From positions 40,808-104,807 of the IMG/VR virus record IMGVR_UViG_3300050821_010761: a stretch of DNA of 64,000 bases; one strand, written 5' to 3'. The notes under the pieces are model-generated. The model was given only the letters and a program-made list of their open reading frames with translations. It had not been told where the DNA came from and made no database searches. The position numbers were made by a program, and so were the translations under genes. Below are positions 1-64,000 of the stretch, piece after piece. Origin of the DNA: a virus. Its lineage: Duplodnaviria > Heunggongvirae > Uroviricota > Caudoviricetes. Position 1 is the stretch's first letter. Every line of letters begins with the position of its first letter.

Positions 1-386
1 ATAGGCTTAATGTCATTTTCTACACGATCAAATATCTCCGCTGGACTATTGGTGTCGTAAATAATCATGCGATCCTGATCGATTTCAGGGAAGATTTTAC
101 CTTGGAGGGCGCCTCGCAATTCAGTGTTAAAAATGATTGCAATACCATCTGGATCACGACGCTGCATTTCTAGGACCATGGAGTAAATGGACAAAGATTT
201 TCCTGCCTTTTGTTCGGAGAAGAATAGTACAGAAGCGTTTTTTGGAATACCGTGGCTTTTGTTAGCAAAAATCCAATTAAAATAGGGACTTGGAGTATAA
301 AGACAATTTTCTTCAGCAAAAGAATCATAATTAGGATCAACGGAATCGTCATACCCACGCAGTTGTTTGGTCCATTTATTTGGCAT
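1..386 (-). CDS. RecA/UvsX-like recombinase, N-terminal part (runs off window start; not in ORF track)
   Basis: Manual translation from ATG at 386: MPNKWTKQLRGYDD...TPSPYFNWIFANKSHGIPKNASVLFFSEQKAGKSLSIY...FNTELRG. This follows the RecA pattern TGSxxLDxALGxGGLPxGRIVEIxGPESSGKT with a variant Walker A (SEQKAGKS). It lies next to UvsY-like and SSB genes. Confidence 0.8.
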   Translation of the reverse strand, partial: MPNKWTKQLRGYDDSVDPNYDSFAEENCLYTPSPYFNWIFANKSHGIPKNASVLFFSEQKAGKSLSIYSMVLEMQRRDPDGIAIIFNTELRGALQGKIFPEIDQDRMIIYDTNSPAEIFDRVENDIKP

Positions 387-389
387 TTT

Positions 390-656
390 TTATCCTGTAA
401 TCGCTTTAAGACGCTTCATTGCGGCTTGGGTTTGTATTTCTAAAATACGAATTTCTAGCATGGTCGCCAATTCTGGAATTTGATGGAGGGTACGGGTAGC
501 GTCAAAAATATCATTGTTGAATTGGTCATCCAGTAATGTTCTAGCGAGGGAGATTGTAACCGTACCATCTGGATGCATTTTACGAGGACAATCAGAAAGA
601 ATTTTAAACGCTTGCATTAGAGTCACTATCGTTTGGTTTAATTGCGTAGATTCCAT
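390..656 (-). CDS. hypothetical protein
   Basis: 88-aa ORF, GGAG RBS, co-directional in a tightly packed operon. Confidence 0.7.
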   Translation of the reverse strand: MESTQLNQTIVTLMQAFKILSDCPRKMHPDGTVTISLARTLLDDQFNNDIFDATRTLHQIPELATMLEIRILEIQTQAAMKRLKAITG

Positions 657-663
657 TTTTCTC

Positions 664-915
664 CTAAATTTTTAATACAAATGAGGAATTTGTGGCAGGG
701 TGAAGAGGCTCTGCTACCTGTTGGGCTACTTGGTTATTTGTCAACGCAATTATGGCGTCGGTAAGTTGCGCTACTCTTTTTTCTAAATTATCTAATCTCA
801 TGTGTAAAATATTCAATTCTTTCTGAAGCGCAAAGGCTGTGCCGTTAGGATTAAAGTGTTGGTTATCAAGAGATTGGATTAATCCGTCCATGTAACTTTG
901 TGGATATGGTCCCAT
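664..915 (-). CDS. hypothetical coiled-coil protein
   Basis: 83-aa ORF, start overlaps upstream stop, heptad segment LQKELNILHMRLDNLEKRVAQL. Confidence 0.7.
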   Translation of the reverse strand: MGPYPQSYMDGLIQSLDNQHFNPNGTAFALQKELNILHMRLDNLEKRVAQLTDAIIALTNNQVAQQVAEPLHPATNSSFVLKI

Positions 916-1247
916 TACTTCAACTCCAAATCTAATTTTATGTGGATTGCTTCGTTGCCATAATAACCTCGATATTCGTCGCCTTCAAGCGGACTAACAT
1001 CGTACGTTATCGGTATATCGTTTCGATGACAAAATCGCGCAAAGTCATCTCCACACACATCGAAACTATTTTTAATCAGCCCTTCCAGTTGGCGATAGGG
1101 AATATCAGTTTGGCCACCTAGTTCCACAATCTTATGCGCAGTATCAATCATTTCTAGAACTCTTAACTTGGCAGTAGACACTTTCAGTTTATTAAGTTCT
1201 TGTAGTATGTATTGCTTGTTTATTTCGTATTCTTTCTGCAAGCTCAT
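915..1247 (-). CDS. hypothetical protein
   Basis: 110-aa ORF with ATGA overlap. Confidence 0.7.
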   Translation of the reverse strand: MSLQKEYEINKQYILQELNKLKVSTAKLRVLEMIDTAHKIVELGGQTDIPYRQLEGLIKNSFDVCGDDFARFCHRNDIPITYDVSPLEGDEYRGYYGNEAIHIKLDLELK

Positions 1248-1783
1248 TTCTTCCCCGATGTAACGTAATAGTCAGCGCTGGAATTTCCGCTGCGCATTAA
1301 AAGATCCATTTTTTTCCTCATGTACCGACATACATTTTCTAATACTTTGATTTTACCGTCAAAGTTGTTTTCTAGGGCTTTCAACTGATTGACCCTATCT
1401 AGACATGCCTGATATTGTTCGTCTCTAGCAATAAAAGCTTTGCGAAGATCGGCATTGTCTTGAGTTTTCTTGATCCCCTTTTCTTCTAAATATTGAGGAT
1501 ATTTATCTAATAGAATGTCAGCCTTAGCTTCTTCTAACGCCTTTTCTGCAAAGACTATTTGATAACCGATTGCAGATAGATAGCGCTTAAGATCGCGATA
1601 TGCTTCATTAAATGTGTGTTCCAAGTCAGAGTAGGTAGAAGGATTGACCACCTTTGCTTCGATGAATCTTTGTTCTGCTTCTCTGTTGCTGCTCATGTCC
1701 ATGCGCAACTCAGGTGATGTCCCAAAAGATGGGACCACCATGACATTATCGGACGGAGCATGAACAGGTGAATTTTCGCTCAC
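1244..1783 (-). CDS. UvsY-like recombination mediator (coiled-coil)
   Basis: All-helical 179 aa. C-terminal ...RKAFIARDEQYQACLDRVNQLKALENNFDGKIKVLENVCRYMRKKM resembles the UvsY layout. Lies between SSB and the RecA-like gene. Confidence 0.5.
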   Translation of the reverse strand: MSENSPVHAPSDNVMVVPSFGTSPELRMDMSSNREAEQRFIEAKVVNPSTYSDLEHTFNEAYRDLKRYLSAIGYQIVFAEKALEEAKADILLDKYPQYLEEKGIKKTQDNADLRKAFIARDEQYQACLDRVNQLKALENNFDGKIKVLENVCRYMRKKMDLLMRSGNSSADYYVTSGKK

Positions 1784-1793
1784 CCGTTTCTCC

Positions 1794-2852
1794 TTATGAA
1801 ATACCCAATGATTTCAAGAAATCGGCGTCACTCATCTCAGTCAATTTATCTGCCGTGGTCTGGGGCGCTGGAGCAGCTTTAGGTGCAGATACTGGCGTCG
1901 AAGCAGTAAGATTAACATCCTGGGATTGAGTGGGTGCTGGAGTCGAAGTTACTGTTGTGTCTGCAACAAGTGGAAGCGCTGTTTCTGATGCCGTATTATC
2001 TGTGACATCATCATCTCCTGGTTCATCTACGACTTCTTCTTGTGTAGCGCCATCTGTAGCAAAGCCAAGAATATCATCGATGTTTGGCGAAATGCCCGTG
2101 GTCAACGCAGCTTCCTTAACGATTTGGGCTACTTGCTCAGAAGTTGGACTCTTGAACAATTGATCCAAGCGTGCTGCTTCATCTCCCAAACGATCTAGTA
2201 CATCGTCTGAAAGGCTAGAAACGTATTCTTGTTTTACTTCTACTTCTCGTCCATTAACGGTTGCCGTGATGAGTTCTTCGTACACGTCAACTTTGTAATT
2301 TGTTTCGTTGCCAGTGCCAGTGCGTGTAAACTTGAAAAAACGACGATCTTCAATGCCAAGAGGCTCAATGCCCTTCTTGCGGAGTTTATTAATTTCTTCC
2401 TGAAGTGCCATTTTGGCCTTGTGTCGAAGTTTTAATACTACGATATTACCCTGAAGATCTATAGCGTTTACATAGTGGTTCTTGTCGAGATTATATAAGG
2501 ACTTTTGTCCACCAATTAATTTGAACAGAGCTTCTTTGGTTTTCTCATCGCCAGCTTTTTTAGCTTTATCTAATTGTGCTCGCAACACGTCTAAACGCTC
2601 AACTGCCGCGTCTGGTACTTCAATCATATATGGCGGCTTACGGTTCTTAACCAAGCAGCTATTGAAGGGGCGGCTCTTGCCAGCGGCATTCTTATAGCCA
2701 TAATGAATAGCGTAATAGACGCTCCAACGACCTTCTTTTGCTAAACTTCCAATCGGAGGAAGGATGCCCCAAACGGCTTCGCCGTCTTTAATTTTTTCGA
2801 ATTTTCTTTGTGTGTTGCCGTATTTCGGTCGTCCAATTTCTACTCGTCCCAT
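1794..2852 (-). CDS. single-stranded DNA-binding protein (gp32-like)
   Basis: N-terminal GILPP...YYAIHYGY...FNSC OB-type pattern, FKFTRTGTGNETNY, long low-complexity acidic linker, C-terminal DADFLKSLGIS tail. Confidence 0.75.
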   Translation of the reverse strand: MGRVEIGRPKYGNTQRKFEKIKDGEAVWGILPPIGSLAKEGRWSVYYAIHYGYKNAAGKSRPFNSCLVKNRKPPYMIEVPDAAVERLDVLRAQLDKAKKAGDEKTKEALFKLIGGQKSLYNLDKNHYVNAIDLQGNIVVLKLRHKAKMALQEEINKLRKKGIEPLGIEDRRFFKFTRTGTGNETNYKVDVYEELITATVNGREVEVKQEYVSSLSDDVLDRLGDEAARLDQLFKSPTSEQVAQIVKEAALTTGISPNIDDILGFATDGATQEEVVDEPGDDDVTDNTASETALPLVADTTVTSTPAPTQSQDVNLTASTPVSAPKAAPAPQTTADKLTEMSDADFLKSLGIS

Positions 2853-2861
2853 TTTTTCTCC

Positions 2862-3650
2862 CTATTTTTTAAGTAAAGTTTTCATCGAATCAATTGTAGC
2901 TTTTACATTCTCTTCTGTCACTTCTTTTACTTTGAAAGTATTGATGCTTTCCGAAGAGAAATTATTCAAAGACTTTGATACCTTGCCTGCCAAAACAAGC
3001 ATAACACGATTGCCACGAATTCCCAAGTCTTTAAGTAAATCTTGAGTGAGTTTTTCATCGCTAGTGGACAAAAGGATAGAAGTCGTCTTACCAGAATGAT
3101 TGCGATTGATAGCTTCATCAAGAATCGAAGTCGTAGCTTGAATACCAACGATTTCGGCACCAATTTGTTCATTGATGGCCTCTTTAACGATTGATGTAAA
3201 TTCTTCCTGCGTCTTTACTGGCTTTAGATATTTTTCCTTAAAGATCAATTGATTATATTGATTGGCGTCCAATTCCATCATCTTGTCTTCGAGATGACGT
3301 CCTAAAACGTCGAACAAATTCTGTTGGCCCTCTTTACCTAAATAAAGCGTGGGATGAATGCGTCCAGATAGATCAGAATAAAACTGATCAGGATCGGCAG
3401 AAAACAGTTTGAATCCTTCGCCAGTTGCAATTGTTTCAAAATCTTTTCTTTGTGAGCCAGCCACGATAATGAAAACCGCACTCTTTAGAAGATCAAGTCG
3501 ATACATACTTTTTAACACAGCAAGCTGTTCGATTGCTTGATTTTTTCTTCCACGGCGACCATTCAGTGTCTCTGCTGGTCCATCTTCTACATTTTCATTA
3601 GCGAATTGCTTATAGCTATTGATTTGATTTAAAACACTTTCAAGTGACAT
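2862..3650 (-). CDS. hypothetical protein
   Basis: 262-aa ORF with GGAG RBS, no confident motif. Confidence 0.75.
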   Translation of the reverse strand: MSLESVLNQINSYKQFANENVEDGPAETLNGRRGRKNQAIEQLAVLKSMYRLDLLKSAVFIIVAGSQRKDFETIATGEGFKLFSADPDQFYSDLSGRIHPTLYLGKEGQQNLFDVLGRHLEDKMMELDANQYNQLIFKEKYLKPVKTQEEFTSIVKEAINEQIGAEIVGIQATTSILDEAINRNHSGKTTSILLSTSDEKLTQDLLKDLGIRGNRVMLVLAGKVSKSLNNFSSESINTFKVKEVTEENVKATIDSMKTLLKK

Positions 3651-3659
3651 GTGTGCTCC

Positions 3660-3866
3660 CTAAGATAAAATCTTAACTGCTAAAGTTACTAGTGCTGTAA
3701 GTGCGGTGATGCCCAACAGAAAATTTACAAGGTGTCCGAGACCGATTCCTACGGTTATGAGAAAAGCAGTTCTAAATGGGGTCTTGCTTGTTGCTGCCAA
3801 TGCTGATGTCGTAAGCGTTGCAAAAGTGTTCGTCACACCAGTGGGGTTTGTAGTATTATCGTTCAT
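3660..3866 (-). CDS. small membrane protein
   Basis: 68 aa, hydrophobic C-terminal half, GGAG RBS. Confidence 0.6.
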   Translation of the reverse strand: MNDNTTNPTGVTNTFATLTTSALAATSKTPFRTAFLITVGIGLGHLVNFLLGITALTALVTLAVKILS

Positions 3867-3923
3867 TTTTTCTCCTTATGAGATGAATGTATCATGGCGA
3901 TACGATTTGGGTCAAGAATTATT

Positions 3924-4742
3924 TTAATTGCAAACGTTTTTTTCTTTAGAAGCCAACTTACCAGTTGCCACAGCCGTAGCTTGTGAGGTGCCCGTCATAT
4001 ACATACATTGTCCAGGAACGCACACCTTGACATTTGTACCTTTTTCCCACATATTAACTCTATCTCCGAAATTACTAGTGGGATTATGGGTTTCTCCATT
4101 TGAATAAAGGTTTCCTACTACTATCACACGATCATCATCCATGGCAGGATAATATGGTTTTTTTGCCAAATCAGATCTTTCGTTTCCTGCAGCTGCTACA
4201 AATTTTCCGCCAGCATCTATGAATGCTTTTACGGCCTGTTTTTCCTCATCCCTGGTAGAAAGTCCTCCACCAGAATAATTGAAATATTTTGCATGAATGC
4301 TTGTTGCGTAGTTAATTGCTTTGATGGTATTTTCTAAATTATCATTATTTTCTGAATCTGAAGATGGATTGTAGTATTTCAATATGACTATGCAATAATT
4401 TACATTCGTCTGTTTTAAGATTCCGTCTATGATACCAGCGACATGTGTTCCATGTCCGTGATCATCCGATGGAACTGGATCAACAGTAGCGTAGTCTGCA
4501 AGCGGATGAAATTTTTGAACAGAAGTGAAGTCTCTGTGACCAAACTTGCAAAGTTTTATTTTGAGATCAAATAATGTTGCTCCAAATCCAGTATCTGCTA
4601 TTGCTACCACAATTGGTTTTCGCGTGCAAGGTATGCCCACCCTTTTCTTTGGCTTTTTAACTGGGAATGGTTGACTCGGTGCTGTTCCACAGCTAATCAA
4701 AGCTAACATTACTGATAAAATCAACGAAAAAGATACTTTCAT
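3924..4742 (-). CDS. subtilisin-like serine protease (S8), predicted lipoprotein
   Basis: Triad motifs VAIADTG, HGHGTHVAGII, GTSQAT; oxyanion AAAGNE; signal peptide ending LISC. Confidence 0.9.
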   Translation of the reverse strand: MKVSFSLILSVMLALISCGTAPSQPFPVKKPKKRVGIPCTRKPIVVAIADTGFGATLFDLKIKLCKFGHRDFTSVQKFHPLADYATVDPVPSDDHGHGTHVAGIIDGILKQTNVNYCIVILKYYNPSSDSENNDNLENTIKAINYATSIHAKYFNYSGGGLSTRDEEKQAVKAFIDAGGKFVAAAGNERSDLAKKPYYPAMDDDRVIVVGNLYSNGETHNPTSNFGDRVNMWEKGTNVKVCVPGQCMYMTGTSQATAVATGKLASKEKNVCN

Positions 4743-4748
4743 TCTTTA

Positions 4749-4777
4749 ACTATATTACAAAATGGGACGGTAGTCAA
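4749..4777 (-). promoter_or_regulatory. sigma70-type promoter TTGACT-17-TATAGT, probably leaderless for the subtilase
   Basis: Hexamers read directly; ATG is 6 nt after the -10 box; no SD. Confidence 0.65.
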
Positions 4778-7700
4778 GTCTCAACAACCACGCTAATAAT
4801 AGCCATATCCTTCCTGCCTATCTTTTTTCTGAAAAACGCCGTTATGATGCTACCTTTTTTAAGTTCTGGTGGATATACTAGTTTTCCACTCTCATATTCG
4901 GGCCACATGACCTTTTCTGAAACATAGCCGTCCGCGTCAAGAACCAATTTGAGAGCCCGCTTTGTGCCGTTAGAAAATGAGAATTCTTTAGCTTGGATAA
5001 CAAAACAAGTAGCGGCTATGTATACGTCTTTTTCCAACGTCTCGCCAGTCATTTCGTCTAGGCGTTGCAACTTCTCTCCATTTATGAGCAGAGTTTTATA
5101 ACCTTTGGCATTGATAACCATTGGAACACCAGCGCCTTGATTAGAAAGGACTTTTGAATGATTCTTGCCTAGATCAAACATGTTGATTGGCAAAGATGGT
5201 AAAACTGCCTTTTTCATTGCCGCTTCTTTTATTGGAAACTTTTCAATTTCTATGTATTCTTCTGGAATCTCACTTTCTTTTGGTCCTGTGGAGCGAACTT
5301 TTTTGCCTTCTTTTGCCGCTTTTTCAAGTTTATCAGAGTAAGCTTTAGCTTCGACTGCGTCTTGATACATCTTAAGTTTTTCTAAAAGGCCAGTTTTAGG
5401 AGGAAATAGGCTATCAAGTACCCCAACATGAATGAGCTTATGACTAAGACTGTCCCCAGCAACATCTTTATCAACAAATTCTTTAATGTTTGCATATGGT
5501 CTTCCGTTGACGATTGGATCTATTGTAGCATCGCCCATTCCTCTAATGACGCCTAGTTTGGAGCGAATTTTCTCATTGGCGTAGTCAACTACCATATGAT
5601 CACCAGATAGATTAATGTCTGGCGGCAATACCATGTCTTTAACATAAGGCCAGAAAGTGCCTGTGATTTCTTGCTCAGAAGCATTTGTAAGAATTGCAGC
5701 CCACCATTCAAGTGAATAATAATGCCTTAAGAACATGCAAGCATAAGCAATGTGCATATAACCAACTGCATGAGAAGAATTGAATCCGTATCTTCCGAAA
5801 GTGACCATCTGCTCCCAAATTTTTTCCGCTGTTTCCAGGGAGACCTTTTTTGTAGCACCTTCCAAGAAATCAGGCTTCATTTTGGTCAACTTATCCATTT
5901 TCTTCTTAGCCATGTTTTCTCTAAGAAGTTCCGCTGTTTCCGCATCCATATCGGCTAAGCCACTAGCGATCTTATTTAAATTTTCTTGGAAAACCAACAC
6001 GCCGTAAGTATCAGGCAAAAGGTCTGCCATTTCTTGGATATCTGGCGAAGATTCGCCTTTTCTTCTGAGCATATATTCTTCGATCATGTTTCTGCCAGTG
6101 TTAGGATCTATGTAATCCGCTGGACCAGGACGAACGAGTGCAGTCAAAGTAGCTAAGTCCATCATGCTTTTTGGCAGCATTTCCATTAGATGGGGCCTAA
6201 CCGCATTAGTACTGAGTTGAAAAATGGTTTCTGTGGAACCGTTCCAAGTAGATTGGTAAACTTCTAATATTTCTGGTAGATCCCAAATGTAAAGTTTCTC
6301 GCCCTTGTGAGTGAAATAACCTACTGTATTTTTTTCATTATTTTTTTTATTAATCAAGTCAAGACAAATTCTAATATCTTTGAGTTGCGCCACTGTAAGA
6401 AAGTCGTACTTGATCAAACCTGCCGACTCAGTCTCCTTAGCTTCGTACTGGGTTATGCAACCTTCCTTGGTGGGAATTACGTTTTTAATGGGCACGTCAG
6501 CCAAAACGAAAGCGCAAGGATGCTGACCAAAGGCTCTCGTGATGCCCATGGCTTTAGAAACAATTTCCCATTCTTGTGGATATTTGTTTGCATATTGTTG
6601 CAATTCAGTAGATTGATCAATCAATCCAGGAACGTGGGTACCATCTGATTCATTTTCATAGCCTAGGACATACTTGGTATCAGAAATTCCAGTTGGCGGT
6701 GTCCCGAAACCCTTAGTCAATACCTCAATTTCTGGCAATACCTTACCATGGAAGTATCTATTAGTATCTTTTATGGCACTCTTAAGACGAATTGTGGTTC
6801 TAGTACTAATTCTAGCTGCTTTATCGCCCCATCGACTATACAAATAGCCGCTTTTGCCATCTTCGCCAGTTAATAACTCCTGACTTTCTAGATCTGTATC
6901 TATATCTGGCAATTTTTTACTTTGAATTCTGACCATGGAAAAGAAGCGTTGAAAAGGAAGATCGTATTTGAATGGATTGATCTGTGTGATTCCAGTAATG
7001 TAGCATAGCAGTGAGCCTCCAGAACTACCTCTCAAGGGACCAACCAGTTGACCATTTTCTTGATAATGATTTAGAACGTTGCGAATTGGCAAAAAATAGG
7101 GTGCAAGATCGTAAACTCCATTTCCATGAATAACTTCTATTTCTTCTTTGAGTCTAGCAACATATTTAGGATCGTCCCATTTCATACGACCAGTCTCTTT
7201 GGCTATCTTCATCAGTTCTTGTATAGCTGAGCCTTCGCTTTTCGCCAAGCGCCAATCGTACTTGAGTGAAAAATTGTCATATTTCTCTGCCCAGGAGGCA
7301 TTATTGTGCAAGTAGATGGATGTAGACAAAGGATCTATCCCTAGAACATCAACTAAGTATTGACCCATTTCTGTGAAATCTTTCATGTAATAATTGGGCT
7401 GCAATTTGTTATTGCCCTCTAATCGCATAGTCTGGACGATCTTATCTTCCTTGTTGGCATAATAAGCATAATCAGAAACCATTACGGTTACGTCGTGTTT
7501 ATTTGCTAAAGCTACTAGGAATTTATTGACTTTGGTTTGTGCGTCTCCACCAGGCAATGGCAGAAAGCCTTTGTGCAACTTAACGGAATCTATGTCTTTA
7601 TTGATTTCGTAGAATGCCATGCCCTTAGTTAAGGACTTGATCGTAGAATGTCCAGATCTTTCTGCTAAATCGAGAGCTTTGATCCTACGAGCCCTATCGG

Positions 7701-8376
7701 TCGTCACAGTATCGTTGGCTAAAATTGCGTCCTTAGTACCATCCGTATATTTGATCTCTACTACCTGACTCCACTTTTTCATGTATGGTTCAGCGATCAA
7801 AGCGATCCAGAGTCTTTCCCAACCGAAAATTTCTTTGAGTTTTTCTAGAATCTTTTGTCCAGCTTCAGCTGCGCCCGCGAGCATGGTTTTTCCAACCATG
7901 CAATGTACGCCGCCGATGACAAAATCGACGTTGAACTGCGATATGAATTTAAGATCTTTCCATGACCAAAGTTGCTGTTTTTCTTCATAGATCTCGATAG
8001 TCGGTAAGTCCGTTCGACTAACAAACTTGACTAATTCTTGATAGGCTGCTTGGTCTCTGCAATAGATAGTGGCATTGAAATATTTACAGCGATCAGCAGG
8101 AGTACCAGCTACAAAAGGGCACTGAGGATCTTTAAAGAATATTTCTATTCCAGGAATGAATTTCATCCCCTCTTTAGTGCATTGCTCATAGGCTTTCATG
8201 GCAGAAGAAAGATGGCCCATATCAGTATAGGCGAAATATTTTCTTCCAAGTTCCTTAGCTTTGGCAACCATAGCTGGTAGGGTAGCTCCAGTCAATGGGG
8301 ATTCAGGATGGCAATGTGGGCTCACCGTAAGTATTGGAGTTTCAACTGGGGTTTCTGGTGTAACGATTCTGATCAT
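4774..8376 (-). CDS. dnaE: DNA polymerase III alpha subunit (family C)
   Basis: PHP start SPHCHPES...YTDMGH; RGSSGGSL; catalytic KLPDIDTD; HPCAF; IKYDFL; VLVFQE; YGFNSSHAVGY; C-terminal OB fold. Confidence 0.95.
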   Translation of the reverse strand: MIRIVTPETPVETPILTVSPHCHPESPLTGATLPAMVAKAKELGRKYFAYTDMGHLSSAMKAYEQCTKEGMKFIPGIEIFFKDPQCPFVAGTPADRCKYFNATIYCRDQAAYQELVKFVSRTDLPTIEIYEEKQQLWSWKDLKFISQFNVDFVIGGVHCMVGKTMLAGAAEAGQKILEKLKEIFGWERLWIALIAEPYMKKWSQVVEIKYTDGTKDAILANDTVTTDRARRIKALDLAERSGHSTIKSLTKGMAFYEINKDIDSVKLHKGFLPLPGGDAQTKVNKFLVALANKHDVTVMVSDYAYYANKEDKIVQTMRLEGNNKLQPNYYMKDFTEMGQYLVDVLGIDPLSTSIYLHNNASWAEKYDNFSLKYDWRLAKSEGSAIQELMKIAKETGRMKWDDPKYVARLKEEIEVIHGNGVYDLAPYFLPIRNVLNHYQENGQLVGPLRGSSGGSLLCYITGITQINPFKYDLPFQRFFSMVRIQSKKLPDIDTDLESQELLTGEDGKSGYLYSRWGDKAARISTRTTIRLKSAIKDTNRYFHGKVLPEIEVLTKGFGTPPTGISDTKYVLGYENESDGTHVPGLIDQSTELQQYANKYPQEWEIVSKAMGITRAFGQHPCAFVLADVPIKNVIPTKEGCITQYEAKETESAGLIKYDFLTVAQLKDIRICLDLINKKNNEKNTVGYFTHKGEKLYIWDLPEILEVYQSTWNGSTETIFQLSTNAVRPHLMEMLPKSMMDLATLTALVRPGPADYIDPNTGRNMIEEYMLRRKGESSPDIQEMADLLPDTYGVLVFQENLNKIASGLADMDAETAELLRENMAKKKMDKLTKMKPDFLEGATKKVSLETAEKIWEQMVTFGRYGFNSSHAVGYMHIAYACMFLRHYYSLEWWAAILTNASEQEITGTFWPYVKDMVLPPDINLSGDHMVVDYANEKIRSKLGVIRGMGDATIDPIVNGRPYANIKEFVDKDVAGDSLSHKLIHVGVLDSLFPPKTGLLEKLKMYQDAVEAKAYSDKLEKAAKEGKKVRSTGPKESEIPEEYIEIEKFPIKEAAMKKAVLPSLPINMFDLGKNHSKVLSNQGAGVPMVINAKGYKTLLINGEKLQRLDEMTGETLEKDVYIAATCFVIQAKEFSFSNGTKRALKLVLDADGYVSEKVMWPEYESGKLVYPPELKKGSIITAFFRKKIGRKDMAIISVVVET

Positions 8377-8627
8377 TATTCTCTAGTGAAAGGATTGAAT
8401 TGTTTAAATAAATAAGGCTCTTCATTTTGGAATATATCTTCCAATGCTTTCATAAAAAGCCAAGCATCTCCCTTTGATAAGCCTACTATCTCTTTCCCCT
8501 CTCGGACGAAAGTAATTACATCCGATGTTCCATGGTATTGAGCATAATACGATTCTTCCGTGGAATCCATTTTGCCACAATCATAGGGGTCGTTATATTT
8601 TACTGTTCTGGTCTGGTAGCCGCTCAT
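8376..8627 (-). CDS. hypothetical protein
   Basis: 83-aa ORF, GGAGG RBS. Confidence 0.65.
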   Translation of the reverse strand: MSGYQTRTVKYNDPYDCGKMDSTEESYYAQYHGTSDVITFVREGKEIVGLSKGDAWLFMKALEDIFQNEEPYLFKQFNPFTRE

Positions 8628-8803
8628 TCTGCCTCCGACAAAGCGGCGCGGAAGTTATAGGATAGAGCTAAATTAACGCCGAAAGCATTTAATTCGACCG
8701 TAGTATATTCTACTGCCTCATTCCTAATGAAGTCTCTGCGCACATTTGGCCAGAGTCGTTCGTCGGTTACAATCACGCTGAATGTAAAGTAATATTTACT
8801 CAT
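8624..8803 (-). CDS. hypothetical protein (59 aa, not in ORF track)
   Basis: MSKYYFTFSVIVTDERLW...LSEAE*; GGAGG RBS; ATGA overlaps at both ends fill the gap exactly. Confidence 0.65.
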   Translation of the reverse strand: MSKYYFTFSVIVTDERLWPNVRRDFIRNEAVEYTTVELNAFGVNLALSYNFRAALSEAE

Positions 8804-9435
8804 TCTGCCTCCAACAGGGAGATCAGGTCTTGCGTAGAGCCAGAACTTTCTTTCTTCGATTTCATGATTTCAAGAAGTTTTTTGTAAACATCCACAGTCA
8901 TTAAGGTATCGTCTTTGGCAGAGTGAGCATTCCTTTTGGGTAAATTCAGAAAATCTACCACGGAACCAAGGTTGCCGAGATCGCGAGGGAACCAGCCAGA
9001 ATCCTTAAGAAGCCAAATGATTGGATTCGTGTCTATATTTCTATAATGACAGAACTTTTCCCACTCGTCTTTTCTCATGATGTGGTGAGAGATGAAATTC
9101 AAGTCGAAAGGAATATTGTGCCCAAGGGGAATTAGATTGCTGTAACGACCTGGCAAGCGATGCTTCTTTAGCATTGTTGAGATTTTTTCTTTAGCTTCTG
9201 AATAGGTCAACGTAGAAGGATCTGCCAGGTGTTTTTGAAGATCGATACCGTTAACTTTCATCGCCCCAGCTTCTGTAACGGGTAGACGATCATTGTCTGG
9301 TTTTAATTTCAGGTCCAATTCTTCCAGGATTTGAAAGTTATCATCAATCACAGAAATATAAAGCGTAAGAAGATCGCTGGTCTTTGGATCCAAGCCACCA
9401 GTTTCGCAGTCTAGGGGCACATATAATTGACTCAT
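8800..9435 (-). CDS. DEDDh 3'-5' exonuclease (DnaQ/epsilon-like)
   Basis: ExoI LDCETGGLD, ExoII GHNIPFDLNF, ExoIII AHSAKDDT; just upstream of dnaE. Confidence 0.9.
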   Translation of the reverse strand: MSQLYVPLDCETGGLDPKTSDLLTLYISVIDDNFQILEELDLKLKPDNDRLPVTEAGAMKVNGIDLQKHLADPSTLTYSEAKEKISTMLKKHRLPGRYSNLIPLGHNIPFDLNFISHHIMRKDEWEKFCHYRNIDTNPIIWLLKDSGWFPRDLGNLGSVVDFLNLPKRNAHSAKDDTLMTVDVYKKLLEIMKSKKESSGSTQDLISLLEAE

Positions 9436-9671
9436 GGCTGATTTTCCACGTAAGCAATTGATCCGTTCGCCATGACTTTAAGCATAGGAACTTGGATTTC
9501 ATATTGATCAACATATATATGGGGAATGGATTCGTAATACCGATATGCTGCTTCTTGTGCGGTTCTCCGTAATTGGTCTAGCGTGTTTTGCGTCATTTTT
9601 TCTCCGTAGAAAGGCTCAACAGCTTCTTGTATAGCTTTTTTAAATCCTTCTTCAATTTCCTGCTGTGTCAT
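9432..9671 (-). CDS. hypothetical protein
   Basis: 79-aa ORF with overlapping start/stop. Confidence 0.65.
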   Translation of the reverse strand: MTQQEIEEGFKKAIQEAVEPFYGEKMTQNTLDQLRRTAQEAAYRYYESIPHIYVDQYEIQVPMLKVMANGSIAYVENQP

Positions 9672-10330
9672 GTTCTAGCCTTTACGGAAAAATATTCTGT
9701 ATTTTCCATTTGTTCTTTTAATTTCTGTGTAAAAATTTCCATCCAATTGTTCACTAGAGAATCGTTGTGGCAGTCGGCATGCTTTTTGGCTTCCTTGCAC
9801 ATATCATACAATAATGAGTCATTTACTGCAATGCCAAATTTTACATTGACGATATTCTTTTTCTTCTTTACTTGTGGCTTTGGCTCTTCGATGCCTTTCC
9901 TTGCCCAGTTAGCCAAGCGATCACAGCGATTGTTATGCTCGTCTCCTGAATGTCCTCGTACCCATCTGGTTTGAGCGTTTAAGCGATGCATAAGGAATTG
10001 AAGTTGCTTGTATTTTTGTACTTTTTTCTGCTGTTTAAACCGCTGCGTGCCATTAGCCCAGCGAAGAATTATTTGGCTATCTGAGACCAAGGTGATTTCT
10101 GGCAGAGTTTGATCAGAGTATGAAATTCTAGGTGGATCAGTACCAATTTCTTTCAAGACCGCCGCCAGTCCCATTATCGCGCTTTCCAGTTCAGCATCGT
10201 TGTTGGTAGCATTTTCCATTCGCCCAGAGCCTTCTGAGTGCTTTACGCCATCGATTACCAGCACCCAGGCCCAACCTCCAGGCTTTGTTGCTATGGTCGC
10301 TGAGCCATCTGTGTAGACCTCGATTTTCAT
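9668..10330 (-). CDS. rnhA: ribonuclease HI
   Basis: VYTDGSA, TNNDAELESA, VSDSQ, WVRGHSGDEHNNRCDRLA. Confidence 0.93.
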   Translation of the reverse strand: MKIEVYTDGSATIATKPGGWAWVLVIDGVKHSEGSGRMENATNNDAELESAIMGLAAVLKEIGTDPPRISYSDQTLPEITLVSDSQIILRWANGTQRFKQQKKVQKYKQLQFLMHRLNAQTRWVRGHSGDEHNNRCDRLANWARKGIEEPKPQVKKKKNIVNVKFGIAVNDSLLYDMCKEAKKHADCHNDSLVNNWMEIFTQKLKEQMENTEYFSVKART

Positions 10331-10560
10331 TCAGGATCACACATGTCGTCTCTAAGCATTTGGACGGCTTCTTGGTAAATTTTTTCAACTTCTTCCTCAG
10401 TTACCATTAACAACCGAGCTATGATTGAATTTTCTACACCTTCGGAATTTTTTAACGTGAATTTGCTCAAGGAATTGCCGCACTTAGGGCAACGTATATA
10501 GTCTTCTTCTGTAGCAATCCTATGCTGGATCTCCGTCTTGTCGATCATCCTTTCTCCCAA
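10327..10560 (-). CDS. small protein with CxxC and a sigma region-4.2-like HTH
   Basis: RCPKCG then IIARLLMVTEEEVEKIYQEAVQMLR, similar to sigma70 4.2 EVGKQFDVTRERIRQIEAKALRKLR. Confidence 0.55.
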   Translation of the reverse strand: MGERMIDKTEIQHRIATEEDYIRCPKCGNSLSKFTLKNSEGVENSIIARLLMVTEEEVEKIYQEAVQMLRDDMCDPE

Positions 10561-10924
10561 AATCTACTTCTATCACTTTTGGAGTTTGTTCCTCCATAGC
10601 TAGCAAATATTGTTCCCTACGTTCTGCCAAAAATTTCCTTGCCTGTTCTACGGAATGGCCAAGGTTGTTCTTGTTGATTCTTAGCATGGTTAGTTTGTTG
10701 TAAATTTTATCCAAGTCTTCCTTGGCTTTTCTGTATTCTAGCGCAACAGTGATTATCTGTCTACTTTTTAATATGGAAATGTTCTCTTGGAGACTTTTTT
10801 TGAGGTGAAGTAGCAACGCTACCTCATTGTCGATATTATACAAATGTGCCTGTAGGGCGTCCAATCGATCATTGGCGTCTTTAAATTCTCTCTCAGCTGC
10901 GTAAATATCTATAGGCTTGTTCAT
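10520..10924 (-). CDS. hypothetical coiled-coil protein
   Basis: 134-aa helical ORF. Confidence 0.65.
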   Translation of the reverse strand: MNKPIDIYAAEREFKDANDRLDALQAHLYNIDNEVALLLHLKKSLQENISILKSRQIITVALEYRKAKEDLDKIYNKLTMLRINKNNLGHSVEQARKFLAERREQYLLAMEEQTPKVIEVDFGRKDDRQDGDPA

Positions 10925-10927
10925 TCA

Positions 10928-12571
10928 TTATCGTTTGATCCGCCACTTTCCATTAATAGAATTAATGAGTTGGCGCTGCCCGTTTGCGTAAACTAAACAA
11001 CTGCAATGAACCCACGAGGACGGGCCGTGATTGTATCCCAAATCGAATAAACTAGAGGTGCCTACTTGAAATACGCCCCGAAGAATTCCAGGAGTATGGC
11101 TATGACCAATTACGCACTTACCGTAAGCATTTTCTAGATTGGATTTACTTCCCCTAGCCCCATTGCTTCCTTTGTCGCCATGAGCCCCTAATTCGATGCC
11201 AGCGACCTTGTAGTCTTCATCACGATCTAAAAATTGAATTTTATTCCAATGTTTAATCTTACCGCACTCTTTTAGCCCCTCTTTTAATGCATCTAGCCCA
11301 TCTACTGACTTGTCAGCCAGTTTGCAACCTATCTGGAAATTTAAGGGATCGTACTTGAATTTGCCATTATCGAGCCAGCGGGACAAGAAGTCATCATGAT
11401 TGGATTTTACTACGATACCCTTTTTGACGCTTTTATGCGACAAAATGCGATCAAGCTGCTCGCCAGTAACTCTTAACTCATCGGAAAGACTGAGCAAACC
11501 ATTTTTTGAGTGTCTAGCCCTAAGGACGATGTTATGCTCTTCATGATGATTGATTGACTTACCATTGAAGAGATCGTGAAAAAAGACCTCATCTACGCCC
11601 ATAGCCTCGATGATTTCTTCCCATGCACCAATGGCACTCTCGTCATGTTCGCCAGCATGGTAATCGCCCATTACAAGTCGGGGAGTAACCTTCCGTGGTT
11701 TGTTGTCTCCTATGTAATAATTTCCGTGGTGACAAACTCCGCCTTCTAAATCTGCTTGAACTTGTGTAAAATGGTAAATTTTATCATCTTCAATTTCAAC
11801 GACCAAAGCGCCCATGACATGGTCATGTTCTGCTATATAAGCAGTGCGTAAGGAATTACCTTGTGTTGAGTTATAGTTAGCTACCGTACATGCGCCAGTA
11901 GACATCCTTGCATGAGGATACTTAACGTTGGATACAGGATCATATTCTAAACTTTGCTTAGGAGAAGCAAAGATAAAGCTACCTTTACCTTGGCAAATTC
12001 TACCAAGACCAGTCGTTGGGTTGATCTGTTTTGCGTTGATCCTTAAAGAACTCAAACGAATATTCGAGTTTAGAATTAAGGAATCAAACACAAACGTGTA
12101 GTTCTTAAGAAGTTCATCAAAATGCCATTCAATATCATTATCCAAGTTATGTGCTGGATCATGAGACGGTAGCAGAAGGATCTTAGCTTTCAATTGTTTG
12201 GAAAGGAAATCCAAGGTTTCCATGAACTTAGGGTGAGCCCACTGTCCGTTGACGGCAGTAGTGATAATGAATGTTTTGTGATTCTTTATTTCTTTTGCTA
12301 GTTTAGTTTTGGCTTTTTGTGAAGTGAAATCATTCTCTTCAATAACGCCCTGGAAAGCTTCAGGAAACATCATTTTGGCTGCCAAACGTAAGCCAGTAAT
12401 ATTCACGAAATGATGCCTGATCTTATCTCGTGTAATACCTACCAAAGCCAAATCGGATCTAGTCGGAAACATATTCTTTTGTTGAACAATTTGCACATAT
12501 GCTTCGGCTATCTCACGTTTTAGGGTAGACTCGTCCTTTTCTACCCTTTTAGGCTTCCGTTTGTTACTCAT
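10928..12571 (-). CDS. calcineurin-like metallophosphoesterase with N-terminal extension
   Basis: GDYH, HDLFNG, SNHD, HGD, GHSH motifs in order. Confidence 0.8.
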   Translation of the reverse strand: MSNKRKPKRVEKDESTLKREIAEAYVQIVQQKNMFPTRSDLALVGITRDKIRHHFVNITGLRLAAKMMFPEAFQGVIEENDFTSQKAKTKLAKEIKNHKTFIITTAVNGQWAHPKFMETLDFLSKQLKAKILLLPSHDPAHNLDNDIEWHFDELLKNYTFVFDSLILNSNIRLSSLRINAKQINPTTGLGRICQGKGSFIFASPKQSLEYDPVSNVKYPHARMSTGACTVANYNSTQGNSLRTAYIAEHDHVMGALVVEIEDDKIYHFTQVQADLEGGVCHHGNYYIGDNKPRKVTPRLVMGDYHAGEHDESAIGAWEEIIEAMGVDEVFFHDLFNGKSINHHEEHNIVLRARHSKNGLLSLSDELRVTGEQLDRILSHKSVKKGIVVKSNHDDFLSRWLDNGKFKYDPLNFQIGCKLADKSVDGLDALKEGLKECGKIKHWNKIQFLDRDEDYKVAGIELGAHGDKGSNGARGSKSNLENAYGKCVIGHSHTPGILRGVFQVGTSSLFDLGYNHGPSSWVHCSCLVYANGQRQLINSINGKWRIKR

Positions 12572-12588
12572 ATTGTTTCCCGTAGTTA

Positions 12589-13239
12589 TTACGATCCAGA
12601 ACTTTCGCTTGATTGCGGAGCGGAGTCGTTACTTGCATCACTAGAAGATTGCTCGGCTGCTTCTGCGGAAGCTTCCGTATCTTCAGGAGCCGAAGCCTCT
12701 GCTTGCGGTGCGGGAGCGGCTTCTTCGGCAGCGGGAACTTGCGGGGCAACTACTGAATATACTTCTTGAATTTCAAATTTGAGTTTGCCTTCTTGAAAGG
12801 AAACCGCATCACCAGTTTTCGCTCCGAGAATCTTTGCGCGAAGATTTTCCTGCAAAGAACGCACGATGAATTGCAGTCGTGGATTCAATACTTTACCTTC
12901 ATCATCCACTTCTCGACCGACCACGAAATTAGTTTCATTAATTGGCTCTTCAGAAAGTGCTAACATACCAGAAGAGATAAGCTGAGAAACCTTATTGCGC
13001 AATTCTACGACGTTATTATCGACCATGATCCGAGAGAGTACTTCGTCATTAAGGTCTTCTCCTGCCATTGTAGCCTTTACAATAGCGTCTACTTTTCCAC
13101 CCAAGAGCTTAATAGCTTCTTTGATGGTCATGATATCGCGAGCCAAGTTGTCTCCAGCTTGGTACATGCCCATGAGCCCACGCTCAAGGTCATCGATTCT
13201 TTGTACTGCGGTCCGTTTCGGGGGTTGCTGTTGTTCCAT
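12589..13239 (-). CDS. hypothetical protein, GreA-C/FKBP-like segment and acidic tail
   Basis: AKILGAKTGDAVSF...FEIQEVY resembles GreA C-terminal LIGKxxGDxV...EILEV; Ala/Glu-rich tail. Confidence 0.6.
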   Translation of the reverse strand: MEQQQPPKRTAVQRIDDLERGLMGMYQAGDNLARDIMTIKEAIKLLGGKVDAIVKATMAGEDLNDEVLSRIMVDNNVVELRNKVSQLISSGMLALSEEPINETNFVVGREVDDEGKVLNPRLQFIVRSLQENLRAKILGAKTGDAVSFQEGKLKFEIQEVYSVVAPQVPAAEEAAPAPQAEASAPEDTEASAEAAEQSSSDASNDSAPQSSESSGS

Positions 13240-13251
13240 TTTTTCTCCTAT

Positions 13252-13509
13252 TTAGTAACGTTTTCCGTTAACGATTATAAATGAATACGGTATCTTGACT
13301 TTTACTTTCACTACTTTGCGCGGAAATAAATATCCCTTCTTAGCAGGCTTTGTGATTACCCTTCGTCCGCCGTCCCCTGTAAAGCCAAATAGAAGGATTT
13401 CTATCTCTCGGGTGCGAGTGTTGTATTTTGTGACGTCTTTGATTTCAACTCCTGGATGAGCGTACACTTTTACTTTCTTTCCAATGGTATTTTTTACATT
13501 GAAAATCAT
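13252..13509 (-). CDS. hypothetical protein
   Basis: 85-aa basic ORF. Confidence 0.6.
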   Translation of the reverse strand: MIFNVKNTIGKKVKVYAHPGVEIKDVTKYNTRTREIEILLFGFTGDGGRRVITKPAKKGYLFPRKVVKVKVKIPYSFIIVNGKRY

Positions 13510-13514
13510 ACTTC

Positions 13515-14480
13515 CTACTTATTTTTCTTATCAAGAAGATTCATAATCATTTGCATTTGGGGATTTGCCGCCGCTTGGTTAGCCCTAGAAGCGTACATTG
13601 CGTCAATATGTTCTTGTGATGGCATCGGTGCTGCCTGACGCGAAGGCACCGTTTTATTAAGTCTAGCTGCTGATTGGCGATTTCTTTCAGCCATCTGTTC
13701 AGGTGTCAATCGAGCCATTTCATCTGGTGTCAAATATTTCTGATTGGGATCAAAAACTTGATTGATCTCTTCCAGGGTGACACCTTCTTCATCTAAAATT
13801 CTTTGTATTGCTTCGCTTGTTTTGGCTCTTTTTACTGGTGTTGCCGCTTTAGTTGGCAGCGGCTTTGCTTCCTGTTTCTTAGGTGCGGGACGAGTTTGAT
13901 TACTACGAACGGAAATAGGATTCAGAGTATTCTTTTTTGGTGGAGCAGAAGGACCGACGAATGGTTCAGCGTCGGCGCTAGCACCTTTAGTTGCAGCCAA
14001 AGCTAAAGACTTGAGGACTTCCACTTCCAAAGCATTAAAAGGGAATGATTCCATGGGGAAAGAAGATTCTTTCGGAATCTCCTGTCTCATACCAAGCATG
14101 ATTTCCATTCGTTCCTTGGCAAATTGGCGGATCTCTTTCTCCACATTTTTGATGGCCCTTGGATCACAATCTGAATCGCCAAATAAATCGTTGTTCATGA
14201 CTAATGAGTAGAGATTGCCTTGTTCTAGCCTAAGCCTTGCATCGCTAAGAACATCCGTATAATCTTCGACTTCTTCCGTTTCCTCTTCATACTCCTGTTC
14301 TGGAGCAGAAGGAAGATCTACGGTTTTCTCGGAAGGGAAAACCCTTCGTGTAGGAATTGCATTGGCTGCCTGCATCTCAGTGAGAGCGGCATTTTGACCT
14401 GGCGCTACATTGGTTTCATTGACTTCATCGGGGATATCTCTGAAATCCGTTGAATCGTCATCATCCATGTAATTACTCAT
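13515..14480 (-). CDS. hypothetical protein
   Basis: 321-aa ORF, acidic N-terminus and Pro/Lys linker. Confidence 0.75.
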   Translation of the reverse strand: MSNYMDDDDSTDFRDIPDEVNETNVAPGQNAALTEMQAANAIPTRRVFPSEKTVDLPSAPEQEYEEETEEVEDYTDVLSDARLRLEQGNLYSLVMNNDLFGDSDCDPRAIKNVEKEIRQFAKERMEIMLGMRQEIPKESSFPMESFPFNALEVEVLKSLALAATKGASADAEPFVGPSAPPKKNTLNPISVRSNQTRPAPKKQEAKPLPTKAATPVKRAKTSEAIQRILDEEGVTLEEINQVFDPNQKYLTPDEMARLTPEQMAERNRQSAARLNKTVPSRQAAPMPSQEHIDAMYASRANQAAANPQMQMIMNLLDKKNK

Positions 14481-15100
14481 ATTAATCCTGTATTTATCCT
14501 ACGAAGGCAGTAACAGTAACCCAATAATAGGGATTCCGCTGCATCTTCATCTTTTTTCCTCAGTGGAGTTTTTAGAAATTTTCCAAAAAGCTCATTTGCT
14601 CTGCGGATTGAAACGTGTTTCCTCGTCACTAGACCAATTCTCTTACCATCGTCGCCGTATGCTACAGATGTATCATGTTTCTTCTTGTATTCTCTGACCT
14701 TCTTGTTGCGTTTACTTTCGTCTTTGCTCATCAAGCAACCAGTCTCGCTTTTCCATTGACCAGACATGATGTACACAGCCTTTATCTTACTCTCTTTTAT
14801 AAAAGAAGCAAGAAGAAAGTGAATCCATTCCAAGATTTTTTGACTATAAATCGATTTACTATTCGATGCAGTTTCTTCGATCACCAAGGTGTCTGGATTA
14901 AATTTCTTTATGAGTGAAAGAATTGCATCAAAGCATTGCTGTGCCCAGTCCAGAAAGGCTTCAGGATAAGTGCCCAAAACTTGCGGAATCTGCGAGTTTT
15001 GTCCAAATTCATGAAGAATGACTTCTTGGCCGTCCAAGGTCATGTAGGCCCATCCCGTTTTTGTTGACATATCCAATGCAAGAATGCGTTCAGCGGCCAA
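14477..15100 (-). CDS. RuvC-like Holliday junction resolvase
   Basis: ILALDMSTKTGWA, LVIEET, DEDAAESLLLG. Confidence 0.85.
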   Translation of the reverse strand: MAAERILALDMSTKTGWAYMTLDGQEVILHEFGQNSQIPQVLGTYPEAFLDWAQQCFDAILSLIKKFNPDTLVIEETASNSKSIYSQKILEWIHFLLASFIKESKIKAVYIMSGQWKSETGCLMSKDESKRNKKVREYKKKHDTSVAYGDDGKRIGLVTRKHVSIRRANELFGKFLKTPLRKKDEDAAESLLLGYCYCLRRINTGLI

Positions 15101-15407
15101 GTTTTAGTTCTCCAGATGGACCAGGCAATATGAACGAAGAACTTTGTAATTTTTGCTGCTCCTTGTATTTTTCTACTTCGATTTGTCCCCGTAGGCCAGC
15201 ATAAAGCTCAATCATAGCTATTTCATCTAACTCGTATGCGATCCAGCTGGCGTTTCCTATCGAAAACGTAAAATGGCTAACATCATTTGTAATTTTCAGT
15301 GGCGTTTCTGCTGTAGCAAGCTCAAAAATCCTACGGAGGGTTATAGAAAATACGCTGTCGCGTGAAACGCTAGTTACGTGTAGTGGTAAGGTCACATCGT
15401 GGCCCAC
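15090..15407 (-). CDS. hypothetical protein
   Basis: 105-aa ORF in operon. Confidence 0.6.
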   Translation of the reverse strand: MGHDVTLPLHVTSVSRDSVFSITLRRIFELATAETPLKITNDVSHFTFSIGNASWIAYELDEIAMIELYAGLRGQIEVEKYKEQQKLQSSSFILPGPSGELKLGR

Positions 15408-15409
15408 GG

Positions 15410-15700
15410 TTATTGCCCACCTTTTTCTTCAATCAAATTCAACAGATAGCGAGTCTTCGTTGCTACTGCTTTTTTCACTTCACGATACGGAGCGCCCAAC
15501 TCTTTTACTTCTGCCCTAGCAGCTGCTAAAGCTTCGTCGTTTTCTTGGCATTCTTCCGACTTTGAAAGCTCACGTGCATAATTGGCGATGCGATTTTTTA
15601 GCGCCTGTACGTCCAGACCAGCCACTTCATTGGCGAATTCTGGCATTTCTTTTTGTACTTTACCTGCGAATGTCAACGGTTCTTTTTTAGGTCTTCCCAT
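15410..15700 (-). CDS. hypothetical coiled-coil protein
   Basis: 96 aa, GGAG RBS, helical. Confidence 0.7.
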   Translation of the reverse strand: MGRPKKEPLTFAGKVQKEMPEFANEVAGLDVQALKNRIANYARELSKSEECQENDEALAAARAEVKELGAPYREVKKAVATKTRYLLNLIEEKGGQ

Positions 15701-15711
15701 TTTATTCTCCT

Positions 15712-16020
15712 TTAAACTTCATACGATAGATGAAAATCTGATGCCGCAACGTCTCTATTTCTGAAAAAAACTGCAATGTTGTCGCCATCGTCCAGGGGGA
15801 TCTGGAAAGGATAAATTACGTTTTCGGCTGATTTTCCATATAGTGTCGTAAGTACTTTGCCATTTTTCATAACGATATAGGTACCATGAGCGACGGAAGA
15901 AAAAACCATTTTTGTAATCATTCCACCCTCTTTAAATTTCAAGACGGTATTCTTAGTGTAGCCTGCTTTTACATTTCTATGTGTAACATTTTTAATTGCC
16001 ATTTTATCTCCTGTAGTCAA
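15712..16020 (-). CDS. hypothetical beta-rich protein
   Basis: ORF track; probable real start at MAIKN after a GGAG RBS. Confidence 0.6.
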   Translation of the reverse strand: MTTGDKMAIKNVTHRNVKAGYTKNTVLKFKEGGMITKMVFSSVAHGTYIVMKNGKVLTTLYGKSAENVIYPFQIPLDDGDNIAVFFRNRDVAASDFHLSYEV

Positions 16021-16354
16021 ATTTGACTAATTTTTTAAGCAATCTATTTTTATTCAAATAACCAATCAAGGCATCCATCATCAATATGTAGTTAAATTCT
16101 ACGCCACTGACTTCTTTGTTCGATATATTAAGCGGCATCTTTGTGGTTGCAAATACAGTCTTTGCCACACTTAACATTCCCGTAAACTCATGATAAGTAA
16201 TCATGTGATCAATTCTATCAGTGCCGAAATGCTTATTGATAATAGCCATCAAGTAGGGCAAACGGTCTGATTTTCTTATGTTGTCTTCTATTTCCAGGAA
16301 CGCTCTCAACTCTTGTTCGATCTGTGCTGGATCAGACATTTGCATCCTTTTCAA
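16004..16354 (-). CDS. hypothetical protein
   Basis: ORF track; probable start MSDPAQ at 16339. Confidence 0.65.
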   Translation of the reverse strand: MKRMQMSDPAQIEQELRAFLEIEDNIRKSDRLPYLMAIINKHFGTDRIDHMITYHEFTGMLSVAKTVFATTKMPLNISNKEVSGVEFNYILMMDALIGYLNKNRLLKKLVKFDYRR

Positions 16355-18395
16355 TTCTGCTTGTTAGTCCTTCTCTGACTACTACTAGTCTGTTCTGGAC
16401 CATTTGTTTAACTTCTGAATTATGATCTACAATGACGATCTTCTTGTTCGTATTGGAATTCTTTAAGACTTCCAACGAAGGTTCAATTTCTACTGGACCG
16501 AGGCCCGTGAAGGGTTCATCCAAAATAAAGATGTTTATGCCCTTATTAGACTTTGTCTCGATAAAGTCTATCACAGCAAGATCTACCGCTATATCGACTG
16601 CAGATCTTTCCCCGCCAGAAAGACTTCTGATGGGAATCTTTTCTTCTCCATCCATTCCAATGACAGCATTTACTTCTTCCTTTACGTTACCATCTTTGGT
16701 TTCTCTCGTACCATCGAATTGTATAGTAGCATTACTCATGTTAGGAATGCAACGAATAATTTCAGTGGAACGTTGACTGATCGCCTCTAAAGCATCTTCA
16801 AAAGAATAGGAAAGAAAAGTTTTCACAGCTTTGCAGGCTTCCTCTGCTAAAGCAATGTCCGCATCTATTGCGGAAATTGAAGATTTTATCTCCGCAATCT
16901 TGTTTGTAAATTTTTCTTCCTTGCTCTTTAAATCGGCAAGATTTTTTTCATATGAAGCCAATAAATCAGCGGCTGATCTCATGGCAGAGACAGCGTTGTC
17001 GAAAAGTCTACGGGATAAGTCCAGTTGTCCCCTAGCTTGATTAGCCTCGGCAGTCTGGAATTCTAATAAGGCTTTCTGCTTATGTGCAAATTTTTCACTT
17101 TCGATTTTATTGGCAGCATTTTGTTTGGCAATCCACGCATCTTCTTTTTGTTTCTCTTCTAGATGCTTTGTATGAGTTTCCCTAAGAGCTTCATTGATAT
17201 CAGGCAATCTAGGATCTATCTTTGGTTTCAGGTTTTCTTTGTTGATCTCTACGTTCTTGTCGAGCACAAGGCGATCCTGTAAAGCTTGAGTGCCCCTATC
17301 CATAATTTTCTTTAATTCTAACAACTTAGCGACTCTATTCGATATCTGATTGGTAGCAACTTCAGTTGCCCACGTTTGTTCGCATGTGGGACAAATCGAT
17401 GCCTTGAGTTTCTTTATTTCTTCTGCCAGTTTGATCGATTCTTCATGGGCCTTCTTCTGTGCGGCTTGTAGGACGTTGTTTTCTTTGATTGCCATGTCAT
17501 TAATGGACGTGCATTCTCTGACCTTAGCTTGACGATCTTTTTCTTCTTGAAGGATGACGCTAATTTTGCTATTAAGCTCATCGATAGTTTTTTTGTGAAA
17601 TTCTAATAAAGAACGATCAAATGGAACAACTGATAATTCTGGGCGTTCTCTCTCAAGTTGACTTATATTCAAATTATGGACCGCGAGCACACTTTTTAGT
17701 TCGTTTTCAGCCTCTTCCATTTTCTTTTTGAGGCTGATCACCGTATCCTGGCTCATATTTTTATTTGGAACTGGACCAAGCGATTGGGCGGCTTCTTTGG
17801 TTGCGGTCAAGGCCGCTTCCTGACCAAATAATTCTGTTTCTTTTACGGTTCTTCGCTCTAGAAAATCTTTGATTTTTTTCTCTTCTTTTTCATAATCCTT
17901 ACGATATTTTACGAGATCCAAACAATCAATCAAAAACTCGTGCATCTTTTGCGGAGTGAACTCTAGGAAAAACCCACCCTCTTTTTGACGTTTATGTAAA
18001 AGTTTCCTGAATATCTTTCTTGGCATACCCAGGATTAAGTCGATCTGCTCTTCCGCTAAAGCATTGCTACCTTCGAAAACCTTATCGTTAATGGTGACTT
18101 TTAATTTCTTTCCTCTGGTAATGGATACTTTTTTGCCATCCCATGAGAAATCGCCGTGTAGACTCATGGGCTCATCGGAATATCTAGATTGTAAAATCGT
18201 TATAGGTAGATCGTTAAGACCAAGTAAAACGTCCAAGGCATTGAAAACCGTAGTCTTGGCAGCCCCACTAGATCCACCAGTATTCTTATTCAATCCATCA
18301 ATTTGAATGAAGTCGTCAAGAGAAGCAAAATTTATGGATTGCTCTTTGACGAATCTTCCTATACCGCCAAAACGCAATTCTAGAAGCTCTAGCAC
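16332..18395 (-). CDS. sbcC: SbcC/Rad50 (gp46-like) ATPase
   Basis: Walker A GGSSGAAKTT, coiled coil with zinc hook CPTCEQ, signature LSGGERS, Walker B ILDEPF, H-loop VDH. Confidence 0.92.
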   Translation of the reverse strand: MLELLELRFGGIGRFVKEQSINFASLDDFIQIDGLNKNTGGSSGAAKTTVFNALDVLLGLNDLPITILQSRYSDEPMSLHGDFSWDGKKVSITRGKKLKVTINDKVFEGSNALAEEQIDLILGMPRKIFRKLLHKRQKEGGFFLEFTPQKMHEFLIDCLDLVKYRKDYEKEEKKIKDFLERRTVKETELFGQEAALTATKEAAQSLGPVPNKNMSQDTVISLKKKMEEAENELKSVLAVHNLNISQLERERPELSVVPFDRSLLEFHKKTIDELNSKISVILQEEKDRQAKVRECTSINDMAIKENNVLQAAQKKAHEESIKLAEEIKKLKASICPTCEQTWATEVATNQISNRVAKLLELKKIMDRGTQALQDRLVLDKNVEINKENLKPKIDPRLPDINEALRETHTKHLEEKQKEDAWIAKQNAANKIESEKFAHKQKALLEFQTAEANQARGQLDLSRRLFDNAVSAMRSAADLLASYEKNLADLKSKEEKFTNKIAEIKSSISAIDADIALAEEACKAVKTFLSYSFEDALEAISQRSTEIIRCIPNMSNATIQFDGTRETKDGNVKEEVNAVIGMDGEEKIPIRSLSGGERSAVDIAVDLAVIDFIETKSNKGINIFILDEPFTGLGPVEIEPSLEVLKNSNTNKKIVIVDHNSEVKQMVQNRLVVVREGLTSRIEKDANV

Positions 18396-18644
18396 TTATT
18401 TTTCCCTGTAATTCTTTTTTGATCTTTCTTGATTGATCTCAACAATATCTGGGATAATTTCCACAGCGCGGGCCTGGAATCCATTATCTACAACTATCTT
18501 ACTAGAAGAAGTGGGAGAAGACAAGCACTTTTTCATTTCTTTTTGGCACTTGTCACAAACAATTACGGCAGGTATTTCATTTACCTGCCGATAATATTTT
18601 TTCTTAGAATTTTTACACTCACATAGGTACGAGATGAGTGGCAT
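18396..18644 (-). CDS. FmdB-family zinc-ribbon protein
   Basis: MPLISYLCEC...VCDKCQ. Confidence 0.7.
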   Translation of the reverse strand: MPLISYLCECKNSKKKYYRQVNEIPAVIVCDKCQKEMKKCLSSPTSSSKIVVDNGFQARAVEIIPDIVEINQERSKKNYREK

Positions 18645-18646
18645 AT

Positions 18647-19534
18647 TTACATCAACAAATTTCTTTGCATGATCTCACAAAGTTGTTTTACTTTATTCTT
18701 CTCATCAGAATCGCAAATATTTTGAAGTTTTTCCATGCTAGTAGCCTCTTTAGCTTCTTCTTTTTCTCCAAAAATGTTAACGACGTTGGACGGACGATTA
18801 TAGGGTAAATGTTTGGATTCATTCAAGATGAAGTTGCGCACGTATTCGTAAGGAACTGTCCAAGCATAACCTATGTCTCCGCTACCAGCAAAAACAACCC
18901 CAGACAACTCCATATCTTCATTGTACACAGCGCTACCGCTTGAACCAGGACTAATAGTTGCTGTTACGAGAACAGAATCATATTGTTTCAATACTGGCAA
19001 GCCACCAAGAAGTAGGCAATACAATCCTTTCTTTGAATCCGCCACATCGTCATCCGTGCATGGCTTGAAATCCACTAAAATGGTAATCGTCTGTCTGCCA
19101 GAGAAGTGACCGATTGTTTTTACGTTTGGATAAAGAGAAGGATGACCAGAGATAAGAGCGCCTTCATAATAGGGTACAGGAGCGCGATTTGCCAACTTTA
19201 CGCCACCATGTAAATTGCCAGCTACTCTGATCAAGCAAAGATCTGCTGTTTCGGATTTTTTGTACGAAACGACCATGAAACTTCCCGCTTGTCCACTGAC
19301 CAATCCGCCATACTTTTCCACTACTCCACAAACGTGTGAGTTGGTAAGGATCAATGATCCATTCTGGCTAGATTTCAGGATGATTCCTGTTCCACCATGA
19401 TTGCCAGCTATATTTGTAATTTTTACTGCGTTAGCGCTAGCGTCTTTATAGTCTGGCTGTTGTTGTCTCGTAGCGCACGCGGACAATACCAGAACCGCTA
19501 CGGCAAGTAGCGCTTTCTTAACAAGGGACATCAC
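18647..19534 (-). CDS. trypsin-like serine protease, predicted lipoprotein
   Basis: Lipobox LSAC; LTNSHVC (His), ADLCLI (Asp), PGSSGSAV (Ser). Confidence 0.88.
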   Translation of the reverse strand: MMSLVKKALLAVAVLVLSACATRQQQPDYKDASANAVKITNIAGNHGGTGIILKSSQNGSLILTNSHVCGVVEKYGGLVSGQAGSFMVVSYKKSETADLCLIRVAGNLHGGVKLANRAPVPYYEGALISGHPSLYPNVKTIGHFSGRQTITILVDFKPCTDDDVADSKKGLYCLLLGGLPVLKQYDSVLVTATISPGSSGSAVYNEDMELSGVVFAGSGDIGYAWTVPYEYVRNFILNESKHLPYNRPSNVVNIFGEKEEAKEATSMEKLQNICDSDEKNKVKQLCEIMQRNLLM

Positions 19535-19833
19535 ATGTACTCCTGGGTTTGTGTTTTATTATTTAATAAATTTAAGACACTTTTAGGTGCTTTTTTCAAT
19601 AATTTAATGTGGTATACGTAGCCCGTGGAATCCAAACAGTCCATCACAGTCTCCACTGGGGTCTTACCACTAACTAACAAGCTAGCCATGGAAACATAGA
19701 AAACCTTCCACTCGCCATCTTTGCCGATCTGATATAAAAGCTCAATCGTGAGATCCCTGGATGGCAAAGCAAGAAATGACACTTGAATGCTACGTCCAGT
19801 TAATCGATACCATAGTCTTTTTAGGAAATTCAT
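19531..19833 (-). CDS. hypothetical protein
   Basis: 100-aa ORF with ATGA overlaps. Confidence 0.6.
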   Translation of the reverse strand: MNFLKRLWYRLTGRSIQVSFLALPSRDLTIELLYQIGKDGEWKVFYVSMASLLVSGKTPVETVMDCLDSTGYVYHIKLLKKAPKSVLNLLNNKTQTQEYM

Positions 19834-20486
19834 TTGTTTTCTTCCTCCCGTCTTAAGTCAGCGTAGTGCTTAAGCACATCGCCGATGGCTTTTGCTTTTG
19901 GCGTAATTTCTATCTGGTTATCGCCTTTGCGAGTAACCGTTGCGCCGTCACTAATATTTAGTCCTATCATAGGTCCTTTGTCTTTTGGAGGCTCAGCCAT
20001 CGATTTTTGTATAAGATCGGCTATCTTGAGATAACGATCGATCTCTTTTAGACTTATTTGATCTGTAAATTCTTCATTATTAGTTTCTAGATAGCGTATG
20101 ATCTTATGACCATGTTTCTTTTGGTACATCTGGGCAAGTTGCAGGAGATGATCCTGCATGACCAATTTAGCCTCAATGATCCTTCGTTTCATATGGTCGG
20201 CTAATTCCGACATATACTCTTTTCTTCGCTCGCACCAATTCATCCTGTGAGATAAATACATGACCGTAATACGGTCTGTGCGAGTAATATTCGAAATTTG
20301 ATCATAAGTTTTGCCAGAAAGATAAAGATCCATCATCTTAGCGATCTTTTCTTCTTCAATTTTAATCATACCAGCTTCGCCATTATCGATGAATTTCTGC
20401 ACTTTTTTCATGCTTTCATCGCTAATATCCGTCATTTTTATTGGATTTACGACGATTTCTGGTAAATTATTATTTTCTTCACTCAT
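19830..20486 (-). CDS. HTH protein, possibly terminase small subunit-like
   Basis: MMDLYLSGKTYDQISNIT...NWCERRKEY HTH followed by helical oligomerisation-type region. Confidence 0.45.
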   Translation of the reverse strand: MSEENNNLPEIVVNPIKMTDISDESMKKVQKFIDNGEAGMIKIEEEKIAKMMDLYLSGKTYDQISNITRTDRITVMYLSHRMNWCERRKEYMSELADHMKRRIIEAKLVMQDHLLQLAQMYQKKHGHKIIRYLETNNEEFTDQISLKEIDRYLKIADLIQKSMAEPPKDKGPMIGLNISDGATVTRKGDNQIEITPKAKAIGDVLKHYADLRREEENK

Positions 20487-20857
20487 TCTTTGCTCTTGTA
20501 AGCCAGTTTTTCGTTGATGAATACTTCTATCACGATATCTTTCCAGAACAGCGTTCTTATACTGGCTTCCAATGCGGCAAAACGCTTTTGAATCTGATCG
20601 TTCTTGGCGTCGTCTTCTAAGGTAAGATGATAGGTGACAACGTTATTTCTTATGGGAGCATTGATAGTCAGATTAAAATCCTTATCAACCAAAGCATCAG
20701 ACTGATGTGATAAATCGTAGTCAATTTTTACTTCTTTTACGCCAAAAAAATAAATAAATGGGTAAAATTTCATGTTTTTTTCGTGCATTTCGGTGATTTT
20801 CCCTGAAATCAGCACCAGTTTCGCCATATCTTTCACTATTTTTGATTCTTCAGACAA
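20483..20857 (-). CDS. hypothetical protein
   Basis: 124-aa ORF. Confidence 0.65.
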   Translation of the reverse strand: MSEESKIVKDMAKLVLISGKITEMHEKNMKFYPFIYFFGVKEVKIDYDLSHQSDALVDKDFNLTINAPIRNNVVTYHLTLEDDAKNDQIQKRFAALEASIRTLFWKDIVIEVFINEKLAYKSKE

Positions 20858-21848
20858 TTGAATTCTCCTTCATGTAAGCAATCAATTTGTCACGATCAAA
20901 TGTGGTTTGATAGAGATTAGTCATGAAATCCTGAAAACTTTTGCCTGGATTCCTGATGGATTTGCTTACTTTGTCTGTAATTTTGGTCTTAATGCCGTAT
21001 TGACCCTTTAAAACTTTTTTTTGCTCACTGACCCACTTAACTGAACCAATCAATTCTATGGTGATCTTGCCAGTTGATGGTACTTGTGGCATATCATCAC
21101 CTTCTTTCCATTCTAGTTCGAAAATCGGTGTGACAATCCTAGAAGTGGACCAGAATTCTGTTTTGGTGATTTTTCCAGTCAAATCATCATGATGGTACAA
21201 CCATATGCCTTTGTTTTGATTCGCATCTGAAGCTGAATCCCATTTGGGCGTTCCAGGATGAATTACTTGTTTTCCGTTGGCAGTACATTCTTGATGGGCG
21301 TGAATATGTCCTGAGATGATGATATCAAAGGGGATCGGATCGGTGTCAAAACCCTCTGGATCGTAGGTACCAGATTCGAACTTGGATGTGCTAAATGACT
21401 GATGACAGACGAGAACCTTGGCGCCTTCACTAGCAAGTCCCCTGCAAATATCGTAGAACGTATCTCTGTCATGTGTGTAGGAGATGTATCCATAAATTCC
21501 TTCTGTTCTTGGATTTTGAACAATTTTCAAATTTTTACGATTTCTAGCCAAATGTCTAAAAACGTGTAAAGCGGAATAGTCTGCCGAATATTCGCCAGTC
21601 ATATCGTGATTACCAATAAGAACCACGATTTCAATATTTTCGTGAGAAGTCAAGACGTCTAACCATCCATCCCAAAACTCCAGTACCTCAAGCCTTATTA
21701 CGGCATGCGTATGGTATAAATCTCCTAAAATTTCTACCCTATCTGGTTGTATTTCTAGGATTTTATCATTGATGAAATGCATCAACTTCTCGGATTCCTC
21801 CAAGTTGTTTGGTTTAACGTGCATATCTCCAATGCGCAGAATTCTCAT
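20850..21848 (-). CDS. sbcD: SbcD/Mre11 (gp47-like) nuclease
   Basis: GDMH, LGDLYH, IGNHD, VCHQ, SGHIH, HPGTP; near sbcC. Confidence 0.9.
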   Translation of the reverse strand: MRILRIGDMHVKPNNLEESEKLMHFINDKILEIQPDRVEILGDLYHTHAVIRLEVLEFWDGWLDVLTSHENIEIVVLIGNHDMTGEYSADYSALHVFRHLARNRKNLKIVQNPRTEGIYGYISYTHDRDTFYDICRGLASEGAKVLVCHQSFSTSKFESGTYDPEGFDTDPIPFDIIISGHIHAHQECTANGKQVIHPGTPKWDSASDANQNKGIWLYHHDDLTGKITKTEFWSTSRIVTPIFELEWKEGDDMPQVPSTGKITIELIGSVKWVSEQKKVLKGQYGIKTKITDKVSKSIRNPGKSFQDFMTNLYQTTFDRDKLIAYMKENSIV

Positions 21849-22087
21849 TTGCCTCTTGGGTACTTTTGTGCTGGTTGTCTAGCGTTTTCCAATGGAATAC
21901 ATACTGATTGATCTAAAGAATCTTTCACATATGCCTCGTTTTCTGGGATTGCTAACCATTCAGAGACTTGGACCATATTTTTATGGATGCTCTTGATCAT
22001 TTCAAATTGACCATCAATACAACCTTGACGGTAGTCAGATTTTGACGCGCATGCGGAAAGCAATAGAGCGATTAGTAAATATTTCAT
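21845..22087 (-). CDS. small lipoprotein
   Basis: MKYLLIALLLSAC lipobox. Confidence 0.7.
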   Translation of the reverse strand: MKYLLIALLLSACASKSDYRQGCIDGQFEMIKSIHKNMVQVSEWLAIPENEAYVKDSLDQSVCIPLENARQPAQKYPRGK

Positions 22088-22404
22088 TTTTCCACCACGA
22101 ATTCAATATGGGCAGCGTCCACGATAATAAATTTTCCTTCAATAGCATCGCTCTCATAAACTTTGGATGCCCAAGGCTGCGTGAACAATAGTTCTTCTTT
22201 GATGTAAGCCAAGGAACCTTTACTGTATGGCACTCCACATTGTGTACCCGAGAAAACAACGGCATCCATCAAAAGTCTCAAGCCGACGATTGATGTCTTT
22301 TGTTGAACTAGGGCAAAACCCACTTCGTTTTTAGATTTCAGGGTACGGTCGCCAGAATACGGTTCAAGAATGAATCGGTTATTCAAAGAATTTGCTTGTG
22401 GCAT
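22084..22404 (-). CDS. GroES/gp31-like co-chaperonin
   Basis: SLNNRFILEP ~ PLHDRVIVKR; mobile loop GFAL ~ GIVL; KGSLAYI ~ VGDIVIF; FIIVDAAHIEFVVE ~ VLIMSESDILAIVE; 106 aa. Confidence 0.65.
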   Translation of the reverse strand: MPQANSLNNRFILEPYSGDRTLKSKNEVGFALVQQKTSIVGLRLLMDAVVFSGTQCGVPYSKGSLAYIKEELLFTQPWASKVYESDAIEGKFIIVDAAHIEFVVEK

Positions 22405-22412
22405 ATTTCTCC

Positions 22413-22613
22413 TTAAAAACTGTAACTAATGGAAAATACAATTCCATTAACGCGAATCTCATTACCAGTGATGTCGATTTCTGCTTCAAAATTGGCATCT
22501 CGCAATTCGTAGCGGATTCTTTCTAAAACGACTTCTGGAGTAACTTCGTCCGTTCTTAGTCCCACGAAAGTATGGATGGCCTCTCGTATAGTGTCTTGTT
22601 GATCTTTCGTCAT
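22413..22613 (-). CDS. hypothetical protein
   Basis: 66-aa ORF. Confidence 0.55.
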   Translation of the reverse strand: MTKDQQDTIREAIHTFVGLRTDEVTPEVVLERIRYELRDANFEAEIDITGNEIRVNGIVFSISYSF

Positions 22614-23665
22614 ATTTTTATTCCTTTAAGTTTCAATACTTTTCTATGTAAAATGGGCAAATTCTTGGCATAACCAAGCATTTCCATAGTGGATTCTCTC
22701 TCGATATACGCAGATTCCATATCTTGGGTTAAATCTTGCGTGTAGCTATAAACTCCATAGCCTTCGTCATTCACTGTAGAATCCGCACTGACTGTGCTTG
22801 CCGCACTCATTAAATCGCTCAATTCTCCTGCCTTTACCTCATATTTTGGAATGCTTTTCCCATCCTTCGCATCTTGTTGGAAGGATTTATTGATAGCATC
22901 TGCCAGTTCATTGATATCATCAATACCTTGGCGACCACGAATCGAGTTGGCTTTGTAAAGCACCCTCTTATCAGATGGATAGAAGTGTAGCATGGTTTCG
23001 GAATATGAATCTATGAGGTTGCCGACCATCCGACCTATACACACAGACCTGAAAACTGGCGTGTAACTACCGCACCATTTATCAATGCCAGCTGCAAGTC
23101 CCATACTACATATACCAATCATATCCATCAAAGTCAAGTGGCTTCTTGGTGTTTTGCGAAAAAAGAGCTTAGCACGGTTAACTGCCAATGGCATATTATT
23201 TTCTATAAGGATGGTTCTAGCTTTGTGGACACGGTCGAAAAGTTCACAAGCACGCGGTGGGAAAGGACCCAGCCAATTGTCCTTTATGAATCTAATGAGT
23301 TGATAGTTGATGTTGAATTTTTTTAATTCTTCCACATTACCAGTTTTTATGGCAGGTGTTATGGAGCCGCTGAAAGTCGTAGCGGCTTCTCTAAAATAGG
23401 GACGAGCAGATAAAATGTTCCTGTTTTGGATGCATACTTTTTGTAAAAATTTCTTATAGACTTCAGTGGACTGTCGATATTTCAAAACCGTTTCTTTGAA
23501 CTTTTTCTCAGCATCTAGTAATTCTTCTACTTGTTTCTTCTGTGATTCCGTGGATGACAATTCTTCATCGGCAGGATCCTTATTCCTGGCTAATGCCGCA
23601 GCAATTTCTCCTGCCAGTTTGTAGAAGGAATCATCGAACCCCTCCTGTTTCTTTGGTTTTGCCAT
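22610..23665 (-). CDS. sigma70-family RNA polymerase sigma factor lacking region 4.2
   Basis: Region 2: ARTILIENNMPLAVNRAK...LMDMIGICSMGLAAGIDKW...FRSVCIGRMVGNL; ends at LPILHRKVLKL (start of 4.1). Confidence 0.8.
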   Translation of the reverse strand: MAKPKKQEGFDDSFYKLAGEIAAALARNKDPADEELSSTESQKKQVEELLDAEKKFKETVLKYRQSTEVYKKFLQKVCIQNRNILSARPYFREAATTFSGSITPAIKTGNVEELKKFNINYQLIRFIKDNWLGPFPPRACELFDRVHKARTILIENNMPLAVNRAKLFFRKTPRSHLTLMDMIGICSMGLAAGIDKWCGSYTPVFRSVCIGRMVGNLIDSYSETMLHFYPSDKRVLYKANSIRGRQGIDDINELADAINKSFQQDAKDGKSIPKYEVKAGELSDLMSAASTVSADSTVNDEGYGVYSYTQDLTQDMESAYIERESTMEMLGYAKNLPILHRKVLKLKGIKI

Positions 23666-25160
23666 CTAACTGAATCCTCTTGACATCCGTGCCAGATTCA
23701 CGGTAACATAGTAGTCTTTTGGTCAACTGGTGACTCAAGACTGGTATATCACGTAAATGGAAGTCAAAGATCCTAGAAACGTCTTTTTTCACGCACTTAT
23801 CCTTGAAAGGATTCTGATCGTGGAGTCTGACGCTACGTCCCACAGCGCCCTGTTTAGTTTTAATCTCACTGCCACCGCCAACCCAGTTGAAAACATTATG
23901 AGTAGGATAAATATTTGTACCAGTAGCGATGCATGAGGTGCCAATCAGCACTAAAGCTTCGGCTTTATTGAACTTTTCTACGGCTTCGTCAGTGTCTACC
24001 TTTTTCATTCCCATGGATTCAAGTCGTATTTTGTTGGTTTCTGAATGTGCATATGCCGTCGGTACTTTTAGAAGAGGCAAGAGCATAGCGATTTGGCTCA
24101 ATTCCTCAACCAAAACGAGAGTTTGTCGTCGGTTAGCTGTCGCCTCTGCATTGGCAAGCTTTGCGATGAATGCAGCGATGTTTCGATTATTGAGGAAATG
24201 AATTCTTTTCATTACCAAAGGATCTTCATCATTGTAATTCGGATTGCTGGATTCTATGTCAATCAAGGTGAAATTGTGATTTGAAATGAATCCGCCAGCA
24301 ATGGCTTCGGCGGTCGTTAGAGTGTGGACTGTCTTGCCGATGATGCTTTGTAATAATTTCTCGGCACCATCTCCTCGTGTCTGAGTACCACTCATGAAGA
24401 AGCGGTATGGAACATCGCCAAGAATGCCATGGCAAATGTCTTCTAAGGTTTCAGCGCCCCAAGTATGGCTCTCATCAACAATCATCATATCGAGTTTACT
24501 AAAGAATTCCCATTCATCGGTACCAGGTTTTACATTACAGAGGCTATCGCCGATGCACACTGTAAATTTTTTACCGATCTTTCTTTTGCCATCACCAAAA
24601 CCACCGACTTTATCCTTGCCCAGATATTTCTCAAACGCTTTGAGGAGTTCACGAAAAATGCTCCTGGAAGGAACAACAATTGCGGCATTAAAACCAGTTT
24701 CCCGACAAAGGCTTAATATTATTGCACTTTTTCCAGCCCCCGTACACAATTCAACGTTTCCATGCTTTACTTCAATGAGCTTTTCTACACTCAATTTTTG
24801 GTATTCATGCAGTTCAAACGGAAGCTTCTGTTTCCATGCTACTTTCTTCGGAGTTGGGTAAGTTATCTTGTTTTCTATTTCGGTCGAGAGTAAATAAGGA
24901 ACAGATCCAGGTCTTATGAATGGTTTTCCGTAAGAGTCCGAAAACACTAGTGTATTTTTTACCTTGGATTTGAGAAAATCCAATTTCTTCTGCCATGCGT
25001 CATTATCTTTCCTTCTTAACAATTTGTTGTTATGATGACGTTTTACGTCGTGAGAAGCAGCAGTATTGGTATACGTCAGTTCTTTGCGTAATTCATACAA
25101 TTCGTCGCCTGATGCGTCGTGTATATAGGCTTTGGTTGGGCTAGAAATTTCAAATCGCAT
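23631..25160 (-). CDS. superfamily 2 helicase (UvsW-like)
   Basis: LHEYQ, CTGAGKS, VDESH, MSGT, TGTNI, QGAVGRSVR; start reassigned to MRFEIS (ATG 25160) behind a promoter. Confidence 0.9.
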   Translation of the reverse strand: MRFEISSPTKAYIHDASGDELYELRKELTYTNTAASHDVKRHHNNKLLRRKDNDAWQKKLDFLKSKVKNTLVFSDSYGKPFIRPGSVPYLLSTEIENKITYPTPKKVAWKQKLPFELHEYQKLSVEKLIEVKHGNVELCTGAGKSAIILSLCRETGFNAAIVVPSRSIFRELLKAFEKYLGKDKVGGFGDGKRKIGKKFTVCIGDSLCNVKPGTDEWEFFSKLDMMIVDESHTWGAETLEDICHGILGDVPYRFFMSGTQTRGDGAEKLLQSIIGKTVHTLTTAEAIAGGFISNHNFTLIDIESSNPNYNDEDPLVMKRIHFLNNRNIAAFIAKLANAEATANRRQTLVLVEELSQIAMLLPLLKVPTAYAHSETNKIRLESMGMKKVDTDEAVEKFNKAEALVLIGTSCIATGTNIYPTHNVFNWVGGGSEIKTKQGAVGRSVRLHDQNPFKDKCVKKDVSRIFDFHLRDIPVLSHQLTKRLLCYRESGTDVKRIQLDGKTKETGGVR

Positions 25161-25167
25161 AAAACGA

Positions 25168-25196
25168 TATATATCAGAAGTTGACCAAAAACACAA
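25168..25196 (-). promoter_or_regulatory. sigma70-type promoter TTGTGT-17-TATATA with extended -10, probably leaderless for the helicase
   Basis: TG-n-TATATA; ATG 7 nt downstream; no SD. Confidence 0.45.
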
Positions 25197-25210
25197 TAAT
25201 GTGATAGTGT
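25181..25210 (+). promoter_or_regulatory. sigma70-type promoter TTGACC-18-TAGTGT with extended -10
   Basis: TG-n-TAGTGT; predicted start near 25217 coincides with the first base of a closed stem. Confidence 0.5.
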
Positions 25211-25216
25211 TATTTT

Positions 25217-25292
25217 GAGACGGAGACTTAAAACGTCTGCAGCGGATAGTTGTGACATGGACAATTGCGGGATCCGCCCCGTCTCTTTTTTT
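25217..25292 (+). ncRNA. candidate small structured RNA or leader, cloverleaf-like, followed by a T7 run
   Basis: GAGACGG/CCGTCTC closing stem; AGAC/GTCT, AGTTGT/ACAATT and GCGG/CCGC hairpins. Confidence 0.45.
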
Positions 25293-25339
25293 GAAGCATG
25301 AATTAAAAGGTCTCTTTTTTAAAAAGTACAGGAGAAATA

Positions 25340-27112
25340 ATGGCTCACAGAAAAGCTAAAGATGCGCCTAAAATATTTGTATCGAATAAAGAAAAATTAA
25401 AAAATATCGTTCTAAAGACTTTAAGCGAAGCTTCTACTATAGTTTCATCTACCTTGGGACCAGGAGGGAAAAACTGTTTAATTGAATCAGACTTTCCTGG
25501 TTTAGCAAATAAAAATACGAAAGATGGCGTTACAGTATTGAAATCCTTAGGCTCTCGCGATCCGTATGAACATCTAATATTGGAACAAGTTCGTGATTCC
25601 GCAGTTAGAACAGCTACGGAAGCAGGCGACGGAACTACGACTGCAACTCTTCTTTCGTATAATATAGTATCTAATCTTTTTGCATTTTGTGAAAAAAATC
25701 CAAAATATAGTCCACAAAAAGCCACTAGGCGAATTTCTAAAGTTGTGGATTCAATTTTAATTCCCTACATTTTCAATCGTAGCATCAAAATCGACGAAAA
25801 CAACAAAGAAATGCTTCAGATGGTTGCTCAAATCAGTGCCAATGGCGATGCTGACATGGCAAACGCCGTTATCAAAGCATTTGAAGAAATTGGTTATGGA
25901 GATGCCAGCCACGTAACCATTCGAGAATTATCTGGTAAAAAAGACTACAAAGTAGAAAGAATTGATGGTTTCCCCATCCCAATCGGCTACGAAGACAGTA
26001 TTGGTAAATTGCATACTGCTTTTATTAATGACCAAGCAAACCAGCGCTGCTATCTGGAAAAACCGTTGTTTTTGTTATTTGACGGTCAGGTCAATGATCT
26101 AGTGACCATGTGGCCCATCATTTCCGAGCTTGGAACTCGTTATCAAACTGAAAAAGACGCCAAATATAAGAATCTCGTAATTGTTTCCCATGGTTTTAGC
26201 GAGAACGTGCTAACTGCATTGGCCTATAACTTCTCCGATCCAAATAGCATCAACGTCCTTCCGTTGGTGACGCCTATGGCACAATTCTTGAATTCTCAAT
26301 TGCATTTTTTACAAGATCTGTCTGCTTTCACAGGAGCTAAGATCTTTGGGATGAGCTCTCCTCTTTCCACTGCCACAATGGAAGATCTTGGCCATGGAAT
26401 GAATAGTGTTGAAGCCTATCGTTTCCGTTCCACGATTATTGGTGAACCAGAGGCTATAAACATCGAAGCACGGGCAGAAGAACTTAAAATAATGATGGAA
26501 AATGGCGAAAGTCAGGCTGAAAAAATTTGGCTTCAAGAACGATTGGGGAAAATTACTAATGGGATCGCGAAACTCACTATATTTGGTGGAAGCAACGGAG
26601 AACTCAAAGAAGCCCACGACAGGTGTGAAGACGCTGTTTGCGCGGTGCGTGCTGCTATTGGCCACGGCGCTCTACCTGGCGGCGCTCGTGTGGCTATTGA
26701 CCTAGCTCTAAAACTTAGCGAAGAGATGGAAGTCGGAGATCCTGCACGTGAAGTGCTCGTTCCAGCGCTTATGTCATTGCCTTTGCGACTGCTGGACAAT
26801 GCTGGCTATAATGCAGAAGAAACCCAGGAAGTGCTTGGTAAATTGATACAAGATCCGAGTTTGGTATATGATATCGAAAACCAGAAATTCGGAAAAGCTG
26901 AGGAATTAGGGCTATTTGACGCTACTAAAGCTGTGAGTGAATCTTTATCAAATGCGGTAAGTATCGCTACTGTGTTGGGCACAATGGGCGGAATGGTTTG
27001 TCACCCTCGCGATGATGTATTTGAGCGCTCCGAGGCTACGGCTGACAGCGAATTCATGAAAACGGTGGAAAACCCACATCAGTTCGTAAACGAAGCCAAC
27101 GAGAGGGCATAA
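25340..27112 (+). CDS. groEL: GroEL-like chaperonin
   Basis: TLGPGGKN, TKDGVTV, GDGTTTAT, PGGA, FDATKAV. Confidence 0.93.
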   Translation: MAHRKAKDAPKIFVSNKEKLKNIVLKTLSEASTIVSSTLGPGGKNCLIESDFPGLANKNTKDGVTVLKSLGSRDPYEHLILEQVRDSAVRTATEAGDGTTTATLLSYNIVSNLFAFCEKNPKYSPQKATRRISKVVDSILIPYIFNRSIKIDENNKEMLQMVAQISANGDADMANAVIKAFEEIGYGDASHVTIRELSGKKDYKVERIDGFPIPIGYEDSIGKLHTAFINDQANQRCYLEKPLFLLFDGQVNDLVTMWPIISELGTRYQTEKDAKYKNLVIVSHGFSENVLTALAYNFSDPNSINVLPLVTPMAQFLNSQLHFLQDLSAFTGAKIFGMSSPLSTATMEDLGHGMNSVEAYRFRSTIIGEPEAINIEARAEELKIMMENGESQAEKIWLQERLGKITNGIAKLTIFGGSNGELKEAHDRCEDAVCAVRAAIGHGALPGGARVAIDLALKLSEEMEVGDPAREVLVPALMSLPLRLLDNAGYNAEETQEVLGKLIQDPSLVYDIENQKFGKAEELGLFDATKAVSESLSNAVSIATVLGTMGGMVCHPRDDVFERSEATADSEFMKTVENPHQFVNEANERA

Positions 27113-27384
27113 TGGTCGTTACACAGATGGACATCGAAGAAAGGGCCGTGGAATACATGACTAACAACTATCCTAGAAAACCTAGGTTTGTCCTCCTAGA
27201 TCCAGAATCGTATAAGGCTTTTAACAAAATTTGCTTCGCGAAAGAGCGCATACTGGACGCAAATGGTAACATCCAAGTTCAGCCCAAGACCCCATACCGC
27301 ATTGAAAAAATCCACTGCACTGACTGCGAATTGCGAATCCTTGAAGTGGATACTGATAAAGAAATTTTTGAAGTTGTAGGATAA
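27112..27384 (+). CDS. hypothetical protein
   Basis: 90-aa ORF overlapping the groEL stop (TAATG). Confidence 0.65.
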   Translation: MVVTQMDIEERAVEYMTNNYPRKPRFVLLDPESYKAFNKICFAKERILDANGNIQVQPKTPYRIEKIHCTDCELRILEVDTDKEIFEVVG

Positions 27385-27385
27385 C

Positions 27386-27544
27386 ATGAAACCCTACGGA
27401 CAAAAACACGCTAGTAAAATCTGTTCATGTGTTATGTGTGGTAAACAGAAAAAGGACGCCGTCAAAAAACGTGCTAGGCGTAATGGTAAAAAAGAAGAAA
27501 CGGATGCAATCAAAAAAGTAAAAATATCGAAAAATGGAAAATAA
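27386..27544 (+). CDS. small basic Cys-containing protein (52 aa, not in ORF track)
   Basis: MKPYGQKHASKICSCVMCGKQKKDAVKKRARRNGKKE... Confidence 0.55.
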   Translation: MKPYGQKHASKICSCVMCGKQKKDAVKKRARRNGKKEETDAIKKVKISKNGK

Positions 27545-28382
27545 AATATTTAAGCATTTTTTAAATGCCAATAAATATCAGTACAAAACGGAATTTGCCA
27601 GAAAAAGTCCTGGTTCTTATCAATTTTTATTAAAAAATAAAATGTTAGACGAAGCGTGTAAGCATATGCCTAATCGTAAAGATAGAAAGATAATTCTTAC
27701 CTACGAAATCGTAAAGTCAATAGCATTAAAATATTCAATTAGATCTAAATTTTCAGAAATGGACGGTTCTGCATATAATAAGGCATTAGAACTTGGAATT
27801 TTAGATGAAATATGTGCTCATATGCCAATAAACGCGAATGCAGGAAAGCATGCCGACAATTTTAAATGGACGGATGACGCTTTGTTGTTAGTAGCAAAAC
27901 AGTATGCTACAAGAACAGAGCTAAAGATGGGTAGTTCTGGAGCATATGACGCCATGGTTAAATCTGGAACTATCGAAAAATATTGCTCTCACATGAAATT
28001 GTCCAAAAACACTTCTTCTTTCGAAAAAGAGCTTTTTGAAATTATTAATAACGTATATCCAAATTCTAGAAAATACTATGATAGGAAAGTCAAAATAAAT
28101 AAAAAACATTACATTAAAGGATTTCAAATAGATATTTACGTAGATGAATTGAAAAAGGGCATAGAATTTGATGGCAAATATTATCATTCTTTTGAATTTA
28201 TGAGAAAAGATCCTAAAAAGGTTATGTGGACTGACGACGATATAAAAAATTATCACAAGTTAAAAGACGAATGGTTTAAATCCAAAGGCATACAAATTTT
28301 GCATATAAAAGAAGTGGAATGGTTAAAAGATAAAAATAAATGCGTCAAAAAATGTTTTGATTTTTTATTGGACAATACGTAA
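27534..28382 (+). CDS. free-standing homing endonuclease-like protein (PD-(D/E)xK/Vsr-like)
   Basis: Three N-terminal repeats (KYxxRxEF/L...GSxxAY); C-terminal QIDIYVDELKKGIEFDGKYYH; AT-rich; abuts terL. Confidence 0.75.
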   Translation: MENKIFKHFLNANKYQYKTEFARKSPGSYQFLLKNKMLDEACKHMPNRKDRKIILTYEIVKSIALKYSIRSKFSEMDGSAYNKALELGILDEICAHMPINANAGKHADNFKWTDDALLLVAKQYATRTELKMGSSGAYDAMVKSGTIEKYCSHMKLSKNTSSFEKELFEIINNVYPNSRKYYDRKVKINKKHYIKGFQIDIYVDELKKGIEFDGKYYHSFEFMRKDPKKVMWTDDDIKNYHKLKDEWFKSKGIQILHIKEVEWLKDKNKCVKKCFDFLLDNT

Positions 28383-30242
28383 ATGGATTTTTCAATACTT
28401 CCCTATGAGGAACAACGGCAATTATCAAAATATATGTTCGAACCTTTAAATTCTGCGGAAGACGTTAAGAATTGGGCTCGTTTATTTCTAGGTTTAGAGC
28501 TTCCACTAGAAATTACCGATCCCGATAGCACTAGCACTCCTTTGGATTCAATATGGCAAGTATACAATGTATTTAAAAATAATAGTGGAGATGTCAATCC
28601 TGGTTACGTAATGATGTCTTGTCGCGAAGGAATGAAGACAGTAAGCGTAGCCATACTAGAAGTGCTTTTGGTGCTGCATTGGCAATTGGATGTGGGACAC
28701 GCAGCCTCGACTGAAGATCAAAGCTCGATTGCTCTTGGATACATAGAAGGATTTTTCATGAGCATCCAGCCGTTGCTAGATATAGCTGGTTGGGAAAACA
28801 AAACTAAAAATAAACGTCTAACAAAATTTAAAACCCCACAAGGCAAAACTCCTTTCATCAAGATCGTCATTTGTACTCCCAAGGGCATGAACAGTCTACA
28901 TTCAAATATTCTCATATTGGACGAATTGGATCTAGCGGATCCCAAAGCTATCAAAGAAGGCAAAAACATCACTGGATACAGCAAAGGAATTCACGGTATC
29001 AAGGTCTACCTTTCTACTCGCAAATATGCGTTTGGTAACATGTCCAAAGCTATCGATGAAGCTCCAGCGATGAATTATAAGATTCTTAGCTGGAACATTC
29101 TAGATGTTACAGAAAAATGTCCTCCGTCGAGGCATCTGCCCGATACTCCCAAAGAGGATATGTACGTTGGCAAAAACCTACCATTAAAACAATTGCACAA
29201 GGGAGAATATGATCTCCTGTCTGATGCAGAGAAAGTCACTTACGAGTTAGTGCCAGACGTTCCCGAGGGATGTCGTTCTTGTCTACTATTGCCAGTCTGT
29301 AAGAAACGTCTTTCTTTAAAACCCGATTCTGCTACTGGTGGATTTTATAAGCCAATCGTTTCCGTGATTCAAAAATTCAGAGAAAATGATCCAGATACGG
29401 CTGAAGCACAACTTATGTGCTGGAAGCCTGGCAGTGAAGGTCTAGTTTATCCTCGTTTCAGCACAGTTCCAGAAAAAGGAAACGTGATGACTCTTAAGGA
29501 GGCTTATGAAGCCTTGGTTGGTCCGACCAAAAAAGCATTCGTCACTGAGACAGATTTACTTTATCAACTTCAAGAAGCGAATGTTCCAATTTATGCGGGA
29601 GTTGACTGGGGATTCACGCACGACTCTGTAATTCTTGTTGTGGCTAAATTACCAAATGGTGAGATCTGGGTTATCGATTGCTTTGCTGCTCCAGGATTAG
29701 AGTTTCCAGACGTTTTGACTACTGCTATGGCTTACAGGGATAAATATGTAATTCAGAAATGGTTCTGTGATCAAGCTATGCCAAGCAGTATTAAGAGTTT
29801 TAATAAGAACGGTATGAAATCTCCAAAATTCACTAAAGACGTACTTGGTGGAATCGATAGTATCAGATCAAAGATCGTAGATTCTTCTGGCAAGCGCTTA
29901 TTAAAAATCGTCGCCACTCCAAATACCAAAAAAGTTATATCCGCCATTCAAAAACATAGATTCATGATGGACGGTCAAGGAAACCTGACTACTGAACCAG
30001 ACGACGAACGCGGGATTGCCGACATCTGCGATGCTTTTCGTTACATTGGCCAAAATCTATTTCCTGTACGTGGAAGTCAAAAACCAGAGGTTTCTTGGAG
30101 TGATGTTAAATCGGCTTCAGATCTGCCGCAAAATCCAACACCAAACGAGCAAATGAGAGAAGAAGTACAAAGAAGGGTTATGGAAGGTAGTGACCTGGTC
30201 GGTGGAACTGGGAAGCGCGGCGGCTTCCACTGGAATATCTAA
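28383..30242 (+). CDS. terL: terminase large subunit
   Basis: Variant Walker A SCREGMKT, Walker B ILDELD, nuclease GVDWG and DICDAFRY; upstream of portal. Confidence 0.9.
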   Translation: MDFSILPYEEQRQLSKYMFEPLNSAEDVKNWARLFLGLELPLEITDPDSTSTPLDSIWQVYNVFKNNSGDVNPGYVMMSCREGMKTVSVAILEVLLVLHWQLDVGHAASTEDQSSIALGYIEGFFMSIQPLLDIAGWENKTKNKRLTKFKTPQGKTPFIKIVICTPKGMNSLHSNILILDELDLADPKAIKEGKNITGYSKGIHGIKVYLSTRKYAFGNMSKAIDEAPAMNYKILSWNILDVTEKCPPSRHLPDTPKEDMYVGKNLPLKQLHKGEYDLLSDAEKVTYELVPDVPEGCRSCLLLPVCKKRLSLKPDSATGGFYKPIVSVIQKFRENDPDTAEAQLMCWKPGSEGLVYPRFSTVPEKGNVMTLKEAYEALVGPTKKAFVTETDLLYQLQEANVPIYAGVDWGFTHDSVILVVAKLPNGEIWVIDCFAAPGLEFPDVLTTAMAYRDKYVIQKWFCDQAMPSSIKSFNKNGMKSPKFTKDVLGGIDSIRSKIVDSSGKRLLKIVATPNTKKVISAIQKHRFMMDGQGNLTTEPDDERGIADICDAFRYIGQNLFPVRGSQKPEVSWSDVKSASDLPQNPTPNEQMREEVQRRVMEGSDLVGGTGKRGGFHWNI

Positions 30243-30248
30243 GTCTGG

Positions 30249-30256
30249 CAATCTTA
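30249..30256 (+). promoter_or_regulatory. candidate late promoter motif YAATCTTW
   Basis: CAATCTTA; AATCTT ends 31 nt before the ATG. Confidence 0.45.
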
Positions 30257-30286
30257 AAGGGAGCATCCTTCTAAAGAGGTCCTTTA

Positions 30287-31759
30287 ATGTCAAAACTGAT
30301 TTTATCCGTAAATTTGCAAGCTTACGATGATTCCAGACCGTCCAATGCACCGTCTAGAAGTCCAATTAAATGGTCTAGGGATCTCCAAAGTATCGTAGTA
30401 AACAATCCCAAAAGTGAAGATTATACAATTGCTCCTGGATCCACCCAGAGTCTCTTTAGTGGCATGCGTATCCTCAATCAAGATGGAACTACCGAATATT
30501 CCTTGGCTTTAGCACCTTTGTCTACTACGACTTATCAGCTTTCTTGGGCTGGTGGAACTGCTCCAAATTTTAGAACGCCACGGTCCATTGGCATCGATGC
30601 CACCACGCAAGTCACTACTTCTGTAAATGCTACCGTTGAAACTTTTACATTTACTAGTACTTTTTCCACTTATGCCTTTTTCACTGGCACCATTCCTGGA
30701 ATGTCCACTCCTGTAACTATTACAGCCACAAATATTGGGACCATAGGGAACTCCGTTGTTTTGGATGCGGATGGTACTTCTAGCATTAATACTTTGATCA
30801 CTAACTGGAATACCGCTAATCCTTCAAATACCATCGCATTAACGACTGGCGACGGTACACAGATACCCTTGGTTGGCATTGCCGCTACTTATAGCGGTAC
30901 TCCAACTGGAACCACCCTTCCGATTACCCTAACTGCAGCTAATATCGGTGCTGGTGGTAATTCTATTCTATTGACTGGTAATGGTGCTGCTGACATCGCT
31001 ACTTTAATTGCTAACTGGAATACTGCCAATCCTGGAAACCAAGTCACACAAACGGCTGGCATAAGTACCCAAGTTCCCGCTGTGGGTGCCTTAATGCAGC
31101 TTTCTGGCGGTGTAGAACCAGAAACTATTACCCTATCTGGTGGAACCAACGCACAACCCCTAAACCTCGTGACGAGTGGCGTAGTTGTTGGCGATTTTGT
31201 GACAATTGGAAGCAATTTCAATGTAGCAAATCGGGGGACTTTTCAGATCATTTCTTTGACTCCGATCAGCTTCTCTGTTATTAATGCGAACGCCGTAGTG
31301 GAAGGTCCAATTACTCTTGGGTCTGGTTATGCAACGCAAGTCCAGATGTTCAGTGCTGCTGGTGTACAAGCAGGCGACACGTTGGTAATTTCTTCAGGAT
31401 TTTCACCAGTTAGCTGGGGATCATATCAGATCACATCTGTGCAGGCTGAATCGTTACAATTTAGTTCGACTGCAGTTTTACCATCTGAAAGTTCTATAAT
31501 GACGGAAGTTGCAATTTATTCAATGGCAAAATCCTTAATTTACATGGAATCAAGTGGACCATTGGCTATAACCATTAATGGAAGCGCAACCCCAATAATC
31601 TTGCAACCGTTTCAACTGACCGATTGCTGTGTAAATGGCTTTAGCGGTCCTGGAACAAACGCGCCTGGAATGCTTTTATTGACTTCCACCGTTTATTCTT
31701 TAAGCGTAACCAATAGCGGCTCAGATCCAGTACAATTATTCTTAGCTGCCGTTGAATAA
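30287..31759 (+). CDS. virion structural protein with duplicated beta-rich modules
   Basis: Thr/Gly/Ser-rich; two copies of ITAxNIG..GNS.......I.TLI.NWNTANP; between terL and portal. Confidence 0.7.
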   Translation: MSKLILSVNLQAYDDSRPSNAPSRSPIKWSRDLQSIVVNNPKSEDYTIAPGSTQSLFSGMRILNQDGTTEYSLALAPLSTTTYQLSWAGGTAPNFRTPRSIGIDATTQVTTSVNATVETFTFTSTFSTYAFFTGTIPGMSTPVTITATNIGTIGNSVVLDADGTSSINTLITNWNTANPSNTIALTTGDGTQIPLVGIAATYSGTPTGTTLPITLTAANIGAGGNSILLTGNGAADIATLIANWNTANPGNQVTQTAGISTQVPAVGALMQLSGGVEPETITLSGGTNAQPLNLVTSGVVVGDFVTIGSNFNVANRGTFQIISLTPISFSVINANAVVEGPITLGSGYATQVQMFSAAGVQAGDTLVISSGFSPVSWGSYQITSVQAESLQFSSTAVLPSESSIMTEVAIYSMAKSLIYMESSGPLAITINGSATPIILQPFQLTDCCVNGFSGPGTNAPGMLLLTSTVYSLSVTNSGSDPVQLFLAAVE

Positions 31760-31778
31760 CAAGTGATAGTAGCATAGT

Positions 31779-33650
31779 ATGGCAGAAGACAAAACTCCAG
31801 AACAAAAAGCGCAGGAAGCAGTTTTAGCTGCCGCGTCTATCAATAATTCGATTAAGAACAAAATGGTCTTTGCTCTTGGTCCAGAAATGGATCAGGCCAT
31901 GGAGAAAGCTGGTTTCTCTAAATCAGAGGCAAAATCTGAAGCTAATGCTTTGATGTATGCCGTTAATGCTGCGGCAGGATCTGCCTATGCAAAACGTGCC
32001 CCAGCATTGGCCTTTACGGAGAACCCAGCACCATCCGATAACTTCCTTGGTCTTTATAAAACCAAGAGACGCGCACTCCCAGATGAAGTCTTAAAACAAG
32101 TAAGAATTACAGATCACCTTGTTGCTGCCATATTGAGATGTCGCGGTAACATCATGTCCTTGATGGGCGATCTTCGTCCAGATCGTTTTGGTGTTGGCGT
32201 AGAAGTAGAAATTAAACCAGAATTCTATAAAGTATTAACTCCAGAGCAATTTGATAAAGTAAGAGAAAGAATCAAACGATTCGAAAAGATTCTGCTAAAT
32301 TGCGGACATACTGATCAACTCGAACTTCAAGAAAAATTGACCTTAGGCGAGTTCATGGATATTCAAACTCGTAATGGCCTGACATTTGGAAGATTAGCGA
32401 CAGAAATTATCTATGACAGATCCGTTCCTCCAGATGAGAACGGCAACTATCCTTTCCATCGGTTTAGACCAATCGATGTGGCTACCATCGTTAGAGCTGT
32501 TAGAAAAGGCGAATATGTAGGAAACAATATACGAGCCACAGCAATTAGAGCTTTAGAGAGTATTACTGGCGAAAAGATTAATATCGATATCAATAAACTG
32601 CAGGAAGATCGTTATGCTTGGCTACAAATTATCGACGGCACTCCTAGACAAGCTTTCACTCACGATGAAATGCTTGTGTTTAACTTGTTCCCTTCTACTG
32701 ATGTGGAGCATAACGGCTATCCTATTTCTCCTCTCGATACCGTTGTTAGTTCTGTCACTACTCATATTTCAATTGACTCTTATAAGAAATTGTACTTCCA
32801 GAACGGTCGAGCGACAAAAGGCATGCTTGTCATCCAATCGGATGAAGTAGATCAACAGACTCTAGATAATTTGAAACTACAATTTAATGCTGGCATCAAT
32901 AGCGTTTCCAATAGTTTTCGAACCCCGATTTTCGGTATCGGACAAGAAGACAAAGTCACATGGCTTCCAATGGTCGGCGAAGGTCTTGGTGACGAGTTCC
33001 AATTCATGTATGATCAAATTGCAAGAAACATCTTGTCTGCATTTGGTGTGTCACCAGATGAGTTGCCTGGTTATGGTCACCTTTCCAAGGGTACCAATTC
33101 ACAGACTCTGTCTGAATCAAACAATGAATTTAAACTGACTGCTTCGCGTGATTCTGGTTTGCGTCCACTGATATTGAAGTTTCAGAATTTCTTCAACCAA
33201 CGATTATTCCCGATCATCGATCCTTTATTAGCTAAGATCTGCGTAATTAAACTTTCTGGTTTGGACGCACAGTCGAAAGAACAAGAGACGACACGTCTGC
33301 AACAAGACATGGTCGTTTCGATGACCTTTGATGAAGTTTTGCATGAAGTGGACAAAGAGCCGCTTGGCAAAGTCTTAGGTGGAAAATTTCCATTTAACGA
33401 ACGATATCAACTTCTCATCGATAAGTACAAGAATGTAAGCGATGTAATGGGTCCCCTGCTTGGCAGTCCCGCAGCAGTAGTAGATCCTTTGTTAAGGTAC
33501 AAAAGAGATCCATTTTGGCTACAATATTTGCAATTGTTAGCTCAGGTAAATCCATCAGCAGTTCAGGCATACTTTGCTCCGCGTCCATTTGCACTAGAAT
33601 TTTTGAAAATACAGATCCAAGATGAAATAGAAGGCGAAGATAACATTTAA
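31779..33650 (+). CDS. portal protein
   Basis: GYPISPLD, YFQNGRATKGML, ILSAFGVSPDEL, SGLRPLI; SPO1-like portal motifs; position after terL. Confidence 0.9.
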   Translation: MAEDKTPEQKAQEAVLAAASINNSIKNKMVFALGPEMDQAMEKAGFSKSEAKSEANALMYAVNAAAGSAYAKRAPALAFTENPAPSDNFLGLYKTKRRALPDEVLKQVRITDHLVAAILRCRGNIMSLMGDLRPDRFGVGVEVEIKPEFYKVLTPEQFDKVRERIKRFEKILLNCGHTDQLELQEKLTLGEFMDIQTRNGLTFGRLATEIIYDRSVPPDENGNYPFHRFRPIDVATIVRAVRKGEYVGNNIRATAIRALESITGEKINIDINKLQEDRYAWLQIIDGTPRQAFTHDEMLVFNLFPSTDVEHNGYPISPLDTVVSSVTTHISIDSYKKLYFQNGRATKGMLVIQSDEVDQQTLDNLKLQFNAGINSVSNSFRTPIFGIGQEDKVTWLPMVGEGLGDEFQFMYDQIARNILSAFGVSPDELPGYGHLSKGTNSQTLSESNNEFKLTASRDSGLRPLILKFQNFFNQRLFPIIDPLLAKICVIKLSGLDAQSKEQETTRLQQDMVVSMTFDEVLHEVDKEPLGKVLGGKFPFNERYQLLIDKYKNVSDVMGPLLGSPAAVVDPLLRYKRDPFWLQYLQLLAQVNPSAVQAYFAPRPFALEFLKIQIQDEIEGEDNI

Positions 33651-33659
33651 GAGGTATAT

Positions 33660-34355
33660 ATGGCAGGGGATATCAACTGGAGAGCAAAATACTTAGAAAT
33701 TAAAGCAAAATGGATGGAATCCGTTGATGTTGCTTTTCGTCTTGGTTTTGAAGAGGGCTCTAAACAAGCTTCTCAAGACAATGCTATGCAACAGCAAATG
33801 CAAGCACAAGACCAAATGAATTCCATATCTGGTGGCGCTGAAGGTGGACAATCTCCCGATCCTACTCAAGCAAATGGTGCTGCTCAACCTGGCGACGATG
33901 AAAGTGCTCCTATGCCTGGCGGTGCTACTCCAAAAGAACCTCCACAACCTGCCGTTCCCATGGAAGAATCGGAACATCCAGATGGATCTGAATTAGATCA
34001 GCATATTGCTCAATTGGAAGGCATGCTTAGTAAAGGCGAACTTGGAGACGAAGAAAGATCGGAATTAAGAAAGTCCGTTGCAGGACTGCGTTCGTTCAGA
34101 AAGAATCAAGTACAACAAATTGAACTCAAAAAATCATATGAAGCCATTTCTGGTATAGCAAAAGCTCTTCATAAGCCAGCATTCAAGATGAATGTTCAGG
34201 CTCAACATAATCTGACTGCCAATGCTAAACAAGCAGTTGGAATGCAGGAAAAAATTGTTACTGATATCATGCAAAAATGGGAACAAGAGGAAGCTATGGC
34301 TTCCAAGGGTATTTTAGCTCAGTTAGGCATTGAAGGTCTAACCAAAAAGGAGTAG
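33660..34355 (+). CDS. head-associated hypothetical protein
   Basis: 231 aa, Q/P-rich linker, several LxK(S/G) motifs. Confidence 0.7.
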   Translation: MAGDINWRAKYLEIKAKWMESVDVAFRLGFEEGSKQASQDNAMQQQMQAQDQMNSISGGAEGGQSPDPTQANGAAQPGDDESAPMPGGATPKEPPQPAVPMEESEHPDGSELDQHIAQLEGMLSKGELGDEERSELRKSVAGLRSFRKNQVQQIELKKSYEAISGIAKALHKPAFKMNVQAQHNLTANAKQAVGMQEKIVTDIMQKWEQEEAMASKGILAQLGIEGLTKKE

Positions 34356-34358
34356 TTT

Positions 34359-34709
34359 ATGACGGAAATTGAATTCTTGGTTGAACTACTTATAAACGAT
34401 GAATTGTCTGAGACCGTAAAGAATAAACTGTTAGCTCGTATCAGCGAAGTAGAAAAGAACAGAACATTTACACCAGCGCCCTACGTCGTTCCATATGTCA
34501 CGACTCCAAACATCGTTCTAAATCCTCCGCTAATTCCGTGTCAACACGAATATCCATTCCCATGGTTTGGCACAGTTCCACCAGCATGCAGGAAATGCGG
34601 GCAATCTCAATCTCCATATTATACGATAACCTGCACTAGCGCAGATCTTAATAAAGTAGAAACTGGTTTATTGGGTCAAATCTCCAATACGTCTTTGAAA
34701 CTCTCTTAG
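34359..34709 (+). CDS. hypothetical protein
   Basis: 116 aa with CQH...CRKC. Confidence 0.6.
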   Translation: MTEIEFLVELLINDELSETVKNKLLARISEVEKNRTFTPAPYVVPYVTTPNIVLNPPLIPCQHEYPFPWFGTVPPACRKCGQSQSPYYTITCTSADLNKVETGLLGQISNTSLKLS

Positions 34710-34716
34710 GATTTCC

Positions 34717-36648
34717 ATGAATGGGATCTCTTCTTCTGGCAAAGAAAGTATAGGAAACATTATCGAGCAGATGTTCGATAATATTGCTTTGCATTTCCTA
34801 GGAAATCTGCCCAGATTCAAAAACAAGAAAACGATGGTATTCAGTACGTCGCCAAATGTGGGACTTTCTCACCTGTTTGTTCAAGCTATGGAAAATAGAG
34901 TACCAAATTCCATCGAACAAGATATGCTAAGGGGTTTGTTAGATACGGCTGATGGCTACATTCAAGCAACAAAAAATCAAGCTAAATCCAATCTGATTGA
35001 CCGAATCGATGGGCTCACCAAGGAAGCTAGCATAAGAGGAGAAAAAGCCGATCCGACGGAAATTCAGGCAGCAATAAATCAAGAAATGAATAAAGCAAGA
35101 CAAAAATTACAAACCATTGTTGAATCTGAATCTACGAAACTTAGAAATATTGGTACTTTAATGAGTATAACGAGAATGGCAGCGAGTGTTGGAGATAATG
35201 ATCCAACCGTCTTCTTCGTCATCGTTAGGGATGGCGCTACTTGCAAGGAATGTTTGAGGCTTCACGTGATGCCTGATGGTATAACTCCTAGGCTTTACAA
35301 ATTTTCGGAACTTAAGCAAGGATATCATAAGCGTGGCGAAGATAAACCTTCGGCATTTGGGGAACATCCTCATTGTTTTACTGGAGACAGCATGCTTCAT
35401 ACCTCCAAAGGACTTATATCATTAAAAGAGCTTTTTCTTTCTGGAGAAAATCAAGAAGTTTGTGTAGACAATAGAATAAAAAATAGAAAAACTACGGGCA
35501 ATCAATACGGGTCTTCTATTCCTGGAGAAGTTTGGCTGAATAGGCATGCTAGTGGAGTGAATAGATTTAATGCTAGTCACGTATACGATACTGGGATTCA
35601 AGAATGCGTAAAAATTACTCTAGATAACGGATTTTCCGTTTCGGTTTCTCTTGGGCATGAAATGTGGGTGGATGATGACAAAAATGGAAATAAGATTCCC
35701 GCAAGAGATATAAAAGTAGGAGATAAAATACCTCTAATTTCAGGAGAATGTGGATTCGGATCCGATGATTTTCCAGAATTAGCAGAGTTGATGGGAAATT
35801 TGATGGGAGATGGATCTATTTGCAAATCTACTGCTCAATGGATTTTTTTTGGCAATGATATCCCATATGGAGAACATTTGTATTCGTTAGTTAAAGCCCA
35901 TCACACTAACTGGAACACCCAAAAGATGATGACTATTAGTCCTCCAAACGAAAAATACAACGTTGATAGGGCTAGTTTTAACAGTTCAATCATGAAAGAA
36001 ATATTCATAAAAGAATTTGAATTAAGCAAAAAACCAAGAAGAGTACCTAAGAGATTATGGAAGGCATCTAAAAATACAATAGCATCTTTTTTGAGAGGAT
36101 TATATGCTGCAGACGGCCATGTAGAAAAAGCACCGATGATAGTGTTAGCACAAAATGATATAGAATTCTTAAAAGAAATTCAACTATTGCTGTCTAATTT
36201 TGGTTTAATTGCATCTATAAATAAGCATGGCGATGAATGCAGTAAAAAAATTACGTACGCTAATGGTCAAACATTTGATACAAATAGAAAGCCGTGTTGG
36301 AGATTAAATTTAAGCGGATGGGATCAATGCGCCATATTTGCTAAAGAAATAGGTATGGGTGTACCTAATAAGAACGAAAGATTAAACCATCATTTGTCAT
36401 TAACTGAAGGAAAAATTAAACACGGTTCATGGAGGACTTCTAGAGTGTCGTCTATAGAAAGACTTGGTGAGCTTCAAACTTATTGTTTAACAGAACCAAT
36501 GACAAATACCATCACGGTCAATGGATTTGTTACTGGAAATTGTCGTTGCACTTTAAATTATTTATCTCCAAATTTTGGTTTCGATGAAAAGGGCAAATTA
36601 AAATATCATCAACAGGGTTTCGATTTGTATTCTAAACAACGAAGCTAG
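34717..36648 (+). CDS. MuF-like head morphogenesis protein containing an intein
   Basis: Exteins rejoin to HPH-CRCTL (MuF HPxCRC motif); upstream TCKEC pair. Confidence 0.85.
   Translation: MNGISSSGKESIGNIIEQMFDNIALHFLGNLPRFKNKKTMVFSTSPNVGLSHLFVQAMENRVPNSIEQDMLRGLLDTADGYIQATKNQAKSNLIDRIDGLTKEASIRGEKADPTEIQAAINQEMNKARQKLQTIVESESTKLRNIGTLMSITRMAASVGDNDPTVFFVIVRDGATCKECLRLHVMPDGITPRLYKFSELKQGYHKRGEDKPSAFGEHPHCFTGDSMLHTSKGLISLKELFLSGENQEVCVDNRIKNRKTTGNQYGSSIPGEVWLNRHASGVNRFNASHVYDTGIQECVKITLDNGFSVSVSLGHEMWVDDDKNGNKIPARDIKVGDKIPLISGECGFGSDDFPELAELMGNLMGDGSICKSTAQWIFFGNDIPYGEHLYSLVKAHHTNWNTQKMMTISPPNEKYNVDRASFNSSIMKEIFIKEFELSKKPRRVPKRLWKASKNTIASFLRGLYAADGHVEKAPMIVLAQNDIEFLKEIQLLLSNFGLIASINKHGDECSKKITYANGQTFDTNRKPCWRLNLSGWDQCAIFAKEIGMGVPNKNERLNHHLSLTEGKIKHGSWRTSRVSSIERLGELQTYCLTEPMTNTITVNGFVTGNCRCTLNYLSPNFGFDEKGKLKYHQQGFDLYSKQRS
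35374..36540 (+). mobile_element. intein with LAGLIDADG endonuclease (389 aa)
   Basis: N-terminus CFTGDS; block B VSLGHEM; LMGNLMGDGS and FLRGLYAADG; C-terminus TYCLTE...VTGN followed by Cys+1. Confidence 0.92.
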
Positions 36649-37194
36649 CTACTTCTTTATCACTACATTTTTTAAAAATTTCATATTCTTAAGTTTGTTA
36701 ACCTGAATTACGTAATTATCTTCTTTATAAGTTAGCATTTTGCCTCCACCTAACGGTCTCTGAGAACCAGCTGGGCAAAACTCTGATTTCTCATAAAATT
36801 CCTTCTTTGAAATGAAACCGCTTAACCAAACAACGGAATAATCTGATTTTACCCCAGCAAACAGATAAACGTGACAATTTTGATGTGGATTGTATCCGTA
36901 GACCGTACAATCGTAATACAGACGCGGTTTATTGGTCAGACGTTTGGTTTTTACGTCTATGGTTACTTGCCCAATCTTAAGGTCATTGTCGTGAGTATCT
37001 GTGGCTTCTGCTTTGGGAAGAAACTTTAGAGCTGCGAGTTCTCCGAGAATTCCTTCAACATTGCGTTCGCCTTTCATCATTGAATGTTTATTCAAAACAC
37101 CCATTTTCTCAGCTTTTTCTTCCGCGAAAGCTCGCATTTCCCTAGTTATGGGAATTTCTACTATATCTCTTTCACTTAATACGCCGAAATCCAT
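36649..37194 (-). CDS. PD-(D/E)xK nuclease-like protein
   Basis: GILGELAA...DNDLKIGQVTIDVKTK. Confidence 0.6.
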   Translation of the reverse strand: MDFGVLSERDIVEIPITREMRAFAEEKAEKMGVLNKHSMMKGERNVEGILGELAALKFLPKAEATDTHDNDLKIGQVTIDVKTKRLTNKPRLYYDCTVYGYNPHQNCHVYLFAGVKSDYSVVWLSGFISKKEFYEKSEFCPAGSQRPLGGGKMLTYKEDNYVIQVNKLKNMKFLKNVVIKK

Positions 37195-37267
37195 AAAATC
37201 TCCATTTTAGAAAGCTAGCATTTGGCACGTGGATACCAGTACTAGCAAAATGATTGATAAATTGTTA

Positions 37268-37317
37268 CCGTGCCATGCCATGCCACGCCCAGCCTCGCCA
37301 CACCCAACCAAGCCCAG
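37268..37317. repeat. 10 tandem degenerate pentamers CCNNR
   Basis: ccgtg ccatg ccatg ccacg cccag cctcg ccaca cccaa ccaag cccag; intergenic. Confidence 0.85.
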
Positions 37318-37325
37318 TTTAAAAT

Positions 37326-37547
37326 CTAATATTCATCAAATTCATCAGGTTTCTCCGCCACCATATATTCGTCTTTAACCATGCCGAGTTCCTGCATGAT
37401 TTGAAAACATGCTTTAAAAGTCTCGATAAACAAGCCACTTTCCATAGTCGGACGATCATTACCAGTTATTTCTTTGGCAAACTGTATCGCCTTTTTATGG
37501 AGGGCCGTTGGAAGAATGTAATCGGAATCAGTAGTTTTATAGGGCAT
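37326..37547 (-). CDS. hypothetical protein
   Basis: Probable start MPYKTT at 37547 within the 37326..37625 ORF. Confidence 0.6.
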   Translation of the reverse strand: MPYKTTDSDYILPTALHKKAIQFAKEITGNDRPTMESGLFIETFKACFQIMQELGMVKDEYMVAEKPDEFDEY

Positions 37548-38499
37548 TTTGCTTCTCCACAGTTTCTTGCACGAATTTGAACAAATGACCACCCAATTGC
37601 TTTCTAATACCACTGATCTCGGCATCTGTGCCTTTCACCTGATCTTCTTTTACTAAATCGGCAAAATAATCCTTCACAATTTGTGGCATTGATTTCGGAT
37701 ATTCTTTTAAGTATGCTTCGTCGCGCGAAAGAAGTTTTTCCAAGCGAATAGGTTGCAAAAGATGACCATATTTTTCTAACGCTTGATTCTGTTCTCTCGA
37801 TTTATTCTTTTGGTATTCTGGATCAGCATCCTTCCACTGAGTCTCTTCCGCATTGAACACTACTTTGTAGCGCTCACCCTTAATTTTGACAACTACGCCT
37901 TCTGGACGCATATAACCAGGAACAAGTTTGGAGCCATTAGTTTTAAGATCGTCCATACACTCCTGAACTTTACTAAGATCGAAGGCGCCTGCGTAAAGAA
38001 CTGGAACTACTACTGTGCGAGGTGGAAGTGGACGATCCGATGGATAGCGCCAATGGTCAAAAAGCACAAAAGTCTTTTCTTTTAGGCCCTCACCAGAATT
38101 GATGCCAGGTCCTGCCCATTCACCGTAGTGACGCCCATGACCAAGTTTATCGATAAACTCTTGTTTGTTGGCATAGACGAATTCAGCAAAGCCGTAATTA
38201 TCATTGCCAGGAGCAATCCAACGAGTTCGAGAACCACAAGCTAGATCCATAAATTCGTTGTAAAGAATTGTTACGGTTCCAAAATTCTGTGAACTATCAA
38301 CTACTAAATTTTTACCTGGAAATTCTTCAGCAAATTTTGCCATACGATCGTCATCTGGCGTAGAGTTCAAATGTCTCAAGTATTCACGATTCTTAAAAAT
38401 GTAAATTTGGGCGTTAGATCCGTGAATCTTTTGGGTAATGAATAATGCTGCAGTGCCCAATTTCTTGATGTCTGGGAAAGCTTCGAATTTTTGTTCCAT
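37537..38499 (-). CDS. RNA ligase (Rnl2-like nucleotidyltransferase)
   Basis: Motif I QKIHGSN, III YGEWAG, IIIa FVLFD, IV EGVVV, V YKVV; start MEQKF at a TAATG overlap. Confidence 0.8.
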   Translation of the reverse strand: MEQKFEAFPDIKKLGTAALFITQKIHGSNAQIYIFKNREYLRHLNSTPDDDRMAKFAEEFPGKNLVVDSSQNFGTVTILYNEFMDLACGSRTRWIAPGNDNYGFAEFVYANKQEFIDKLGHGRHYGEWAGPGINSGEGLKEKTFVLFDHWRYPSDRPLPPRTVVVPVLYAGAFDLSKVQECMDDLKTNGSKLVPGYMRPEGVVVKIKGERYKVVFNAEETQWKDADPEYQKNKSREQNQALEKYGHLLQPIRLEKLLSRDEAYLKEYPKSMPQIVKDYFADLVKEDQVKGTDAEISGIRKQLGGHLFKFVQETVEKQNAL

Positions 38500-38705
38500 T
38501 AGAACGCCTCTCCTCGTCTTAGTCCTAATCGTTCTTCCAACCATTCTATCAGAATTGGTCCATCTCCACGAAGGAAAATCTCCTCTGGCGTACAATCGAA
38601 CAAGAAGTCCTGTTTGGTAGTGTACCAATTATCACCAACGTGCAGTTTTTCTGCCAGATACTCGATGATAATAGCCTGTTCTTCCATAGCGTCCAGATCA
38701 ATCAT
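38499..38705 (-). CDS. Xre/MbcA/ParS antitoxin C-terminal-like small protein
   Basis: GDNWYTTKQDFLFDCTPEEIFLRGDGPILIEWL matches the W..TP...L....P.E.L..G....V...L pattern. Confidence 0.5.
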   Translation of the reverse strand: MIDLDAMEEQAIIIEYLAEKLHVGDNWYTTKQDFLFDCTPEEIFLRGDGPILIEWLEERLGLRRGEAF

Positions 38706-39012
38706 TCGTAATCTCGATTGGGCATGAGATGCGTTTGACGTCCCTTAAAATTGCCGTGTGATAAAACCAATGAATGCTGTCTATGCTAACTCCGCCGATA
38801 GGATAGAATTTGTTATCACTATCTATTTTTCCGTCGATAGACACTCTGAAAGTCATATCCCCATTTTTATAACAAGCATGCGAGATCGCTCTAGAATAAG
38901 GAGATAATACCTCTACGCCTACAGTCAGCGAAATCCCAGTGAGAATTCCCAAAGAAAAGCTAACGATCATCAGCAATTGAACTACTTTTGTTTTCATTTT
39001 GTGTACCCACAT
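38698..39012 (-). CDS. membrane-anchored hypothetical protein
   Basis: N-terminal hydrophobic helix; probable start MKTKVV at 38997. Confidence 0.6.
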   Translation of the reverse strand: MWVHKMKTKVVQLLMIVSFSLGILTGISLTVGVEVLSPYSRAISHACYKNGDMTFRVSIDGKIDSDNKFYPIGGVSIDSIHWFYHTAILRDVKRISCPIEITND

Positions 39013-39152
39013 GTCTTGCAGGTGTAATCCGTGCCGCCGTAATCGGAATATCTCTCAAAGTCGTGGTCGCACTTCTTATATAAATTGTCCAATCGTTTTC
39101 GATAAAGCTGTCGCGCTTTTTCGAAAAGTTCGTCAATTCGCTTGCGGTCCAT
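38994..39152 (-). CDS. small zinc-ribbon protein (52 aa, not in ORF track)
   Basis: MDRKRIDELF...KCDHDF...YTCKTCGYTK*. Confidence 0.55.
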   Translation of the reverse strand: MDRKRIDELFEKARQLYRKRLDNLYKKCDHDFERYSDYGGTDYTCKTCGYTK

Positions 39153-39163
39153 TTTAATCTTTT

Positions 39164-40315
39164 TCATTCGTAGTCTCTAATAGCAATTCCCACAGGAAAT
39201 CTTGGAACTTTTTCTTTTCCAGTAAATCCTTGGAATTGAACTGTAAGATTTTTCCCTTCCCAGAGTCCGTGGTTATTAAAATATTCTCTGAGTTTTTCAG
39301 TTTCTCCAGACATTTTAGCGAGAAACTCTTTCCCATCTGCCGTCCTGCACACGAAAGCACCGACGTGCCCCGCAAGTTTTCCACGACCCTCTTCAATGCC
39401 CACGATGGTAAATTCATCGTCCTCAAACTCCTTTACTTTTTGTAGATCATACGAGCGCTTACTTACATACCTAGAATCTTGGTTACGGAGCATGGCGCCT
39501 TCAAATCCTTGATCGCGAAACTTTTCAAAATACTCCATAACTTGATCTTCGGTCTTGATTCTAACTGTCTCAACCAGTCTTAGCGAGGAGTCCTCTACAG
39601 CAACATCGGCAAGCCATTCATAAAGCATATCGCTGCGTCCAGAAAATTCACTTCCGCTAACCATGTCGTATATATGGTACTGAACGTCCGTATGGTGCTG
39701 GTCAGGAATTTCTTGGCGGACTAGATGAACTATGTGTTCAAAGTTGCTCTTAAAATTGTCGTTATACAATTCGCCGTCCAAGATAATTTCTGTGCGTGCG
39801 TTCTCAAATATTGCTTCTAGCTCTTGCACTATGTGAGGGCAAGAGGTGATTGGCTTGCGCGTCCTGGACCAAAGAGTACATTCGCCGCCTCTGATAATAG
39901 CTATACATCGAATACCATCTAGTTTTGGTTGCACAAAGCATGGGTATTTGATCTTATGCCCATGTTTAGAAAATGATTGAGCAAGCATTGGAACTACGCC
40001 GCCTTCAATTAGGGCGTCCACTGCATCTGCTTCAGCATCATCAATGCGTTCAACGTAACCCTTCTTTTTTTGTTTGTCCCACTTAGCTCTAGCTTCTAGT
40101 TGTGCTTGTTCCAAAGGAGTAGTCTCATTTATCTTACCGATATTTTTGCCCTTAGAGATTAAATCACTAGTTTCTTGGATTTTTCCACCAACTTGTCCAC
40201 CATACTGAGTAAAAATACAAATAACAGGACCTGCAGTTCCTACATCTTTAACAAAAATCAACCATTCTTGGATCGCTCCCGTGGACGTCTTTTTATACAA
40301 TTTCGGTAATGTCAT
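39164..40315 (-). CDS. ATP-dependent DNA ligase
   Basis: QPKLDGIRC, ILDGEL, YHIYD, EGAMLR, LQKVK, C-terminal OB fold PRFP. Confidence 0.93.
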   Translation of the reverse strand: MTLPKLYKKTSTGAIQEWLIFVKDVGTAGPVICIFTQYGGQVGGKIQETSDLISKGKNIGKINETTPLEQAQLEARAKWDKQKKKGYVERIDDAEADAVDALIEGGVVPMLAQSFSKHGHKIKYPCFVQPKLDGIRCIAIIRGGECTLWSRTRKPITSCPHIVQELEAIFENARTEIILDGELYNDNFKSNFEHIVHLVRQEIPDQHHTDVQYHIYDMVSGSEFSGRSDMLYEWLADVAVEDSSLRLVETVRIKTEDQVMEYFEKFRDQGFEGAMLRNQDSRYVSKRSYDLQKVKEFEDDEFTIVGIEEGRGKLAGHVGAFVCRTADGKEFLAKMSGETEKLREYFNNHGLWEGKNLTVQFQGFTGKEKVPRFPVGIAIRDYE

Positions 40316-40650
40316 TCTTTACTCCATCTAGGACATTTTATCATATGATGATTAGGAAAGCTTGAAAATTTTGCACCACACCCGCAAGGCTCTAAATATT
40401 TCTTAATATTGAACATTTCGTGTAGATCTGGAACTGGCATGACAAATCCAAACATATCCATTGGCAACGCTTCTTCCTTCATTTTCCCAAAATAGAGCAC
40501 TTTATGCACAAGACCAAATTGATCATCGTCCCACATGCCCCATTGCCAGTATTTCCCGTCGTATTTTACTACATTGGGAAAATCGCTGAGATCTTTGTCC
40601 CATTCAACGGTGTGTCTATCGTTTTCATCAAATACTAAAGAAAGCTTCAT
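40312..40650 (-). CDS. hypothetical protein
   Basis: 112 aa, C-terminal CGCG...HMIKCP. Confidence 0.65.
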   Translation of the reverse strand: MKLSLVFDENDRHTVEWDKDLSDFPNVVKYDGKYWQWGMWDDDQFGLVHKVLYFGKMKEEALPMDMFGFVMPVPDLHEMFNIKKYLEPCGCGAKFSSFPNHHMIKCPRWSKE

Positions 40651-41465
40651 TTTTTACCATAAATCTGTGCAATTCTTTCTTCCAAAAACTGGCCAGCGGT
40701 ATATCCAGGAGAAAGTTCTACATTGCCGTGCGGGTGAATAAAAAACGGCATGGAAATTCTATCAGACGCATCGTCTTTTGGATTTACGACACGATGGGTG
40801 GTTGATTTGTACAGTCCTTTGCTAGCCAATTTAAGCATATCTCCTACATTCACGATTACCGAGTTTTCTTCATGAGGTACTGCATGCCATTTACCATTAT
40901 TATCTAGCACTTCCAGTCCAGGAGCACTAGCGGCAACCAATAAGGTGATATGGTTGATATCTTCGTGTGCAGCTGCGCGAACTGAGCCTTCCTGACGATC
41001 AGAATTCTGAAGAGCTGGGTAATACAGAGTACGCAGAAGAGTTTTTGTACTTCCTTCACAGTCGTCTTCATAATTGGTTCCATTGGCATCATCGAGTACG
41101 CGTAAGATCTTCATACCCAAAGAAGAAAGTTCGAAAAACATATCACGGTTGATCAGATAAAGACCTTCTGGGATCTCTTCACCAAATTTCCAATGGAAGA
41201 ATTCCTTTAGATCTGCTGTTTTAGATCCTACGGCTGTTTCGCTACCAAAGGATTTATAGCCCATGTTGGAGTCGTTGCCATTTATAAAAAGGTTCTTGTA
41301 AATCTGGTCTCTTTTGAAAAATTTACGCCAGGCAGATTGAGCATCCTTGATAAGCCCATAGTCTATGTCATGATGCGTCAAAACAGCAAAACCAGTGTTG
41401 ATCAATGAGTTGAGAAGCGTCTTCTCGAAATCTTCTGATTGTAGATTACAAACGGCGACTTTCAT
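40647..41465 (-). CDS. 2-oxoglutarate/Fe(II) dioxygenase (IPNS/PcbC-like)
   Basis: N-terminal TGFAVLTHH; DLKEFF; HxD AAAHEDIN; VNVGDML; distal His THRVV; RISMPFF. Confidence 0.9.
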   Translation of the reverse strand: MKVAVCNLQSEDFEKTLLNSLINTGFAVLTHHDIDYGLIKDAQSAWRKFFKRDQIYKNLFINGNDSNMGYKSFGSETAVGSKTADLKEFFHWKFGEEIPEGLYLINRDMFFELSSLGMKILRVLDDANGTNYEDDCEGSTKTLLRTLYYPALQNSDRQEGSVRAAAHEDINHITLLVAASAPGLEVLDNNGKWHAVPHEENSVIVNVGDMLKLASKGLYKSTTHRVVNPKDDASDRISMPFFIHPHGNVELSPGYTAGQFLEERIAQIYGKK

Positions 41466-41477
41466 AGGACCTCCACA

Positions 41478-41485
41478 TAATCTTT
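41478..41485 (+). promoter_or_regulatory. candidate late promoter motif YAATCTTW
   Basis: TAATCTTT; AATCTT ends 38 nt before the M15 peptidase ATG. Confidence 0.45.
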
Positions 41486-41514
41486 ACTATAGTCCATATA
41501 TCACCTGGATACAA
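41486..41514 (-). promoter_or_regulatory. sigma70-type promoter TTGTAT-17-TATAGT
   Basis: Upstream of the dioxygenase operon; GGAGG RBS follows. Confidence 0.55.
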
Positions 41515-41522
41515 GAGGAAAT

Positions 41523-42104
41523 ATGAATTTTCTAGATTTGTTAAGACAGTTTATGCCGCAAATTTTGTCATTTTTACAAGGTCAATCCAAACAAATTATG
41601 GAGAAACCAGTTCCAGCTGCTCCTGTACAAGTTCACATTGATCTTCCTTCCCCCGCTCAAGATCCTTCTGTTTCCATCGATTGGAACAACCCAAAGTGTC
41701 CAATCACTCAGCATTTTACTGTCGAAGATGCTTGCATGCTGCATTCGTGGAATCGCCTGGCAAATGAATCTGATGGTTTGGACGACCAGATGAAAGCTAA
41801 ACTTGTAATACTTTGCAAAAAAATGGAAGAAATCCGTGCTTTCCTGGGTTGCTCCATGAACGTTCACTGTATATTCAGATCTCAACAGTATAACAAGGAA
41901 GTGGTCAAAGCTAATCCTAATGATCCGCACAGTCGTGGAATGGCAATCGATTTTGATGCAAACCAAACTATGACGATTGATGAGCTTCATGCAAAATTGG
42001 AGCCAGTCCTTGAGCAGTATGGCTTACGCATGGAAAGAAACACGCCAACATGGTGCCATTTAGATACATGTCCAGTGGTACACGCTAGATATTTTTTGCC
42101 CTAG
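41523..42104 (+). CDS. peptidase M15 family (probable endolysin)
   Basis: IFRSQQYN, HSRGMAIDFD, WCHLD zinc-peptidase motifs; amphipathic N-terminus. Confidence 0.85.
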   Translation: MNFLDLLRQFMPQILSFLQGQSKQIMEKPVPAAPVQVHIDLPSPAQDPSVSIDWNNPKCPITQHFTVEDACMLHSWNRLANESDGLDDQMKAKLVILCKKMEEIRAFLGCSMNVHCIFRSQQYNKEVVKANPNDPHSRGMAIDFDANQTMTIDELHAKLEPVLEQYGLRMERNTPTWCHLDTCPVVHARYFLP

Positions 42105-42349
42105 TTAAAAGTCGGATTCGCGCAGCCATCAATGATTGCATCCACTTCATCGGTGGTTAAATCTCTTTTTCCTATACCAAAGAAATCGCCACAAAATACG
42201 CCCGCTTTTTCCAACGCTTGAGACCTCGTATTTGCATCCGTTTTGTACTTCAGAGTGTTCATCTTGCCGTCCAAAGGAATGTTGAAGGTAAAACGGTATT
42301 CAGTGGCAAAGCATGGCTGAGACATCAGTAACAAAAGTAAGTATTTCAT
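42101..42349 (-). CDS. secreted hypothetical protein
   Basis: Signal-peptide-like MKYLLLLLMSQPCFA. Confidence 0.6.
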   Translation of the reverse strand: MKYLLLLLMSQPCFATEYRFTFNIPLDGKMNTLKYKTDANTRSQALEKAGVFCGDFFGIGKRDLTTDEVDAIIDGCANPTFN

Positions 42350-42594
42350 AGTGAACTCCTAGCTCTCTTTTTAAAATAATTACGAAAACATTTCTCCCTA
42401 CACCAAATATCGCCGTAGCCCCAAGGAAGCGAATGGTGACCGTAAGCTTCTTGCCAGTGCATATGCTTCTTCTTGCAGTGGAGACAACCAGAGTTTAAGT
42501 CTCCGAGACCATTGGAGACGAGAAACTTCATAGTTTCATGATTATCGTCTCCTGGCGGAAACCACTCTGATAATCTTACTGGATAAATGCTCAT
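42346..42594 (-). CDS. hypothetical Cys-rich protein
   Basis: CLHC...WCREKC. Confidence 0.6.
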   Translation of the reverse strand: MSIYPVRLSEWFPPGDDNHETMKFLVSNGLGDLNSGCLHCKKKHMHWQEAYGHHSLPWGYGDIWCREKCFRNYFKKRARSSL

Positions 42595-43199
42595 TAAAAC
42601 GGACCTCTTATAAATTTTTTTAGATCCTTCTCATGCTTGCTCTCTGGTATCCAAAGAGTCACCTGAAGCTTTTCTGTTGCAAATAGGTCCAACCATTCTT
42701 TTTTACTATAACCCTGTGGATAGAAACTAATCCTATATCCATCCTTCTTAGCAAATTCTCGATCTTTTGCCATACCGACCTTTTCGCCGTTAGCAAATTC
42801 TATGACTTGTCCAGTGGCGATAAAGGTGATTGCATCCCAGGAAGAAAAATACTGAAAGTTATCTCTGTCTTCGGGTTTGTTAGGATCAAAATTGGGATTT
42901 GGATTGCCATGTATTCCATCTTCACAAAAGATCAGTCCCAGGGACTCCATACCAGTCTCAAAGTAGGTCTGCAAAACTCCTACCTTTTTCTTAAACGAAC
43001 TAGATAGATCTCCGTCGATCATGGGTTTTGGTCTGTCGCTTTTTGGATTAATTTCGGTAAATTGATGCCAATACAAATTTTTCTTGTTAGCTTTGAGCCA
43101 TGCATTGGCGTCCTTTTTTGTAAAAAAGAATTTGTAGTGATAAAAAGGATCGCCTGGTCTCTTTAGGGTATAAGAAATTTGATATTTTTCTTTCTTCAT
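42594..43199 (-). CDS. hypothetical protein
   Basis: 201-aa ORF behind TTGAAT-17-TACTAT. Confidence 0.7.
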   Translation of the reverse strand: MKKEKYQISYTLKRPGDPFYHYKFFFTKKDANAWLKANKKNLYWHQFTEINPKSDRPKPMIDGDLSSSFKKKVGVLQTYFETGMESLGLIFCEDGIHGNPNPNFDPNKPEDRDNFQYFSSWDAITFIATGQVIEFANGEKVGMAKDREFAKKDGYRISFYPQGYSKKEWLDLFATEKLQVTLWIPESKHEKDLKKFIRGPF

Positions 43200-43205
43200 C
43201 CATCA

Positions 43206-43234
43206 ATAGTACCAGGCGATTGAAATTAATTCAA
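43206..43234 (-). promoter_or_regulatory. sigma70-type promoter TTGAAT-17-TACTAT, probably leaderless
   Basis: ATG 6 nt after the -10 box; no SD. Confidence 0.5.
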
Positions 43235-43432
43235 CTTATTTTCTTGACCAAGTTTCTGAGATTCTATGGCTTCAAGCGCTAGGTCTAACTTATTGATAAG
43301 TTTTACTAATTTTGATACTTTGCGCTGAGCGTTTACTATGCCAACCGTTGTTCCAGCGATCTCATCCATGAGATCGCAGTGCATATCGCACAATTGATCT
43401 TCAGTCATCTGGCTCAAATCTATCTTTTTCAT
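43226..43432 (-). CDS. hypothetical coiled-coil protein
   Basis: 68 aa, GGAGG RBS. Confidence 0.6.
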   Translation of the reverse strand: MKKIDLSQMTEDQLCDMHCDLMDEIAGTTVGIVNAQRKVSKLVKLINKLDLALEAIESQKLGQENKLN

Positions 43433-43433
43433 T

Positions 43434-43895
43434 TTATCCTCCTTTCTTGGTTAAATATTTGATAGCGAATTCCAAAAATAATACGTTGTCTTGAAAGTTT
43501 CCAAGACCTAAGTTGCAATTAGAGCAGAGAAGACCTCTTATGGTACCAGTGGAATGACAATGGTCCACAGATAGGGATCTATGACTCTTGTTTTCAATTC
43601 CACCACAAATTGCGCACACGCCCTTTTGCTCCGACAACATGCGTTCGTAATCTTCTATAGTGATGCCAAAAATGCGCTTAAGCTCCCAATCTCGATACTT
43701 GCGTTTGTTGGAGTGATACTGATTTTTAGATTTTAATAGAATTTGCGGATTTTTTCTCGAATGCTCGCGATTATAGGCATTTACACAAGATCGACAATAG
43801 GAAGTCAACCCGTCTTTCTTGGATTTGTTTTTACCGAACGCTGAAATGTCTAAATCTGAGTTGCACCAGTTACAATGCTTGGTCTGTGTCTGCAT
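43434..43895 (-). CDS. endonuclease VII-type HNH nuclease
   Basis: CNWC...YCRSC; CAICG; SVDHCH...RGLLCSNCNLGLG. Confidence 0.9.
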   Translation of the reverse strand: MQTQTKHCNWCNSDLDISAFGKNKSKKDGLTSYCRSCVNAYNREHSRKNPQILLKSKNQYHSNKRKYRDWELKRIFGITIEDYERMLSEQKGVCAICGGIENKSHRSLSVDHCHSTGTIRGLLCSNCNLGLGNFQDNVLFLEFAIKYLTKKGG

Positions 43896-44022
43896 ACGAG
43901 TACTTATATGTAAAATGTTTATAATGCCTTGCGGCTATTTTAAACACTCATAAATATTCGTATGAGGGTTTTTGGAGTAGAAGTGCGCTATCAAATCGGC
44001 ACTTATTCCTGTACTTGAGATA

Positions 44023-44051
44023 AGATTACTACATCGCGCTCATTGTGTCAA
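44023..44051 (-). promoter_or_regulatory. sigma70-type promoter TTGACA-17-TAATCT
   Basis: Near-consensus hexamers, upstream of the EndoVII gene. Confidence 0.7.
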
Positions 44052-44059
44052 TTAATAAA

Positions 44060-44274
44060 GTGAAGGAAGGGCGAACAATTTACAAAAAACGATCCCTAAA
44101 TAACACCCTGCGTAAATCCACGACAATCAACAAATGCTATAAATAGCACATAAGCTTTATGGATGACGATGCAGGTCTCGACTCGTCTGGGTAAATGAGT
44201 CAGCCATGTAGTATGCCCTATCGCTTCACCGCCGCAATCCTTCGCAGGTGCCATACGGCTCCCGCTATCGAGCC
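44060..44274 (-). ncRNA. candidate structured noncoding RNA (about 215 nt)
   Basis: Nested helices GGCTC/GAGCC, GACTC/GAGTC, CCTGC/GCAGG, ATCC/GGAT, TGCTAT/ATAGCA; long-range GTGAAG..GGGC/GCCC..CTTCAC; no ORF. Confidence 0.55.
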
Positions 44275-44847
44275 CTAAACGAGCCCGACGGACTGAAGCA
44301 AACTAACAGTTTCTTCACTCAATTTAATTTTTGCGCCCAAATTCTTCTGGGAAAGTTGGTCTTCGATATCTTCTAGTCGTTTCTTAATAAGGGAATCTGT
44401 ATTCTTGAATGCGCTAACGTCTTCTTTCAATGCGACTGGCAGTGAGAATGTAACGGAAGCCTCACTAAAACGGCTCTCGCCTTTCTCAAGATGAGATTTC
44501 TTTGCCGCAGCAAGATCGTTAGCTTCCAATTGATCCAGTGTGTCAACGTCATCTATGGATAATGCCAACAACGATTGTAATTCTTCCCTACGATTGATCA
44601 AAGCATTAATGCCAGTTGAATGATTAGCTTCAGCAATTTGCTGCCGAATCATAAAACGAGTAACTAGCAAGCCACTTCTCGTATTAACATCTGAGAGATA
44701 TTTTTCACGACCTTTTGCTAGTACGCCATTCCTTTCTTCTTCTGTGGCTAGAACGCGTACGCGAACAGAAGAATTAGGCTTCATAGCGTTAATATACGTC
44801 AAGATTTTTGCTTCAAGTTTGCGGGCTTTGCGAAGGTTCAATTCCAT
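44275..44847 (-). CDS. helical coiled-coil protein, possibly DIP1984-like
   Basis: 190 aa, GGAG RBS; IRQQIAEAN..GI..LINRREEL and LEDIEDQLSQKN...IKL pattern. Confidence 0.75.
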   Translation of the reverse strand: MELNLRKARKLEAKILTYINAMKPNSSVRVRVLATEEERNGVLAKGREKYLSDVNTRSGLLVTRFMIRQQIAEANHSTGINALINRREELQSLLALSIDDVDTLDQLEANDLAAAKKSHLEKGESRFSEASVTFSLPVALKEDVSAFKNTDSLIKKRLEDIEDQLSQKNLGAKIKLSEETVSLLQSVGLV

Positions 44848-44882
44848 GTTTTCTCCAAAAATCGAGTATAAAATATACGAAC

Positions 44883-44971
44883 TCTTTTAACTCATGCTCA
44901 TAACCAAAACCTGTAAGCAGCTGATTTCTTAAGAGGACGTTTTCTTTTAACTCATGCTCATAACCAAAACC
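44883..44971 (-). CRISPR. CRISPR-like mini-array: 2 identical repeats and 1 spacer
   Basis: GGTTTTGGTTATGAGCATGAGTTAAAAGA at 44971-44943 and 44911-44883, period 60; spacer matches 45221-45251 at 29/31. Confidence 0.8.
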
Positions 44972-44986
44972 AGTGGTTACTATGTG

Positions 44987-45014
44987 ACTATAACATGAAA
45001 TTTTTAGAAGTCAA
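44987..45014 (-). promoter_or_regulatory. sigma70-type promoter TTGACT-16-TATAGT with extended -10, driving the mini-array
   Basis: TG-T-TATAGT; the first repeat starts 15 nt after the -10 box. Confidence 0.65.
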
Positions 45015-45017
45015 CAA

Positions 45018-47087
45018 TTATTCTTTGTCTTTTTTGAAAAAACTAGCTGCAAGACTTTTGTGGAAATCCAAGGACTTTTCCAGTTTCATGGATTTATTCA
45101 AAAGCATGGCTTGGCCAAATGCTCTTATCTCACCTTTAGTCATGTACGGCATGCGTGATTTCATGAAGGTTTCGAATTCTTCACGCTTTTCCCACTTATC
45201 GTACTCTTCTTCAACTCGCTTGTAAGCAGCTGATTTCTTAAGAGGGCGCTTCGGATGTTTCAACATTACTTCCGCAGTCTTCTTAGAATCGGGCCTATAA
45301 GTGCCTTGATCTATCTGACGTTGCAAGTGATCGATTTTCTTATCTTTTGGCATCCAATTAGGATCTTTTGAATCTTTTTCAAGACTTTCTTTAACCAAAG
45401 CAGCGCCGCCGACCAAACGATCAGGGGAACATAGTCCAGATCCAGCTTCCAGCGATTTATGCATGGTTTGTCTAGGTGCCTGCAAATTATTATGAAGCAT
45501 GTTATTGTTTGGGGCACCCGCTGCGGGAGTAGGATCCAAAACCTGTTTATTTGGAATACTCTGTCTTTGCTGATTTTGTGAAGATATATTAGAAGAGCTT
45601 CTATTGACTTTGTGCTTGTCCCAATGTCTTTTGCTATTATTTGGATAAGCTTCTTCTGCGCGTCTAGCTCTCTGTTGTTTCTGGTTTGCTTCTTTAGCGT
45701 TACTTTCTTCGCCTGGTCGTAGCGTTTCGGATTTTTTATAATCGACTTTACCGCTCATTCCTGGATCATGTAATTTGTCAGTCTTTGGAGAAGCATTTGG
45801 ATGTAAATTCGCGGATTTAGGTCTTGAATTACGCTTAATTTCGCGATCTTTCATGGAAATAGCAGCTGAACTATGCAAATTTGCTTTATCATTATGATGT
45901 CTAGCCATGGAAGGATTAGCATTAGCGGCCTTTTTATGCCAAGCGGCGGCTTCTTCATGTTCCTTAGCGTTAAATCCAGTTTCACTGACTTTTGCGTGGC
46001 TGTGTACATCCTTACCACTAGAAGTCGTCCCGATCTTAGAACCATTTGGAGTGGAAGGTGGAACAATTTTCAAAGCCTTTGACATATCCTCAGATTTTGG
46101 AAGGCTAGGTTTTGGCATTGAACGCATTTCTTTCAAAGTTTGACCATGAAGCTGCTTGGCTGAACCACCAATGTCTCTGATTACATTTGGATTAGTCGCG
46201 GATTCACCAATGGGTCCGCCATGAACTGGTTTATTGATACCTTTGTGGTGACTTACGTCTAAATTACCTTTATGTTTGGCCTGTGGATATGGAGATTCTT
46301 GAGAATTACCGTGACCCTTTGCCATTTTTTCAGTTCTAGCCATATCTGGTTCGGATTGCGTCATCATATTGGTAGGTGATATTGGGCCAGATCCGCTAAG
46401 ACCAGAAGATGAGCCGTAAGCCAAACCGCCAGCACCGACGTCTTTTTTCATCGGCTTTCTGAATAACTCTTTTGCCCGTTTGACCAAAGACTCTTTTTTT
46501 AGGAGATCCCAAAGACCTTCACTCTTATTCATCTTAACTACTTCAATTTCAACGTAATTTTCCGTTTTGAAAATATTATCAAGGTTGTCTTTTGGTTTTT
46601 TACCAGACGAAGGTACCATTTCGGCAACTGCTTGTTTATTACAAGGCAGTCCAGTGCAGGTGATTTTACGCGCAATAGAACGAACTATTGTATTACCTTG
46701 TTTCGATATGGTAGCACCTTCGACGCTGAACCCTATGATATCCTTAGCATTTTTGCCACGATGATCGAGGTCATAACGGAACAATCCAGCTACAGTCCTT
46801 GCAGAATCAGTGTAATCGTCAAACAATTCTCCAAGAACATATAGATAAGGAACCTGACACTTTTCCCAATAATACTTCTGACGATCATCCTCGCAATCCT
46901 TAACAGAGAAAATTTTTCTAGCTTTTAGGATCTTACCAACTAGTTGATCTGGCACGTCTTTTTTGTGCTCCCAGTTCAAACTTCCATCAATTTCGAGGCT
47001 ACTGATATCGAGACCTGCAATATCAACTATTTCGCCAGAAGAATCGATATTTTGGCTTGCGCCTATGCCGTCGACGTATGTCCCCAA
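45018..47087 (-). CDS. prohead protease (HK97-type) with long multi-segment C-terminal extension
   Basis: TTG start with GGGAG RBS; DSSGE, NWEH (His), GFSVEG (Ser), ITCTGLPCN in the first ~160 aa; ~500-aa low-complexity tail. Confidence 0.8.
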   Translation of the reverse strand: MGTYVDGIGASQNIDSSGEIVDIAGLDISSLEIDGSLNWEHKKDVPDQLVGKILKARKIFSVKDCEDDRQKYYWEKCQVPYLYVLGELFDDYTDSARTVAGLFRYDLDHRGKNAKDIIGFSVEGATISKQGNTIVRSIARKITCTGLPCNKQAVAEMVPSSGKKPKDNLDNIFKTENYVEIEVVKMNKSEGLWDLLKKESLVKRAKELFRKPMKKDVGAGGLAYGSSSGLSGSGPISPTNMMTQSEPDMARTEKMAKGHGNSQESPYPQAKHKGNLDVSHHKGINKPVHGGPIGESATNPNVIRDIGGSAKQLHGQTLKEMRSMPKPSLPKSEDMSKALKIVPPSTPNGSKIGTTSSGKDVHSHAKVSETGFNAKEHEEAAAWHKKAANANPSMARHHNDKANLHSSAAISMKDREIKRNSRPKSANLHPNASPKTDKLHDPGMSGKVDYKKSETLRPGEESNAKEANQKQQRARRAEEAYPNNSKRHWDKHKVNRSSSNISSQNQQRQSIPNKQVLDPTPAAGAPNNNMLHNNLQAPRQTMHKSLEAGSGLCSPDRLVGGAALVKESLEKDSKDPNWMPKDKKIDHLQRQIDQGTYRPDSKKTAEVMLKHPKRPLKKSAAYKRVEEEYDKWEKREEFETFMKSRMPYMTKGEIRAFGQAMLLNKSMKLEKSLDFHKSLAASFFKKDKE

Positions 47088-47114
47088 GTTAAGCTCCCTT
47101 TAGTAGATATCACT

Positions 47115-47122
47115 AAAGATTG
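47115..47122 (-). promoter_or_regulatory. candidate late promoter motif YAATCTTW
   Basis: CAATCTTT; AATCTT ends 28 nt before the protease start. Confidence 0.5.
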
Positions 47123-47293
47123 CTTTTATTGCCCTATATCACACACTTGAAAATAGTACAATTTGCAGTTTTGGACGTTTAGACAAGTTAACTACTTGAA
47201 ATAAGACATTTTTTTCTAGAGTATTAATTGTTTATAGTACAATCGAACGTTTATCGATTTTAGTAAAACGAACCTTTTAAAAGGAGAATTAAT

Positions 47294-47794
47294 ATGTATA
47301 GCAACGCAAAATGCTTGGCTCTCATCCGAGATCTTGCTGATCGACTGAATGTTCGGCTTGCAGCCAATGCTTCGAGTGGCACTCTTATCAACACCGTAGT
47401 TGAAGGTTTTTGGACCCAGACTCTTGCTGATGGTAATACTGCTCAATGGCCGTATCTGATCTGCTACAACTCAACTCTTGGAACTGGCGAAGGCGAACCC
47501 GTTGTTCAAATCCAACTTTCTGACGTTGACGCTGTTTCTAAAGACATCTTCGGTAACTCGACTTATGCTTATGCTCCTACTCTCTTGCAATTTGCTTATG
47601 AGTTAAACGCCACTGGCGGATCGACTCCTGCTCACGCAGACTTGGCAAACATTCAATTTGAAGCACAAACTATCGGCGCTGAATGGCAATTGATCGAAAT
47701 TGCACACGGAACTGCTGTTAGCTCTGCTGCAATTGCTGCTGCTACTCCTGTTGTTGATATTCAACCTCTTTACTGGCCAACTAAGTCCGTCTAA
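47294..47794 (+). CDS. head-associated structural protein
   Basis: 166 aa, Ala/Thr-rich, GGAG RBS, upstream of scaffold. Confidence 0.7.
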   Translation: MYSNAKCLALIRDLADRLNVRLAANASSGTLINTVVEGFWTQTLADGNTAQWPYLICYNSTLGTGEGEPVVQIQLSDVDAVSKDIFGNSTYAYAPTLLQFAYELNATGGSTPAHADLANIQFEAQTIGAEWQLIEIAHGTAVSSAAIAAATPVVDIQPLYWPTKSV

Positions 47795-47823
47795 TAACTT
47801 TAAACGGAATCTTAGGAGGAAAA

Positions 47824-48912
47824 ATGCAGTACACAGAAACCGAGCTAGCAAAGCTCATCGAGACCGTGGAACAAGAATTCACGACTCATTTGAACAAAGC
47901 AGAAGTTGCCCATAGTGCAGCTTTGGCTAAGTCCGAAGTTTCTGCGTCTGGCACCTTGGCTAAAGCTGAAGACTCTAAACCGCCTAAAAAGGAAGAGTCT
48001 GCACCTAAAGAGGAGAAGGAATCAAATCCTTCCGAATCTGAAGCTGCACCTGAGGAGCACAATCAAGCTCCTAATATGGAAGCCGAAGCTGAACAACCTG
48101 CTGCGCCAGCCCCTGCTGCCGCCGCCGCTGGACACGGATACGACGACGAAGACATGGCTCATATGTTGAAAATGTATCAGTCAATGTCACGAGAAGAACT
48201 GCTTGCACACCACGATTGTGTGCGTCAATGCCTGGATGCAATGGGTGGCGAACAAGCTCCTGCTGAACCTGGTTTGGATAAATGTGGTCCTATGTCAATG
48301 GGCAAATCTGAGATCGAGGATGAAAATCCTGTTCTCAACTCGAAACCAAAAGCTGGTGGCGAGAACATGAACAATGACAAAAAGAATGGTGGCATTGAAA
48401 AAGCTCCCCCACACGACGCTCCTGGCGCTAAATCGGCTGCGAGTAATGCTAATGGTGCGAAGATTAACAAATCTGAGCATGACCGAAGAAATGGCGGAAA
48501 AATTGAAGGTCAGGCTCCAGGCAAAATCCCTGGCGCAAAATCTCCTGCTAGCAAAGCGGAAGGAATGCAAATGGAAAAGTCGGAAAACATGGAAATCGAA
48601 TTGCTCAAATCTGAACTGGAAGCCGAAAAAGCTTCGAATGCAGAACTGAAAAAGAGCTTCGATAAGGCAACTGAAATTTTGACTACTTTGGTCAAAAAAG
48701 TTGTCCCACAAGGAAAAGCAATCACTGAACTCGCTGTCATCGAAAAAAGCGAAGGCAATGAAGAAGTGAAAGAACTTTCTAAGTCAGAAGTCACACAGAT
48801 CCTGATGAAGAAAGACCAAACGAAATTGACACCAGCAGACAGAGAAGCAATCAACTCTTTCTATCTTGGTTCGTCTGATTTAAAAACTATTAGCCACCTG
48901 CTTAAGAATTAA
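47824..48912 (+). CDS. capsid scaffold-like protein
   Basis: Acidic low-complexity protein with coiled coil and about 12 hydrophobic-x-K-(S/A) motifs; directly before the capsid gene. Confidence 0.75.
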   Translation: MQYTETELAKLIETVEQEFTTHLNKAEVAHSAALAKSEVSASGTLAKAEDSKPPKKEESAPKEEKESNPSESEAAPEEHNQAPNMEAEAEQPAAPAPAAAAAGHGYDDEDMAHMLKMYQSMSREELLAHHDCVRQCLDAMGGEQAPAEPGLDKCGPMSMGKSEIEDENPVLNSKPKAGGENMNNDKKNGGIEKAPPHDAPGAKSAASNANGAKINKSEHDRRNGGKIEGQAPGKIPGAKSPASKAEGMQMEKSENMEIELLKSELEAEKASNAELKKSFDKATEILTTLVKKVVPQGKAITELAVIEKSEGNEEVKELSKSEVTQILMKKDQTKLTPADREAINSFYLGSSDLKTISHLLKN

Positions 48913-48934
48913 GCAGCGGTAAAGGAGAAATAAA

Positions 48935-50335
48935 ATGATTGAACAACTTCAGTCACTCATGAAAGCGTTGGAAGCAGGTAGTTATCTTGCATCTCCAGAT
49001 CGGCTAGTTCAGGGTGCAGCCCTAATGATCGAGGATATGTCGCCTGTGATGCAAAACGTCACCTTTGACGATTCTCATATCAAATTGCAAAAGATGCTCC
49101 CGTCGAAAGATGTTAAGAGCCAATTGCATCAGTTTAACCGTCAGCTCGACTATGGTATCTTCGGTGGGTCTGCCCAGTTCGAAGGTGGCATCGGCGAAGA
49201 AGACACTAGCAACTACGTCCGTGCAGTTGTGCCGATGGCATACTACAGCACGACTCGACGTGTAACTGTTGCGTCTAACATGATCGGAGCATTCGACGGT
49301 GTAAAAGCTGAAGACCGCGCCGCTGCTGACGCTGCAATGAAACTCGCTGGCGATATCGAATTTGACTCCTTCCGTGGACAAGCAGATTTCTCTAACGCTG
49401 GTGTTTTCAACGGTAACCCCCTTGCTGTTGCAAAAGTTCCGAACATGATTGGTGTTGACCAACAGGTTCGTCAGTCGGACGCTCAGTCCAACACACAAGA
49501 CTTGATGTTCGCAGAATTTGGTTCAGACCAAACTGTTGTTCTGTCGGTCGGTGGAACTCTCACTCAGTCGATCATCGAAGATAGCTCGGTCCGTTCAGCA
49601 ATGAACATGGGCGCAGCTGATCGTTTGATCCTGGATCCGATCTCGTTGTCGGCTTATAACAAGATCGCCCACGCCAAAGAACGTATTATGTTGGCTGGTT
49701 CGGCTCAAGAAGCTACTGGCGCTCACTTGCGTACTCAGTGGACTTCGTCTGCAATCGTTAGCTTGGAAGCTTCGCGTTTCTTGTCTGGAAAAACTCGTCC
49801 AGCACGTGCTCGCGGTGGTTCTCCTGCTGCTCCTGCTGCTCCTGCTTTGGCAGACGCTGGTGCCGCTGGCTCTCTCTTGCAAGCTGGTACTTACTGGTAC
49901 TACGTTACTTCTGTTTCGATGCGCGGCGAATCGTTCCCGTCTCCCGCTGCTTCAGTACCCGTTACTGCTGCTGGCGACCAAGTAAACGTTACAATCACTG
50001 CAGTGTCAGGCGCTCAGTATTACAACGTGTATCGTTCAGGTGCTGGTGGATCTGCGGCTTCCGCAAAATTCATCGGTCGTATCGCCCAGAACAACGGCAA
50101 CCCGATCTTCGTCGATCTTGGTAACCGTCAACCTGGTTCGGTCACTGGATTCTTGATCCAAGGCAACACGATGGGCTTTGCTCAATTAGCTCCTTACAGC
50201 AAATTAAAACTTGCAGTAAATGATTTAAGTTTGCCCGAGGCGCACTTTAGGTTCCTTAGTTTGGCCATGTACCAACCACGTAAAAACGTTCTCTTGGAGA
50301 ACATTACTGGTCAGCTGATTCCTGGTGGCGGCTAA
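48935..50335 (+). CDS. major capsid protein (SPO1/Herelleviridae-like)
   Basis: N-arm KALEAG...GAALMIED; LAGDIEFDSFRG; Ig/Fn3-like insertion GTYWYYVT...YNVYR; AT3/C3 codon bias of a highly expressed gene; strong terminator after. Confidence 0.92.
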   Translation: MIEQLQSLMKALEAGSYLASPDRLVQGAALMIEDMSPVMQNVTFDDSHIKLQKMLPSKDVKSQLHQFNRQLDYGIFGGSAQFEGGIGEEDTSNYVRAVVPMAYYSTTRRVTVASNMIGAFDGVKAEDRAAADAAMKLAGDIEFDSFRGQADFSNAGVFNGNPLAVAKVPNMIGVDQQVRQSDAQSNTQDLMFAEFGSDQTVVLSVGGTLTQSIIEDSSVRSAMNMGAADRLILDPISLSAYNKIAHAKERIMLAGSAQEATGAHLRTQWTSSAIVSLEASRFLSGKTRPARARGGSPAAPAAPALADAGAAGSLLQAGTYWYYVTSVSMRGESFPSPAASVPVTAAGDQVNVTITAVSGAQYYNVYRSGAGGSAASAKFIGRIAQNNGNPIFVDLGNRQPGSVTGFLIQGNTMGFAQLAPYSKLKLAVNDLSLPEAHFRFLSLAMYQPRKNVLLENITGQLIPGGG

Positions 50336-50363
50336 TAAGTAGCTGAAATTATAAGTTAATTTT

Positions 50364-50396
50364 AAAAAGGCTGAAAGTTCTCTTTCAGCCTTTTTT
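50364..50396 (+). terminator. rho-independent terminator (bidirectional)
   Basis: AAAAAGGCTGAAAG-TTCT-CTTTCAGCCTTTTTT. Confidence 0.9.
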
Positions 50397-50409
50397 ATTT
50401 CTTTTTTGC

Positions 50410-50438
50410 TTGACATCATCGTACAATTAAGGTAACGT
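50410..50438 (+). promoter_or_regulatory. sigma70-type promoter TTGACA-17-TAACGT
   Basis: Hexamers upstream of a GGAG RBS. Confidence 0.7.
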
Positions 50439-50457
50439 TGGGTTATGGAGAGCAAAA

Positions 50458-51996
50458 ATGCCAAACAAATCAAAAATAGTCGGTGAGATAGAAGTAAAAG
50501 TTAGAGAAATGTGCGAAAAGGGATACAATCCAACGCACATTGGCAAACAAGTAGGACTAGCAAAGGATACGATCAAGTCCTGGGCTAATAAAAACGGGAT
50601 CGTTCTTAGTAATAGGCTAAGCAGTAAAATAATAGACTTAGAGCCAAAAATAATCGAGCTTTTAAAAAACGGCGTTTCCAGAAAACAGATTCAGACTCAA
50701 TTACATGTTCATTATGATCAAGTTACAGAGATCTCTCTACGCCATGGCATCAAAATTAAAGATCAACTTGAAGCAGCTATAGACAAAACTATCTCTTTAG
50801 AGGAAGCCCAAAAAAGGCTCCCACCAGATGGCAGCCAAGTCATTGGCTACGATCAACAGAAAAATAAGTACATTATTAAGGCTTTAGACGGCTTTATTTA
50901 TCATAAATCATCTGCCAAAATCAAACAGGGAGATCCTCGCGGCAAGAGTGGTACCCCCTTAACCATAGAAAATGTTAAGGAACAATTGGTTAAGCTTGGC
51001 TACGAGTATGTTGAAGGTTTTACAATCAAAAGAAAACCATTAAAGGCTAAACATCTAAAATGTGGGCAAATTAGAGAGAATAGGCTTGAGAATTTTTATT
51101 TTCAAGATTGTCCAACGTGTTCTAATACTGGAACGTCTAAAGCAGAATTGGAATTACTTGAATGGGTTAGAACGTTCTATCCTAGCGCTCACAAGTACAA
51201 GTTTCAGGAACGTATAACTAAGCCAAAGGAGATTGACATTTACATACCAGAACTGAAGCTAGGCATAGAATATTGTGGACTTTACTTTCATTCTGAAAAA
51301 ATAGAGAATGCTGGAGAAAGTAAACATTACAAAAAGATGTTGGCAGCCAATGAAATTGGCATTCGTTTGATCACCATTTTTGAAAATGAGTGGTTGAACA
51401 AGCGCGATCAGATAAAGGGTTTTCTTATCTCCATCTTTAAAAGAAACGAGCGTATCGTTTATGCCAGAGACTGCAAAGTAGTCGAATTGGATTGTGACGT
51501 AGCTAACGCTTTCTTAAATGAAACTCACATACAGGGAAAAACCACTAATAATGGCATTTTCTATGGACTAGTTTATGAGGGAGAATTGCTAGCTGTGGTA
51601 AATGGCGGCATGCATCCACAAAAAGCTCAAAAAAGCGATACCCTTTATCTAAATCGATTGGCGTTCAAATTTAACACTACGGTAGTTGGAGGCTCTTCTA
51701 GATTATTCTCATATCTTGTAAAATATGCAAAAAGTAATAATTATAATAAAATCATCTCATGGTCTGACAATAGGTGGTCTGAAGGGAATGTTTATAGTAC
51801 TCTCGGATTCACATTCGATTCGCAAAAACTTAAAGGTCGCGGTTTAAGAGATGGCTCTATTTGGCCTGAATTTTATTACTGTTTTATGGGAAGCATATAT
51901 ACAAAAAAGGGTGTGAAAAAACTTCAACTCGATACAACCATGTTGCCTAAAGTCTATGATTGTGGCAAAAAACGCTGGATCTTCAATATTCCATGA
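50458..51996 (+). CDS. homing endonuclease-like protein (Vsr-like domain plus GNAT-like C-terminus, Hef-like)
   Basis: Two N-terminal HTHs; CPTC; EIDIYIPELKLGIEYCGLYFHS...LITIFENEW; C-terminal VVGGSSRLF...SWSDNRWSEGNVY...YDCG. Confidence 0.7.
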   Translation: MPNKSKIVGEIEVKVREMCEKGYNPTHIGKQVGLAKDTIKSWANKNGIVLSNRLSSKIIDLEPKIIELLKNGVSRKQIQTQLHVHYDQVTEISLRHGIKIKDQLEAAIDKTISLEEAQKRLPPDGSQVIGYDQQKNKYIIKALDGFIYHKSSAKIKQGDPRGKSGTPLTIENVKEQLVKLGYEYVEGFTIKRKPLKAKHLKCGQIRENRLENFYFQDCPTCSNTGTSKAELELLEWVRTFYPSAHKYKFQERITKPKEIDIYIPELKLGIEYCGLYFHSEKIENAGESKHYKKMLAANEIGIRLITIFENEWLNKRDQIKGFLISIFKRNERIVYARDCKVVELDCDVANAFLNETHIQGKTTNNGIFYGLVYEGELLAVVNGGMHPQKAQKSDTLYLNRLAFKFNTTVVGGSSRLFSYLVKYAKSNNYNKIISWSDNRWSEGNVYSTLGFTFDSQKLKGRGLRDGSIWPEFYYCFMGSIYTKKGVKKLQLDTTMLPKVYDCGKKRWIFNIP

Positions 51997-52022
51997 TAGA
52001 AGTCTTTATCCATGGAGGACTT

Positions 52023-52829
52023 ATGTCTGACGATACTATAGAAGCGAGCGAAAACGAGGCGCCACCAGCAGTCGGTCAAATTCTGCGAGTAGAAAAAGAG
52101 GAGATTCTTTACAAAAAATACTTGACACCTAAAGCTCTAGCTTGTATGGATGGCAAACAGGCAAAAACACTAGTTGCAGTTGAGGAAGATGGAAAATGCT
52201 ACAGAGCTATTTTCTTCTCCGTTCTTATCCGCAAAGGAAACACGGAAAAAGGTGTAAAGGTAATTGCAAAGATTATAAACGAACTAGCAGAGGAAGGGCT
52301 GATTCATTCAATTTTATCGCCCATTAGTTCCTTGACACTAGCTAAGCAGCTGATGGTATTTGACCAAGCCGCAGTTTTCTGCTTCCCGTTGGTACCAGCT
52401 GATAAGCACGATGAAATAACGAAAAGGTACAATAAGATAGCGGTACCAGAAGGTGGAATAGGGGAATCTGTCGACGATTTTCGCTTACCTCTTGAAGATG
52501 GTGAATTCGTGACGGCACTATATGTGATGCCCGATCTAAATGCAGCTTGTACTAGGGAAGAAATGGACCTACTAGTACAAAAAGAAATTGATTCCTATCT
52601 ATCCGTCCTCCCAAAGGGAACCGTAGTCAGAGACATCGTCCCGTGTGCTATAGCCTCTTTAGCTTTGCCATACGAGGTTCATTTTTACAATCCACTGATG
52701 AAGAAAGTGAAATCCGTTTCCTTGGATTATGTTAGATGCATAGAGCGAGTGGAAGGAAAACTAGAAGAGTTCAATCTATTGACTGGAATTAAGTATTTCG
52801 ATATTGATAAAAAAGAACTTTTCAAGTAA
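52023..52829 (+). CDS. hypothetical protein
   Basis: Start reassigned to MSDDTI after a GGAGG RBS. Confidence 0.7.
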   Translation: MSDDTIEASENEAPPAVGQILRVEKEEILYKKYLTPKALACMDGKQAKTLVAVEEDGKCYRAIFFSVLIRKGNTEKGVKVIAKIINELAEEGLIHSILSPISSLTLAKQLMVFDQAAVFCFPLVPADKHDEITKRYNKIAVPEGGIGESVDDFRLPLEDGEFVTALYVMPDLNAACTREEMDLLVQKEIDSYLSVLPKGTVVRDIVPCAIASLALPYEVHFYNPLMKKVKSVSLDYVRCIERVEGKLEEFNLLTGIKYFDIDKKELFK

Positions 52830-52832
52830 AAT
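52804..52832 (+). promoter_or_regulatory. sigma70-type promoter TTGATA-17-TAAAAT, probably leaderless
   Basis: ATG 5 nt after the -10 box; no SD. Confidence 0.55.
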
Positions 52833-52837
52833 GTACT

Positions 52838-53533
52838 ATGGAAAAACTGATCATCGACCTCCTTTCTGATACTCACAATCAGCATGAAAAATTTACATGC
52901 GATGGTGGTGACATTCTTTTGCACGCTGGCGACGCTTCTTTGCGCGGATCCGAAGTTGAAATTCTTACATTTTTAGATTGGTTTGCAAAACAGGATTATT
53001 CTTATTTAATATTTGTCCCTGGAAATCACGATTGGTTTGCGGAAAGAATGCCAGTAAGAATGGCCGAAGAGTGTCAAAAACGCAACATCATTCTCCTCAA
53101 TGACTCAGGCGTTGAGATCGAAGGTATAAAGGTTTGGGGTTCGGCAATTCAGCCCTGGTTCCATAATTGGGCCTTTAATCGTTTGCGTGGCGACGACATT
53201 AAGCACCATTGGGACATGATTCCTGAAGATACCGAGATTTTGATCACCCACGGGCCGCCAGCTGGTATCCTGGATACTGTTGCCTTTGTCAATGGTAATC
53301 CTAAAGAAGGCGCTGGATGCAAGGATTTATTAGATAAGATACTGAAAACACAAGTAAAACTGCACATTTTTGGTCACATTCACGAGGCTAGAGGCATACA
53401 CTACGTTGGTCCTAGCACATTTGTAAATGCTTCATGCTTGGATAGGATGTATTATCCTGCTAGTAAAAGACCAATTCGTACTACTAGAGAACTCGTACAG
53501 GACGGCAGTATAGTCTATCTAGCCGAAGAATAA
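52838..53533 (+). CDS. metallophosphoesterase (MPPED/Rv0805-like)
   Basis: SDTH, HAGD, PGNHD, ITHGPP, FGHIHE. Confidence 0.9.
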   Translation: MEKLIIDLLSDTHNQHEKFTCDGGDILLHAGDASLRGSEVEILTFLDWFAKQDYSYLIFVPGNHDWFAERMPVRMAEECQKRNIILLNDSGVEIEGIKVWGSAIQPWFHNWAFNRLRGDDIKHHWDMIPEDTEILITHGPPAGILDTVAFVNGNPKEGAGCKDLLDKILKTQVKLHIFGHIHEARGIHYVGPSTFVNASCLDRMYYPASKRPIRTTRELVQDGSIVYLAEE

Positions 53534-53541
53534 TAATCTTA
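53534..53541 (+). promoter_or_regulatory. candidate late promoter motif YAATCTTW
   Basis: TAATCTTA; AATCTT ends 47 nt before the ATG. Confidence 0.4.
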
Positions 53542-53587
53542 TTCGTATTCCCTGCATAAGCAGGTTAAACCTAAAGGAGTATAAAAT

Positions 53588-54046
53588 ATGGGATTACTAA
53601 ATACAACGATCAAAAGGCTTATTATCGCCTTGTCTGGTCAAAAAGCTGGCAATAACGTTGCTGGAGCAATCGGCCTATACGGTGGCGCACGTATTAATGC
53701 AAGCGCTGATACGGTAGAATATTCTGTTGGCGACGTTTCGGTAGCATTAGATTCTGGTGGAGCACCATGCACATACAGAGTTTTCTTTCCAAATGCAAAC
53801 AAAAACATTCAATCTATCGACTGGATTGATGTGAAAGGTTTCACTCCCAGGGCACCAAGTGGAGTAGAGACTCTTGACGCATTGGTGTGCGGATACAATT
53901 ACGACACGACTCTTAATCAGTGGTATGTTACTGTTCAAATCGTAACATATGGAACTGGAGCGGCTGTTACCGAAGTAACTTCGGCTGGATACGTTCTTGG
54001 TATCAGAGTGGCAGTTACTTATCTTCCTAGTGCCAACGCACTGTAA
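53588..54046 (+). CDS. probable virion structural protein
   Basis: 152 aa beta-rich, monocistronic with late motif and terminator. Confidence 0.65.
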   Translation: MGLLNTTIKRLIIALSGQKAGNNVAGAIGLYGGARINASADTVEYSVGDVSVALDSGGAPCTYRVFFPNANKNIQSIDWIDVKGFTPRAPSGVETLDALVCGYNYDTTLNQWYVTVQIVTYGTGAAVTEVTSAGYVLGIRVAVTYLPSANAL

Positions 54047-54061
54047 TATAAAAGATTTTTT

Positions 54062-54087
54062 AAAGGCCCTGTTTCGGGGCCTTTTTT
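54062..54087. terminator. bidirectional rho-independent terminator
   Basis: AAAGGCCC-TGTTTCG-GGGCCTTTTTT between convergent genes. Confidence 0.85.
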
Positions 54088-54089
54088 AT

Positions 54090-54734
54090 TTAAGCCTTAC
54101 CGATTGATTCTTGAATCTGATCTAGAATCACATCTAGTTGTTTTTTAACGCCTTCCAAGCTTTCATTCGCATTCACGAAAAATTTCTCAATTCCATTACA
54201 TTCAGAAAGATATTTTTCAAATGATTTACGCACCTTCTCTTGAAACTCGACACCCTTCATTTCTATCGCGTCCATCCCTTCTCCACGTTTTATACGACGT
54301 TTTAAGGCAGTTTCCGTATTAACGTCAAAATAAATGACGATATCTGGTAAAGCGGTCTGTTTTGCCATGAAATTTTCAAATAGCGCCATTACAAATGCCT
54401 GAGAAGTATTATGTAAACCGTACGCCAAATGCGAAAAGTATCCGCGATCAGAAATAATTAAGTCTGGTGAATCTTTACTTTTTTTCAAATTTTTAAGCCA
54501 TATGTCGCTTTCTATTCTCATAGCAGAAAAAATAAGTTCCATGGTTTCTCCGCTCATGTTATTTTTTGGATCTAGTACCAATTCACGCATTTTTATGCAT
54601 GAATCTACATGTGGATTGCCCACCTCCCTAGTTTCTATGGCTGACAAGTTTCGTTTTTTTGCTTCTTCCACCAAATATTTTAGACCAGTGGTTTTGCCAG
54701 ATCCATCAACTCCTTCGCATTCTATCTTAATCAT
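54090..54734 (-). CDS. tmk: thymidylate kinase
   Basis: IECEGVDGSGKTT, TREVG, LIFSAMR, SDRGYFSHLAYG. Confidence 0.92.
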   Translation of the reverse strand: MIKIECEGVDGSGKTTGLKYLVEEAKKRNLSAIETREVGNPHVDSCIKMRELVLDPKNNMSGETMELIFSAMRIESDIWLKNLKKSKDSPDLIISDRGYFSHLAYGLHNTSQAFVMALFENFMAKQTALPDIVIYFDVNTETALKRRIKRGEGMDAIEMKGVEFQEKVRKSFEKYLSECNGIEKFFVNANESLEGVKKQLDVILDQIQESIGKA

Positions 54735-55533
54735 TTTTCCTAGTCCTTTTGTATCCCAATGTTTTTAATTTACTTAAGTCCCACAATTCTGAATTGGCAT
54801 GTACGATTTTGAACCAATCCCATTTTTCCTGGGCATCCTTCCAGAAATGTCCCTTTATTTCTACATACACATTTTCTTTTTCAAGAAAGAAATCTGGGCG
54901 ATATGTTCTGCCATCAGGCATGATAAAAACGTCTTTCTGCCAAGAAAAATCTATCATGTTTTTGTTCAAATAGTCAACAACAAAGTTTTCATATGATCCA
55001 ACACAACAAAGGACTTCACTTGTTTTCCAGTGTATCATATTTGTTGATTTTAGTTGAGATTTCATAGACTTAGAGAAAAAAGCATCGCTTTGCATGGTAT
55101 GACTAATGCCATATCTTTTCTCCATGGTACTTTTCATTTTCGACATCTTACCATTTGGGTGCCCACATCTTTTTTCAAGAACGTTCCTTGCAGTAGTCCA
55201 CCATTCTCCATATTGTTCATCTATAAATCTGGCTTTCTTATTCAAGCCGTAAAATGTTGAAATATCTATAGAAATTCCTTTTGGTAACGTATATCTTTTT
55301 AATGTCTCATTTAGTTTTTTTGCAGAAGATTTTTCCCTACCTCTATTTTTATGCAAATGTCCCCGAGCCACATTCAAAGGAAATGCCCACCACTCTCCGT
55401 ATTTTTCGTCTATGAATCTAGCCTTATTATGGGTATGAGTATACGTAGATTCGTCAAGTTTAACATATTCTGGAAGAGAATTTTTGAGGGTTTGGAGAGC
55501 TTTAAATTTCATTTTATCTATGTAGTCACTCAT
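54727..55533 (-). CDS. homing endonuclease-like protein (PD-(D/E)xK)
   Basis: Two ARFIDExYGEWW repeats; C-terminal YRPDF...YVEIKG; preceded by TTGTAT-17-TAATCT, ATG 7 nt later. Confidence 0.7.
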   Translation of the reverse strand: MSDYIDKMKFKALQTLKNSLPEYVKLDESTYTHTHNKARFIDEKYGEWWAFPLNVARGHLHKNRGREKSSAKKLNETLKRYTLPKGISIDISTFYGLNKKARFIDEQYGEWWTTARNVLEKRCGHPNGKMSKMKSTMEKRYGISHTMQSDAFFSKSMKSQLKSTNMIHWKTSEVLCCVGSYENFVVDYLNKNMIDFSWQKDVFIMPDGRTYRPDFFLEKENVYVEIKGHFWKDAQEKWDWFKIVHANSELWDLSKLKTLGYKRTRKND

Positions 55534-55583
55534 TTACATAAGATTACCATTAATGGTATACATATACAAATAATAAAGAAGAG

Positions 55584-55591
55584 CAATCTTT
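55584..55591 (+). promoter_or_regulatory. candidate late promoter motif YAATCTTW
   Basis: CAATCTTT; AATCTT ends 28 nt before the ATG. Confidence 0.5.
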
Positions 55592-55618
55592 GTCTAAAGT
55601 ACCGTCCTTGGAGAAAAA

Positions 55619-56071
55619 ATGCGCTTAAGTGCTAATATCATTGTAAATTATGCAAACACTAACCAATTTGCTTATGCAAATCAGTGGATAATCCGTGCTG
55701 GCGACCCGAATACGCTGTACTTTCAGATAGTTGATCTAGATCAAAATATCAACAACACTAATGGATCAAATGGTCAAAATTCCAACGGTCCAACTTCCAG
55801 TTTGAGATACATGCTTGGTTGTGGCGCTGGAACCACTCCTTATTCTGTTCAAGTAAAATTTTGCTCGATCGATGATACTAAAACTCTTGTCGTACAGGCT
55901 CAGCAAGCTGATGACTGTGATAGTTCTGTATGGTCGGTTAGCCTATCTGGCAATCAAATTGTTGCCGCTGGAAACGTCTACATTGCCGTAACCGAAGGCA
56001 ATTCTACCCGAACTTTTAAGCTAATGAATGCTCTATCTGTCGAGTATAATTCGACTTGTGGGTCTTGCTAG
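55619..56071 (+). CDS. probable virion structural protein
   Basis: 150 aa beta-rich; first gene of a late operon. Confidence 0.7.
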   Translation: MRLSANIIVNYANTNQFAYANQWIIRAGDPNTLYFQIVDLDQNINNTNGSNGQNSNGPTSSLRYMLGCGAGTTPYSVQVKFCSIDDTKTLVVQAQQADDCDSSVWSVSLSGNQIVAAGNVYIAVTEGNSTRTFKLMNALSVEYNSTCGSC

Positions 56072-56904
56072 TGGATTTCAGAGAGACTGGACAAAAAACA
56101 TCGGGTACAGCAGTATATCCCGTTCACGCACAACAAACGTCTGGACTTTTAACCAGATGTGAGCCTTTACTTGATGTCAATAAATTCAAGCGCATATTCT
56201 TGACTGGCATTCCCCTAAGACTCAGAACTGGCGGAGTGATTACAGACGAAATCATCAGAGAAAGACTAAATTGGGCAATGAATGAAGCAGAGTTGATGAT
56301 TGGTTCCACTATCACACGTGAAGCCTTCATGCACAAAGTTCCATTCGATTATGCTTTATATAAATCCTACATTCACATCATGGCAGAAAAGGGTCCTATT
56401 ATTAGCCTTGAATCTTTAGCAATTGTGAGCGCCGACAATAACAATATTTTTACAATTCCCCCAACTTGGATCGAATGTACAAACTTCTCGAAGCGTTTGA
56501 TCAACGTCGTTCCACTTTTGGCTGCATATGGTGTCAACCAAGTTGGTGGTGCCGTAGGTAATGCTGGTATAGCATTTTTGACTGTCATGGATGGTCTTAA
56601 TTGGGTTCCTGCTTATTGGCAGATTAATTATACGGCTGGTCTTTCCAATACAGAAGGCCAAGTACCAATTCCAGTGAACGAGCTTATCGGTACAATTGCT
56701 GCCATTGATTTGTTGAGCATGATCGCAGCCACTTTCCTCTTCAACTCACAATCGCAAAGTCAAGACGGTATCAGTCAAAGTAGTTCTGGTCCAGGACCAA
56801 ACGTATACGCGAGACGTATAGAAGACCTAGAGAAAAAACGTGAAGTGCTCAAGAAACAGCTGAGATCGATTTTTTCGAACAGATATCTTGTCGGGAATTT
56901 CTAA
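56071..56904 (+). CDS. head-tail adaptor/neck protein
   Basis: YTAG...IPVPVNELIG, SQSQDGISQS pattern typical of head completion proteins; probable GTG start overlapping TAG. Confidence 0.65.
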   Translation: MDFRETGQKTSGTAVYPVHAQQTSGLLTRCEPLLDVNKFKRIFLTGIPLRLRTGGVITDEIIRERLNWAMNEAELMIGSTITREAFMHKVPFDYALYKSYIHIMAEKGPIISLESLAIVSADNNNIFTIPPTWIECTNFSKRLINVVPLLAAYGVNQVGGAVGNAGIAFLTVMDGLNWVPAYWQINYTAGLSNTEGQVPIPVNELIGTIAAIDLLSMIAATFLFNSQSQSQDGISQSSSGPGPNVYARRIEDLEKKREVLKKQLRSIFSNRYLVGNF

Positions 56905-57965
56905 TGGCTGCGGCGGCGAAAAGAGGCGAGGGCGTCCACAACAGCTACAAAGAAGAAGCAAAAAAAGGATGCGACGTATTATTCCGCGTAAAGATTAAAG
57001 GTAGAAAAACTCTTGTTGATGATATTCCTCTGCATATGTCACTTAAAATTTTTAGTGATCCCAAGGAATACGACTTAGATGAACTTAAGTCTTATGTAAA
57101 AGAACATGATATTTGCTCGCCAGATCCTAAAGATCTCAAATTAACTCCCATCATCTTCACCGCAGAAAAATCGAAACTCGATTACTATATGCTTAAGATA
57201 GAGGGTTTGCCTCCAAAATATAAAGCTCTATATGATCATTATAAGCATGTCGGTAATGTTTACAAAGAATTCATGACTCACGTCACCATAGATAAAGCGT
57301 TGTATGATGATTTGAAAGAAAATGGCATAAAAGCAGAAGATATAGAATTTGGTCCACTAATGGTAGAGCATGGTTCAAATAACGCCATTCATACTTTCGA
57401 CAAATCGGAAAAACTGGACAAAGGTATTAAACACGTTGCTGCTGCTCTTGGAGTAGTTGGCGCTATGGCTTCTCAGCCAGCAAAAGCTCCTGCTCCCCAA
57501 GCTGATCGTTCACCTGCTATGGTACAGCCAAATGCCTATAGTAGCAAAAGAATGCTTAATACTATATCATCAGTGGAAAGTCAACACGGCAAGTTTCAAA
57601 ATCATAAGCCCGTTGGTGGTATTCACGGTGGGGAGAGCGCTTATGGCAAATATGCTCTTATGCCTGCGACTATCAGAGACACCATCCATATGGATCCTCA
57701 ATTAAAAATCAAGCATGCAAAAGCTATGAATCTACGTGGCGATGATATGCGACGCTACATGGAAGATAATCCAGGATTAGAAGATACGATAGCGCAGAAA
57801 CATTTATCAAGATTAGAGCATCACTTTGGACAAAATCCAGAGAAAATTGGTTATGCATGGCTTAACGGTGTTCGCGGTACCTATAAGGCTGGCAAGAATA
57901 AGATGGACATTTCGAATCACTGGCATGTGAAAAAAATAAAAGATGCCTATTCAAAGGAAAAATAA
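56904..57965 (+). CDS. 2H phosphoesterase (Acb1-like) fused to a lysozyme/lytic transglycosylase-like domain
   Basis: HxS LHMSL and HxT THVTI about 80 aa apart; C-terminal ISSVESQHG...AYGKYALMP...AWLNG. Confidence 0.7.
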   Translation: MAAAAKRGEGVHNSYKEEAKKGCDVLFRVKIKGRKTLVDDIPLHMSLKIFSDPKEYDLDELKSYVKEHDICSPDPKDLKLTPIIFTAEKSKLDYYMLKIEGLPPKYKALYDHYKHVGNVYKEFMTHVTIDKALYDDLKENGIKAEDIEFGPLMVEHGSNNAIHTFDKSEKLDKGIKHVAAALGVVGAMASQPAKAPAPQADRSPAMVQPNAYSSKRMLNTISSVESQHGKFQNHKPVGGIHGGESAYGKYALMPATIRDTIHMDPQLKIKHAKAMNLRGDDMRRYMEDNPGLEDTIAQKHLSRLEHHFGQNPEKIGYAWLNGVRGTYKAGKNKMDISNHWHVKKIKDAYSKEK

Positions 57966-58475
57966 ATGCAATTAACTCCAAATGAGATATCAGACATAGA
58001 AGAAATCGGTTTATTAAACGGTACGCCAGTTAAGATGATTCGTACCCGTGGCGGATTTCATATAGCCGTTGGCAGACCAAAAGGTAAAATGCAAGAAGAG
58101 GCACTCGCTGCTGGCTCCCATCCTGCAATCGTAAAGTATAACGTGGAGCGTCAACATCCAGATTTCCAACCTTCTATGATGAAAAGTGAACTTCTTTCTA
58201 GTCCTACTAAAGTTGAAAAACATTCACATTTCCTTTCTGATGATTTAAGAAAATCTGGCCATGATTTGTATTCTGTACAATCTGGTGAAAAAATAGAATT
58301 TCAGATTACCAAACAAAACGCAAAAGTATCTTCAGTAAATAGCTCCTTAGACAAAGGCGTTTTGGTTTTCAGTGATATGAATATTGATAAGAAGTTTGCT
58401 AGAGCCCTTGCTGGAGCAACTTCCGAAAAGGCTCTTTCTTGTGGTGCGAAGAAGATAAGAGTGGAGGGCAAATAA
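57966..58475 (+). CDS. hypothetical protein
   Basis: 169 aa, two segments joined at MMKSE. Confidence 0.7.
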   Translation: MQLTPNEISDIEEIGLLNGTPVKMIRTRGGFHIAVGRPKGKMQEEALAAGSHPAIVKYNVERQHPDFQPSMMKSELLSSPTKVEKHSHFLSDDLRKSGHDLYSVQSGEKIEFQITKQNAKVSSVNSSLDKGVLVFSDMNIDKKFARALAGATSEKALSCGAKKIRVEGK

Positions 58476-58643
58476 GTGGCAAATAAAAAGATAAAATCTT
58501 GTAAAAAATCTACGAATGTTCGCGCAAAACAGGGAATGAACGCATCTGAATGGGACGCATTCATGAAAACGGTTGAATCTGTAAAGACAGAAGCAGACGA
58601 AAAACTTAAAGAAATTTCGCAAATTTGTTTAAAGAGAGCATAA
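58476..58643 (+). CDS. small hypothetical protein (55 aa, GTG start, not in ORF track)
   Basis: Fills the gap exactly and ends in a TAATG overlap. Confidence 0.5.
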   Translation: MANKKIKSCKKSTNVRAKQGMNASEWDAFMKTVESVKTEADEKLKEISQICLKRA

Positions 58644-59608
58644 TGGCAGATAACGGCGCTAATGATCCAAATAAACCGCTCGATCTAAGTGCGGATCTAC
58701 AAATCGATGCTATTCCAGAATATGCACCGTATGTACAGATGTCTTTCGATCTTGATAGATTGGAGGATTTCGTAGTTGGTCTTGGAGTCGAGTTCCTTCA
58801 CTATAAAGGACTGCCTAGCCCTATTGGTAAGAAGGATCGTGGTGACTATCGTAGAAGCGATGGCGTAGATACAATTACGTCAAACGGCATGATTTATACC
58901 ATGGCTGGTCGTTTTACTGCCACTATGACAGACAATAGCAAAACTCGTGAAAGAAACAGCGGCAGCGTATTGGATGCATCTGAGAGTAAACTGGTAATGC
59001 CTCGTTTTTATAACAACTTAGGTCTGGCCGATGGGGATAGGATATATCTTTCTCCTGGTGATAGAATCTATGTAGCCGACCCAACTGTCGACGTTTTGGT
59101 CAGCAATCCACAACAAATGGACTATACTTTTGATCAAGACAACGTTCCCATGTTTCCGATTGTAAAAATGGAAGTACCGCTCATTGACAGTCGTGGCTTC
59201 GAATACGTGGAAAATGTCGATTATGCAATCACCAAAGATGGCAATATTCGGTGGATCACTGGCGGAAGAAATCCTGGGATTGACCCAAGTACTGGAAAAG
59301 GCAGGATTTATTCAATAAGATATCTTTACAGATCTTATTGGTATATTACGATTCTCTTGAAAGAAGTAAGAGTTACAAATATTACGGAAAATGGCGTCAG
59401 AACACCAGAACGCATGCCTATGCATGCCATTGCACAAAGAGAATATATTTATCATAATCAAAATCGTGGTAATGCGTTGAATCAAAACAAGCCTAAAGAT
59501 CCGAAAAGAGTGGATTTACCACCAGTTGAGTCAGAAAATCCAGCTAAATATGGTAATGGCATTAAAGTAGAAATGGATGCTTATGGTGATGGGGACGAAG
59601 AGTCCTAG
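58643..59608 (+). CDS. neck/head-tail structural protein
   Basis: Start reassigned to MADNG; beta-rich; YSIRY, RMPMHAI; located in the neck operon. Confidence 0.65.
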   Translation: MADNGANDPNKPLDLSADLQIDAIPEYAPYVQMSFDLDRLEDFVVGLGVEFLHYKGLPSPIGKKDRGDYRRSDGVDTITSNGMIYTMAGRFTATMTDNSKTRERNSGSVLDASESKLVMPRFYNNLGLADGDRIYLSPGDRIYVADPTVDVLVSNPQQMDYTFDQDNVPMFPIVKMEVPLIDSRGFEYVENVDYAITKDGNIRWITGGRNPGIDPSTGKGRIYSIRYLYRSYWYITILLKEVRVTNITENGVRTPERMPMHAIAQREYIYHNQNRGNALNQNKPKDPKRVDLPPVESENPAKYGNGIKVEMDAYGDGDEES

Positions 59609-59615
59609 CCCACGA

Positions 59616-59623
59616 CAATCTTT
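59616..59623 (+). promoter_or_regulatory. candidate late promoter motif YAATCTTW
   Basis: CAATCTTT; AATCTT ends 28 nt before the ATG. Confidence 0.5.
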
Positions 59624-59650
59624 AATAAATATAAGGAAAATGGAGTAGTT

Positions 59651-60163
59651 ATGCCAAACATTCGAGAGCGTCAAATACCAGGTGATCAATCACGAGATAT
59701 GTCAACCATTGAGTTGTTGACATACAACGAAAAAGCGGGAGCAAGAAAAAGCGTAGAAGTTGGTCGAGCCCTAATACCGCTCGGAGATGGAGCAGGTGGA
59801 TTTACCACTAATGCTGCTACTGCACCAAGAATTCTTCCAAGTGCTGGTATTAACCTTGCAATTTACAATAATTCTGGTGCGGTTGGTTCGATCACAGTTG
59901 GCGATAACACTATGGTATCACAAGCTCCTGGTGCAGTGCAAATTTCTGGATCCAACGTTTTTGTCGGTGTTCCAGTGCAACCTAATGGTTGGCTATATCT
60001 GTCTTCTGCACAGTGGAATTGGGTCGCTGCTAGCGCTTCCACGTTGTTAGTCTTCATCATCGACGATCCTACTTACATGTTTACTTTGCCTGCTACCGTG
60101 TCTAGCAATCCGCAACAAACGGCTGCTCCTCAAGGCGCTCCAGTAAACGAGCCCAATACATAA
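59651..60163 (+). CDS. probable virion structural protein
   Basis: 170 aa beta-rich. Confidence 0.65.
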   Translation: MPNIRERQIPGDQSRDMSTIELLTYNEKAGARKSVEVGRALIPLGDGAGGFTTNAATAPRILPSAGINLAIYNNSGAVGSITVGDNTMVSQAPGAVQISGSNVFVGVPVQPNGWLYLSSAQWNWVAASASTLLVFIIDDPTYMFTLPATVSSNPQQTAAPQGAPVNEPNT

Positions 60164-60175
60164 TAGGAGCGCAAG

Positions 60176-61114
60176 GTGTCCTCTGGCGCTAATTTCTTTT
60201 TAAAGAAAACACTAGGCGAAGATTTTCTTCAGTCATTGGAGAAATTTGAATTGTGGAAGATGGGAACTAAAACCGTCGTAGATCCAGAAGAAATTAAAAT
60301 TGCGCTAAAAATCGTTCCACGCACTCTAATGAGCATGCTTATTCATAATTTGACTAGCATGGAAATCGGCGATACCAAAGAAATAGAGATTCCAGTCGAG
60401 AGTAGTAGTCCTCATCAAGCCATGGTCAGAGTCAATAAGCACGAGAGGGACGTTTACTCTGGTGAGATCGAGCAAGGCAACAAAAAGATAGCGGAATTCA
60501 AATATCGTTCTATCCCTGGTGTTGGTTTGGTTATCATGAGCGCTCTAGAGCTTTATGATGTTGAAAGACTCAATGATCATTCTAAAGACCACTCTATGGA
60601 AATGGAACATAAAGTCCAAAGAATGATTGATGATCGCCTAGCATTACACGATTTAATCGGTAAGGTTGTTGACAAGAAGTTATCCGAACGTGAAGCCATA
60701 CAAAAGGTGATTCTTCATAAACTTACAGAAGAACTTCATAGAGAGAAAGAAGGCGTTGGTCCTAGTGAGCAAGTAAGACAATTACACGAAACGCAGGATG
60801 AACTTAGAAAAGAAAATAAAAAATTAAAAAAGAAACTTGCACTTAATGAGTTCTTAGAAGAGAGAAAGAAAAAGTTACACAAAAAAGAACACCCAATATC
60901 TCTTTCCAAGGGTGAGCACGTTTCTTGTCCAGATTGCGGTAAAAACATATTCGACGGTACGGTATTTGCTGGCTGTATTTGTTATGGCGACGATATGGAT
61001 AAAAAATTATACATTACCAAATCAGAAGGTGGAGTAAAAGTAAGATTCGGTAAAGGATGGGATCCAGAAAATATTGAAATGCTATTGGATGTCCTGAGAG
61101 GCAAACGTGGATAA
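60176..61114 (+). CDS. hypothetical protein with coiled coil and C-terminal zinc ribbon
   Basis: GTG start; LSKGE then CPDCG...CIC. Confidence 0.7.
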   Translation: MSSGANFFLKKTLGEDFLQSLEKFELWKMGTKTVVDPEEIKIALKIVPRTLMSMLIHNLTSMEIGDTKEIEIPVESSSPHQAMVRVNKHERDVYSGEIEQGNKKIAEFKYRSIPGVGLVIMSALELYDVERLNDHSKDHSMEMEHKVQRMIDDRLALHDLIGKVVDKKLSEREAIQKVILHKLTEELHREKEGVGPSEQVRQLHETQDELRKENKKLKKKLALNEFLEERKKKLHKKEHPISLSKGEHVSCPDCGKNIFDGTVFAGCICYGDDMDKKLYITKSEGGVKVRFGKGWDPENIEMLLDVLRGKRG

Positions 61115-62975
61115 TTTCAGATGGATTGTCAACTATGATGGTGATGATGCTGGACGCATGATTGGCCGAGCAATTTTGTCTAACCAGTTGGGTGCATTGC
61201 ATGAGGCATCGGATAGGATAAAACTTGGTAACGAGATAGTAGAAAAATGGTCAAATGATCATGGAGGTGTCACTATATCTAATGGCGGTGACCAGGGTGC
61301 ATTTGAAGTTCCCCATGAAGCACTTGAGAGTCTCGATCAACTAATGAGAGATTATCATTTTGCTACTCAGCTTACTATGTCGATGGGAGTAGGTAAAACT
61401 CTATCTGAATCTGGAAAAGCATTGTTAGCTGCAAAATTTAGAGGTAAGAATCAAATTGTATATTATGATTTTTCCGTAGAAAATGACTTAGAAAAAGTAA
61501 AAAATAATTTAACGCATGGCACTGCTTCCGAAGAAGAAAAAAAACAGGGCGAAGCTTACTTACAACCAACTGAACAGGAAATTCCAATGGACGAGAAAGA
61601 TAAATATAAAAACGCGTACGCGCAAACAGATCCAGAACCATTGTGGAATTCCGAAGAACCTGACGATGCTGGTGGTCCACAACCAATGCATGATTCTGAA
61701 CAGCTTCCAACAGACGGTACATTAACGCAGGAACACGATTGTCCTTACTGTAATGAACTACAAGCCCAAAATATAACCGATGAAGATTGTCCATACTGCG
61801 CTGACACTGGACATGATCCCAATGCACCTGATCATTTGGATGATTGCCAATATTGTGCCGTAATGAGCCACGATCCAGATATGGAAGGTCATACTGATGA
61901 TTGCGCTTATTGTCAAGAAATGGCAATGCACGATCCTATGATGGATGGTCATGCCGATGATTGTCCGTATTGCGCTAGATCGCATGATCCAAACATGGAA
62001 GGTCACCCAGAAGATTGTCAATATTGTGCTAGAGCAGATCAATGGAATGGCGGGAATGGTCAAGAGATCGAACCTAGCAGCCCTTCTTCTCAAGTACTGC
62101 CTACCACTCAAGATAGCCAGGATTATGATGGTCAGGACTTACCTCGTCCCGATCTAGATAAACCGTCGGCTATTTCTGCGGTTCCATCAGGACTTGGATT
62201 TAATACGGATTCACAAACAAATGAAAATATCAAGTTAGAAGATACGCAAGGAAAGCAAGATCCAAATATGGATGCTCAAATGGCTCAAGCTAGCAATCCA
62301 GAGGGTCAAGAGACTGTCAACGATATCATTGGTGAAATTGATGCAGTTCCTACCGATGAAGTTCCAGGAAGACCGAAAATTAATCAGACCGACGATGCTA
62401 ACATGGCCATTGGCACTAATATGGAAGGCAACGTAAGCAGAGAAGATAGTTACAGTCAGGATGTTCCTACTGATTTGGGACTTGGAGAAGAACCAGACAA
62501 TGATTCCCCAGACATTAGTTCAGTCCTTAAAGAAGGTTTAGACAATCACGCCGATAGTATTAAACGTGAGAAAGTCATGGAAATGGTCGGCGAAGCTTTG
62601 GAAGGTTTTAAGGCTAGTAAAATGATTATTGAGAGAGCTAAAACTGAAGCTCCCCAATTCTATCAGTCGTCCATTGCGATGCTTAAAGCTATGATCGAGA
62701 TGTGTAAGATGCTTGGTTTAGACCAACAACAAGCGATGACTCCATCTGGCGTTTTAAATCCACAAGCGTCAGCCGATGAACCAATAGTTGATTCGAAAGA
62801 TCAAGTAGAAGATCCTGAAGCTTCGTATGAAGCACACATGAGCCAGCCTGGTAATACGCCAATGGGTGGACCAGAAAGTGCTGAACAAGACGGGCATCCA
62901 AACTACTCGAATCTTTTTCCTCCTCACCCAGATGGGAAGGCGGGAAACTCCGACCCAAAGCTTCAGGGGTTATAG
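61107..62975 (+). CDS. mCpol (minimal CRISPR polymerase) domain protein with His/Cys repeats and acidic linker
   Basis: YDGDDAGR...GGVTISNGGDQ...TMSMGVG..LSE...ALLAAKFRGKNQI in the first ~120 aa; six DCxYC repeats. Confidence 0.8.
   Translation: MDNFRWIVNYDGDDAGRMIGRAILSNQLGALHEASDRIKLGNEIVEKWSNDHGGVTISNGGDQGAFEVPHEALESLDQLMRDYHFATQLTMSMGVGKTLSESGKALLAAKFRGKNQIVYYDFSVENDLEKVKNNLTHGTASEEEKKQGEAYLQPTEQEIPMDEKDKYKNAYAQTDPEPLWNSEEPDDAGGPQPMHDSEQLPTDGTLTQEHDCPYCNELQAQNITDEDCPYCADTGHDPNAPDHLDDCQYCAVMSHDPDMEGHTDDCAYCQEMAMHDPMMDGHADDCPYCARSHDPNMEGHPEDCQYCARADQWNGGNGQEIEPSSPSSQVLPTTQDSQDYDGQDLPRPDLDKPSAISAVPSGLGFNTDSQTNENIKLEDTQGKQDPNMDAQMAQASNPEGQETVNDIIGEIDAVPTDEVPGRPKINQTDDANMAIGTNMEGNVSREDSYSQDVPTDLGLGEEPDNDSPDISSVLKEGLDNHADSIKREKVMEMVGEALEGFKASKMIIERAKTEAPQFYQSSIAMLKAMIEMCKMLGLDQQQAMTPSGVLNPQASADEPIVDSKDQVEDPEASYEAHMSQPGNTPMGGPESAEQDGHPNYSNLFPPHPDGKAGNSDPKLQGL
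61734..62030 (+). repeat. tandem peptide repeats HDPxMxGHxDDCxYC
   Basis: Six DCxYC units, four preceded by HDP...H. Confidence 0.9.
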
Positions 62976-62998
62976 GGCAACCCGTAGGAAAACTGCCC
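62942..62998 (+). promoter_or_regulatory. candidate programmed -1 ribosomal frameshift signal
   Basis: In-frame heptamers G GGA AAC (62942) and C CCA AAG (62954); H-type pseudoknot GGGTT/AACCC plus GGGC/GCCC 6 nt downstream. Confidence 0.65.
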
Positions 62999-63205
62999 AC
63001 CAGTCAAACTACTCCGCACGTACCTAGGACACCTTTCCTAGAAGGGGCAGTAAATGATAAAGGACAAAAAAAGGTCATCGATCCTATTACTGGCAAAACC
63101 AGATGGATTACAATGCGTGAAGGAAAAGTTAAGAGTCCAACTGGAGTACCAGTAAAACCAGAGAGAATAGAAGAAAATGGCCCTAAAGTTCCAGCTAAAC
63201 GTTGA
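62960..63205 (+). CDS. -1 frame C-terminal extension (81 aa) of the mCpol protein
   Basis: Frame open 62885-63205 with no ATG/GTG/TTG until 63113: ASGVIGQPVGKLP...KVIDPITGKTRWITMREGKV...PAKR*. Confidence 0.55.
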   Translation, partial: ASGVIGQPVGKLPTSQTTPHVPRTPFLEGAVNDKGQKKVIDPITGKTRWITMREGKVKSPTGVPVKPERIEENGPKVPAKR

Positions 63206-63929
63206 AGAGATCGCTAGTACATTCGGCGAATTTGCAAAGGAAGTAGCGGATGACATGCGAAAAGCAGTCAGGGATCTGGCTACTCTTACACGTGCGCAGA
63301 TTCACCTGGAAGTGCAGTCCGAATTGCATTCGACTAGAAAAATTTATCTGGATAATCTTTCTGATGCCACGGAATCTTCCCCTGGAGTTTGGACGATTAC
63401 TTTGGACGAACCTGCTTTTTTCATTGAAGAAGGAATTGAGCCAAATCATGACATGAAGCCCGATTTACTTAAAGGAAAGCCTTATCGAGTAATTCCTTTC
63501 AAATATAATACTGCTCCTACTGAAACGGTACCCTCAACTCAATTGCTAATTACGGAAATCAAGAAAAAGCTAAGAAATGAAAAGATACCGTACAAGAAGA
63601 TTGAATACAATAAAGACGGTAGTCCAAAAGTAGGGAAGCTTCATGATTTAAGGTGGGGCACTCAGATACCTGGTGGAAACCAAATACCTGGAAGAGGCAA
63701 TACGCCGCAGCTCAAAGGCTTGTCGATTTACCAACAGATCACGAAAAGCGGTAACGTAAGACGTGATATATTAACATTTCGCACAGTGAGCGCTGGACCA
63801 AAGAGCCAAGGGAAATGGTTGCACCCTGGGCTGAAAGCCAAGCATTACATGGACAAAGCATTCGATGAAGCAATGACCAAATGGGAGCAAGAAATTTTGC
63901 CTGAAATCATGCAGAAGTGGGGTAGATAA
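63177..63929 (+). CDS. tail completion/neck protein (HK97 gp10-like N-terminus)
   Basis: Helical N-terminus, WTITLDE..FFIEEG, FRTVS...KWLHPG. Confidence 0.6.
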   Translation: MALKFQLNVEEIASTFGEFAKEVADDMRKAVRDLATLTRAQIHLEVQSELHSTRKIYLDNLSDATESSPGVWTITLDEPAFFIEEGIEPNHDMKPDLLKGKPYRVIPFKYNTAPTETVPSTQLLITEIKKKLRNEKIPYKKIEYNKDGSPKVGKLHDLRWGTQIPGGNQIPGRGNTPQLKGLSIYQQITKSGNVRRDILTFRTVSAGPKSQGKWLHPGLKAKHYMDKAFDEAMTKWEQEILPEIMQKWGR

Positions 63930-63931
63930 AT

Positions 63932-64000
63932 ATGGGTGTATTCCAAGGCGACGTTGTAATTTCTGCAATGTTAAATCGTGGTTTAGAGGATATCAGAAAA
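63932..64000 (+). CDS. partial CDS (runs off window end)
   Basis: MGVFQGDVVISAMLNRGLEDIRK... Confidence 0.55.
   Translation, partial: MGVFQGDVVISAMLNRGLEDIRK

What the first reader, a model, noticed from the sequence alone, without database searches (positions are those of the whole stretch)
44060..45014. Candidate compact RNA-guided or RNP module: promoter, mini-array, 190-aa helical protein, structured RNA
Seen: all four elements are contiguous on the minus strand with no terminator between the array and the ORF (35 nt from the last repeat to the ATG); no cas gene is in the window. Inference: either the array borrows host Cas and the ORF/ncRNA are passengers, or the three products act together as an undescribed guide-protein-scaffold system. 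The ORF has no recognisable nuclease motif, so a non-cutting (regulatory or filament-forming) role is more likely.
Basis: inference. Interest (0 to 1): 0.75.

Follow-up and report, generated by a model that had tools for sequence, protein, structure and literature searches.

The report
Orphan phage mini-CRISPR beside protein-RNA pair
Two unrelated things sit side by side in this soil phage: a one-spacer CRISPR array whose matching DNA-cutting system I found only in related phages (this phage has none), and a widespread, unstudied protein gene that is consistently followed by its own structured RNA.

Summary
The four elements are real but form two modules, not one system.

(1) The array is genuine CRISPR. 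A closely related phage carries a 12-repeat array with the same 28-nt repeat (26/28) and 32-nt spacers behind a TnpB-derived nuclease, cas1, cas2 and a tracrRNA; the tracrRNA covaries with the repeat in three phages. This complete 169-kb Mx1-like genome encodes none of these. Its spacer matches its own head-protease gene next to CC, except for three synonymous changes at the PAM-proximal end, as expected for a guide aimed at sibling phages with self-escape. Four or more lone repeats lie elsewhere in the genome.

(2) The 190-aa protein folds like DIP1984/DUF6847. It has no array upstream in 0 of 41 related loci, but all 28 homologs with enough downstream DNA show the UUGU-rich tract; a covarying RNA fold is shown in the closer half. 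An independent metatranscriptome contig covers this RNA. The scan found this protein-RNA pair before in other genomes.

Best reading: the array replaced an ancestral 5' leader and borrows (or jams) a co-infecting relative's type V effector. No function was tested.

The parts
44987..45014 (-). sigma70-like promoter, ancestral to the 190-aa gene, now driving the array
   Evidence: conserved in L002, which has no array
44972..44986 (-). short leader; its last 7 nt (AACCAC plus 1) match the leader end of the full array in L199
44944..44971 (-). CRISPR repeat 1, 28 nt, 26/28 identical to the repeat of a phage type V array
44912..44943 (-). 32-nt spacer matching the head protease gene
44884..44911 (-). 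CRISPR repeat 2, identical to repeat 1
44862..44883 (-). 22 nt matching the opposite strand of the L002 leader with 2 mismatches, CC in front: possible second spacer or hairpin micro-inversion
44275..44847 (-). 190-aa DIP1984/DUF6847-like helical protein; GGAG ribosome site at 44856-44853
44058..44232 (-). conserved structured RNA closed by a terminal helix, with repeated UUGU units; two small variable hairpins precede it (44274-44233)
   Evidence: RNA-run contig 44077-44283
45221..45252 (-). self protospacer in the head protease gene, 3 synonymous mismatches at spacer positions 1, 4, 7
45253..45254 (-). CC immediately 5' of the protospacer, candidate PAM
   Evidence: 28+32 register fixed
45018..47087 (-). 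head maturation protease gene (the target gene)
   Evidence: PHROG 1028
25282..25309 (+). lone partial repeat 30 nt before a chaperonin-like gene; other lone copies lie outside the window

Best explanation
Two independent modules. (A) A leader-repeat-spacer-repeat unit from a phage-borne, TnpB-derived type V CRISPR family replaced the ancestral 5' leader of the 190-aa gene and is read from that gene's promoter. The phage has no effector or tracrRNA, so the crRNA can act only in trans. Most likely it is loaded on the effector plus tracrRNA of a co-infecting relative and guides cutting of sibling head-protease genes that carry the spacer-type codons; the phage's own gene escaped by three silent changes next to the CC PAM. 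The lone repeats probably titrate the same machinery. (B) The 190-aa protein and the RNA behind it are an older, widespread pair. Most likely several copies of the helical protein, through conserved basic residues in its N-terminal half, bind the repeated UUGU units of the RNA to form a small ribonucleoprotein (about 60%); its biological job is unassigned, with an RNA-restrained conflict effector as my leading guess (about 35%). SHOWN by computation: repeat family, 28+32 geometry, tracr covariation, absence of cas, independence of A and B, conservation of B. INFERRED: expression of the array, CC as PAM, use in trans, escape, decoy role, protein-RNA binding.
For: Repeat and geometry match a 12-repeat array behind TnpB-like gene + cas1 + cas2 in a phage with 87% portal and 81% terminase identity. 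Related systems in L203, L204, L206. tracr loop and anti-repeat pair fully with their own repeat in three systems: loop 6/6 each, anti-repeat 8, 9 and 10 nt. Self match has 3 mismatches against at least 8 for 200 shuffled spacers; all three at third codon positions (p 0.033) and at the first three of 11 (p 0.006); the spacer holds the commoner codons, the gene the rarer ones. The family's Cas1 is closest in PDB to 8K21/4W8K, codes cited in the ICP1 type I-F paper, which gives CC/GG as the canonical I-F PAM. No array at 41 homolog loci. RNA profile built without the window finds it at E 1.7e-27 and hits only just behind family genes in 2.0 Mb. UUGU 172 observed against 70 shuffled and 26 on the other strand.
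Against: No perfect protospacer in a sibling was found. The window repeat differs from L199 at two tracr-pairing positions (4/6 with the L199 loop), so its cognate system was not found. PAM rests on one clean case. No RNA contig covers the array (uninformative). The genome scan used only the window's repeat variant, so a host-borne copy is not excluded. The L199 contigs are binned in a MAG. NCBIfam scores the Cas1 better as I-E than I-F. Protein-RNA binding untested; the fold match is modest (Z 9.8, rmsd 9.6).
Confidence: 0.55

Rival explanations
1. Relic: an ancestor carried the full type V locus, escaped self-targeting, then lost effector and tracrRNA; array and lone repeats are leftovers with no present role.
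For: A close relative has the full system about 2.5 kb from the equivalent site; a degenerate repeat-32 nt-repeat unit exists at C1 120593; no effector or tracr in the genome.
Against: The array is not at the orthologous site (the gene that follows the L199 array is window 42349-42101); both repeats are identical; a 16-nt core is kept exactly in four places and all clear lone copies lie on the sense strand.
Confidence: 0.2
2. Pure decoy: array and lone repeats act as RNA anti-CRISPRs against a rival phage's type V system. The unit was captured by recombination from the rival's array, whose spacer had targeted this phage.
For: The repeat keeps the 8-nt anti-repeat match to the L199 tracr but breaks the loop pairing; array lies 309 nt from its protospacer; Racrs are lone repeats and include type V-A cases (PMC10651486).
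Against: The changed positions are ones that also covary between natural systems, so a cognate tracr may exist; a full spacer is not needed for a decoy.
Confidence: 0.15
3. Classical mini-array: the effector is encoded by the unknown host, as in published cases.
For: Published mini-arrays match host repeats (PMC11656645); host unknown; only one repeat variant was scanned.
Against: No array with the 19-nt core among 185,579 species genomes; 25 single hits, mostly one conserved coding context; the systems found lie on contigs with phage genes (clear for L199, L203, L206; L204 less so).
Confidence: 0.07
4. One reading: crRNA, 190-aa protein and downstream RNA form one guide-protein-scaffold complex.
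For: One promoter, no terminator between them; repeat-RNA duplex -20.3 kcal/mol, reached by 5% of shuffles.
Against: 0 of 41 homolog loci with an array; no 190-aa homolog in the fetched DNA around four type V loci; the repeat already has a dedicated tracrRNA and nuclease.
Confidence: 0.03

Closest known systems
Virus-borne mini-CRISPR arrays (SPV1/SPV2, PMC6858448; review PMC11656645)
   Same: One spacer, leader with promoter, no cas, target close to the array, own copy protected by point mutations, extra stand-alone repeats.
   Different: Published repeats match the host's CRISPR; here the only match is a system carried by related phages, and it needs a tracrRNA that this phage lacks.
TnpB-derived type V systems: V-U candidates (PMC10691335), TranC (via bioRxiv 10.64898/2026.03.27.714800), phage Cas12r (10.64898/2026.04.20.719267)
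   Same: 430-530 aa TnpB-like effector with array downstream; tracrRNA as in TranC; I-E-like repeat/spacer lengths as in Cas12r.
   Different: The relatives' system has its own I-E/I-F-like cas1 and cas2 and 28-nt repeats. The preprint lists 32-38-nt repeats and no linked accessory cas for TranC clades 3, 9, 11, 20; Cas12r has no tracr or cas1. I could not check the V-U6 to V-U45 supplement, so it may already be catalogued.
RNA anti-CRISPRs / solitary repeat units (PMC10651486)
   Same: Lone intergenic repeat copies on the transcribed strand.
   Different: Several copies in one genome, partial (3' 16-19 nt), and the likely target is a phage-encoded, tracr-dependent system.
DIP1984 / Pfam DUF6847 (PF20935), PDB 3KDQ
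   Same: Best PDB fold match (VIA rank 1, Z 9.8, rmsd 9.6, 140 aligned); Atlas neighbour by features 0.91 and TM 0.60/0.74.
   Different: 190 aa against about 150; 10-12% identity; no profile hit. No paper on the family's RNA found.

Membership tests
viral CRISPR mini-array | 1-2 spacers between true CRISPR repeats | tested here: met
   26/28 to a cas1-linked 12-repeat array, same 28+32 geometry
viral CRISPR mini-array | no cas genes in the virus | tested here: met
   TnpB/Cas12 and Cas1 absent by tblastn, profile and Pfam searches; other cas families were not searched one by one
viral CRISPR mini-array | spacer targets a related virus and spares self | tested here: inconclusive
   self copy has 3 silent PAM-proximal mismatches; no exact sibling target found
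viral CRISPR mini-array | repeat identical to a host CRISPR repeat | tested here: inconclusive
   no host array with the exact core; host unknown, one variant scanned
viral CRISPR mini-array | interference in co-infection | not testable with these tools
   needs experiment
TnpB-derived type V system (relatives' loci) | TnpB-like effector with intact RuvC D-E-D, array downstream | tested here: met
   L199: NF040570 over cut-off, motifs at 316, 408, 501; arrays in L199, L203, L206
TnpB-derived type V system (relatives' loci) | tracrRNA pairing with the repeat | tested here: met
   covarying loop and anti-repeat in three systems; predicted, not assayed
TnpB-derived type V system (relatives' loci) | placement in a named subtype or TranC clade | not tested
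   below the C2c8 and Cas12f2 cut-offs; reference clades not available
TnpB-derived type V system (window itself) | effector and tracrRNA in the same genome | tested here: not met
Racr / solitary repeat unit | lone intergenic repeat on a transcribed strand | tested here: met
   C1 110100, 120593, 40057, 66089; only 110100 stands clear with a profile from other phages
Racr / solitary repeat unit | inhibits the cognate Cas | not testable with these tools
   needs experiment
DIP1984 / DUF6847 | profile match | tested here: inconclusive
   no hit for 64 members in the Pfam copy, none in NCBIfam for the window protein
DIP1984 / DUF6847 | 3KDQ-like fold over the whole chain | tested here: inconclusive
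   top match in VIA and near top in Foldseek (E 0.33), Atlas agrees, but Z 9.8 is middling for helical proteins
type III toxin-antitoxin (ToxIN-like; features from memory) | RNA repeats upstream of an RNase toxin gene | tested here: not met
   the conserved RNA lies downstream; no RNase family hit
TIGR-Tas (features from memory) | alternating dual repeats with about 9-nt spacers and a Nop-domain protein | tested here: not met
   one repeat type, 32-nt spacer, no Nop hit

The most novel reading that the evidence does not exclude
A cas-less phage parasitises a rival phage's own CRISPR: in co-infection its mini-array feeds the rival's TnpB-derived nuclease and tracrRNA a guide against the rival's essential head-protease gene, while lone repeats soak up that machinery. 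The machinery itself is an uncatalogued compact type V system with I-E/I-F-like adaptation and a CC PAM.
Probability: 0.3. Interest if true: 0.82.

Novelty: new variant of a known kind. Interest (0 to 1): 0.63.

Why it matters
Known viral mini-arrays and RNA anti-CRISPRs plug into the host's CRISPR. Here the only matching machinery is on competing phages, which would add a phage-against-phage-CRISPR layer to inter-virus conflict. The trail also exposes a compact (430-530 aa) nuclease family with a readable tracrRNA, its own adaptation genes and a candidate CC PAM, ready for reconstitution. Separately, the protein-RNA pair has over 1,000 clusters at E below 1e-10 and no paper that I could find.

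Tried and rejected
Rfam: no match for the window, the homolog RNAs, the relatives' leader motif or the tracr regions. Repeat core in GTDB genomes: 25 single hits, no array; most share a coding context that reads like a THxHxDH motif. Repeat, degenerate protospacer, Cas1 and effector P0189 in IMG/VR: nothing relevant. Spacers of L199, L203 and L206 found no protospacer in loci held, and L199's none in INPHARED, so the PAM could not be tested independently. A type I-F reading (28+32, CC) and a type II reading (opposite strand, CGG) were dropped once the type V locus fixed repeat, strand and register. A promoter or operator reading of the lone motifs is weakened because the motif is a CRISPR repeat and is absent from relatives G001-G003. 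No tracr-like hairpin with the loop expected for this repeat in the genome. Run X2 gave only scattered pieces, none on the array; absence of RNA contigs on the array proves nothing. No complex prediction was run. PMC12171694 was not held.

Full report
Setting. The window is C1:40808-104807 of a 168.8-kb phage contig rated 100% complete. Its capsid protein is 51% identical to that of Myxococcus phage Mx1; the host is unknown. The best sequencing run is a soil metagenome that may be the source.

Observation. Promoter-like site, two identical repeats 60 nt apart, 190-aa ORF and downstream RNA are contiguous on the minus strand with no terminator-like site. The finding as given does not mention that the spacer matches 45252-45221 in the upstream head-protease gene. 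There are three mismatches, at spacer positions 1, 4 and 7, all silent third-codon changes, with CC directly 5'. Shuffled spacers never do better than 8 mismatches in this genome. The chance that three mismatches all fall on third positions is 0.033, and on the first three of eleven 0.006. The spacer carries the phage's commoner codons and the gene the rarer ones, which suggests that the gene moved away from the spacer.

The array is independent of the ORF. The protein has 65 close homologs and 1,768 clusters by profile. None of 41 loci (some redundant, two with under 100 nt upstream) has an upstream repeat pair: best score 11 against 29 in the window. The 86%-identical relative L002 keeps the same promoter and ribosome site but has a different stem-loop between them. 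So the array replaced an ancestral leader recently.

Where the repeat comes from. Following a neighbouring oxygenase gene led to a close relative (portal 87%, terminase 81%). It carries a 528-aa TnpB-like gene with RuvC motifs intact, cas1, a cas2-sized gene, about 190 nt of non-coding DNA and 12 repeats of 28 nt with 32-nt spacers (one 33). The repeat differs from the window's at two positions, and the leader end is shared. Effector homologs gave further loci: L203 (tracr + array, no cas1), L206 (cas1, cas2, tracr, array) and L204 (cas1, cas2, start of tracr at the contig end). In each, the non-coding region opens with a 5-bp hairpin whose 6-nt loop pairs 6/6 with the end of its own repeat, with compensating changes, and a later segment pairs 8-10 nt with the middle of its own repeat. 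This is a tracrRNA by covariation. The window repeat keeps the 8-nt match to the L199 tracr but only 4/6 of the loop pairing, so its exact partner was not found. The Cas1 scores best as I-E by NCBIfam and closest to ICP1-type I-F structures in PDB; canonical I-F uses a CC/GG PAM, which fits the CC seen here but is not proof.

This genome lacks the machinery. No TnpB/Cas12, Cas1, Cas2 or tracr homolog. It does hold lone partial repeats at C1 110100, 120593, 40057 and 66089, all intergenic and on the sense strand; the 16-nt core occurs exactly four times (two in the array) against 0.0001 expected. Relatives G001-G003 lack them. No array with the exact core was found in 185,579 species genomes, though only this variant was scanned.

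The protein-RNA pair. The model (pLDDT 87) is long helices. The best solved match is 3KDQ, DIP1984, with a middling score, and the Atlas points to DUF6847. Basic residues R6, K7, R9, K10, K14, R31, R64, R68 and R87 are nearly invariant. All 28 distinct homologs with enough downstream DNA have at least three UUGU in the next 250 nt: 172 in total with the window, against 70 in shuffles and 26 on the other strand. In 14 closer sequences a terminal helix and an inner hairpin covary: 7 of 11 pairs change on both sides, above all slid controls; relatedness can inflate the shuffle test. A profile built without the window finds the window RNA at E 1.7e-27 and otherwise hits only just behind family genes; the distant homologs fall below its threshold. 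A soil metatranscriptome from another study holds an identical 207-nt contig on 44077-44283; contigs give no strand or ends and DNA carry-over is possible, so this is a weak hint of a stable RNA. No Rfam family and no paper. Earlier scan notes report the same kind of pair in two other genomes; they are leads, not independent support.

Comparison and verdict. The array works like the SPV1/SPV2 mini-arrays, down to a nearby target and self-protecting point mutations, but published arrays use host repeats. TnpB-to-Cas12 transitions are common, about 50 events, and phage cases exist, so the relatives' system is a new or at least uncharacterised lineage of a known kind. What remains is a new variant of a known kind with an unusual likely donor, beside an undescribed but previously flagged protein-RNA pair. 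Interest 0.63.

Noticed in passing
L199:3999-7510, L203:5001-6925, L204:5001-7616, L206:4001-7065: Phage-borne TnpB-derived type V CRISPR family with I-E/I-F-like cas1, cas2, covarying tracrRNA and 28+32 arrays; deserves its own study.
   Followed up: partly
genome C1 120593-120512, minus (outside window): Partial repeat, exactly 32 nt that contain a sigma70-like promoter, then a shortened repeat: a second, decayed unit or chance spacing.
   Followed up: partly
L002:151-200, L004:9890-9936, also L003, L015-L019, L202: Conserved stem-loop leader upstream of the 190-aa gene in relatives, no Rfam match; replaced by the array in the window.
   Followed up: partly
window 45258-45341: FlgM-like stretch (Pfam E 7.7e-5, below cut-off) in the protease tail just before the protospacer; weak hits also in L004, L200, L202.
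   Followed up: no
L201:2844-5790: Related phage has a TROVE/Ro60 gene followed by 1.4 kb of tRNA-like repeats, possibly Y RNAs, at the position after the protease gene.
   Followed up: no
L003:11454-14812, L004:11139-15029, L199:926-3984: Relatives carry an NAD salvage cluster (PRTase, NAMPT-like, NADAR, macro) at this site; the window has an endonuclease VII gene (43895-43434) there.
   Followed up: no
genome C1 about 110200-110270: tRNA-like hairpin not called by ARAGORN, just after a lone repeat.
   Followed up: no
L205:1501-2320 (Vibrio phage 2.275.O): A cultured phage has a distant homolog with a UUGU-rich, well-folding downstream RNA (z -3.5): a usable test model for the protein-RNA pair.
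   Followed up: partly

What the first reader, a model, noticed from the sequence alone, without database searches (positions are those of the whole stretch)
44883..45254. CRISPR-like mini-array whose spacer matches the phage's own adjacent protease gene except for synonymous mismatches at one end
Seen: two identical 28-29-nt repeats, 60-bp period, with a promoter just upstream. Taking a 28-nt repeat (GGTTTTGGTTATGAGCATGAGTTAAAAG), the 32-nt spacer A AAA CGT CCT CTT AAG AAA TCA GCT GCT TAC A aligns to 45252-45221 (G AAG CGC CCT ...) with mismatches only at positions 1, 4 and 7. All three are third-codon synonymous (Pro, Lys, Arg), and CC lies immediately 5'. Established: 28+32 geometry, a CC PAM and a PAM-proximal seed typify type I-F, and viral mini-arrays targeting competing viruses are known. 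The repeat lacks the I-F hairpin, so the type is unresolved. Inference: the guide targets a close relative's allele (superinfection exclusion or phage-phage competition) while the seed mismatches protect self, or it represses its own late gene without cleavage.
Basis: partly seen in the sequence, partly recalled or inferred. Interest (0 to 1): 0.9.

Follow-up and report, generated by a model that had tools for sequence, protein, structure and literature searches.

The report
Phage repeat-spacer-repeat copying its protease gene
A 169-kb soil phage carries, in the leader of one of its messenger RNAs, a CRISPR-shaped unit (28-base repeat, 32-base insert, 28-base repeat) whose insert copies the phage's own neighbouring protease gene except at three silent positions. 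It most likely works as a borrowed-CRISPR guide of an already described kind, but no matching CRISPR system could be found.

Summary
Two identical 28/29-nt repeats lie 60 bp apart. The 32-nt insert between them matches the head-protease gene 309 bp away at 29 of 32 bases. A second assembly reproduces the stretch.

New facts:
- The unit lies just downstream of a sigma-70-type promoter that relatives conserve. It replaces a structured leader found in relatives.
- The repeat is a family private to this phage: six strong copies and one decayed copy at five intergenic sites, all in gene sense, absent from about 80 related loci and genomes.
- One other site also reads repeat, 32 nt, decayed repeat.
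- The three mismatches are exactly the three silent positions of the 8-nt end next to a CC. The insert keeps the genome's preferred codons and the gene holds rarer ones. The CC lies in a conserved proline codon.
- The phage has no cas genes.
- No CRISPR array with this repeat, and no perfect target, turned up in any collection. The repeat has no hairpin.

Best reading (about 0.5): a cas-less mini-CRISPR array plus solitary repeat copies, with the cognate system unknown. Main rival (about 0.3): a phage regulatory motif with a local rearrangement. This scan has noted similar phage mini-arrays on other DNA.

The parts
44987..45014 (-). Sigma-70-type promoter (TTGACT, 16 nt, TGtTATAGT). Its -10 element ends about 15 nt before the first repeat. 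It drives the leader and the 190-aa gene.
   Evidence: 10 of 12 matches, with the TG extension. The element lies at the same place in relatives L112 and L106.
44944..44971 (-). Repeat R1 (promoter-proximal), 28 nt.
   Evidence: Identical to R2. No hairpin.
44912..44943 (-). 32-nt insert ('spacer' S1), a copy of part of the protease gene.
   Evidence: It matches 45221-45252 at 29 of 32 bases. It keeps the preferred codons CCA, AAA, CGT.
44884..44911 (-). Repeat R2, 28 nt, 36 nt upstream of the ATG of the 190-aa gene.
45221..45254 (-). Resident match in the protease gene (45221-45252), with CC directly 5' in gene sense (45253-45254). It encodes P-K-R-P-L-K-K-S-A-A-Y.
   Evidence: The CC is codon positions 1-2 of a Pro that relatives keep.
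45018..47087 (-). 689-aa head maturation protease with a long tail (source of the insert).
   Evidence: phrog_1028, N-terminal part; weak FlgM-like hit in the tail.
44275..44847 (-). 190-aa gene co-transcribed with the unit. It belongs to a widespread viral family of unknown function and also occurs in relatives that lack the repeats.
   Evidence: No terminator lies between the unit and the gene.
25282..25309 (+). Solitary, more diverged copy of the repeat, 30 nt upstream of the ATG of the GroEL-like gene. A promoter-like site and a hairpin with a T-run lie upstream of it.

Best explanation
This is a cas-less, CRISPR-type mini-array carried by a lytic-looking 169-kb soil phage distantly related to Myxococcus phage Mx1.

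Shown:
- One copy of a 28-nt repeat sits about 9 nt after the predicted start of the 190-aa gene's mRNA.
- That copy has been duplicated exactly around a 32-bp fragment of a protease-gene allele.

Inferred:
- A Cas1-Cas2-type integrase leaves this product when it inserts a spacer at a repeat.
- The unit is transcribed from the conserved promoter.
- In a host with a matching effector it would give a guide made of the repeat tail, the 32 nt and the repeat head.
- That guide would recognise protease alleles reading CCA-AAA-CGT next to CC, meaning very close relatives or the phage's own ancestor.
- The resident gene escapes because all three silent sites of the 8-nt CC-proximal seed are recoded. 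The CC itself cannot change without altering a conserved proline.
- The other copies would be solitary repeat units (decoys of the RNA anti-CRISPR kind) and one decayed second mini-array.

The CRISPR type and the host are unknown. The 28+32+CC pattern is I-F-like, but the repeat lacks the I-F hairpin.
For: - Exact 28/29-nt duplication flanks a 32-nt insert drawn from a gene 309 bp away. Only 7 exact direct repeats of 18 nt or more exist in the whole genome, and two of them are these.
- The homology fills the insert end to end. The four non-silent bases among its first seven all match (p about 0.004).
- Mismatches fall only at silent sites 1, 4 and 7, next to CC and on the promoter-proximal side, as type I polarity requires.
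- The insert holds preferred codons (usage 0.45, 0.68, 0.21). The gene holds rarer ones (0.10, 0.32, 0.15).
- The repeat family is private to this phage. It is absent from 65 related loci, 5 whole related records and closer syntenic relatives. That fits poorly with a lineage promoter.
- The unit replaced a conserved structured leader.
- The promoter lies directly upstream, as reported for viral solitary repeat units (PMC10651486).
- A single spacer similar but not identical to the carrier's own genome is the published norm (PMC7099407).
- A second site reads repeat, exactly 32 nt, then a repeat decayed at its 3' part.
Against: - No CRISPR array with this repeat turned up in 185,579 species genomes, JGI metagenome contigs, IMG/VR, plasmids or Rfam CRISPR-DR models. 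The collection scans need exact words, so a diverged host repeat would be missed.
- No perfect target was found.
- There is no repeat hairpin and there are no cas genes in the phage.
- Three copies sit 30-36 nt before start codons. All copies are in gene sense in intergenic DNA, which also fits a regulatory element.
- The 32-nt 'spacer' of the second site is itself a complete strong promoter, which is odd for a captured spacer.
- Expression and processing are unknown.
Confidence: 0.5

Rival explanations
1. The 28-nt element is a cis-regulatory signal of this phage, not a CRISPR repeat. It could be a promoter for an unrecognised factor, an RNA-processing site or a protein-binding site in mRNA leaders. 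The tandem pair with a gene fragment between would then be a by-product of local recombination or repair, for example a templated insertion near the homing-endonuclease genes.
For: - Six strong copies at five loci are all intergenic and all co-oriented with the downstream gene.
- The distance to the ATG is 36, 35 and 30 nt at three genes.
- At the GroEL-like gene the copy follows a terminator-like hairpin and is the only candidate signal before the ribosome site.
- One copy is followed by twin hairpins and a terminator, like a small RNA gene.
- No CRISPR counterpart was found anywhere.
Against: - The motif is absent from all relatives, including syntenic ones that keep the neighbouring sigma-70-type promoter.
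- No phage sigma factor was detected.
- Scores drop sharply after six near-identical copies, unlike a graded promoter family.
- This reading does not explain the exact repeat duplication around exactly 32 nt, the CC, or the clustering and codon direction of the three silent differences.
Confidence: 0.3
2. The element is a very small mobile or recombination-prone sequence that spreads between intergenic sites. It could be a scar of cassette shuffling, like the promoter-stem-loop cassettes of T4-type phages. The insert would be a passenger with no guide function.
For: - The family is dispersed and private to this genome.
- The GroEL-site copy is flanked by a 9-nt direct repeat, GTCTCTTTT.
- The unit replaced an older leader.
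Against: - No similarity extends beyond about 28 nt between sites.
- The other sites have no flanking duplications, and no transposase-like partner was seen.
- It leaves the silent-site pattern unexplained.
Confidence: 0.1
3. The guide binds the phage's own protease gene and represses it without cleavage.
For: Crisp-like regulatory RNAs with partial matches exist in hosts and phages (bioRxiv 10.1101/2024.10.29.618823; 10.1101/2023.03.03.530964).
Against: In those systems pairing is kept at the PAM-proximal end and lost distally. Here the mismatches occupy three of the first seven positions next to the CC, where pairing must start. The protease is an essential late gene.
Confidence: 0.04
4. Assembly artefact.
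For: Only one sample holds the sequence.
Against: Two assemblies agree base for base at about 12x depth. Gene spacing is identical in a third record. The repeats are shorter than typical assembly words.
Confidence: 0.02

Closest known systems
Virus-borne cas-less mini-CRISPR arrays (Faure et al. 2019 and Medvedeva et al. 2019, as summarised in PMC7099407 and PMC6858448)
   Same: One spacer lies between two repeats with no cas genes in the virus. The spacer is very similar but not identical to the carrier's own genome, as expected for a weapon against close relatives.
   Different: In the known cases the repeat matches the host's CRISPR arrays. Here no array with this repeat was found, no target virus was found, and the repeat is unstructured.
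Solitary repeat units / RNA anti-CRISPRs (Racr; Camara-Wilpert et al. 2023, PMC10651486)
   Same: Lone repeat copies sit in intergenic DNA, often right after a promoter, and can share a transcript with a protein gene.
   Different: Racrs are recognised by their likeness to known host repeats and often lie beside acr genes. Here the likeness cannot be shown, and the copies lie in leaders of ordinary phage genes (chaperonin, recombinase neighbour, virion genes).
Type I-F CRISPR-Cas
   Same: 28-nt repeat, 32-nt spacer, CC next to the match on the non-target strand, and a seed at the PAM-proximal end.
   Different: The repeat lacks the stable hairpin that Cas6f binds and shows no evident likeness to I-F repeats. 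The likeness judgement rests on my own knowledge of the consensus and was not tested with a classifier.
Viral crRNA-like regulatory RNAs (Cracr; bioRxiv 10.1101/2024.10.29.618823)
   Same: A compact repeat-spacer-repeat unit in a phage with a partially matching spacer.
   Different: Cracr spacers match host cas or toxin promoters and keep the seed. This one matches the phage's own structural gene and has lost the seed.
Dispersed phage regulatory motifs (stoperators and start-associated sequences of mycobacteriophages; promoter-stem-loop cassettes of T4-type phages)
   Same: An asymmetric motif sits in intergenic DNA, in one orientation relative to transcription, close to gene starts.
   Different: Those motifs are shared by related phages and occur in tens of copies. 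This one is private, has six copies, and one copy is duplicated around a gene fragment.

Membership tests
Virus-borne mini-CRISPR array | Two or more near-identical direct repeats of CRISPR length flanking a unique spacer of CRISPR length | tested here: met
   28/29-nt identical repeats with a 32-nt insert. A second site reads 28 + 32 + decayed repeat.
Virus-borne mini-CRISPR array | The repeat belongs to a repeat family found in CRISPR arrays beside cas genes (host or virus) | tested here: not met
   No array turned up in genome contigs, metagenome contigs, viral contigs, plasmids, phages or Rfam. The collection scans need exact 14-28-nt words, so a diverged or unsampled host repeat is not excluded.
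Virus-borne mini-CRISPR array | The spacer matches a virus, usually a close relative | tested here: inconclusive
   It matches the phage's own gene at 29 of 32 bases. No perfect match was found in IMG/VR or in 80 related loci. The available relatives are too diverged at the site.
Virus-borne mini-CRISPR array | No cas genes on the element | tested here: met
   95 ORFs of 170 aa or more were scanned against PADLOC and Pfam. Only a generic DEDDh exonuclease matched. The largest unknown proteins are tail or baseplate proteins.
Virus-borne mini-CRISPR array | Transcribed and processed into a crRNA | not testable with these tools
   A promoter is present and conserved. No RNA run holds the stretch.
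Type I-F CRISPR | 28-nt repeat, 32-nt spacer, CC PAM on the promoter-proximal side | tested here: met
Type I-F CRISPR | Stable hairpin in the repeat for Cas6f | tested here: not met
   The minimum free energy is -0.7 kcal/mol, no better than shuffles.
Solitary repeat unit / Racr | A lone repeat copy in intergenic DNA downstream of a promoter | tested here: met
   Copies lie at window 25282-25309 and at genome positions 40030, 110100 and 120566.
Solitary repeat unit / Racr | Mimics the CRISPR repeat of the host | not testable with these tools
   The host is unknown. No matching array was found.
Phage promoter or regulatory motif | Intergenic, with a fixed orientation and distance to genes | tested here: met
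   Distances to the ATG are 30-36 nt at three genes.
Phage promoter or regulatory motif | Shared by related phages and/or paired with a cognate factor | tested here: not met
   The motif is absent from relatives. No sigma-70 region 2 or 4 was found in the genome.

The most novel reading that the evidence does not exclude
The hairpin-less 28-nt repeat belongs to an undescribed RNA-guided system. It could be a CRISPR subtype of an uncultured soil host with I-F-like spacer size and PAM but a different repeat-handling enzyme, or a guide system run by the phage itself. In this reading the phage keeps three decoy copies and two guide units inside the leaders of ordinary mRNAs, and has silently recoded its own protease gene to stay invisible to its own guide.
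Probability: 0.15. Interest if true: 0.8.

Novelty: new variant of a known kind. Interest (0 to 1): 0.55.

Why it matters
If the CRISPR reading holds, this is a clean natural record of self-avoidance in a phage that carries a guide against its own kind.

- The PAM is locked by a conserved proline, so the phage recoded every silent site of the seed to rarer codons.
- It would also show a solitary repeat in an mRNA leader acting as a landing pad for spacer capture.
- It would point to a repeat class absent from current collections.

If the regulatory reading holds, it is a private 28-nt control element that spread through one phage genome. That would be of local interest only.

Tried and rejected
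- Exact 28-mer in IMG/VR and in species genomes: nothing.
- 20-nt core in IMG/VR: 42 hits. All are a coding coincidence (the peptide YEHELK in portal-like and other genes), including the 178-kb record G001.
- The same core in genomes: 7 single hits, at chance level.
- Two-copy core patterns: the metagenome scan returned one unrelated coding tandem duplication. The IMG/VR scan returned one unrelated 21-nt coding repeat.
- BLAST of the whole unit against plasmids and phages: chance hits only.
- Rfam scans around all five sites: nothing.
- The insert (degenerate at the three silent sites) and the second site's insert in IMG/VR: no match.
- Profile of the six copies against 1.2 Mb of relatives: nothing.
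- Sequencing runs: one DNA holder, probably the source; no RNA holder is listed.
- Exact-protein look-up of the 190-aa product: found only in this sample.
- Relatives cannot be drawn for a virus record by the genome search.
- Readings considered and dropped: DGR or retroelement (no reverse transcriptase, and the differences are not adenine-specific), sigma-54, sigma-28, sigma-32 or MotA-type promoters (the spacing does not fit, by eye), nick sites (the copies follow gene direction rather than one strand), and a mini-ORF (no ribosome site).
- Host identity was not resolved. The nearest isolate is Myxococcus phage Mx1, at 51% capsid identity.

Full report
**What is there**

- On the strand that carries the genes (window minus strand) the order is as follows.
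  - The stop of the 689-aa head protease gene lies at 45018.
  - A sigma-70-type promoter, TTGACT-16-TGtTATAGT, lies at 45014-44987.
  - After 15 nt comes repeat R1 (44971-44944), then a 32-nt insert S1 (44943-44912), then repeat R2 (44911-44884).
  - After 36 nt with a GGAG ribosome site comes the ATG of a 190-aa gene at 44847.
- R1 and R2 are identical over 28 nt, and over 29 nt counting the next A. No further copy exists in the window at up to 3 mismatches, and none appears in shuffles.
- S1 equals 45252-45221 of the protease gene at 29 of 32 bases, on the same strand. The genome-wide chance expectation is about 3e-9.
- The whole 169-kb genome has only seven exact direct repeats of 18 nt or more. 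Two of them are R1/R2 and S1/gene.
- A Logan contig of the soil run that probably gave rise to the record carries 44300-45700 without a single difference. A third record has the same 170-nt gap between the two genes.

**Context**

- The window is part of an IMG/VR record of 168,807 bp rated complete, at 41% G+C.
- It encodes a DNA polymerase, a GroEL-like chaperonin, a portal, a capsid protein and several homing endonucleases.
- The nearest isolate is Myxococcus phage Mx1, at 51% capsid identity.
- Sixty-five related viral contigs were fetched through the capsid protein. The closest complete one is only about 68% identical in DNA over conserved genes.
- Closer, fully syntenic relatives (protease, 190-aa gene, endonuclease VII, and so on) were reached through the protein database.

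**The leader**

- In relatives L112 and L106 the same promoter follows the protease stop or precedes the 190-aa gene. It is therefore that gene's promoter.
- L112, L144-L147 and L148 carry downstream of it a conserved hairpin leader with compensatory base changes.
- The phage studied here keeps only the first few bases of that leader and has R1-S1-R2 in its place.
- The unit is therefore transcribed, if at all, as the 5' part of an mRNA. It starts about 9 nt after the predicted start site, and no terminator precedes the gene. The leader as a whole folds no better than shuffles.

**The repeat is a dispersed family private to this genome**

- In gene sense, the last 20 nt of the repeat (TTATGAGCATGAGTTAAAAG) recur with 0-4 mismatches at four other places. 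In genome coordinates these are 40030, 66097 (window 25290-25309), 110108 and 120566. A T-rich tract precedes each copy, as in the full repeat.
- A profile of the six copies finds them at E 1e-6 to 1e-4. The next hit scores E 1.7, so the family is discrete.
- All copies are intergenic and point the same way as the gene downstream.
- Three copies lie 36, 35 and 30 nt before a start codon.
- One copy lies 10 nt after a stop codon and is followed by twin hairpins and a terminator.
- At 120566 the copy is followed by exactly 32 nt and then a decayed copy, GGTTTTGATTATGA, a 6-nt gap, then ACTAAAAG. Those 32 nt are themselves a complete promoter of the same type as the one above.
- No copy exists in five whole related records, in the 65 loci, or in the closer relatives.
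- It is the top dispersed repeat of this genome. The closest complete relative has nothing comparable.

**The three differences**

- In gene sense they are insert positions 1, 4 and 7. Each is the third base of a codon: Pro CCA in the insert against CCG in the gene, Lys AAA against AAG, and Arg CGT against CGC.
- The four non-silent bases among the first seven all match (p about 0.004). The homology therefore fills the insert from end to end.
- The 32 nt hold 11 silent sites. The three that differ are the three nearest one end (p about 0.012 for either end).
- That end adjoins R1, the promoter-proximal repeat. In the gene it adjoins CC. This is the polarity of a type I guide with a 5' PAM.
- The insert holds the preferred synonymous codon each time (0.45, 0.68 and 0.21 of usage). 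The gene holds rarer ones (0.10, 0.32, 0.15). CCG is used 3 times among the 39 Pro codons of this gene.
- The CC is codon positions 1-2 of a proline that all aligned relatives keep.
- The simplest account is that the gene moved away from the insert at every silent site of an 8-nt seed, because the PAM could not move. This is inference. Capture from a sister allele followed by chance is not excluded.

**What could not be found**

- Neither the 28-mer, nor the 20-nt core, nor two-copy core patterns occur as an array in 185,579 species genomes, the JGI metagenome contigs, IMG/VR, plasmids or phage records. All hits were coding coincidences or unrelated tandem repeats.
- Rfam's CRISPR repeat models do not match.
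- No perfect target for either insert was found.
- The phage has no recognisable cas gene and no sigma factor.
- The 190-aa protein belongs to a large viral family of unknown function that is also present where the repeats are absent. It is a passenger and not part of a guide module.

**Weighing**

- For a spacer-integration product used as a guide:
  - An insert of exactly 32 bp, drawn from phage DNA next to CC, is bracketed by an exact duplication of a 28-bp unit.
  - Selection-like recoding of the seed in the resident gene adds to this.
  - The pattern matches what is published for virus mini-arrays (PMC7099407) and solitary repeat units (PMC10651486).
  - This scan has noted similar cases on other DNA (e1-370586, e1-3700269).
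- Against it:
  - The defining link to a real CRISPR system is missing.
  - The repeat is unstructured.
  - The placement of the other copies near gene starts, and a 'spacer' that is a working promoter at the second site, fit a cis-regulatory element at least as well.
- I put the mini-array reading at about 0.5 and the regulatory-motif reading at about 0.3. The rest goes to a small mobile or recombination scar, self-repression and artefact.
- Type I-F membership is not claimed, because one defining feature (the hairpin) was tested and failed.

Noticed in passing
L112:3988-4092 (-), L144:5015-5119, L145:5005-5106, L148:3107-3195: Relatives carry a conserved hairpin in the leader of the 190-aa gene. 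The closing stem is AACCTCTGTAC paired with GTAAATCGAGAGT, and four inner pairs show compensatory changes. It may be a cis-regulatory RNA. This phage has replaced it with the repeat unit.
   Followed up: partly
outside the window: genome 120512-120593 (L141 about 313-394, minus strand): A second repeat, exactly 32 nt, then a decayed repeat. The 32 nt are a complete TTGCAA-16-TGtTATAGT promoter facing a 99-aa gene.
   Followed up: partly
outside the window: genome 110100-110200 (L140 about 301-400, plus strand): A solitary repeat copy lies 10 nt after a virion-protein gene. Two near-identical hairpins and a T-run follow it. This could be a small RNA gene of about 70-90 nt.
   Followed up: no
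window 25275-25320: The repeat copy before the GroEL-like gene is flanked on both sides by the direct repeat GTCTCTTTT. A terminator-like hairpin precedes it.
   Followed up: no
window 45018-45400 (protease tail): There is a weak FlgM (anti-sigma-28) Pfam hit in the C-terminal tail of the head protease. Precomputed hits and a JGI name show the same in several relatives (P0002-P0013).
   Followed up: no
L003-L044 (IMG/VR): The 20-nt repeat core is identical to the coding sequence for YEHELK in a conserved portal-like gene of about 39 unrelated viral contigs. I treated this as a coincidence of open reading frames.
   Followed up: yes
outside the window: genome 149571-149627: A 43-nt tandem repeat of about 2.3 copies. 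Its nature was not examined.
   Followed up: no
G003 (L123) about 73,160-73,520: The closest complete relative has a long run of 15-nt tandem repeats (GTGCGAACCTGtctg-like). It is probably a pentapeptide-repeat coding region.
   Followed up: no
window 43434-43895 and 50458-51996: Free-standing endonuclease VII/HNH-type homing endonuclease genes lie close to the unit on both sides. They may be relevant if the rearrangement arose by break repair.
   Followed up: no

Follow-up and report, generated by a model that had tools for sequence, protein, structure and literature searches.

A conserved mCpol palm domain on a neck-block carrier protein of Mx1-like myoviruses, with a candidate -1 frameshift isoform

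The gene at 61107 of the window (the whole 64,000-nucleotide stretch of DNA that was analysed) encodes a protein whose residues 1-151 form a true mCpol palm domain in which the catalytic residues are intact. The source is an uncultured phage with a genome of 168,807 bp (~169 kb; 100% complete by CheckV), kin to Myxococcus phage Mx1 and the Mx1-like myoviruses, and comparison of loci indicates that the gene encoding this mCpol-carrier protein is a syntenic member of their neck block. First characterised in 2025-2026, mCpol is the constitutively acting 'decoy' synthase of Panoptes, a guard system of bacteria; it has been called relatively rare and prokaryotic, with phage copies unmentioned, and is otherwise known from defence operons only (PMC12657218, PMC12657230, PMC13577387). 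A domain so far studied in bacterial Panoptes alone is now seen in a phage-borne family with a conserved active site. Sequence and structure models together suggest that the phage may itself make immune-type nucleotides; if the domain is active, phages would synthesise such molecules besides destroying or sequestering them.

An mCpol palm domain with intact catalytic residues

The reading frame and the features of its N-terminal part are as follows.

61107..62975 (+), 0-frame open reading frame of the mCpol-carrier protein, short isoform, 622 aa, GTG start
61128..61466 (+), mCpol palm domain, residues 8-120, identified by Pfam, AF2, Foldseek and conservation in 246 relatives
61137-61139 (+), codon of the mCpol catalytic residue D11
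61143-61145 (+), codon of mCpol D13, listed as catalytic
61284-61292 (+), GGD hairpin, residues 60-62
61470..61559 (+), two additional conserved helices after the palm core, residues 122-151, with the motif G-T-A-S..EE.K.GEAYL

The GTG start lies 5 nt past a GAGAGG Shine-Dalgarno site and within the end of the upstream gene, an overlap of 8 nt that takes in the upstream stop. The residues M-D-N-F that open the protein also open its homologues. The initial annotation had described a 622-aa acidic protein with an intact mCpol cyclase domain at its N-terminus. Both parts of that description hold: the protein has a pI of 4.2 (D+E 121 against K+R 41), and all four motifs that had been read in it are in place (YDGDDAGR at residues 10-17, GGD at 60-62, SMGVG at 92-96 and ALLAAKFRGKN at 105-115).

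The identity of the domain is supported by Pfam, phmmer, structure comparison and residue conservation. A search with Pfam mCpol (PF18182), which had been proposed as a check, aligned residues 8-120 with the full model (positions 2-114 of 114). It scored 49.1 bits with the entire protein and 53.7 bits with the domain by itself (E of 1e-13 to 3e-14), the cut-off being 26.4 bits, so that a chance match is out of the question. Likewise, phmmer retrieved the solved mCpol/OptS chains 9nwn (E 2e-7) and 9mnr (E 6e-7). The AF2 model of the domain (pLDDT 94) superposes on Panoptes OptS at a TM of 0.88, and the first six Foldseek ranks are all OptS/mCpol structures (9mnr, 9pd0 and 9nwn; TMt 0.87-0.89, rmsd 1.4-1.7 A, 30% identity), followed by GGDEF and Cas10.

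Two related assignments were considered and rejected. As to a GGDEF diguanylate cyclase, the Pfam GGDEF profile is silent at E up to 1, the hairpin reads GGDQG and not GG(D/E)EF, and the structural likeness is at superfamily level only (TM about 0.55, 13-15% identity). As to the palm 2 domain of Cas10 / Cmr2, the PF22335 score of 13.8-17.9 bits falls short of the cut-off (27), and the other Cas10 domains are absent.

Mutation has shown residues D6 and D57 of KpOptS to be essential (PMC12657218), and they align to D11 and D62 of the phage domain. Among 246 relatives, D11 is conserved in 243 (of the 245-246 aligned at this residue), D13 in 245, G61 in 245, D62 in 246 and K110 in 245. The base-contact residue Ser30 of KpOptS aligns to S35 of the phage domain, a position held by Ser in 217 of the 246, and Asn34 of KpOptS to phage K39. 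The phage domain has the K110/R112/G113/K114 motif as well. At the fourth hairpin position the phage protein has Q (GGDQ), as do 35 of the 246 relatives, the family consensus being E. Because the aspartates, the GGD hairpin and K..RGK are near-invariant in relatives that are otherwise 30-50% identical, selection appears to act on the chemistry of the domain and not on its fold alone.

The domain was also modelled as a homodimer, giving a score of 0.53, which may reflect memory of the solved KpOptS complex, against 0.00 for the best of three controls. Of 30 proteins solved as one-chain pairs, 20 came up to the mark set for this score, as did one of 23 solved as single chains. The runs agreed in at least 85% of contacts, with a partner pLDDT of at least 82. 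In the model, the GGD hairpin (57-63) lies opposite residues 34-35 and 38 of the partner copy, and the helices of residues 122-151 are predicted to contribute to the interface. Taken with the alignments, these models make it very probable that the phage mCpol is real and catalytically competent.

In comparison with the Panoptes enzymes (KpOptS 9mnr and 9pd0; mCpol 9nwn), the phage domain shares the minimal palm fold, the catalytic aspartate pair and the base-contact Ser, and the cross-protomer dimer geometry is predicted to be alike. The hairpin differs, being GGD(Q/E) in the phage mCpol, as in Cas10 and GGDEF, and AAD in KpOptS, and in the model the phage mCpol has two extra helices within the dimer interface. 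The Panoptes enzyme is a stand-alone protein of ~120 aa, whereas the phage domain forms the N-terminus of a 622/699-aa protein, has no recognised effector partner, and lies in a phage neck block and not in a bacterial defence island.

The carrier region and the candidate -1 frameshift

The remainder of the protein, to which we refer as the carrier, and the putative frameshift signals at its end comprise the following features.

61734..62036 (+), Cys/His repeat region, residues 210-310, with six CxxC motifs
62037..62501 (+), acidic linker, predicted disordered, residues 311-465
62502..62726 (+), conserved C-terminal three-helix module, residues 466-540 (helices 471-535, pLDDT 80-92)
62954..62960 (+), slippery heptamer C CCA AAG in the X XXY YYZ register, 13 nt ahead of the 0-frame stop, candidate -1 frameshift site
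62954..63205 (+), -1-frame continuation, 83 open codons from the slip site
62967..62983 (+), weak 5-bp hairpin, possible frameshift stimulator, 6 nt past the heptamer

Four of the six CxxC motifs lie within H-D-P-x4-5-H-x3-C-x-Y-C units, a pattern suggesting that the repeat region, modelled at a confidence of 60-70 only, probably binds zinc. The linker keeps the short motifs P-T-T..S.N-Y.G-Q-D-L and N-M-E-G-N-V-S-R-P, and the three-helix module occurs together with mCpol in 201 of the 246 relatives. mCpol is the one enzyme domain recognised in the 622-aa protein; a Pfam search at E up to 10 returned no family for the Cys/His repeats, linker, helical module, tail or frameshift extension, and neither a nucleic-acid-binding domain (Pfam) nor a MuF-type packaging domain was recognised.

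The first base of the heptamer is at frame position 2, and the heptamer codes for the nearly invariant residues P617-K618. Reading on in the -1 frame would add 81 new residues with a pI of 10.3, giving a predicted long isoform of 699 aa whose reading frame extends 29 nt into the next gene. ATG, GTG and TTG are all absent from the -1 frame ahead of its conserved part. The extension is conserved as protein, with 42-81% identity in relatives (tblastn). Across 43 distinct relatives it stands in the -1 frame in 24, is fused in frame in 16 and is in the +1 frame in three, and every one of the 24 -1-frame relatives has a canonical heptamer in register (CCCAAAA in 11, CCCAAAG in 10 and A-runs in three). 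Most relatives have a hairpin 5-8 nt past the heptamer, which in several comprises 9-17 bp and is stronger than that of the window, where the RNA fold of the frameshift region is not better than shuffles (z = +1.05). On the strength of this conservation we consider it likely that the -1 frameshift isoform is made, which would represent a new conserved case of -1 frameshifting. Some ribosomes would then slip at C CCA AAG and add the basic extension, yielding fixed proportions of the 622-aa and 699-aa forms, and fixed production of two forms is a trait typical of particle and assembly proteins.

Programmed -1 frameshifting is known in phage structural and assembly genes, as in the lambda G/GT tail chaperone and the T7 capsid protein 10A/10B. 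The phage mCpol gene has in common with these an X XXY YYZ heptamer shortly before the stop, an extension without its own start codon, and an arrangement that is kept in distant relatives, with in-frame fusions in some. It differs from them in bearing an enzyme and in coding for neither a tail chaperone nor a capsid protein.

Neck-block synteny, distant relatives and the Mx1 homologue

The gene is flanked by two others on the same strand.

60176..61114 (+), upstream gene, 312 aa, with a coiled-coil region and a C-terminal Cys cluster
63177..63929 (+), downstream gene, 250 aa, an HK97-gp10-like / tail-completion type neck protein

Just past the end of the window come the genes for tail terminator, sheath and tube. 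Of 40 loci, 35 have the upstream gene in synteny and 24-39 keep the block that runs from the gene at 55619 through the tail tube; the neck block of Mx1 has the same arrangement. From this gene position we infer that the mCpol-carrier protein is rather probably associated with the particle or its assembly; the labels 'late' and 'virion', which had been attached to the protein or its proposed follow-up, derive from gene position as well.

A location beside the neck would put the enzyme close to the genome end, and the basic extension could bind DNA, as might be expected if the palm were a nucleotidyltransferase acting on macromolecules during packaging or ejection (nucleotidylation of DNA ends or protein, short primers, or Thg1-like addition). 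The Cas10/GGDEF/Thg1 palm superfamily does include template-dependent and 3'-5' polymerases (PMC12657218). However, the nearest relatives by far, in sequence and in structure, are the OptS enzymes that form cyclic dinucleotides, the predicted symmetric dimer fits a cyclase geometry, and the protein has no recognised nucleic-acid-binding domain. We therefore regard this different chemistry as highly improbable.

The phage-borne family comprises 487 clusters at 50% identity (E up to 1e-10), or 748 when matches at E up to 1e-3 are included. At terminator-anchored loci, mCpol is present in 46 of 51 and the three-helix module of the carrier in 50 of 51, and five loci have a carrier without mCpol. 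In these comparisons the carrier (CxxC repeats, linker, helical module and extension) is the constant core, and mCpol can be lost or inactivated. In word-indexed searches, residues 1-135 matched one short protein only, giving no good evidence of a free-standing mCpol, and residues 425-622 matched five proteins only (155-321 aa; longest contigs from <1 kb to 8 kb). These searches offer no good evidence for carriers lacking mCpol either; such carriers were found through the terminator-anchored loci. As described here, the phage mCpol family is always within the particle-building block, on a carrier that is likely frameshift-regulated.

Sequence collections returned little else. PHROGs has no family for the mCpol-carrier protein, and neither megablast of positions 58000-64000 nor tblastn of the whole protein found a match in 50,697 phage records. 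Among 185,579 bacterial and archaeal species genomes the family was found at five loci only, all on contigs of metagenome-assembled genomes (MAGs), and this near-absence suggests that integrated prophage copies are rare. A literature search likewise recovered no description of a phage mCpol-carrier family.

The only cultured-phage homologue found is that of Mx1 (WNM70340.1 in OR576727.2, a hypothetical protein), which was reached by a query with the N-terminal domain alone and not by the whole protein. It lies four genes upstream of the tail sheath, as does the phage mCpol-carrier gene, and retains the fold and the helical module, with the extension fused in frame. Unlike the mCpol-carrier protein it has no CxxC repeats. 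It is also catalytically dead (D11 to S, GGDE to LGAV, K110 to Q) and scores 21 bits against PF18182, under the cut-off. For Mx1 and its relatives, a literature search turned up no proteomic study of virions.

Retention of fold, helical module and extension in a homologue that has lost its catalytic residues is what would be expected if the palm served a neck or assembly protein only for dimerisation or nucleotide binding and released no signal molecule, and both the predicted dimerisation of the domain and the location of the gene amid neck genes are consistent with such a structural role. On the other hand, the near-invariance of the catalytic motifs across the 246 divergent relatives argues against a pseudo-enzyme, and the existence of carriers without mCpol implies that the domain is dispensable for any structural function, so that we consider this explanation improbable. 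Active, dead, lost and multi-enzyme versions at one gene position form a natural series that is convenient for experiments, and Mx1 provides a cultivable entry point.

Possible roles of the phage mCpol

Two types of Panoptes have been described, type I consisting of OptS-OptE and type II of mCpol plus CARF-TM (PMC12657218, PMC12657230, PMC13577387). Such systems belong to bacterial or archaeal genomes, frequently next to CBASS, and the neighbouring effector gene combines 2TM with a nucleotide-binding beta-barrel, CARF or SAVED domain. The initial annotation had seen no effector gene in the window, and this observation extends, at Pfam level, to the whole genome. Two CARF-type families (Cas_APE2256 and the Csx1-type) gave no match in a genome-wide Pfam search, which was also negative for Cap15/S-2TM-beta (Cap15_CD_rec) and SAVED; these last two are weak absences, as their controls were silent too. 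Membership of a Panoptes system was rejected, given that no effector family was found by Pfam either beside mCpol or genome-wide and that the gene stands in a virus record amid neck and tail genes. A defence benefiting the host was rejected as the main reading for want of an effector.

A related proposal is that the phage carries a Panoptes of its own, protecting the infected cell or lysogen against rival phages. The proposal has in its favour that mCpol elsewhere belongs to defence operons. The failure to find a 2TM-beta, CARF or SAVED partner beside the gene or elsewhere in the genome, the neck and tail genes that surround the gene, and the handful of MAG-borne loci in species genomes all argue against it, and make it exceedingly improbable.

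The reading we prefer is that this conserved neck-module protein is an enzyme on a carrier, and that its active cyclase tampers with host nucleotide signalling, to which we assign about an even chance. Under this reading, the mCpol domain would pair head to head like OptS, one copy holding the triphosphate while Ser35 of the other reads the base, and would constitutively join NTPs (ATP being the probable substrate) into a cyclic di- or oligonucleotide. The protein would be tethered to the forming particle through its helical module and its extension, such that the enzyme would be delivered with the DNA or act late in the infected cell. The product would disturb cyclic-nucleotide immune signalling of the host: it could feed a Panoptes-type effector the ligand that inhibits it, or occupy the sensors of CBASS or of type III systems.

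That the phage mCpol serves counter-defence is a tentative suggestion, to which we give somewhat less than an even chance. Counter-defence genes are usually patchy and early, and the synteny and near-universality of this gene within its lineage are unusual for one. Moreover, a genome-wide Pfam search for families whose presence would call for a countermeasure to Panoptes found no match for a 2H phosphoesterase, Tad2 (a sponge) or the AcrIII-1 ring nuclease. A candidate Acb1-like 2H phosphoesterase at 56904-57965 was rejected: it is without profile support, and across 22 homologues the conservation of its two histidines is no more than moderate.

A more specific version of the preferred reading is that Mx1-like phages load an active mCpol on a neck or head carrier, deliver it with their DNA and, within seconds of infection, flood the cell with a cyclic nucleotide, that is, a forged 'all is well' ligand that silences Panoptes-type guards or a product that jams CBASS or type III sensors. 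We consider this scenario unlikely; if true, phages would for the first time be known to answer inhibitory-signal immunity. A literature search found nothing on a phage-encoded cyclase in connection with Panoptes, nor on anti-Panoptes. The question that it raises is whether a virus might silence a guard system through the supply of its inhibitory ligand.

The absence of a recognised anti-signalling gene, the core-like and syntenic place of the gene within a late structural block, and two fixed frameshift forms of the kind made by assembly proteins would also suit a signal internal to the phage. The product would then be read by a phage receptor or a housekeeping host receptor, unrelated to immunity, and would time packaging, head-tail joining or lysis. 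No CARF, SAVED or Cap15-type receptor candidate was found in the genome, however, and an essential timing signal should not tolerate the loss of mCpol in five of 51 loci or its inactivation in Mx1 while the carrier is kept. We accordingly put the probability of such internal signalling as low.

A close parallel is offered by the polyvalent proteins of phages and conjugative elements, delivered proteins that include rare GGDEF-bearing ones (Iyer et al. 2017, PMC5512222). The proposal that delivered cyclases could interfere with host nucleotide signalling was already made in that study, which does not mention mCpol. The mCpol-carrier protein of the window has a single enzyme domain, where polyvalent proteins have several, but some longer relatives carry inserted GNAT, NUDIX, ParB_N, ART-PolyVal or DUF5661 domains, and mCpol-carrier relatives thus resemble polyvalent proteins in stringing the first four of these on the same polypeptide. 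The same operon of Mx1 also encodes a classical polyvalent protein of 1479 aa with GNAT, ART-PolyVal and NUDIX domains.

An mCpol domain at the N-terminus of a phage protein

The source record of the window is an IMG/VR virus of 168,807 bp, 100% complete (CheckV), in which the gene under study is:

61107-62975, + strand: mCpol-carrier ORF, 622 aa, GTG start

The start codon lies 5 nt downstream of a GAGAGG Shine-Dalgarno, and the encoded protein has a pI of 4.2. The initial annotation had assigned its N-terminus to mCpol on the basis of four motifs, all of which were found (residues 10-17, 60-62, 92-96 and 105-115), and the assignment is upheld by Pfam family PF18182, which matches residues 8-120 over the full model and scores 49.1 bits with the complete protein as query and 53.7 bits with just the domain (cut-off 26.4 bits). 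Among all PDB chains, the only significant phmmer matches are solved mCpol/OptS proteins (9nwn, 1.8e-7; 9mnr, 5.9e-7), OptS being the mCpol synthase of the bacterial anti-phage guard Panoptes. A structural match to mCpol was also obtained: for an AlphaFold2 model of residues 1-165 (alignment of 87 relatives, mean pLDDT 94), the six best PDB matches in Foldseek are all Panoptes OptS/mCpol structures (TM by target 0.87-0.89, rmsd 1.4-1.7 A, 30-31% identity), followed at superfamily level by GGDEF cyclases and Cas10 palm domains. The identity of the domain is thereby established, a chance match being far out of the question.

mCpol is a known family for which Panoptes is the sole setting studied, and none of the papers found on mCpol, anti-Panoptes or phage-encoded cyclases mentions phage copies. 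An exhaustive phmmer search of 1.84 billion cluster representatives gave 748 clusters with the domain at E <=1e-3 and 487 at E <=1e-10; the matches listed are mostly 400-1100 aa long, with the domain N-terminal. A near-length search recovered 160 relatives, nearly all with PF18182 and many on contigs of 150-177 kb, and 185,579 species-representative prokaryotic genomes yielded five loci only, all on MAG contigs.

In KpOptS, the metals are held by the essential residues D6 and D57, and the adenine is faced by Ser30 and Asn34 from the adjacent protomer (PMC12657218); these residues align (HMMER) to D11, D62, S35 and K39 of the phage protein. Among 246 relatives aligned to the family HMM, D11 is retained in 243, D13 in 245, G60/G61/D62 in 239/245/246, K110 in 245, G113 in 243 and S35 in 217. 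Because the same relatives share only 30-50% identity in the rest of the domain, this near-invariance reads as a signature of selection on chemistry, beside which the rival of a purely structural palm domain has to be weighed. The hairpin of the window protein is GGDQ, as in 35 of the 246 (family consensus GGDE), whereas KpOptS has AAD, so that mCpol evidently does not depend critically on the fourth position. We consider it very probable that the enzyme is competent; other nucleotidyl-transfer chemistry is a rival to cyclic nucleotide synthesis.

The two-copy prediction scored 0.53 and the best of three controls 0.00. Of proteins solved as pairs of one chain, 20 of 30 reach this mark; of those solved as single chains, 1 of 23 does. 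The prediction runs share at least 85% of contacts, and partner pLDDT is at least 82. In the predicted dimer, one protomer's GGD hairpin is placed against residues 34-35 and 38 of its partner, with two extra helices (142-151) contributing to the interface. A similar complex has already been solved, and the result indicates likeness to the OptS dimer, not proof.

The extension in the -1 frame

All three frames around the stop codon were examined. The -1 frame is open for 83 codons from the slip site to 63205, with no start codon ahead of its conserved part, and encodes a basic peptide (pI 10.3) closely resembling the tails that some relatives and the homologue in Myxococcus phage Mx1 carry in frame at the C-terminus. 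The slip site is:

62954-62960, + strand: slippery heptamer C CCA AAG, in X XXY YYZ register

The heptamer encodes P617-K618, a nearly invariant pair in the protein alignment. Both the helical module and the extension could be detected in 43 distinct loci: 24 have the extension in the -1 frame, 16 have it as an in-frame fusion and three have it in the +1 frame. At all 24 loci of the first group, an in-register canonical heptamer occurs no more than 60 nt from the stop (CCCAAAA 11, CCCAAAG 10, AAAAAAA 2, AAAAAAG 1). The slippery site and the conserved -1 extension are regarded as established. In many relatives a hairpin of 9-17 bp follows the heptamer at a distance of 5-8 nt; that of the window is only 5 bp, and the RNA of its frameshift region folds no better than shuffles. 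On these findings, a long form of 699 aa is very likely made by -1 frameshifting.

The three distinct relatives with the extension in +1 (or -2) rather than -1 are L023, L029 and L031 (also L073). Their mCpol stop codon is embedded in a conserved CCCCACAGC..TAAGCC stretch, and no canonical -1 heptamer was found there. These loci may recode by another route, or slip by -2 on CCC.

Constant carrier and optional enzymes

In the whole-protein model, confidence is confined to residues 1-151 and to the helical module, three helices at 471-535. Between them lie Cys/His repeats with six CxxC motifs, four within H-D-P-x4-5-H-x3-C-x-Y-C units, which probably bind zinc, and a long acidic linker, predicted disordered, with conserved short motifs; no Pfam family matches the repeats, linker or helical module. 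This architecture is well established; mCpol and the module co-occur in 201 of the 246 relatives. In a new search anchored on the tail terminator (51 loci with 4.5 kb or more of upstream sequence), the module is present in 50 loci and mCpol in 46, located 2.1-4.6 kb upstream of the terminator. Five loci have no mCpol anywhere in the 9 kb upstream; there the carrier opens directly at the Cys-rich region or has some other N-terminus. The terminators of three of these (L028, L054 and L057) are 54-56% identical to that of the phage under study and closer to it than those of many mCpol-bearing relatives (33-45%), which points to secondary loss.

Mx1 (169.6 kb) is the only cultured relative found. 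Its 468-aa homologue, four genes upstream of the annotated tail sheath, retains the fold, helical module and extension, and carries changes at D11 (to S), GGDE (to LGAV) and K110 (to Q). Extra domains are also present among 50 long relatives (DUF5661 in 9, GNAT in 6, ParB_N in 2, ART-PolyVal and NUDIX in 1 each). From the module and mCpol counts, the Mx1 inactivation and these added domains, the carrier is read as constant and the enzymes as cargo gained, lost or inactivated, mCpol being by far the commonest. Delivered polyvalent phage proteins share this logic; the paper describing them names rare GGDEF domains and does not mention mCpol (PMC5512222). The pattern of loss and inactivation is clear, and since losses are tolerated and the Mx1 homologue is a pseudo-enzyme, it argues that catalysis is accessory, not essential.

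Upstream of the mCpol homologue in the Mx1 operon (2448-8754 of its locus) are genes for a 1479-aa GNAT + ART-PolyVal + NUDIX polyvalent protein and a 619-aa PI3/PI4-kinase/HipA-like protein, apparently a group of effectors, likely delivered, within the structural region. In L108/L109 (6649-8016), where the carrier lacks mCpol, the N-terminal ~150 aa are of another type: basic, rich in His, Cys and Lys, and free of recognised domains. This region may be alternative cargo or a DNA-binding head.

The neck block and a possible role

The window encodes a DNA polymerase, SbcC-like protein, GroEL-like chaperonin, large terminase, portal and major head protein, and a + strand block stretches from 55619 into the tail genes. 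Comparison with 40 related loci establishes the synteny of this neck block, its genes from 55619 to the tail tube being kept in 24-39 of the 40 in unchanged order. Immediate neighbours of the mCpol-carrier gene are:

60176-61114, + strand: 312-aa gene, upstream
63177-63929, + strand: HK97-gp10 / tail-completion-like gene, directly downstream

The second gene downstream resembles tail terminators and is followed by the sheath and a Phi812-type tube. On balance we favour association of the protein with the particle or its assembly. The two isoforms, in fixed ratio, would be anchored to the particle or assembly intermediates by the helical module and basic extension, and the mCpol domain would dimerise and constitutively produce a cyclic di- or oligonucleotide, with adenine preferred as base should the OptS/Cas10/GGDEF Ser rule apply. 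This product would target host nucleotide signalling; phage-internal signalling is a rival reading. A counter-defence purpose is put forward only tentatively, the main tension being that the gene, unlike typical anti-defence genes, is near-universal and syntenic in its lineage. A further rival is a defence system carried by the phage. The initial annotation had reported no effector gene in the window, and this extends to the whole phage genome, where searches found no effector-type (Cap15, SAVED, CARF) family and no Tad2 sponge, ring-nuclease or 2H family, the controls having been silent in the Cap15 and SAVED searches, so that these two absences are weak.

The start of the mCpol-carrier gene overlaps the stop of the 312-aa gene by 8 nt (GTGGATAA), which suggests that the two may be translationally coupled. 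In the 312-aa protein, a long, charged, coiled-coil-like stretch occupies the middle and a C-P-D-C ... C-I-C cluster the C-terminus; profile and atlas searches found nothing recognisably similar. Other genes of the window are:

25340-27112, + strand: GroEL-like chaperonin (PHROG 5725, E 1e-82), just upstream of the terminase-portal block
50458-51996, + strand: HNH/homing-endonuclease-like gene, 512 aa (PHROG E 9e-66)
52838-53533, + strand: calcineurin-like metallophosphoesterase gene (2798-3508 in related locus L005, 70-894 in L008)
56904-57965, + strand: 353-aa neck-block protein, syntenic in 24 of 40 loci

H-x-S/T motifs occur at residues 44 and 126 of the 353-aa protein, which has no Pfam 2H or other profile match; across 22 homologues, conservation of the motif histidines is no more than moderate. 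The structural block seems to be home to mobile endonucleases: the HNH-like gene is inserted immediately after the major head protein gene, and in L005 a GIY-YIG endonuclease is inserted beside the mCpol gene. The metallophosphoesterase gene, whose product might be a nucleotide phosphodiesterase linked to the cyclase, recurs near head and mCpol genes in relatives, the distance in L008 to an mCpol-NUDIX fusion gene being only ~1 kb.

Follow-up and report, generated by a model that had tools for sequence, protein, structure and literature searches.

A probable programmed -1 frameshift extending a phage mCpol-domain protein by a conserved C-terminal module, and its varied wiring among relatives

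Taken as a whole, the data point very strongly to a programmed -1 slippage of tRNA-Pro and tRNA-Lys at C_CCA_AAG (62954-60), by which a single mCpol-domain phage gene would yield products of 699 and 622 aa. The gene lies near the end of a 64,000-nucleotide stretch (the window), itself part of a 168.8-kb virus record. The two isoforms from a programmed -1 shift that the initial annotation had proposed are borne out by comparative sequence evidence, in that the site is conserved and the module encoded in the shifted frame is found in frame elsewhere. The proposed mechanism follows the cassette of the Escherichia coli dnaX/IS3 type, which combines an internal Shine-Dalgarno (SD)-like sequence, a slippery heptamer and a 3' RNA structure. 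Ribosomes holding tRNA-Pro and tRNA-Lys on C_CCA_AAG, a heptamer rated highly shift-prone in E. coli (PMC5009743), would be slowed by a structure 6 nt downstream, and pairing with 16S rRNA ~13 nt upstream probably slows them too. A fraction would then slip back one base and add 81 residues, giving the 699-aa form, while the remaining ribosomes would stop four codons on, giving the 622-aa form.

The junction, the protein and its setting

The features on which the model rests are as follows.

61107-62975, + strand: 0-frame ORF, the short isoform of 622 aa (mCpol domain, CxxC repeats, acidic disordered linkers, helical domain)
61128-61466, + strand: mCpol (PF18182) palm domain, aa 8-120, with DGD and GGD motifs (Pfam E 8.5e-13; PDB 9nwn and 9mnr; pLDDT ~95)
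61740-62036, + strand: CxxC (CPYC-like) repeats, the cysteines near-invariant in the alignment
62508-62726, + strand: conserved three-helix domain, aa 468-540 (alignment and model)
62934-62940, + strand: SD-like GGGAAGG, candidate 5' stimulator, 13 nt 5' of the shift site and weak in the window genome
62942-62948, + strand: G_GGA_AAC heptamer, non-conserved and probably incidental
62954-62960, + strand: C_CCA_AAG slippery heptamer (Pro-Lys), the conserved -1 shift site
62960-63205, + strand: -1 frame extension of 81 aa (conserved core 62969-63166; predicted beta-hairpin 63065-63112)
62967-62998, + strand: candidate 3' stimulator, a compact H-type pseudoknot 6 nt past C_CCA_AAG (S1 62967-71/62979-83; S2 62975-78/62995-98)
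62973-62975, + strand: 0-frame TAG, four codons past the shift site
63177-63929, + strand: downstream gene, weakly Neck1/tail-completion-like (phrog_5, E 0.058, weak)

The 622-aa ORF ends in Gly-Asn-Ser-Asp-Pro-Lys-Leu-Gln-Gly-Leu-stop, and both GGGAAAC (62942-48) and CCCAAAG (62954-60) stand in the X_XXY_YYZ register of ORF 61107-62975. Stem 1 pairs GGGTT (62967-71) with AACCC (62979-83) and stem 2 pairs GGGC (62975-78) with GCCC (62995-98), the first base of stem 2 being the G of the TAG at 62973-75; heptamers, stems and stop all lie, base for base, where they had been placed previously. The -1 frame is free of stops from 62885 to the TGA at 63203-05 and, as had been claimed, is without an early start codon, since its single ATG, GTG or TTG is a late ATG at 63113. 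The gap of about 200 bp that would otherwise be left measures 201 nt from the 0-frame stop to the next gene (63177), which the extension frame overlaps by 29 nt. A shift at C_CCA_AAG exchanges the last 4 residues for 81 new ones (618 + 81 = 699 aa vs 622 aa), so that the extension first described as 81 aa is correct as a count of new residues, whereas the net gain is 77. Promoters and terminators were not in excess at 60000-64000, the gap contained no terminator, and no tRNA gene was found in the window genome.

The identification of the protein as mCpol holds, as the PF18182 profile scores 49.1 bits against a curated cut-off of 26.4 and the acidic motifs are present. The motifs D-G/A-D and xGGD-E/Q occur in 52 of 55 loci, the window carrying NGGDQ, and the palm domain matches PDB 9nwn (E 2e-7) and 9mnr (E 6e-7). 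Beyond this domain lie the CxxC repeats, which are probably metal-binding by their sequence, and the three-helix domain, with long acidic linkers of low confidence between domains in the structure model. One homolog (P0060) has ~190 additional N-terminal residues ahead of the mCpol domain, an apparent fused extra domain. A locus scan using the mCpol domain as a single protein returned no matches.

The gene sits within a portal-protease-capsid-neck-sheath block: it lies 3' of the portal, maturation protease and major capsid genes and 5' of the weakly neck-like gene and of long genes that match the sheath block of Myxococcus phage Mx1 (WNM70340.1), the sole isolated relative found, by order. The last 8 nt of the upstream gene (60176-61114, 312 aa, with C-terminal Cys motifs but matching no family) run over the mCpol start; in the relatives fetched this position is taken by a gene of ~290-320 aa, a possible partner. 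For the gene at 56904-57965, Pfam returned no 2H phosphoesterase match at E 0.1. Motifs of the form [L/M/F]-x-K-[S/A], many of them followed by Glu and resembling prohead-protease sites, number nine each in the putative scaffold (47824-48912) and the maturation protease (45018-47087). K-[S/A]-E stands directly past the mCpol domain in 24 of 63 mCpol homologs, and motifs of this type precede the C-terminal module of the Mx1 homolog. Such protease-site-like motifs, given here as raw counts, could reflect packaging into and processing within the head.

A conserved module and its wirings

The extension carries a module of ~65 aa, which in 24 of 68 distinct loci (near-identical ones having been merged) forms the in-frame C-terminal end of the same protein. 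The -1 frame of the window and the in-frame C-terminus of P0020 share 75% identity, conservation of the extension runs at 54-83% identity, and loci picked by the protein body rather than by the module likewise carry the module downstream. Matches are weak in the most distant cases, namely L125 and the C-terminus of the Mx1 homolog. Further, the module is confined to proteins of the mCpol family or called fragments of them, and it occurs once in the window genome; a shared packaging tag was rejected because no second copy exists there. The module is basic, and its predicted structure is an extended chain bearing a single beta-hairpin (pLDDT 69, pTM 0.37), so that the hairpin suggested at the outset recurs in the model at modest confidence. 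No Pfam or PHROG family and no Atlas match was found for the extension, and its low-confidence model (pTM 0.37) had no fold match among PDB representatives or BFVD; repeat-rich matches from the representative search (P0087, P0104, P0109 and others) were dismissed as short hairpin-motif noise.

Four arrangements of the module were distinguished. In class a, comprising 34 of the 68 loci and including the window, it lies in the -1 frame behind C_CCA_AAA/G (31 loci) or A_AAA_AAG (3 loci), with the slippery site 0-9 codons 5' of the stop. Class b (10/68) has it in the +1 frame with CC_CCA_CAG in all ten. Class c (14/68) is fused in frame yet has a slippery site where classes a and b have theirs (7 C_CCA_AAR, 5 A_AAA_AAG, 2 CC_CCA_CAG), the shifted frame stopping within 1-14 codons, and class d (10/68) is fused with no slippery site, some members retaining Pro-Lys in non-slippery codons. 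The conservation of the signal in homologs that had been called for is thus found: C_CCA_AAR or A_AAA_AAG stands at the junction in 34 of 34 loci with the module in the -1 frame, against 89 heptamers in 33,161 codons elsewhere in the genes (0.27%), where slippery spelling is used by 5 of 108 Pro-Lys, 4 of 163 Pro-Gln and 12 of 154 Lys-Lys pairs. The usual distance from the site to the conserved Lys-Leu-Pro is 29 nt in class a, 28 nt in class b and 30 nt in class c, and the long products would therefore share one linker length. Overlapping double slippery sites (C_CCA_AAA, then A_AAA_AAN) occur at L017, L018, L083, L108 and L121, while at the fused L013, L086, L132 and L137 A_AAA_AAG encodes part of Lys-Lys-Ser-Glu, resembling the K-S-E motif. 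At L125/L126, in a very distant homolog, the TAA of the mCpol ORF comes immediately after A_AAA_AAG, and a long open -1 frame with a weak module match runs on past the module.

Stimulators were sought on both sides of the site. In the 42 nt 3' of it, compared with synonymous shuffles that held the extension amino acids fixed (threshold z < -1.5), a stem more stable than in the shuffles was found in 28 of 34 class a, 9 of 10 class b, 14 of 14 class c and 0 of 10 class d loci; these stems start mostly 5-7 nt past the site, and their sequences vary widely. On the 5' side, 45 of 58 slippery loci have an SD-like sequence within the 22 nt before the site, compared with 311 of 4009 background windows (~8%), and its spacing to the slippery site is mostly 10, 11 or 14 nt. 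Anti-SD pairing averages -8.9 to -10.2, where synonymous shuffles give -5.2 to -5.8 and class d loci -0.4, and the Glu codons of the SD region are biased towards GAG (44:16 vs 659:2682 in the gene body). In the window itself, the duplex of GGGAAGG with the anti-SD scores -7.7, compared with -5.1 for synonymous shuffles (p ~0.07). The stimulators appear to track the slippery site and not the protein.

To follow these changes, quick trees were built from the concatenated mCpol domain, helical domain and downstream gene, with the extension excluded and L076 omitted for too few columns. At least 8 changes of polarity (shift to long or shift to short) and at least 8 of the -1/-2 motif fall on the tree, counts that recombination may inflate and that take gains and losses together, the trees being unrooted and concatenated. 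On starred branches, the fused L013 is sister to L134 (-1), and L035 (-2) is sister to L133 (-1). The link between site and structure could be followed in 5 independent pairs on well-supported branches (a mean of 4.1 agree and 0 disagree; median p 0.125), as kin share both wiring and stimulator traits and hence leave few such pairs.

Every relative appears to encode the module, and selection seems to maintain the long form throughout and the short form in most cases. Ten signal-free fused relatives make the long form alone, as Mx1 probably does too, and because of this the short form is, so far as gene structure tells, dispensable in some lineages. That the module is universally kept while the short form is sometimes lost suggests an essential binding role. 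It is possible, if somewhat doubtful, that the module serves for docking, as an arm that takes on its fold when bound to a virion component, such that the long form would be anchored and the short form either unanchored or co-assembling via the helical domain.

Alternative readings of the junction

Several other readings could be drawn from the same features. On a single metagenomic contig, an indel from sequencing or assembly, or recent breakage of the gene, might be suspected. However, the frame is interrupted at this Pro-Lys, or at Lys-Lys, and by an equal offset in 33 further distinct loci, which come from unrelated samples; the nearest relative (L131, 76% identical across the tree columns) shows this break as well, and the extension is conserved over the range given above. 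In-frame fusion of the module in 24 relatives rules out an indel for practical purposes. Polymerase slippage normally requires ~8-9 identical bases in a run, and the window site holds only CCC and AAA. That transcriptional rather than ribosomal slippage makes the second product is thus barely credible, even if it is known for Thermus dnaX (PMC5009743) and some relatives have runs of 6-7 A; in addition, the SD and the 3' stem are ribosome-level stimulators. The module could also be a separate small protein, begun by independent initiation or by translational coupling near the 0-frame stop with the aid of the SD, as is suggested by the stand-alone versions that gene callers list (P0076, P0096, P0100, P0101 and others), by the conserved SD-like sequence upstream and by an ATG, GTG or TTG within 90 nt before the conserved Lys-Leu-Pro in 10 of 44 out-of-frame loci. 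This is nevertheless very improbable, as 34 of the 44 loci, the window included, have no such start, the SD stands 10-14 nt before the slippery site and not before a start codon, and 14 fused genes, which need no restart, still have the site, the SD and the hairpin.

Within the frameshift reading, the initial annotation had envisaged tandem slippery sites with an H-type pseudoknot, a scheme that in its full form has both heptamers in use and the pseudoknot as drawn as the essential stimulator. Shifting at G_GGA_AAC is known from haloarchaeal viruses and from mammalian ribosomes, and in the window it would give the same 699-aa length. However, among the 58 slippery loci this heptamer occurs in the window only, 18 nt from stem 1, so that it is probably incidental; tandem use was rejected on conservation, C_CCA_AAG alone being conserved, and the combined scheme is decidedly unlikely. 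The pseudoknot itself fares better. The 3' element of the window is not a strong hairpin and fits a compact H-type pseudoknot; minimum-energy folding gave a z of -0.2 by a method that cannot score pseudoknots, hence a separate stem search, in which a pseudoknot as good was found in 1 of 3000 synonymous shuffles with the codon usage of the gene and 14 of 3000 with uniform usage, figures that are optimistic as the criteria were set post hoc. The same architecture is allowed with different bases at L030 and L046, whereas two of the five stem-1 pairs are broken (three kept) at L009, L011 and L043, and L131 has a long hairpin in its place; across 8 sequences 72% of cells are paired, and covariation is not above shuffles. 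On these grounds the pseudoknot is probable in the window genome, and plausible at L030 and L046, yet interchangeable within the family, whose stimulators are mostly simple stem-loops, so that the earlier claim would stand for the window but not for the family. A further question concerns class b, for which a +1 shift is an unlikely though not negligible alternative to -2. The frame geometry fits both equally, and a stop, which is known to stimulate +1 shifts, lies one codon past the motif in 7 of 10 loci. However, CC_CCA_CAG (12/12, including two fused genes) keeps the first two pairs of both tRNAs after a -2 shift and not after +1, the stem starts 6 nt downstream as in backward shifts, and the SD spacing is mostly 14 nt, where SD stimulators act at 9-14 nt for -1 and at 3 nt for +1 (PMC5009743). 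A -2 shift is therefore likely in the CC_CCA_CAG relatives: moving from CCA to CCC and from CAG to CAC would leave each tRNA with two pairs, and the stimulators are arranged as for backward slippage.

Significance and comparison with known systems

In a literature search that covered few subscription papers, no account of this frameshift, nor of mCpol encoded by phages, was found. The slipping mechanism is of a known kind; the gene family, the co-existing wirings and the probable -2 site appear new, phage Mu being the sole -2 case on bacterial ribosomes named in a review (PMC5009743). The family offers a natural mutagenesis series for bacterial recoding, with -1, probable -2 and shift-to-stop forms, interchangeable hairpins or pseudoknot, and signal-free controls. 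For annotation, databases lack the true C-terminus, or give it as a spurious small gene, for about two thirds of these phages, and the findings bear on why phages keep a cyclase domain of Panoptes defence among virion genes. The most far-reaching scenario, speculative and on balance rather unlikely in full, is that one phage family repeatedly rewired a single cassette of SD, slippery site and stem between -1, -2 and shift-to-stop, that CC_CCA_CAG is a new SD- and hairpin-stimulated bacterial -2 site, and that the switch, via the C-terminal module, sets the anchored versus free share of an active mCpol cyclase in the virion, for delivery against nucleotide-guarded defences such as Panoptes.

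The closest mechanistic parallel is the tau/gamma pair of E. coli dnaX, which likewise has an internal SD 9-14 nt upstream, a heptamer ending in a Lys codon, a 3' stem-loop and two nested products (PMC5009743). Of the elements of the dnaX/IS3 cassette, the window has the heptamer, a 3' structure 5-9 nt downstream and conserved coding in the new frame together with a conserved site, while the internal SD, general in the family (45/58), is weak there (GGGAAGG, p ~0.07). Fourteen relatives would shift into a stop as dnaX does (in several, A_AAA_AAG is followed after one codon by the stop), and the window has the reversed form proposed for Chlorobium phaeobacteroides dnaX (PMC5009743). The two systems differ in that dnaX encodes a clamp loader and the present gene belongs to a phage structural block, with C_CCA_AAR as the main site, 8 or more reversals of polarity in a single family, and the same stimulators serving a probable -2 form. 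The tail assembly chaperones G/GT (lambda -1, Mu -2, some +1) share the setting of a phage morphogenesis gene with two products and a variable direction of shift (PMC5009743). However, the protein is unrelated, and the mCpol gene lies upstream of the sheath and not between tail tube and tape measure; a chaperone identity was rejected on this placement among head-completion and neck genes, upstream of long genes like those of the Mx1 sheath block. The mCpol family also has fused and shift-to-stop forms, and its probable -2 motif is unlike the G-rich motif of Mu.

Minor C-terminal modules of virion proteins that are frameshifted or in frame depending on the phage are further known from T7/T3 gp10B, Lactobacillus phage A2 and the Ig-like extensions of Listeria phages PSA and A118, with pseudoknots in A2 and PSA. 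The present module differs in being confined to one family and vertically inherited, with a signal that is rewired rather than lost, and in not being Ig-like, an identity rejected as there was no Pfam/PHROG match or fold match and the low-confidence model has one hairpin and no beta-sandwich. CsoS2A/CsoS2B of alpha-carboxysomes, a cellular microcompartment, is an analogy only, with no homology expected: it is largely disordered, about half of its family shifts, two lengths arise via -1, and the long form carries the shell-related C-terminus (PMC5009743). Lastly, OptS of Panoptes (mCpol, PF18182; PDB 9nwn, 9mnr) has a homologous N-terminal palm domain. A Pfam scan of 8 neighbours revealed no family of the Panoptes membrane effector, and the window protein differs from OptS in being phage-encoded, in belonging to a multidomain family of 500-700 aa, and in residing within a block of virion genes.
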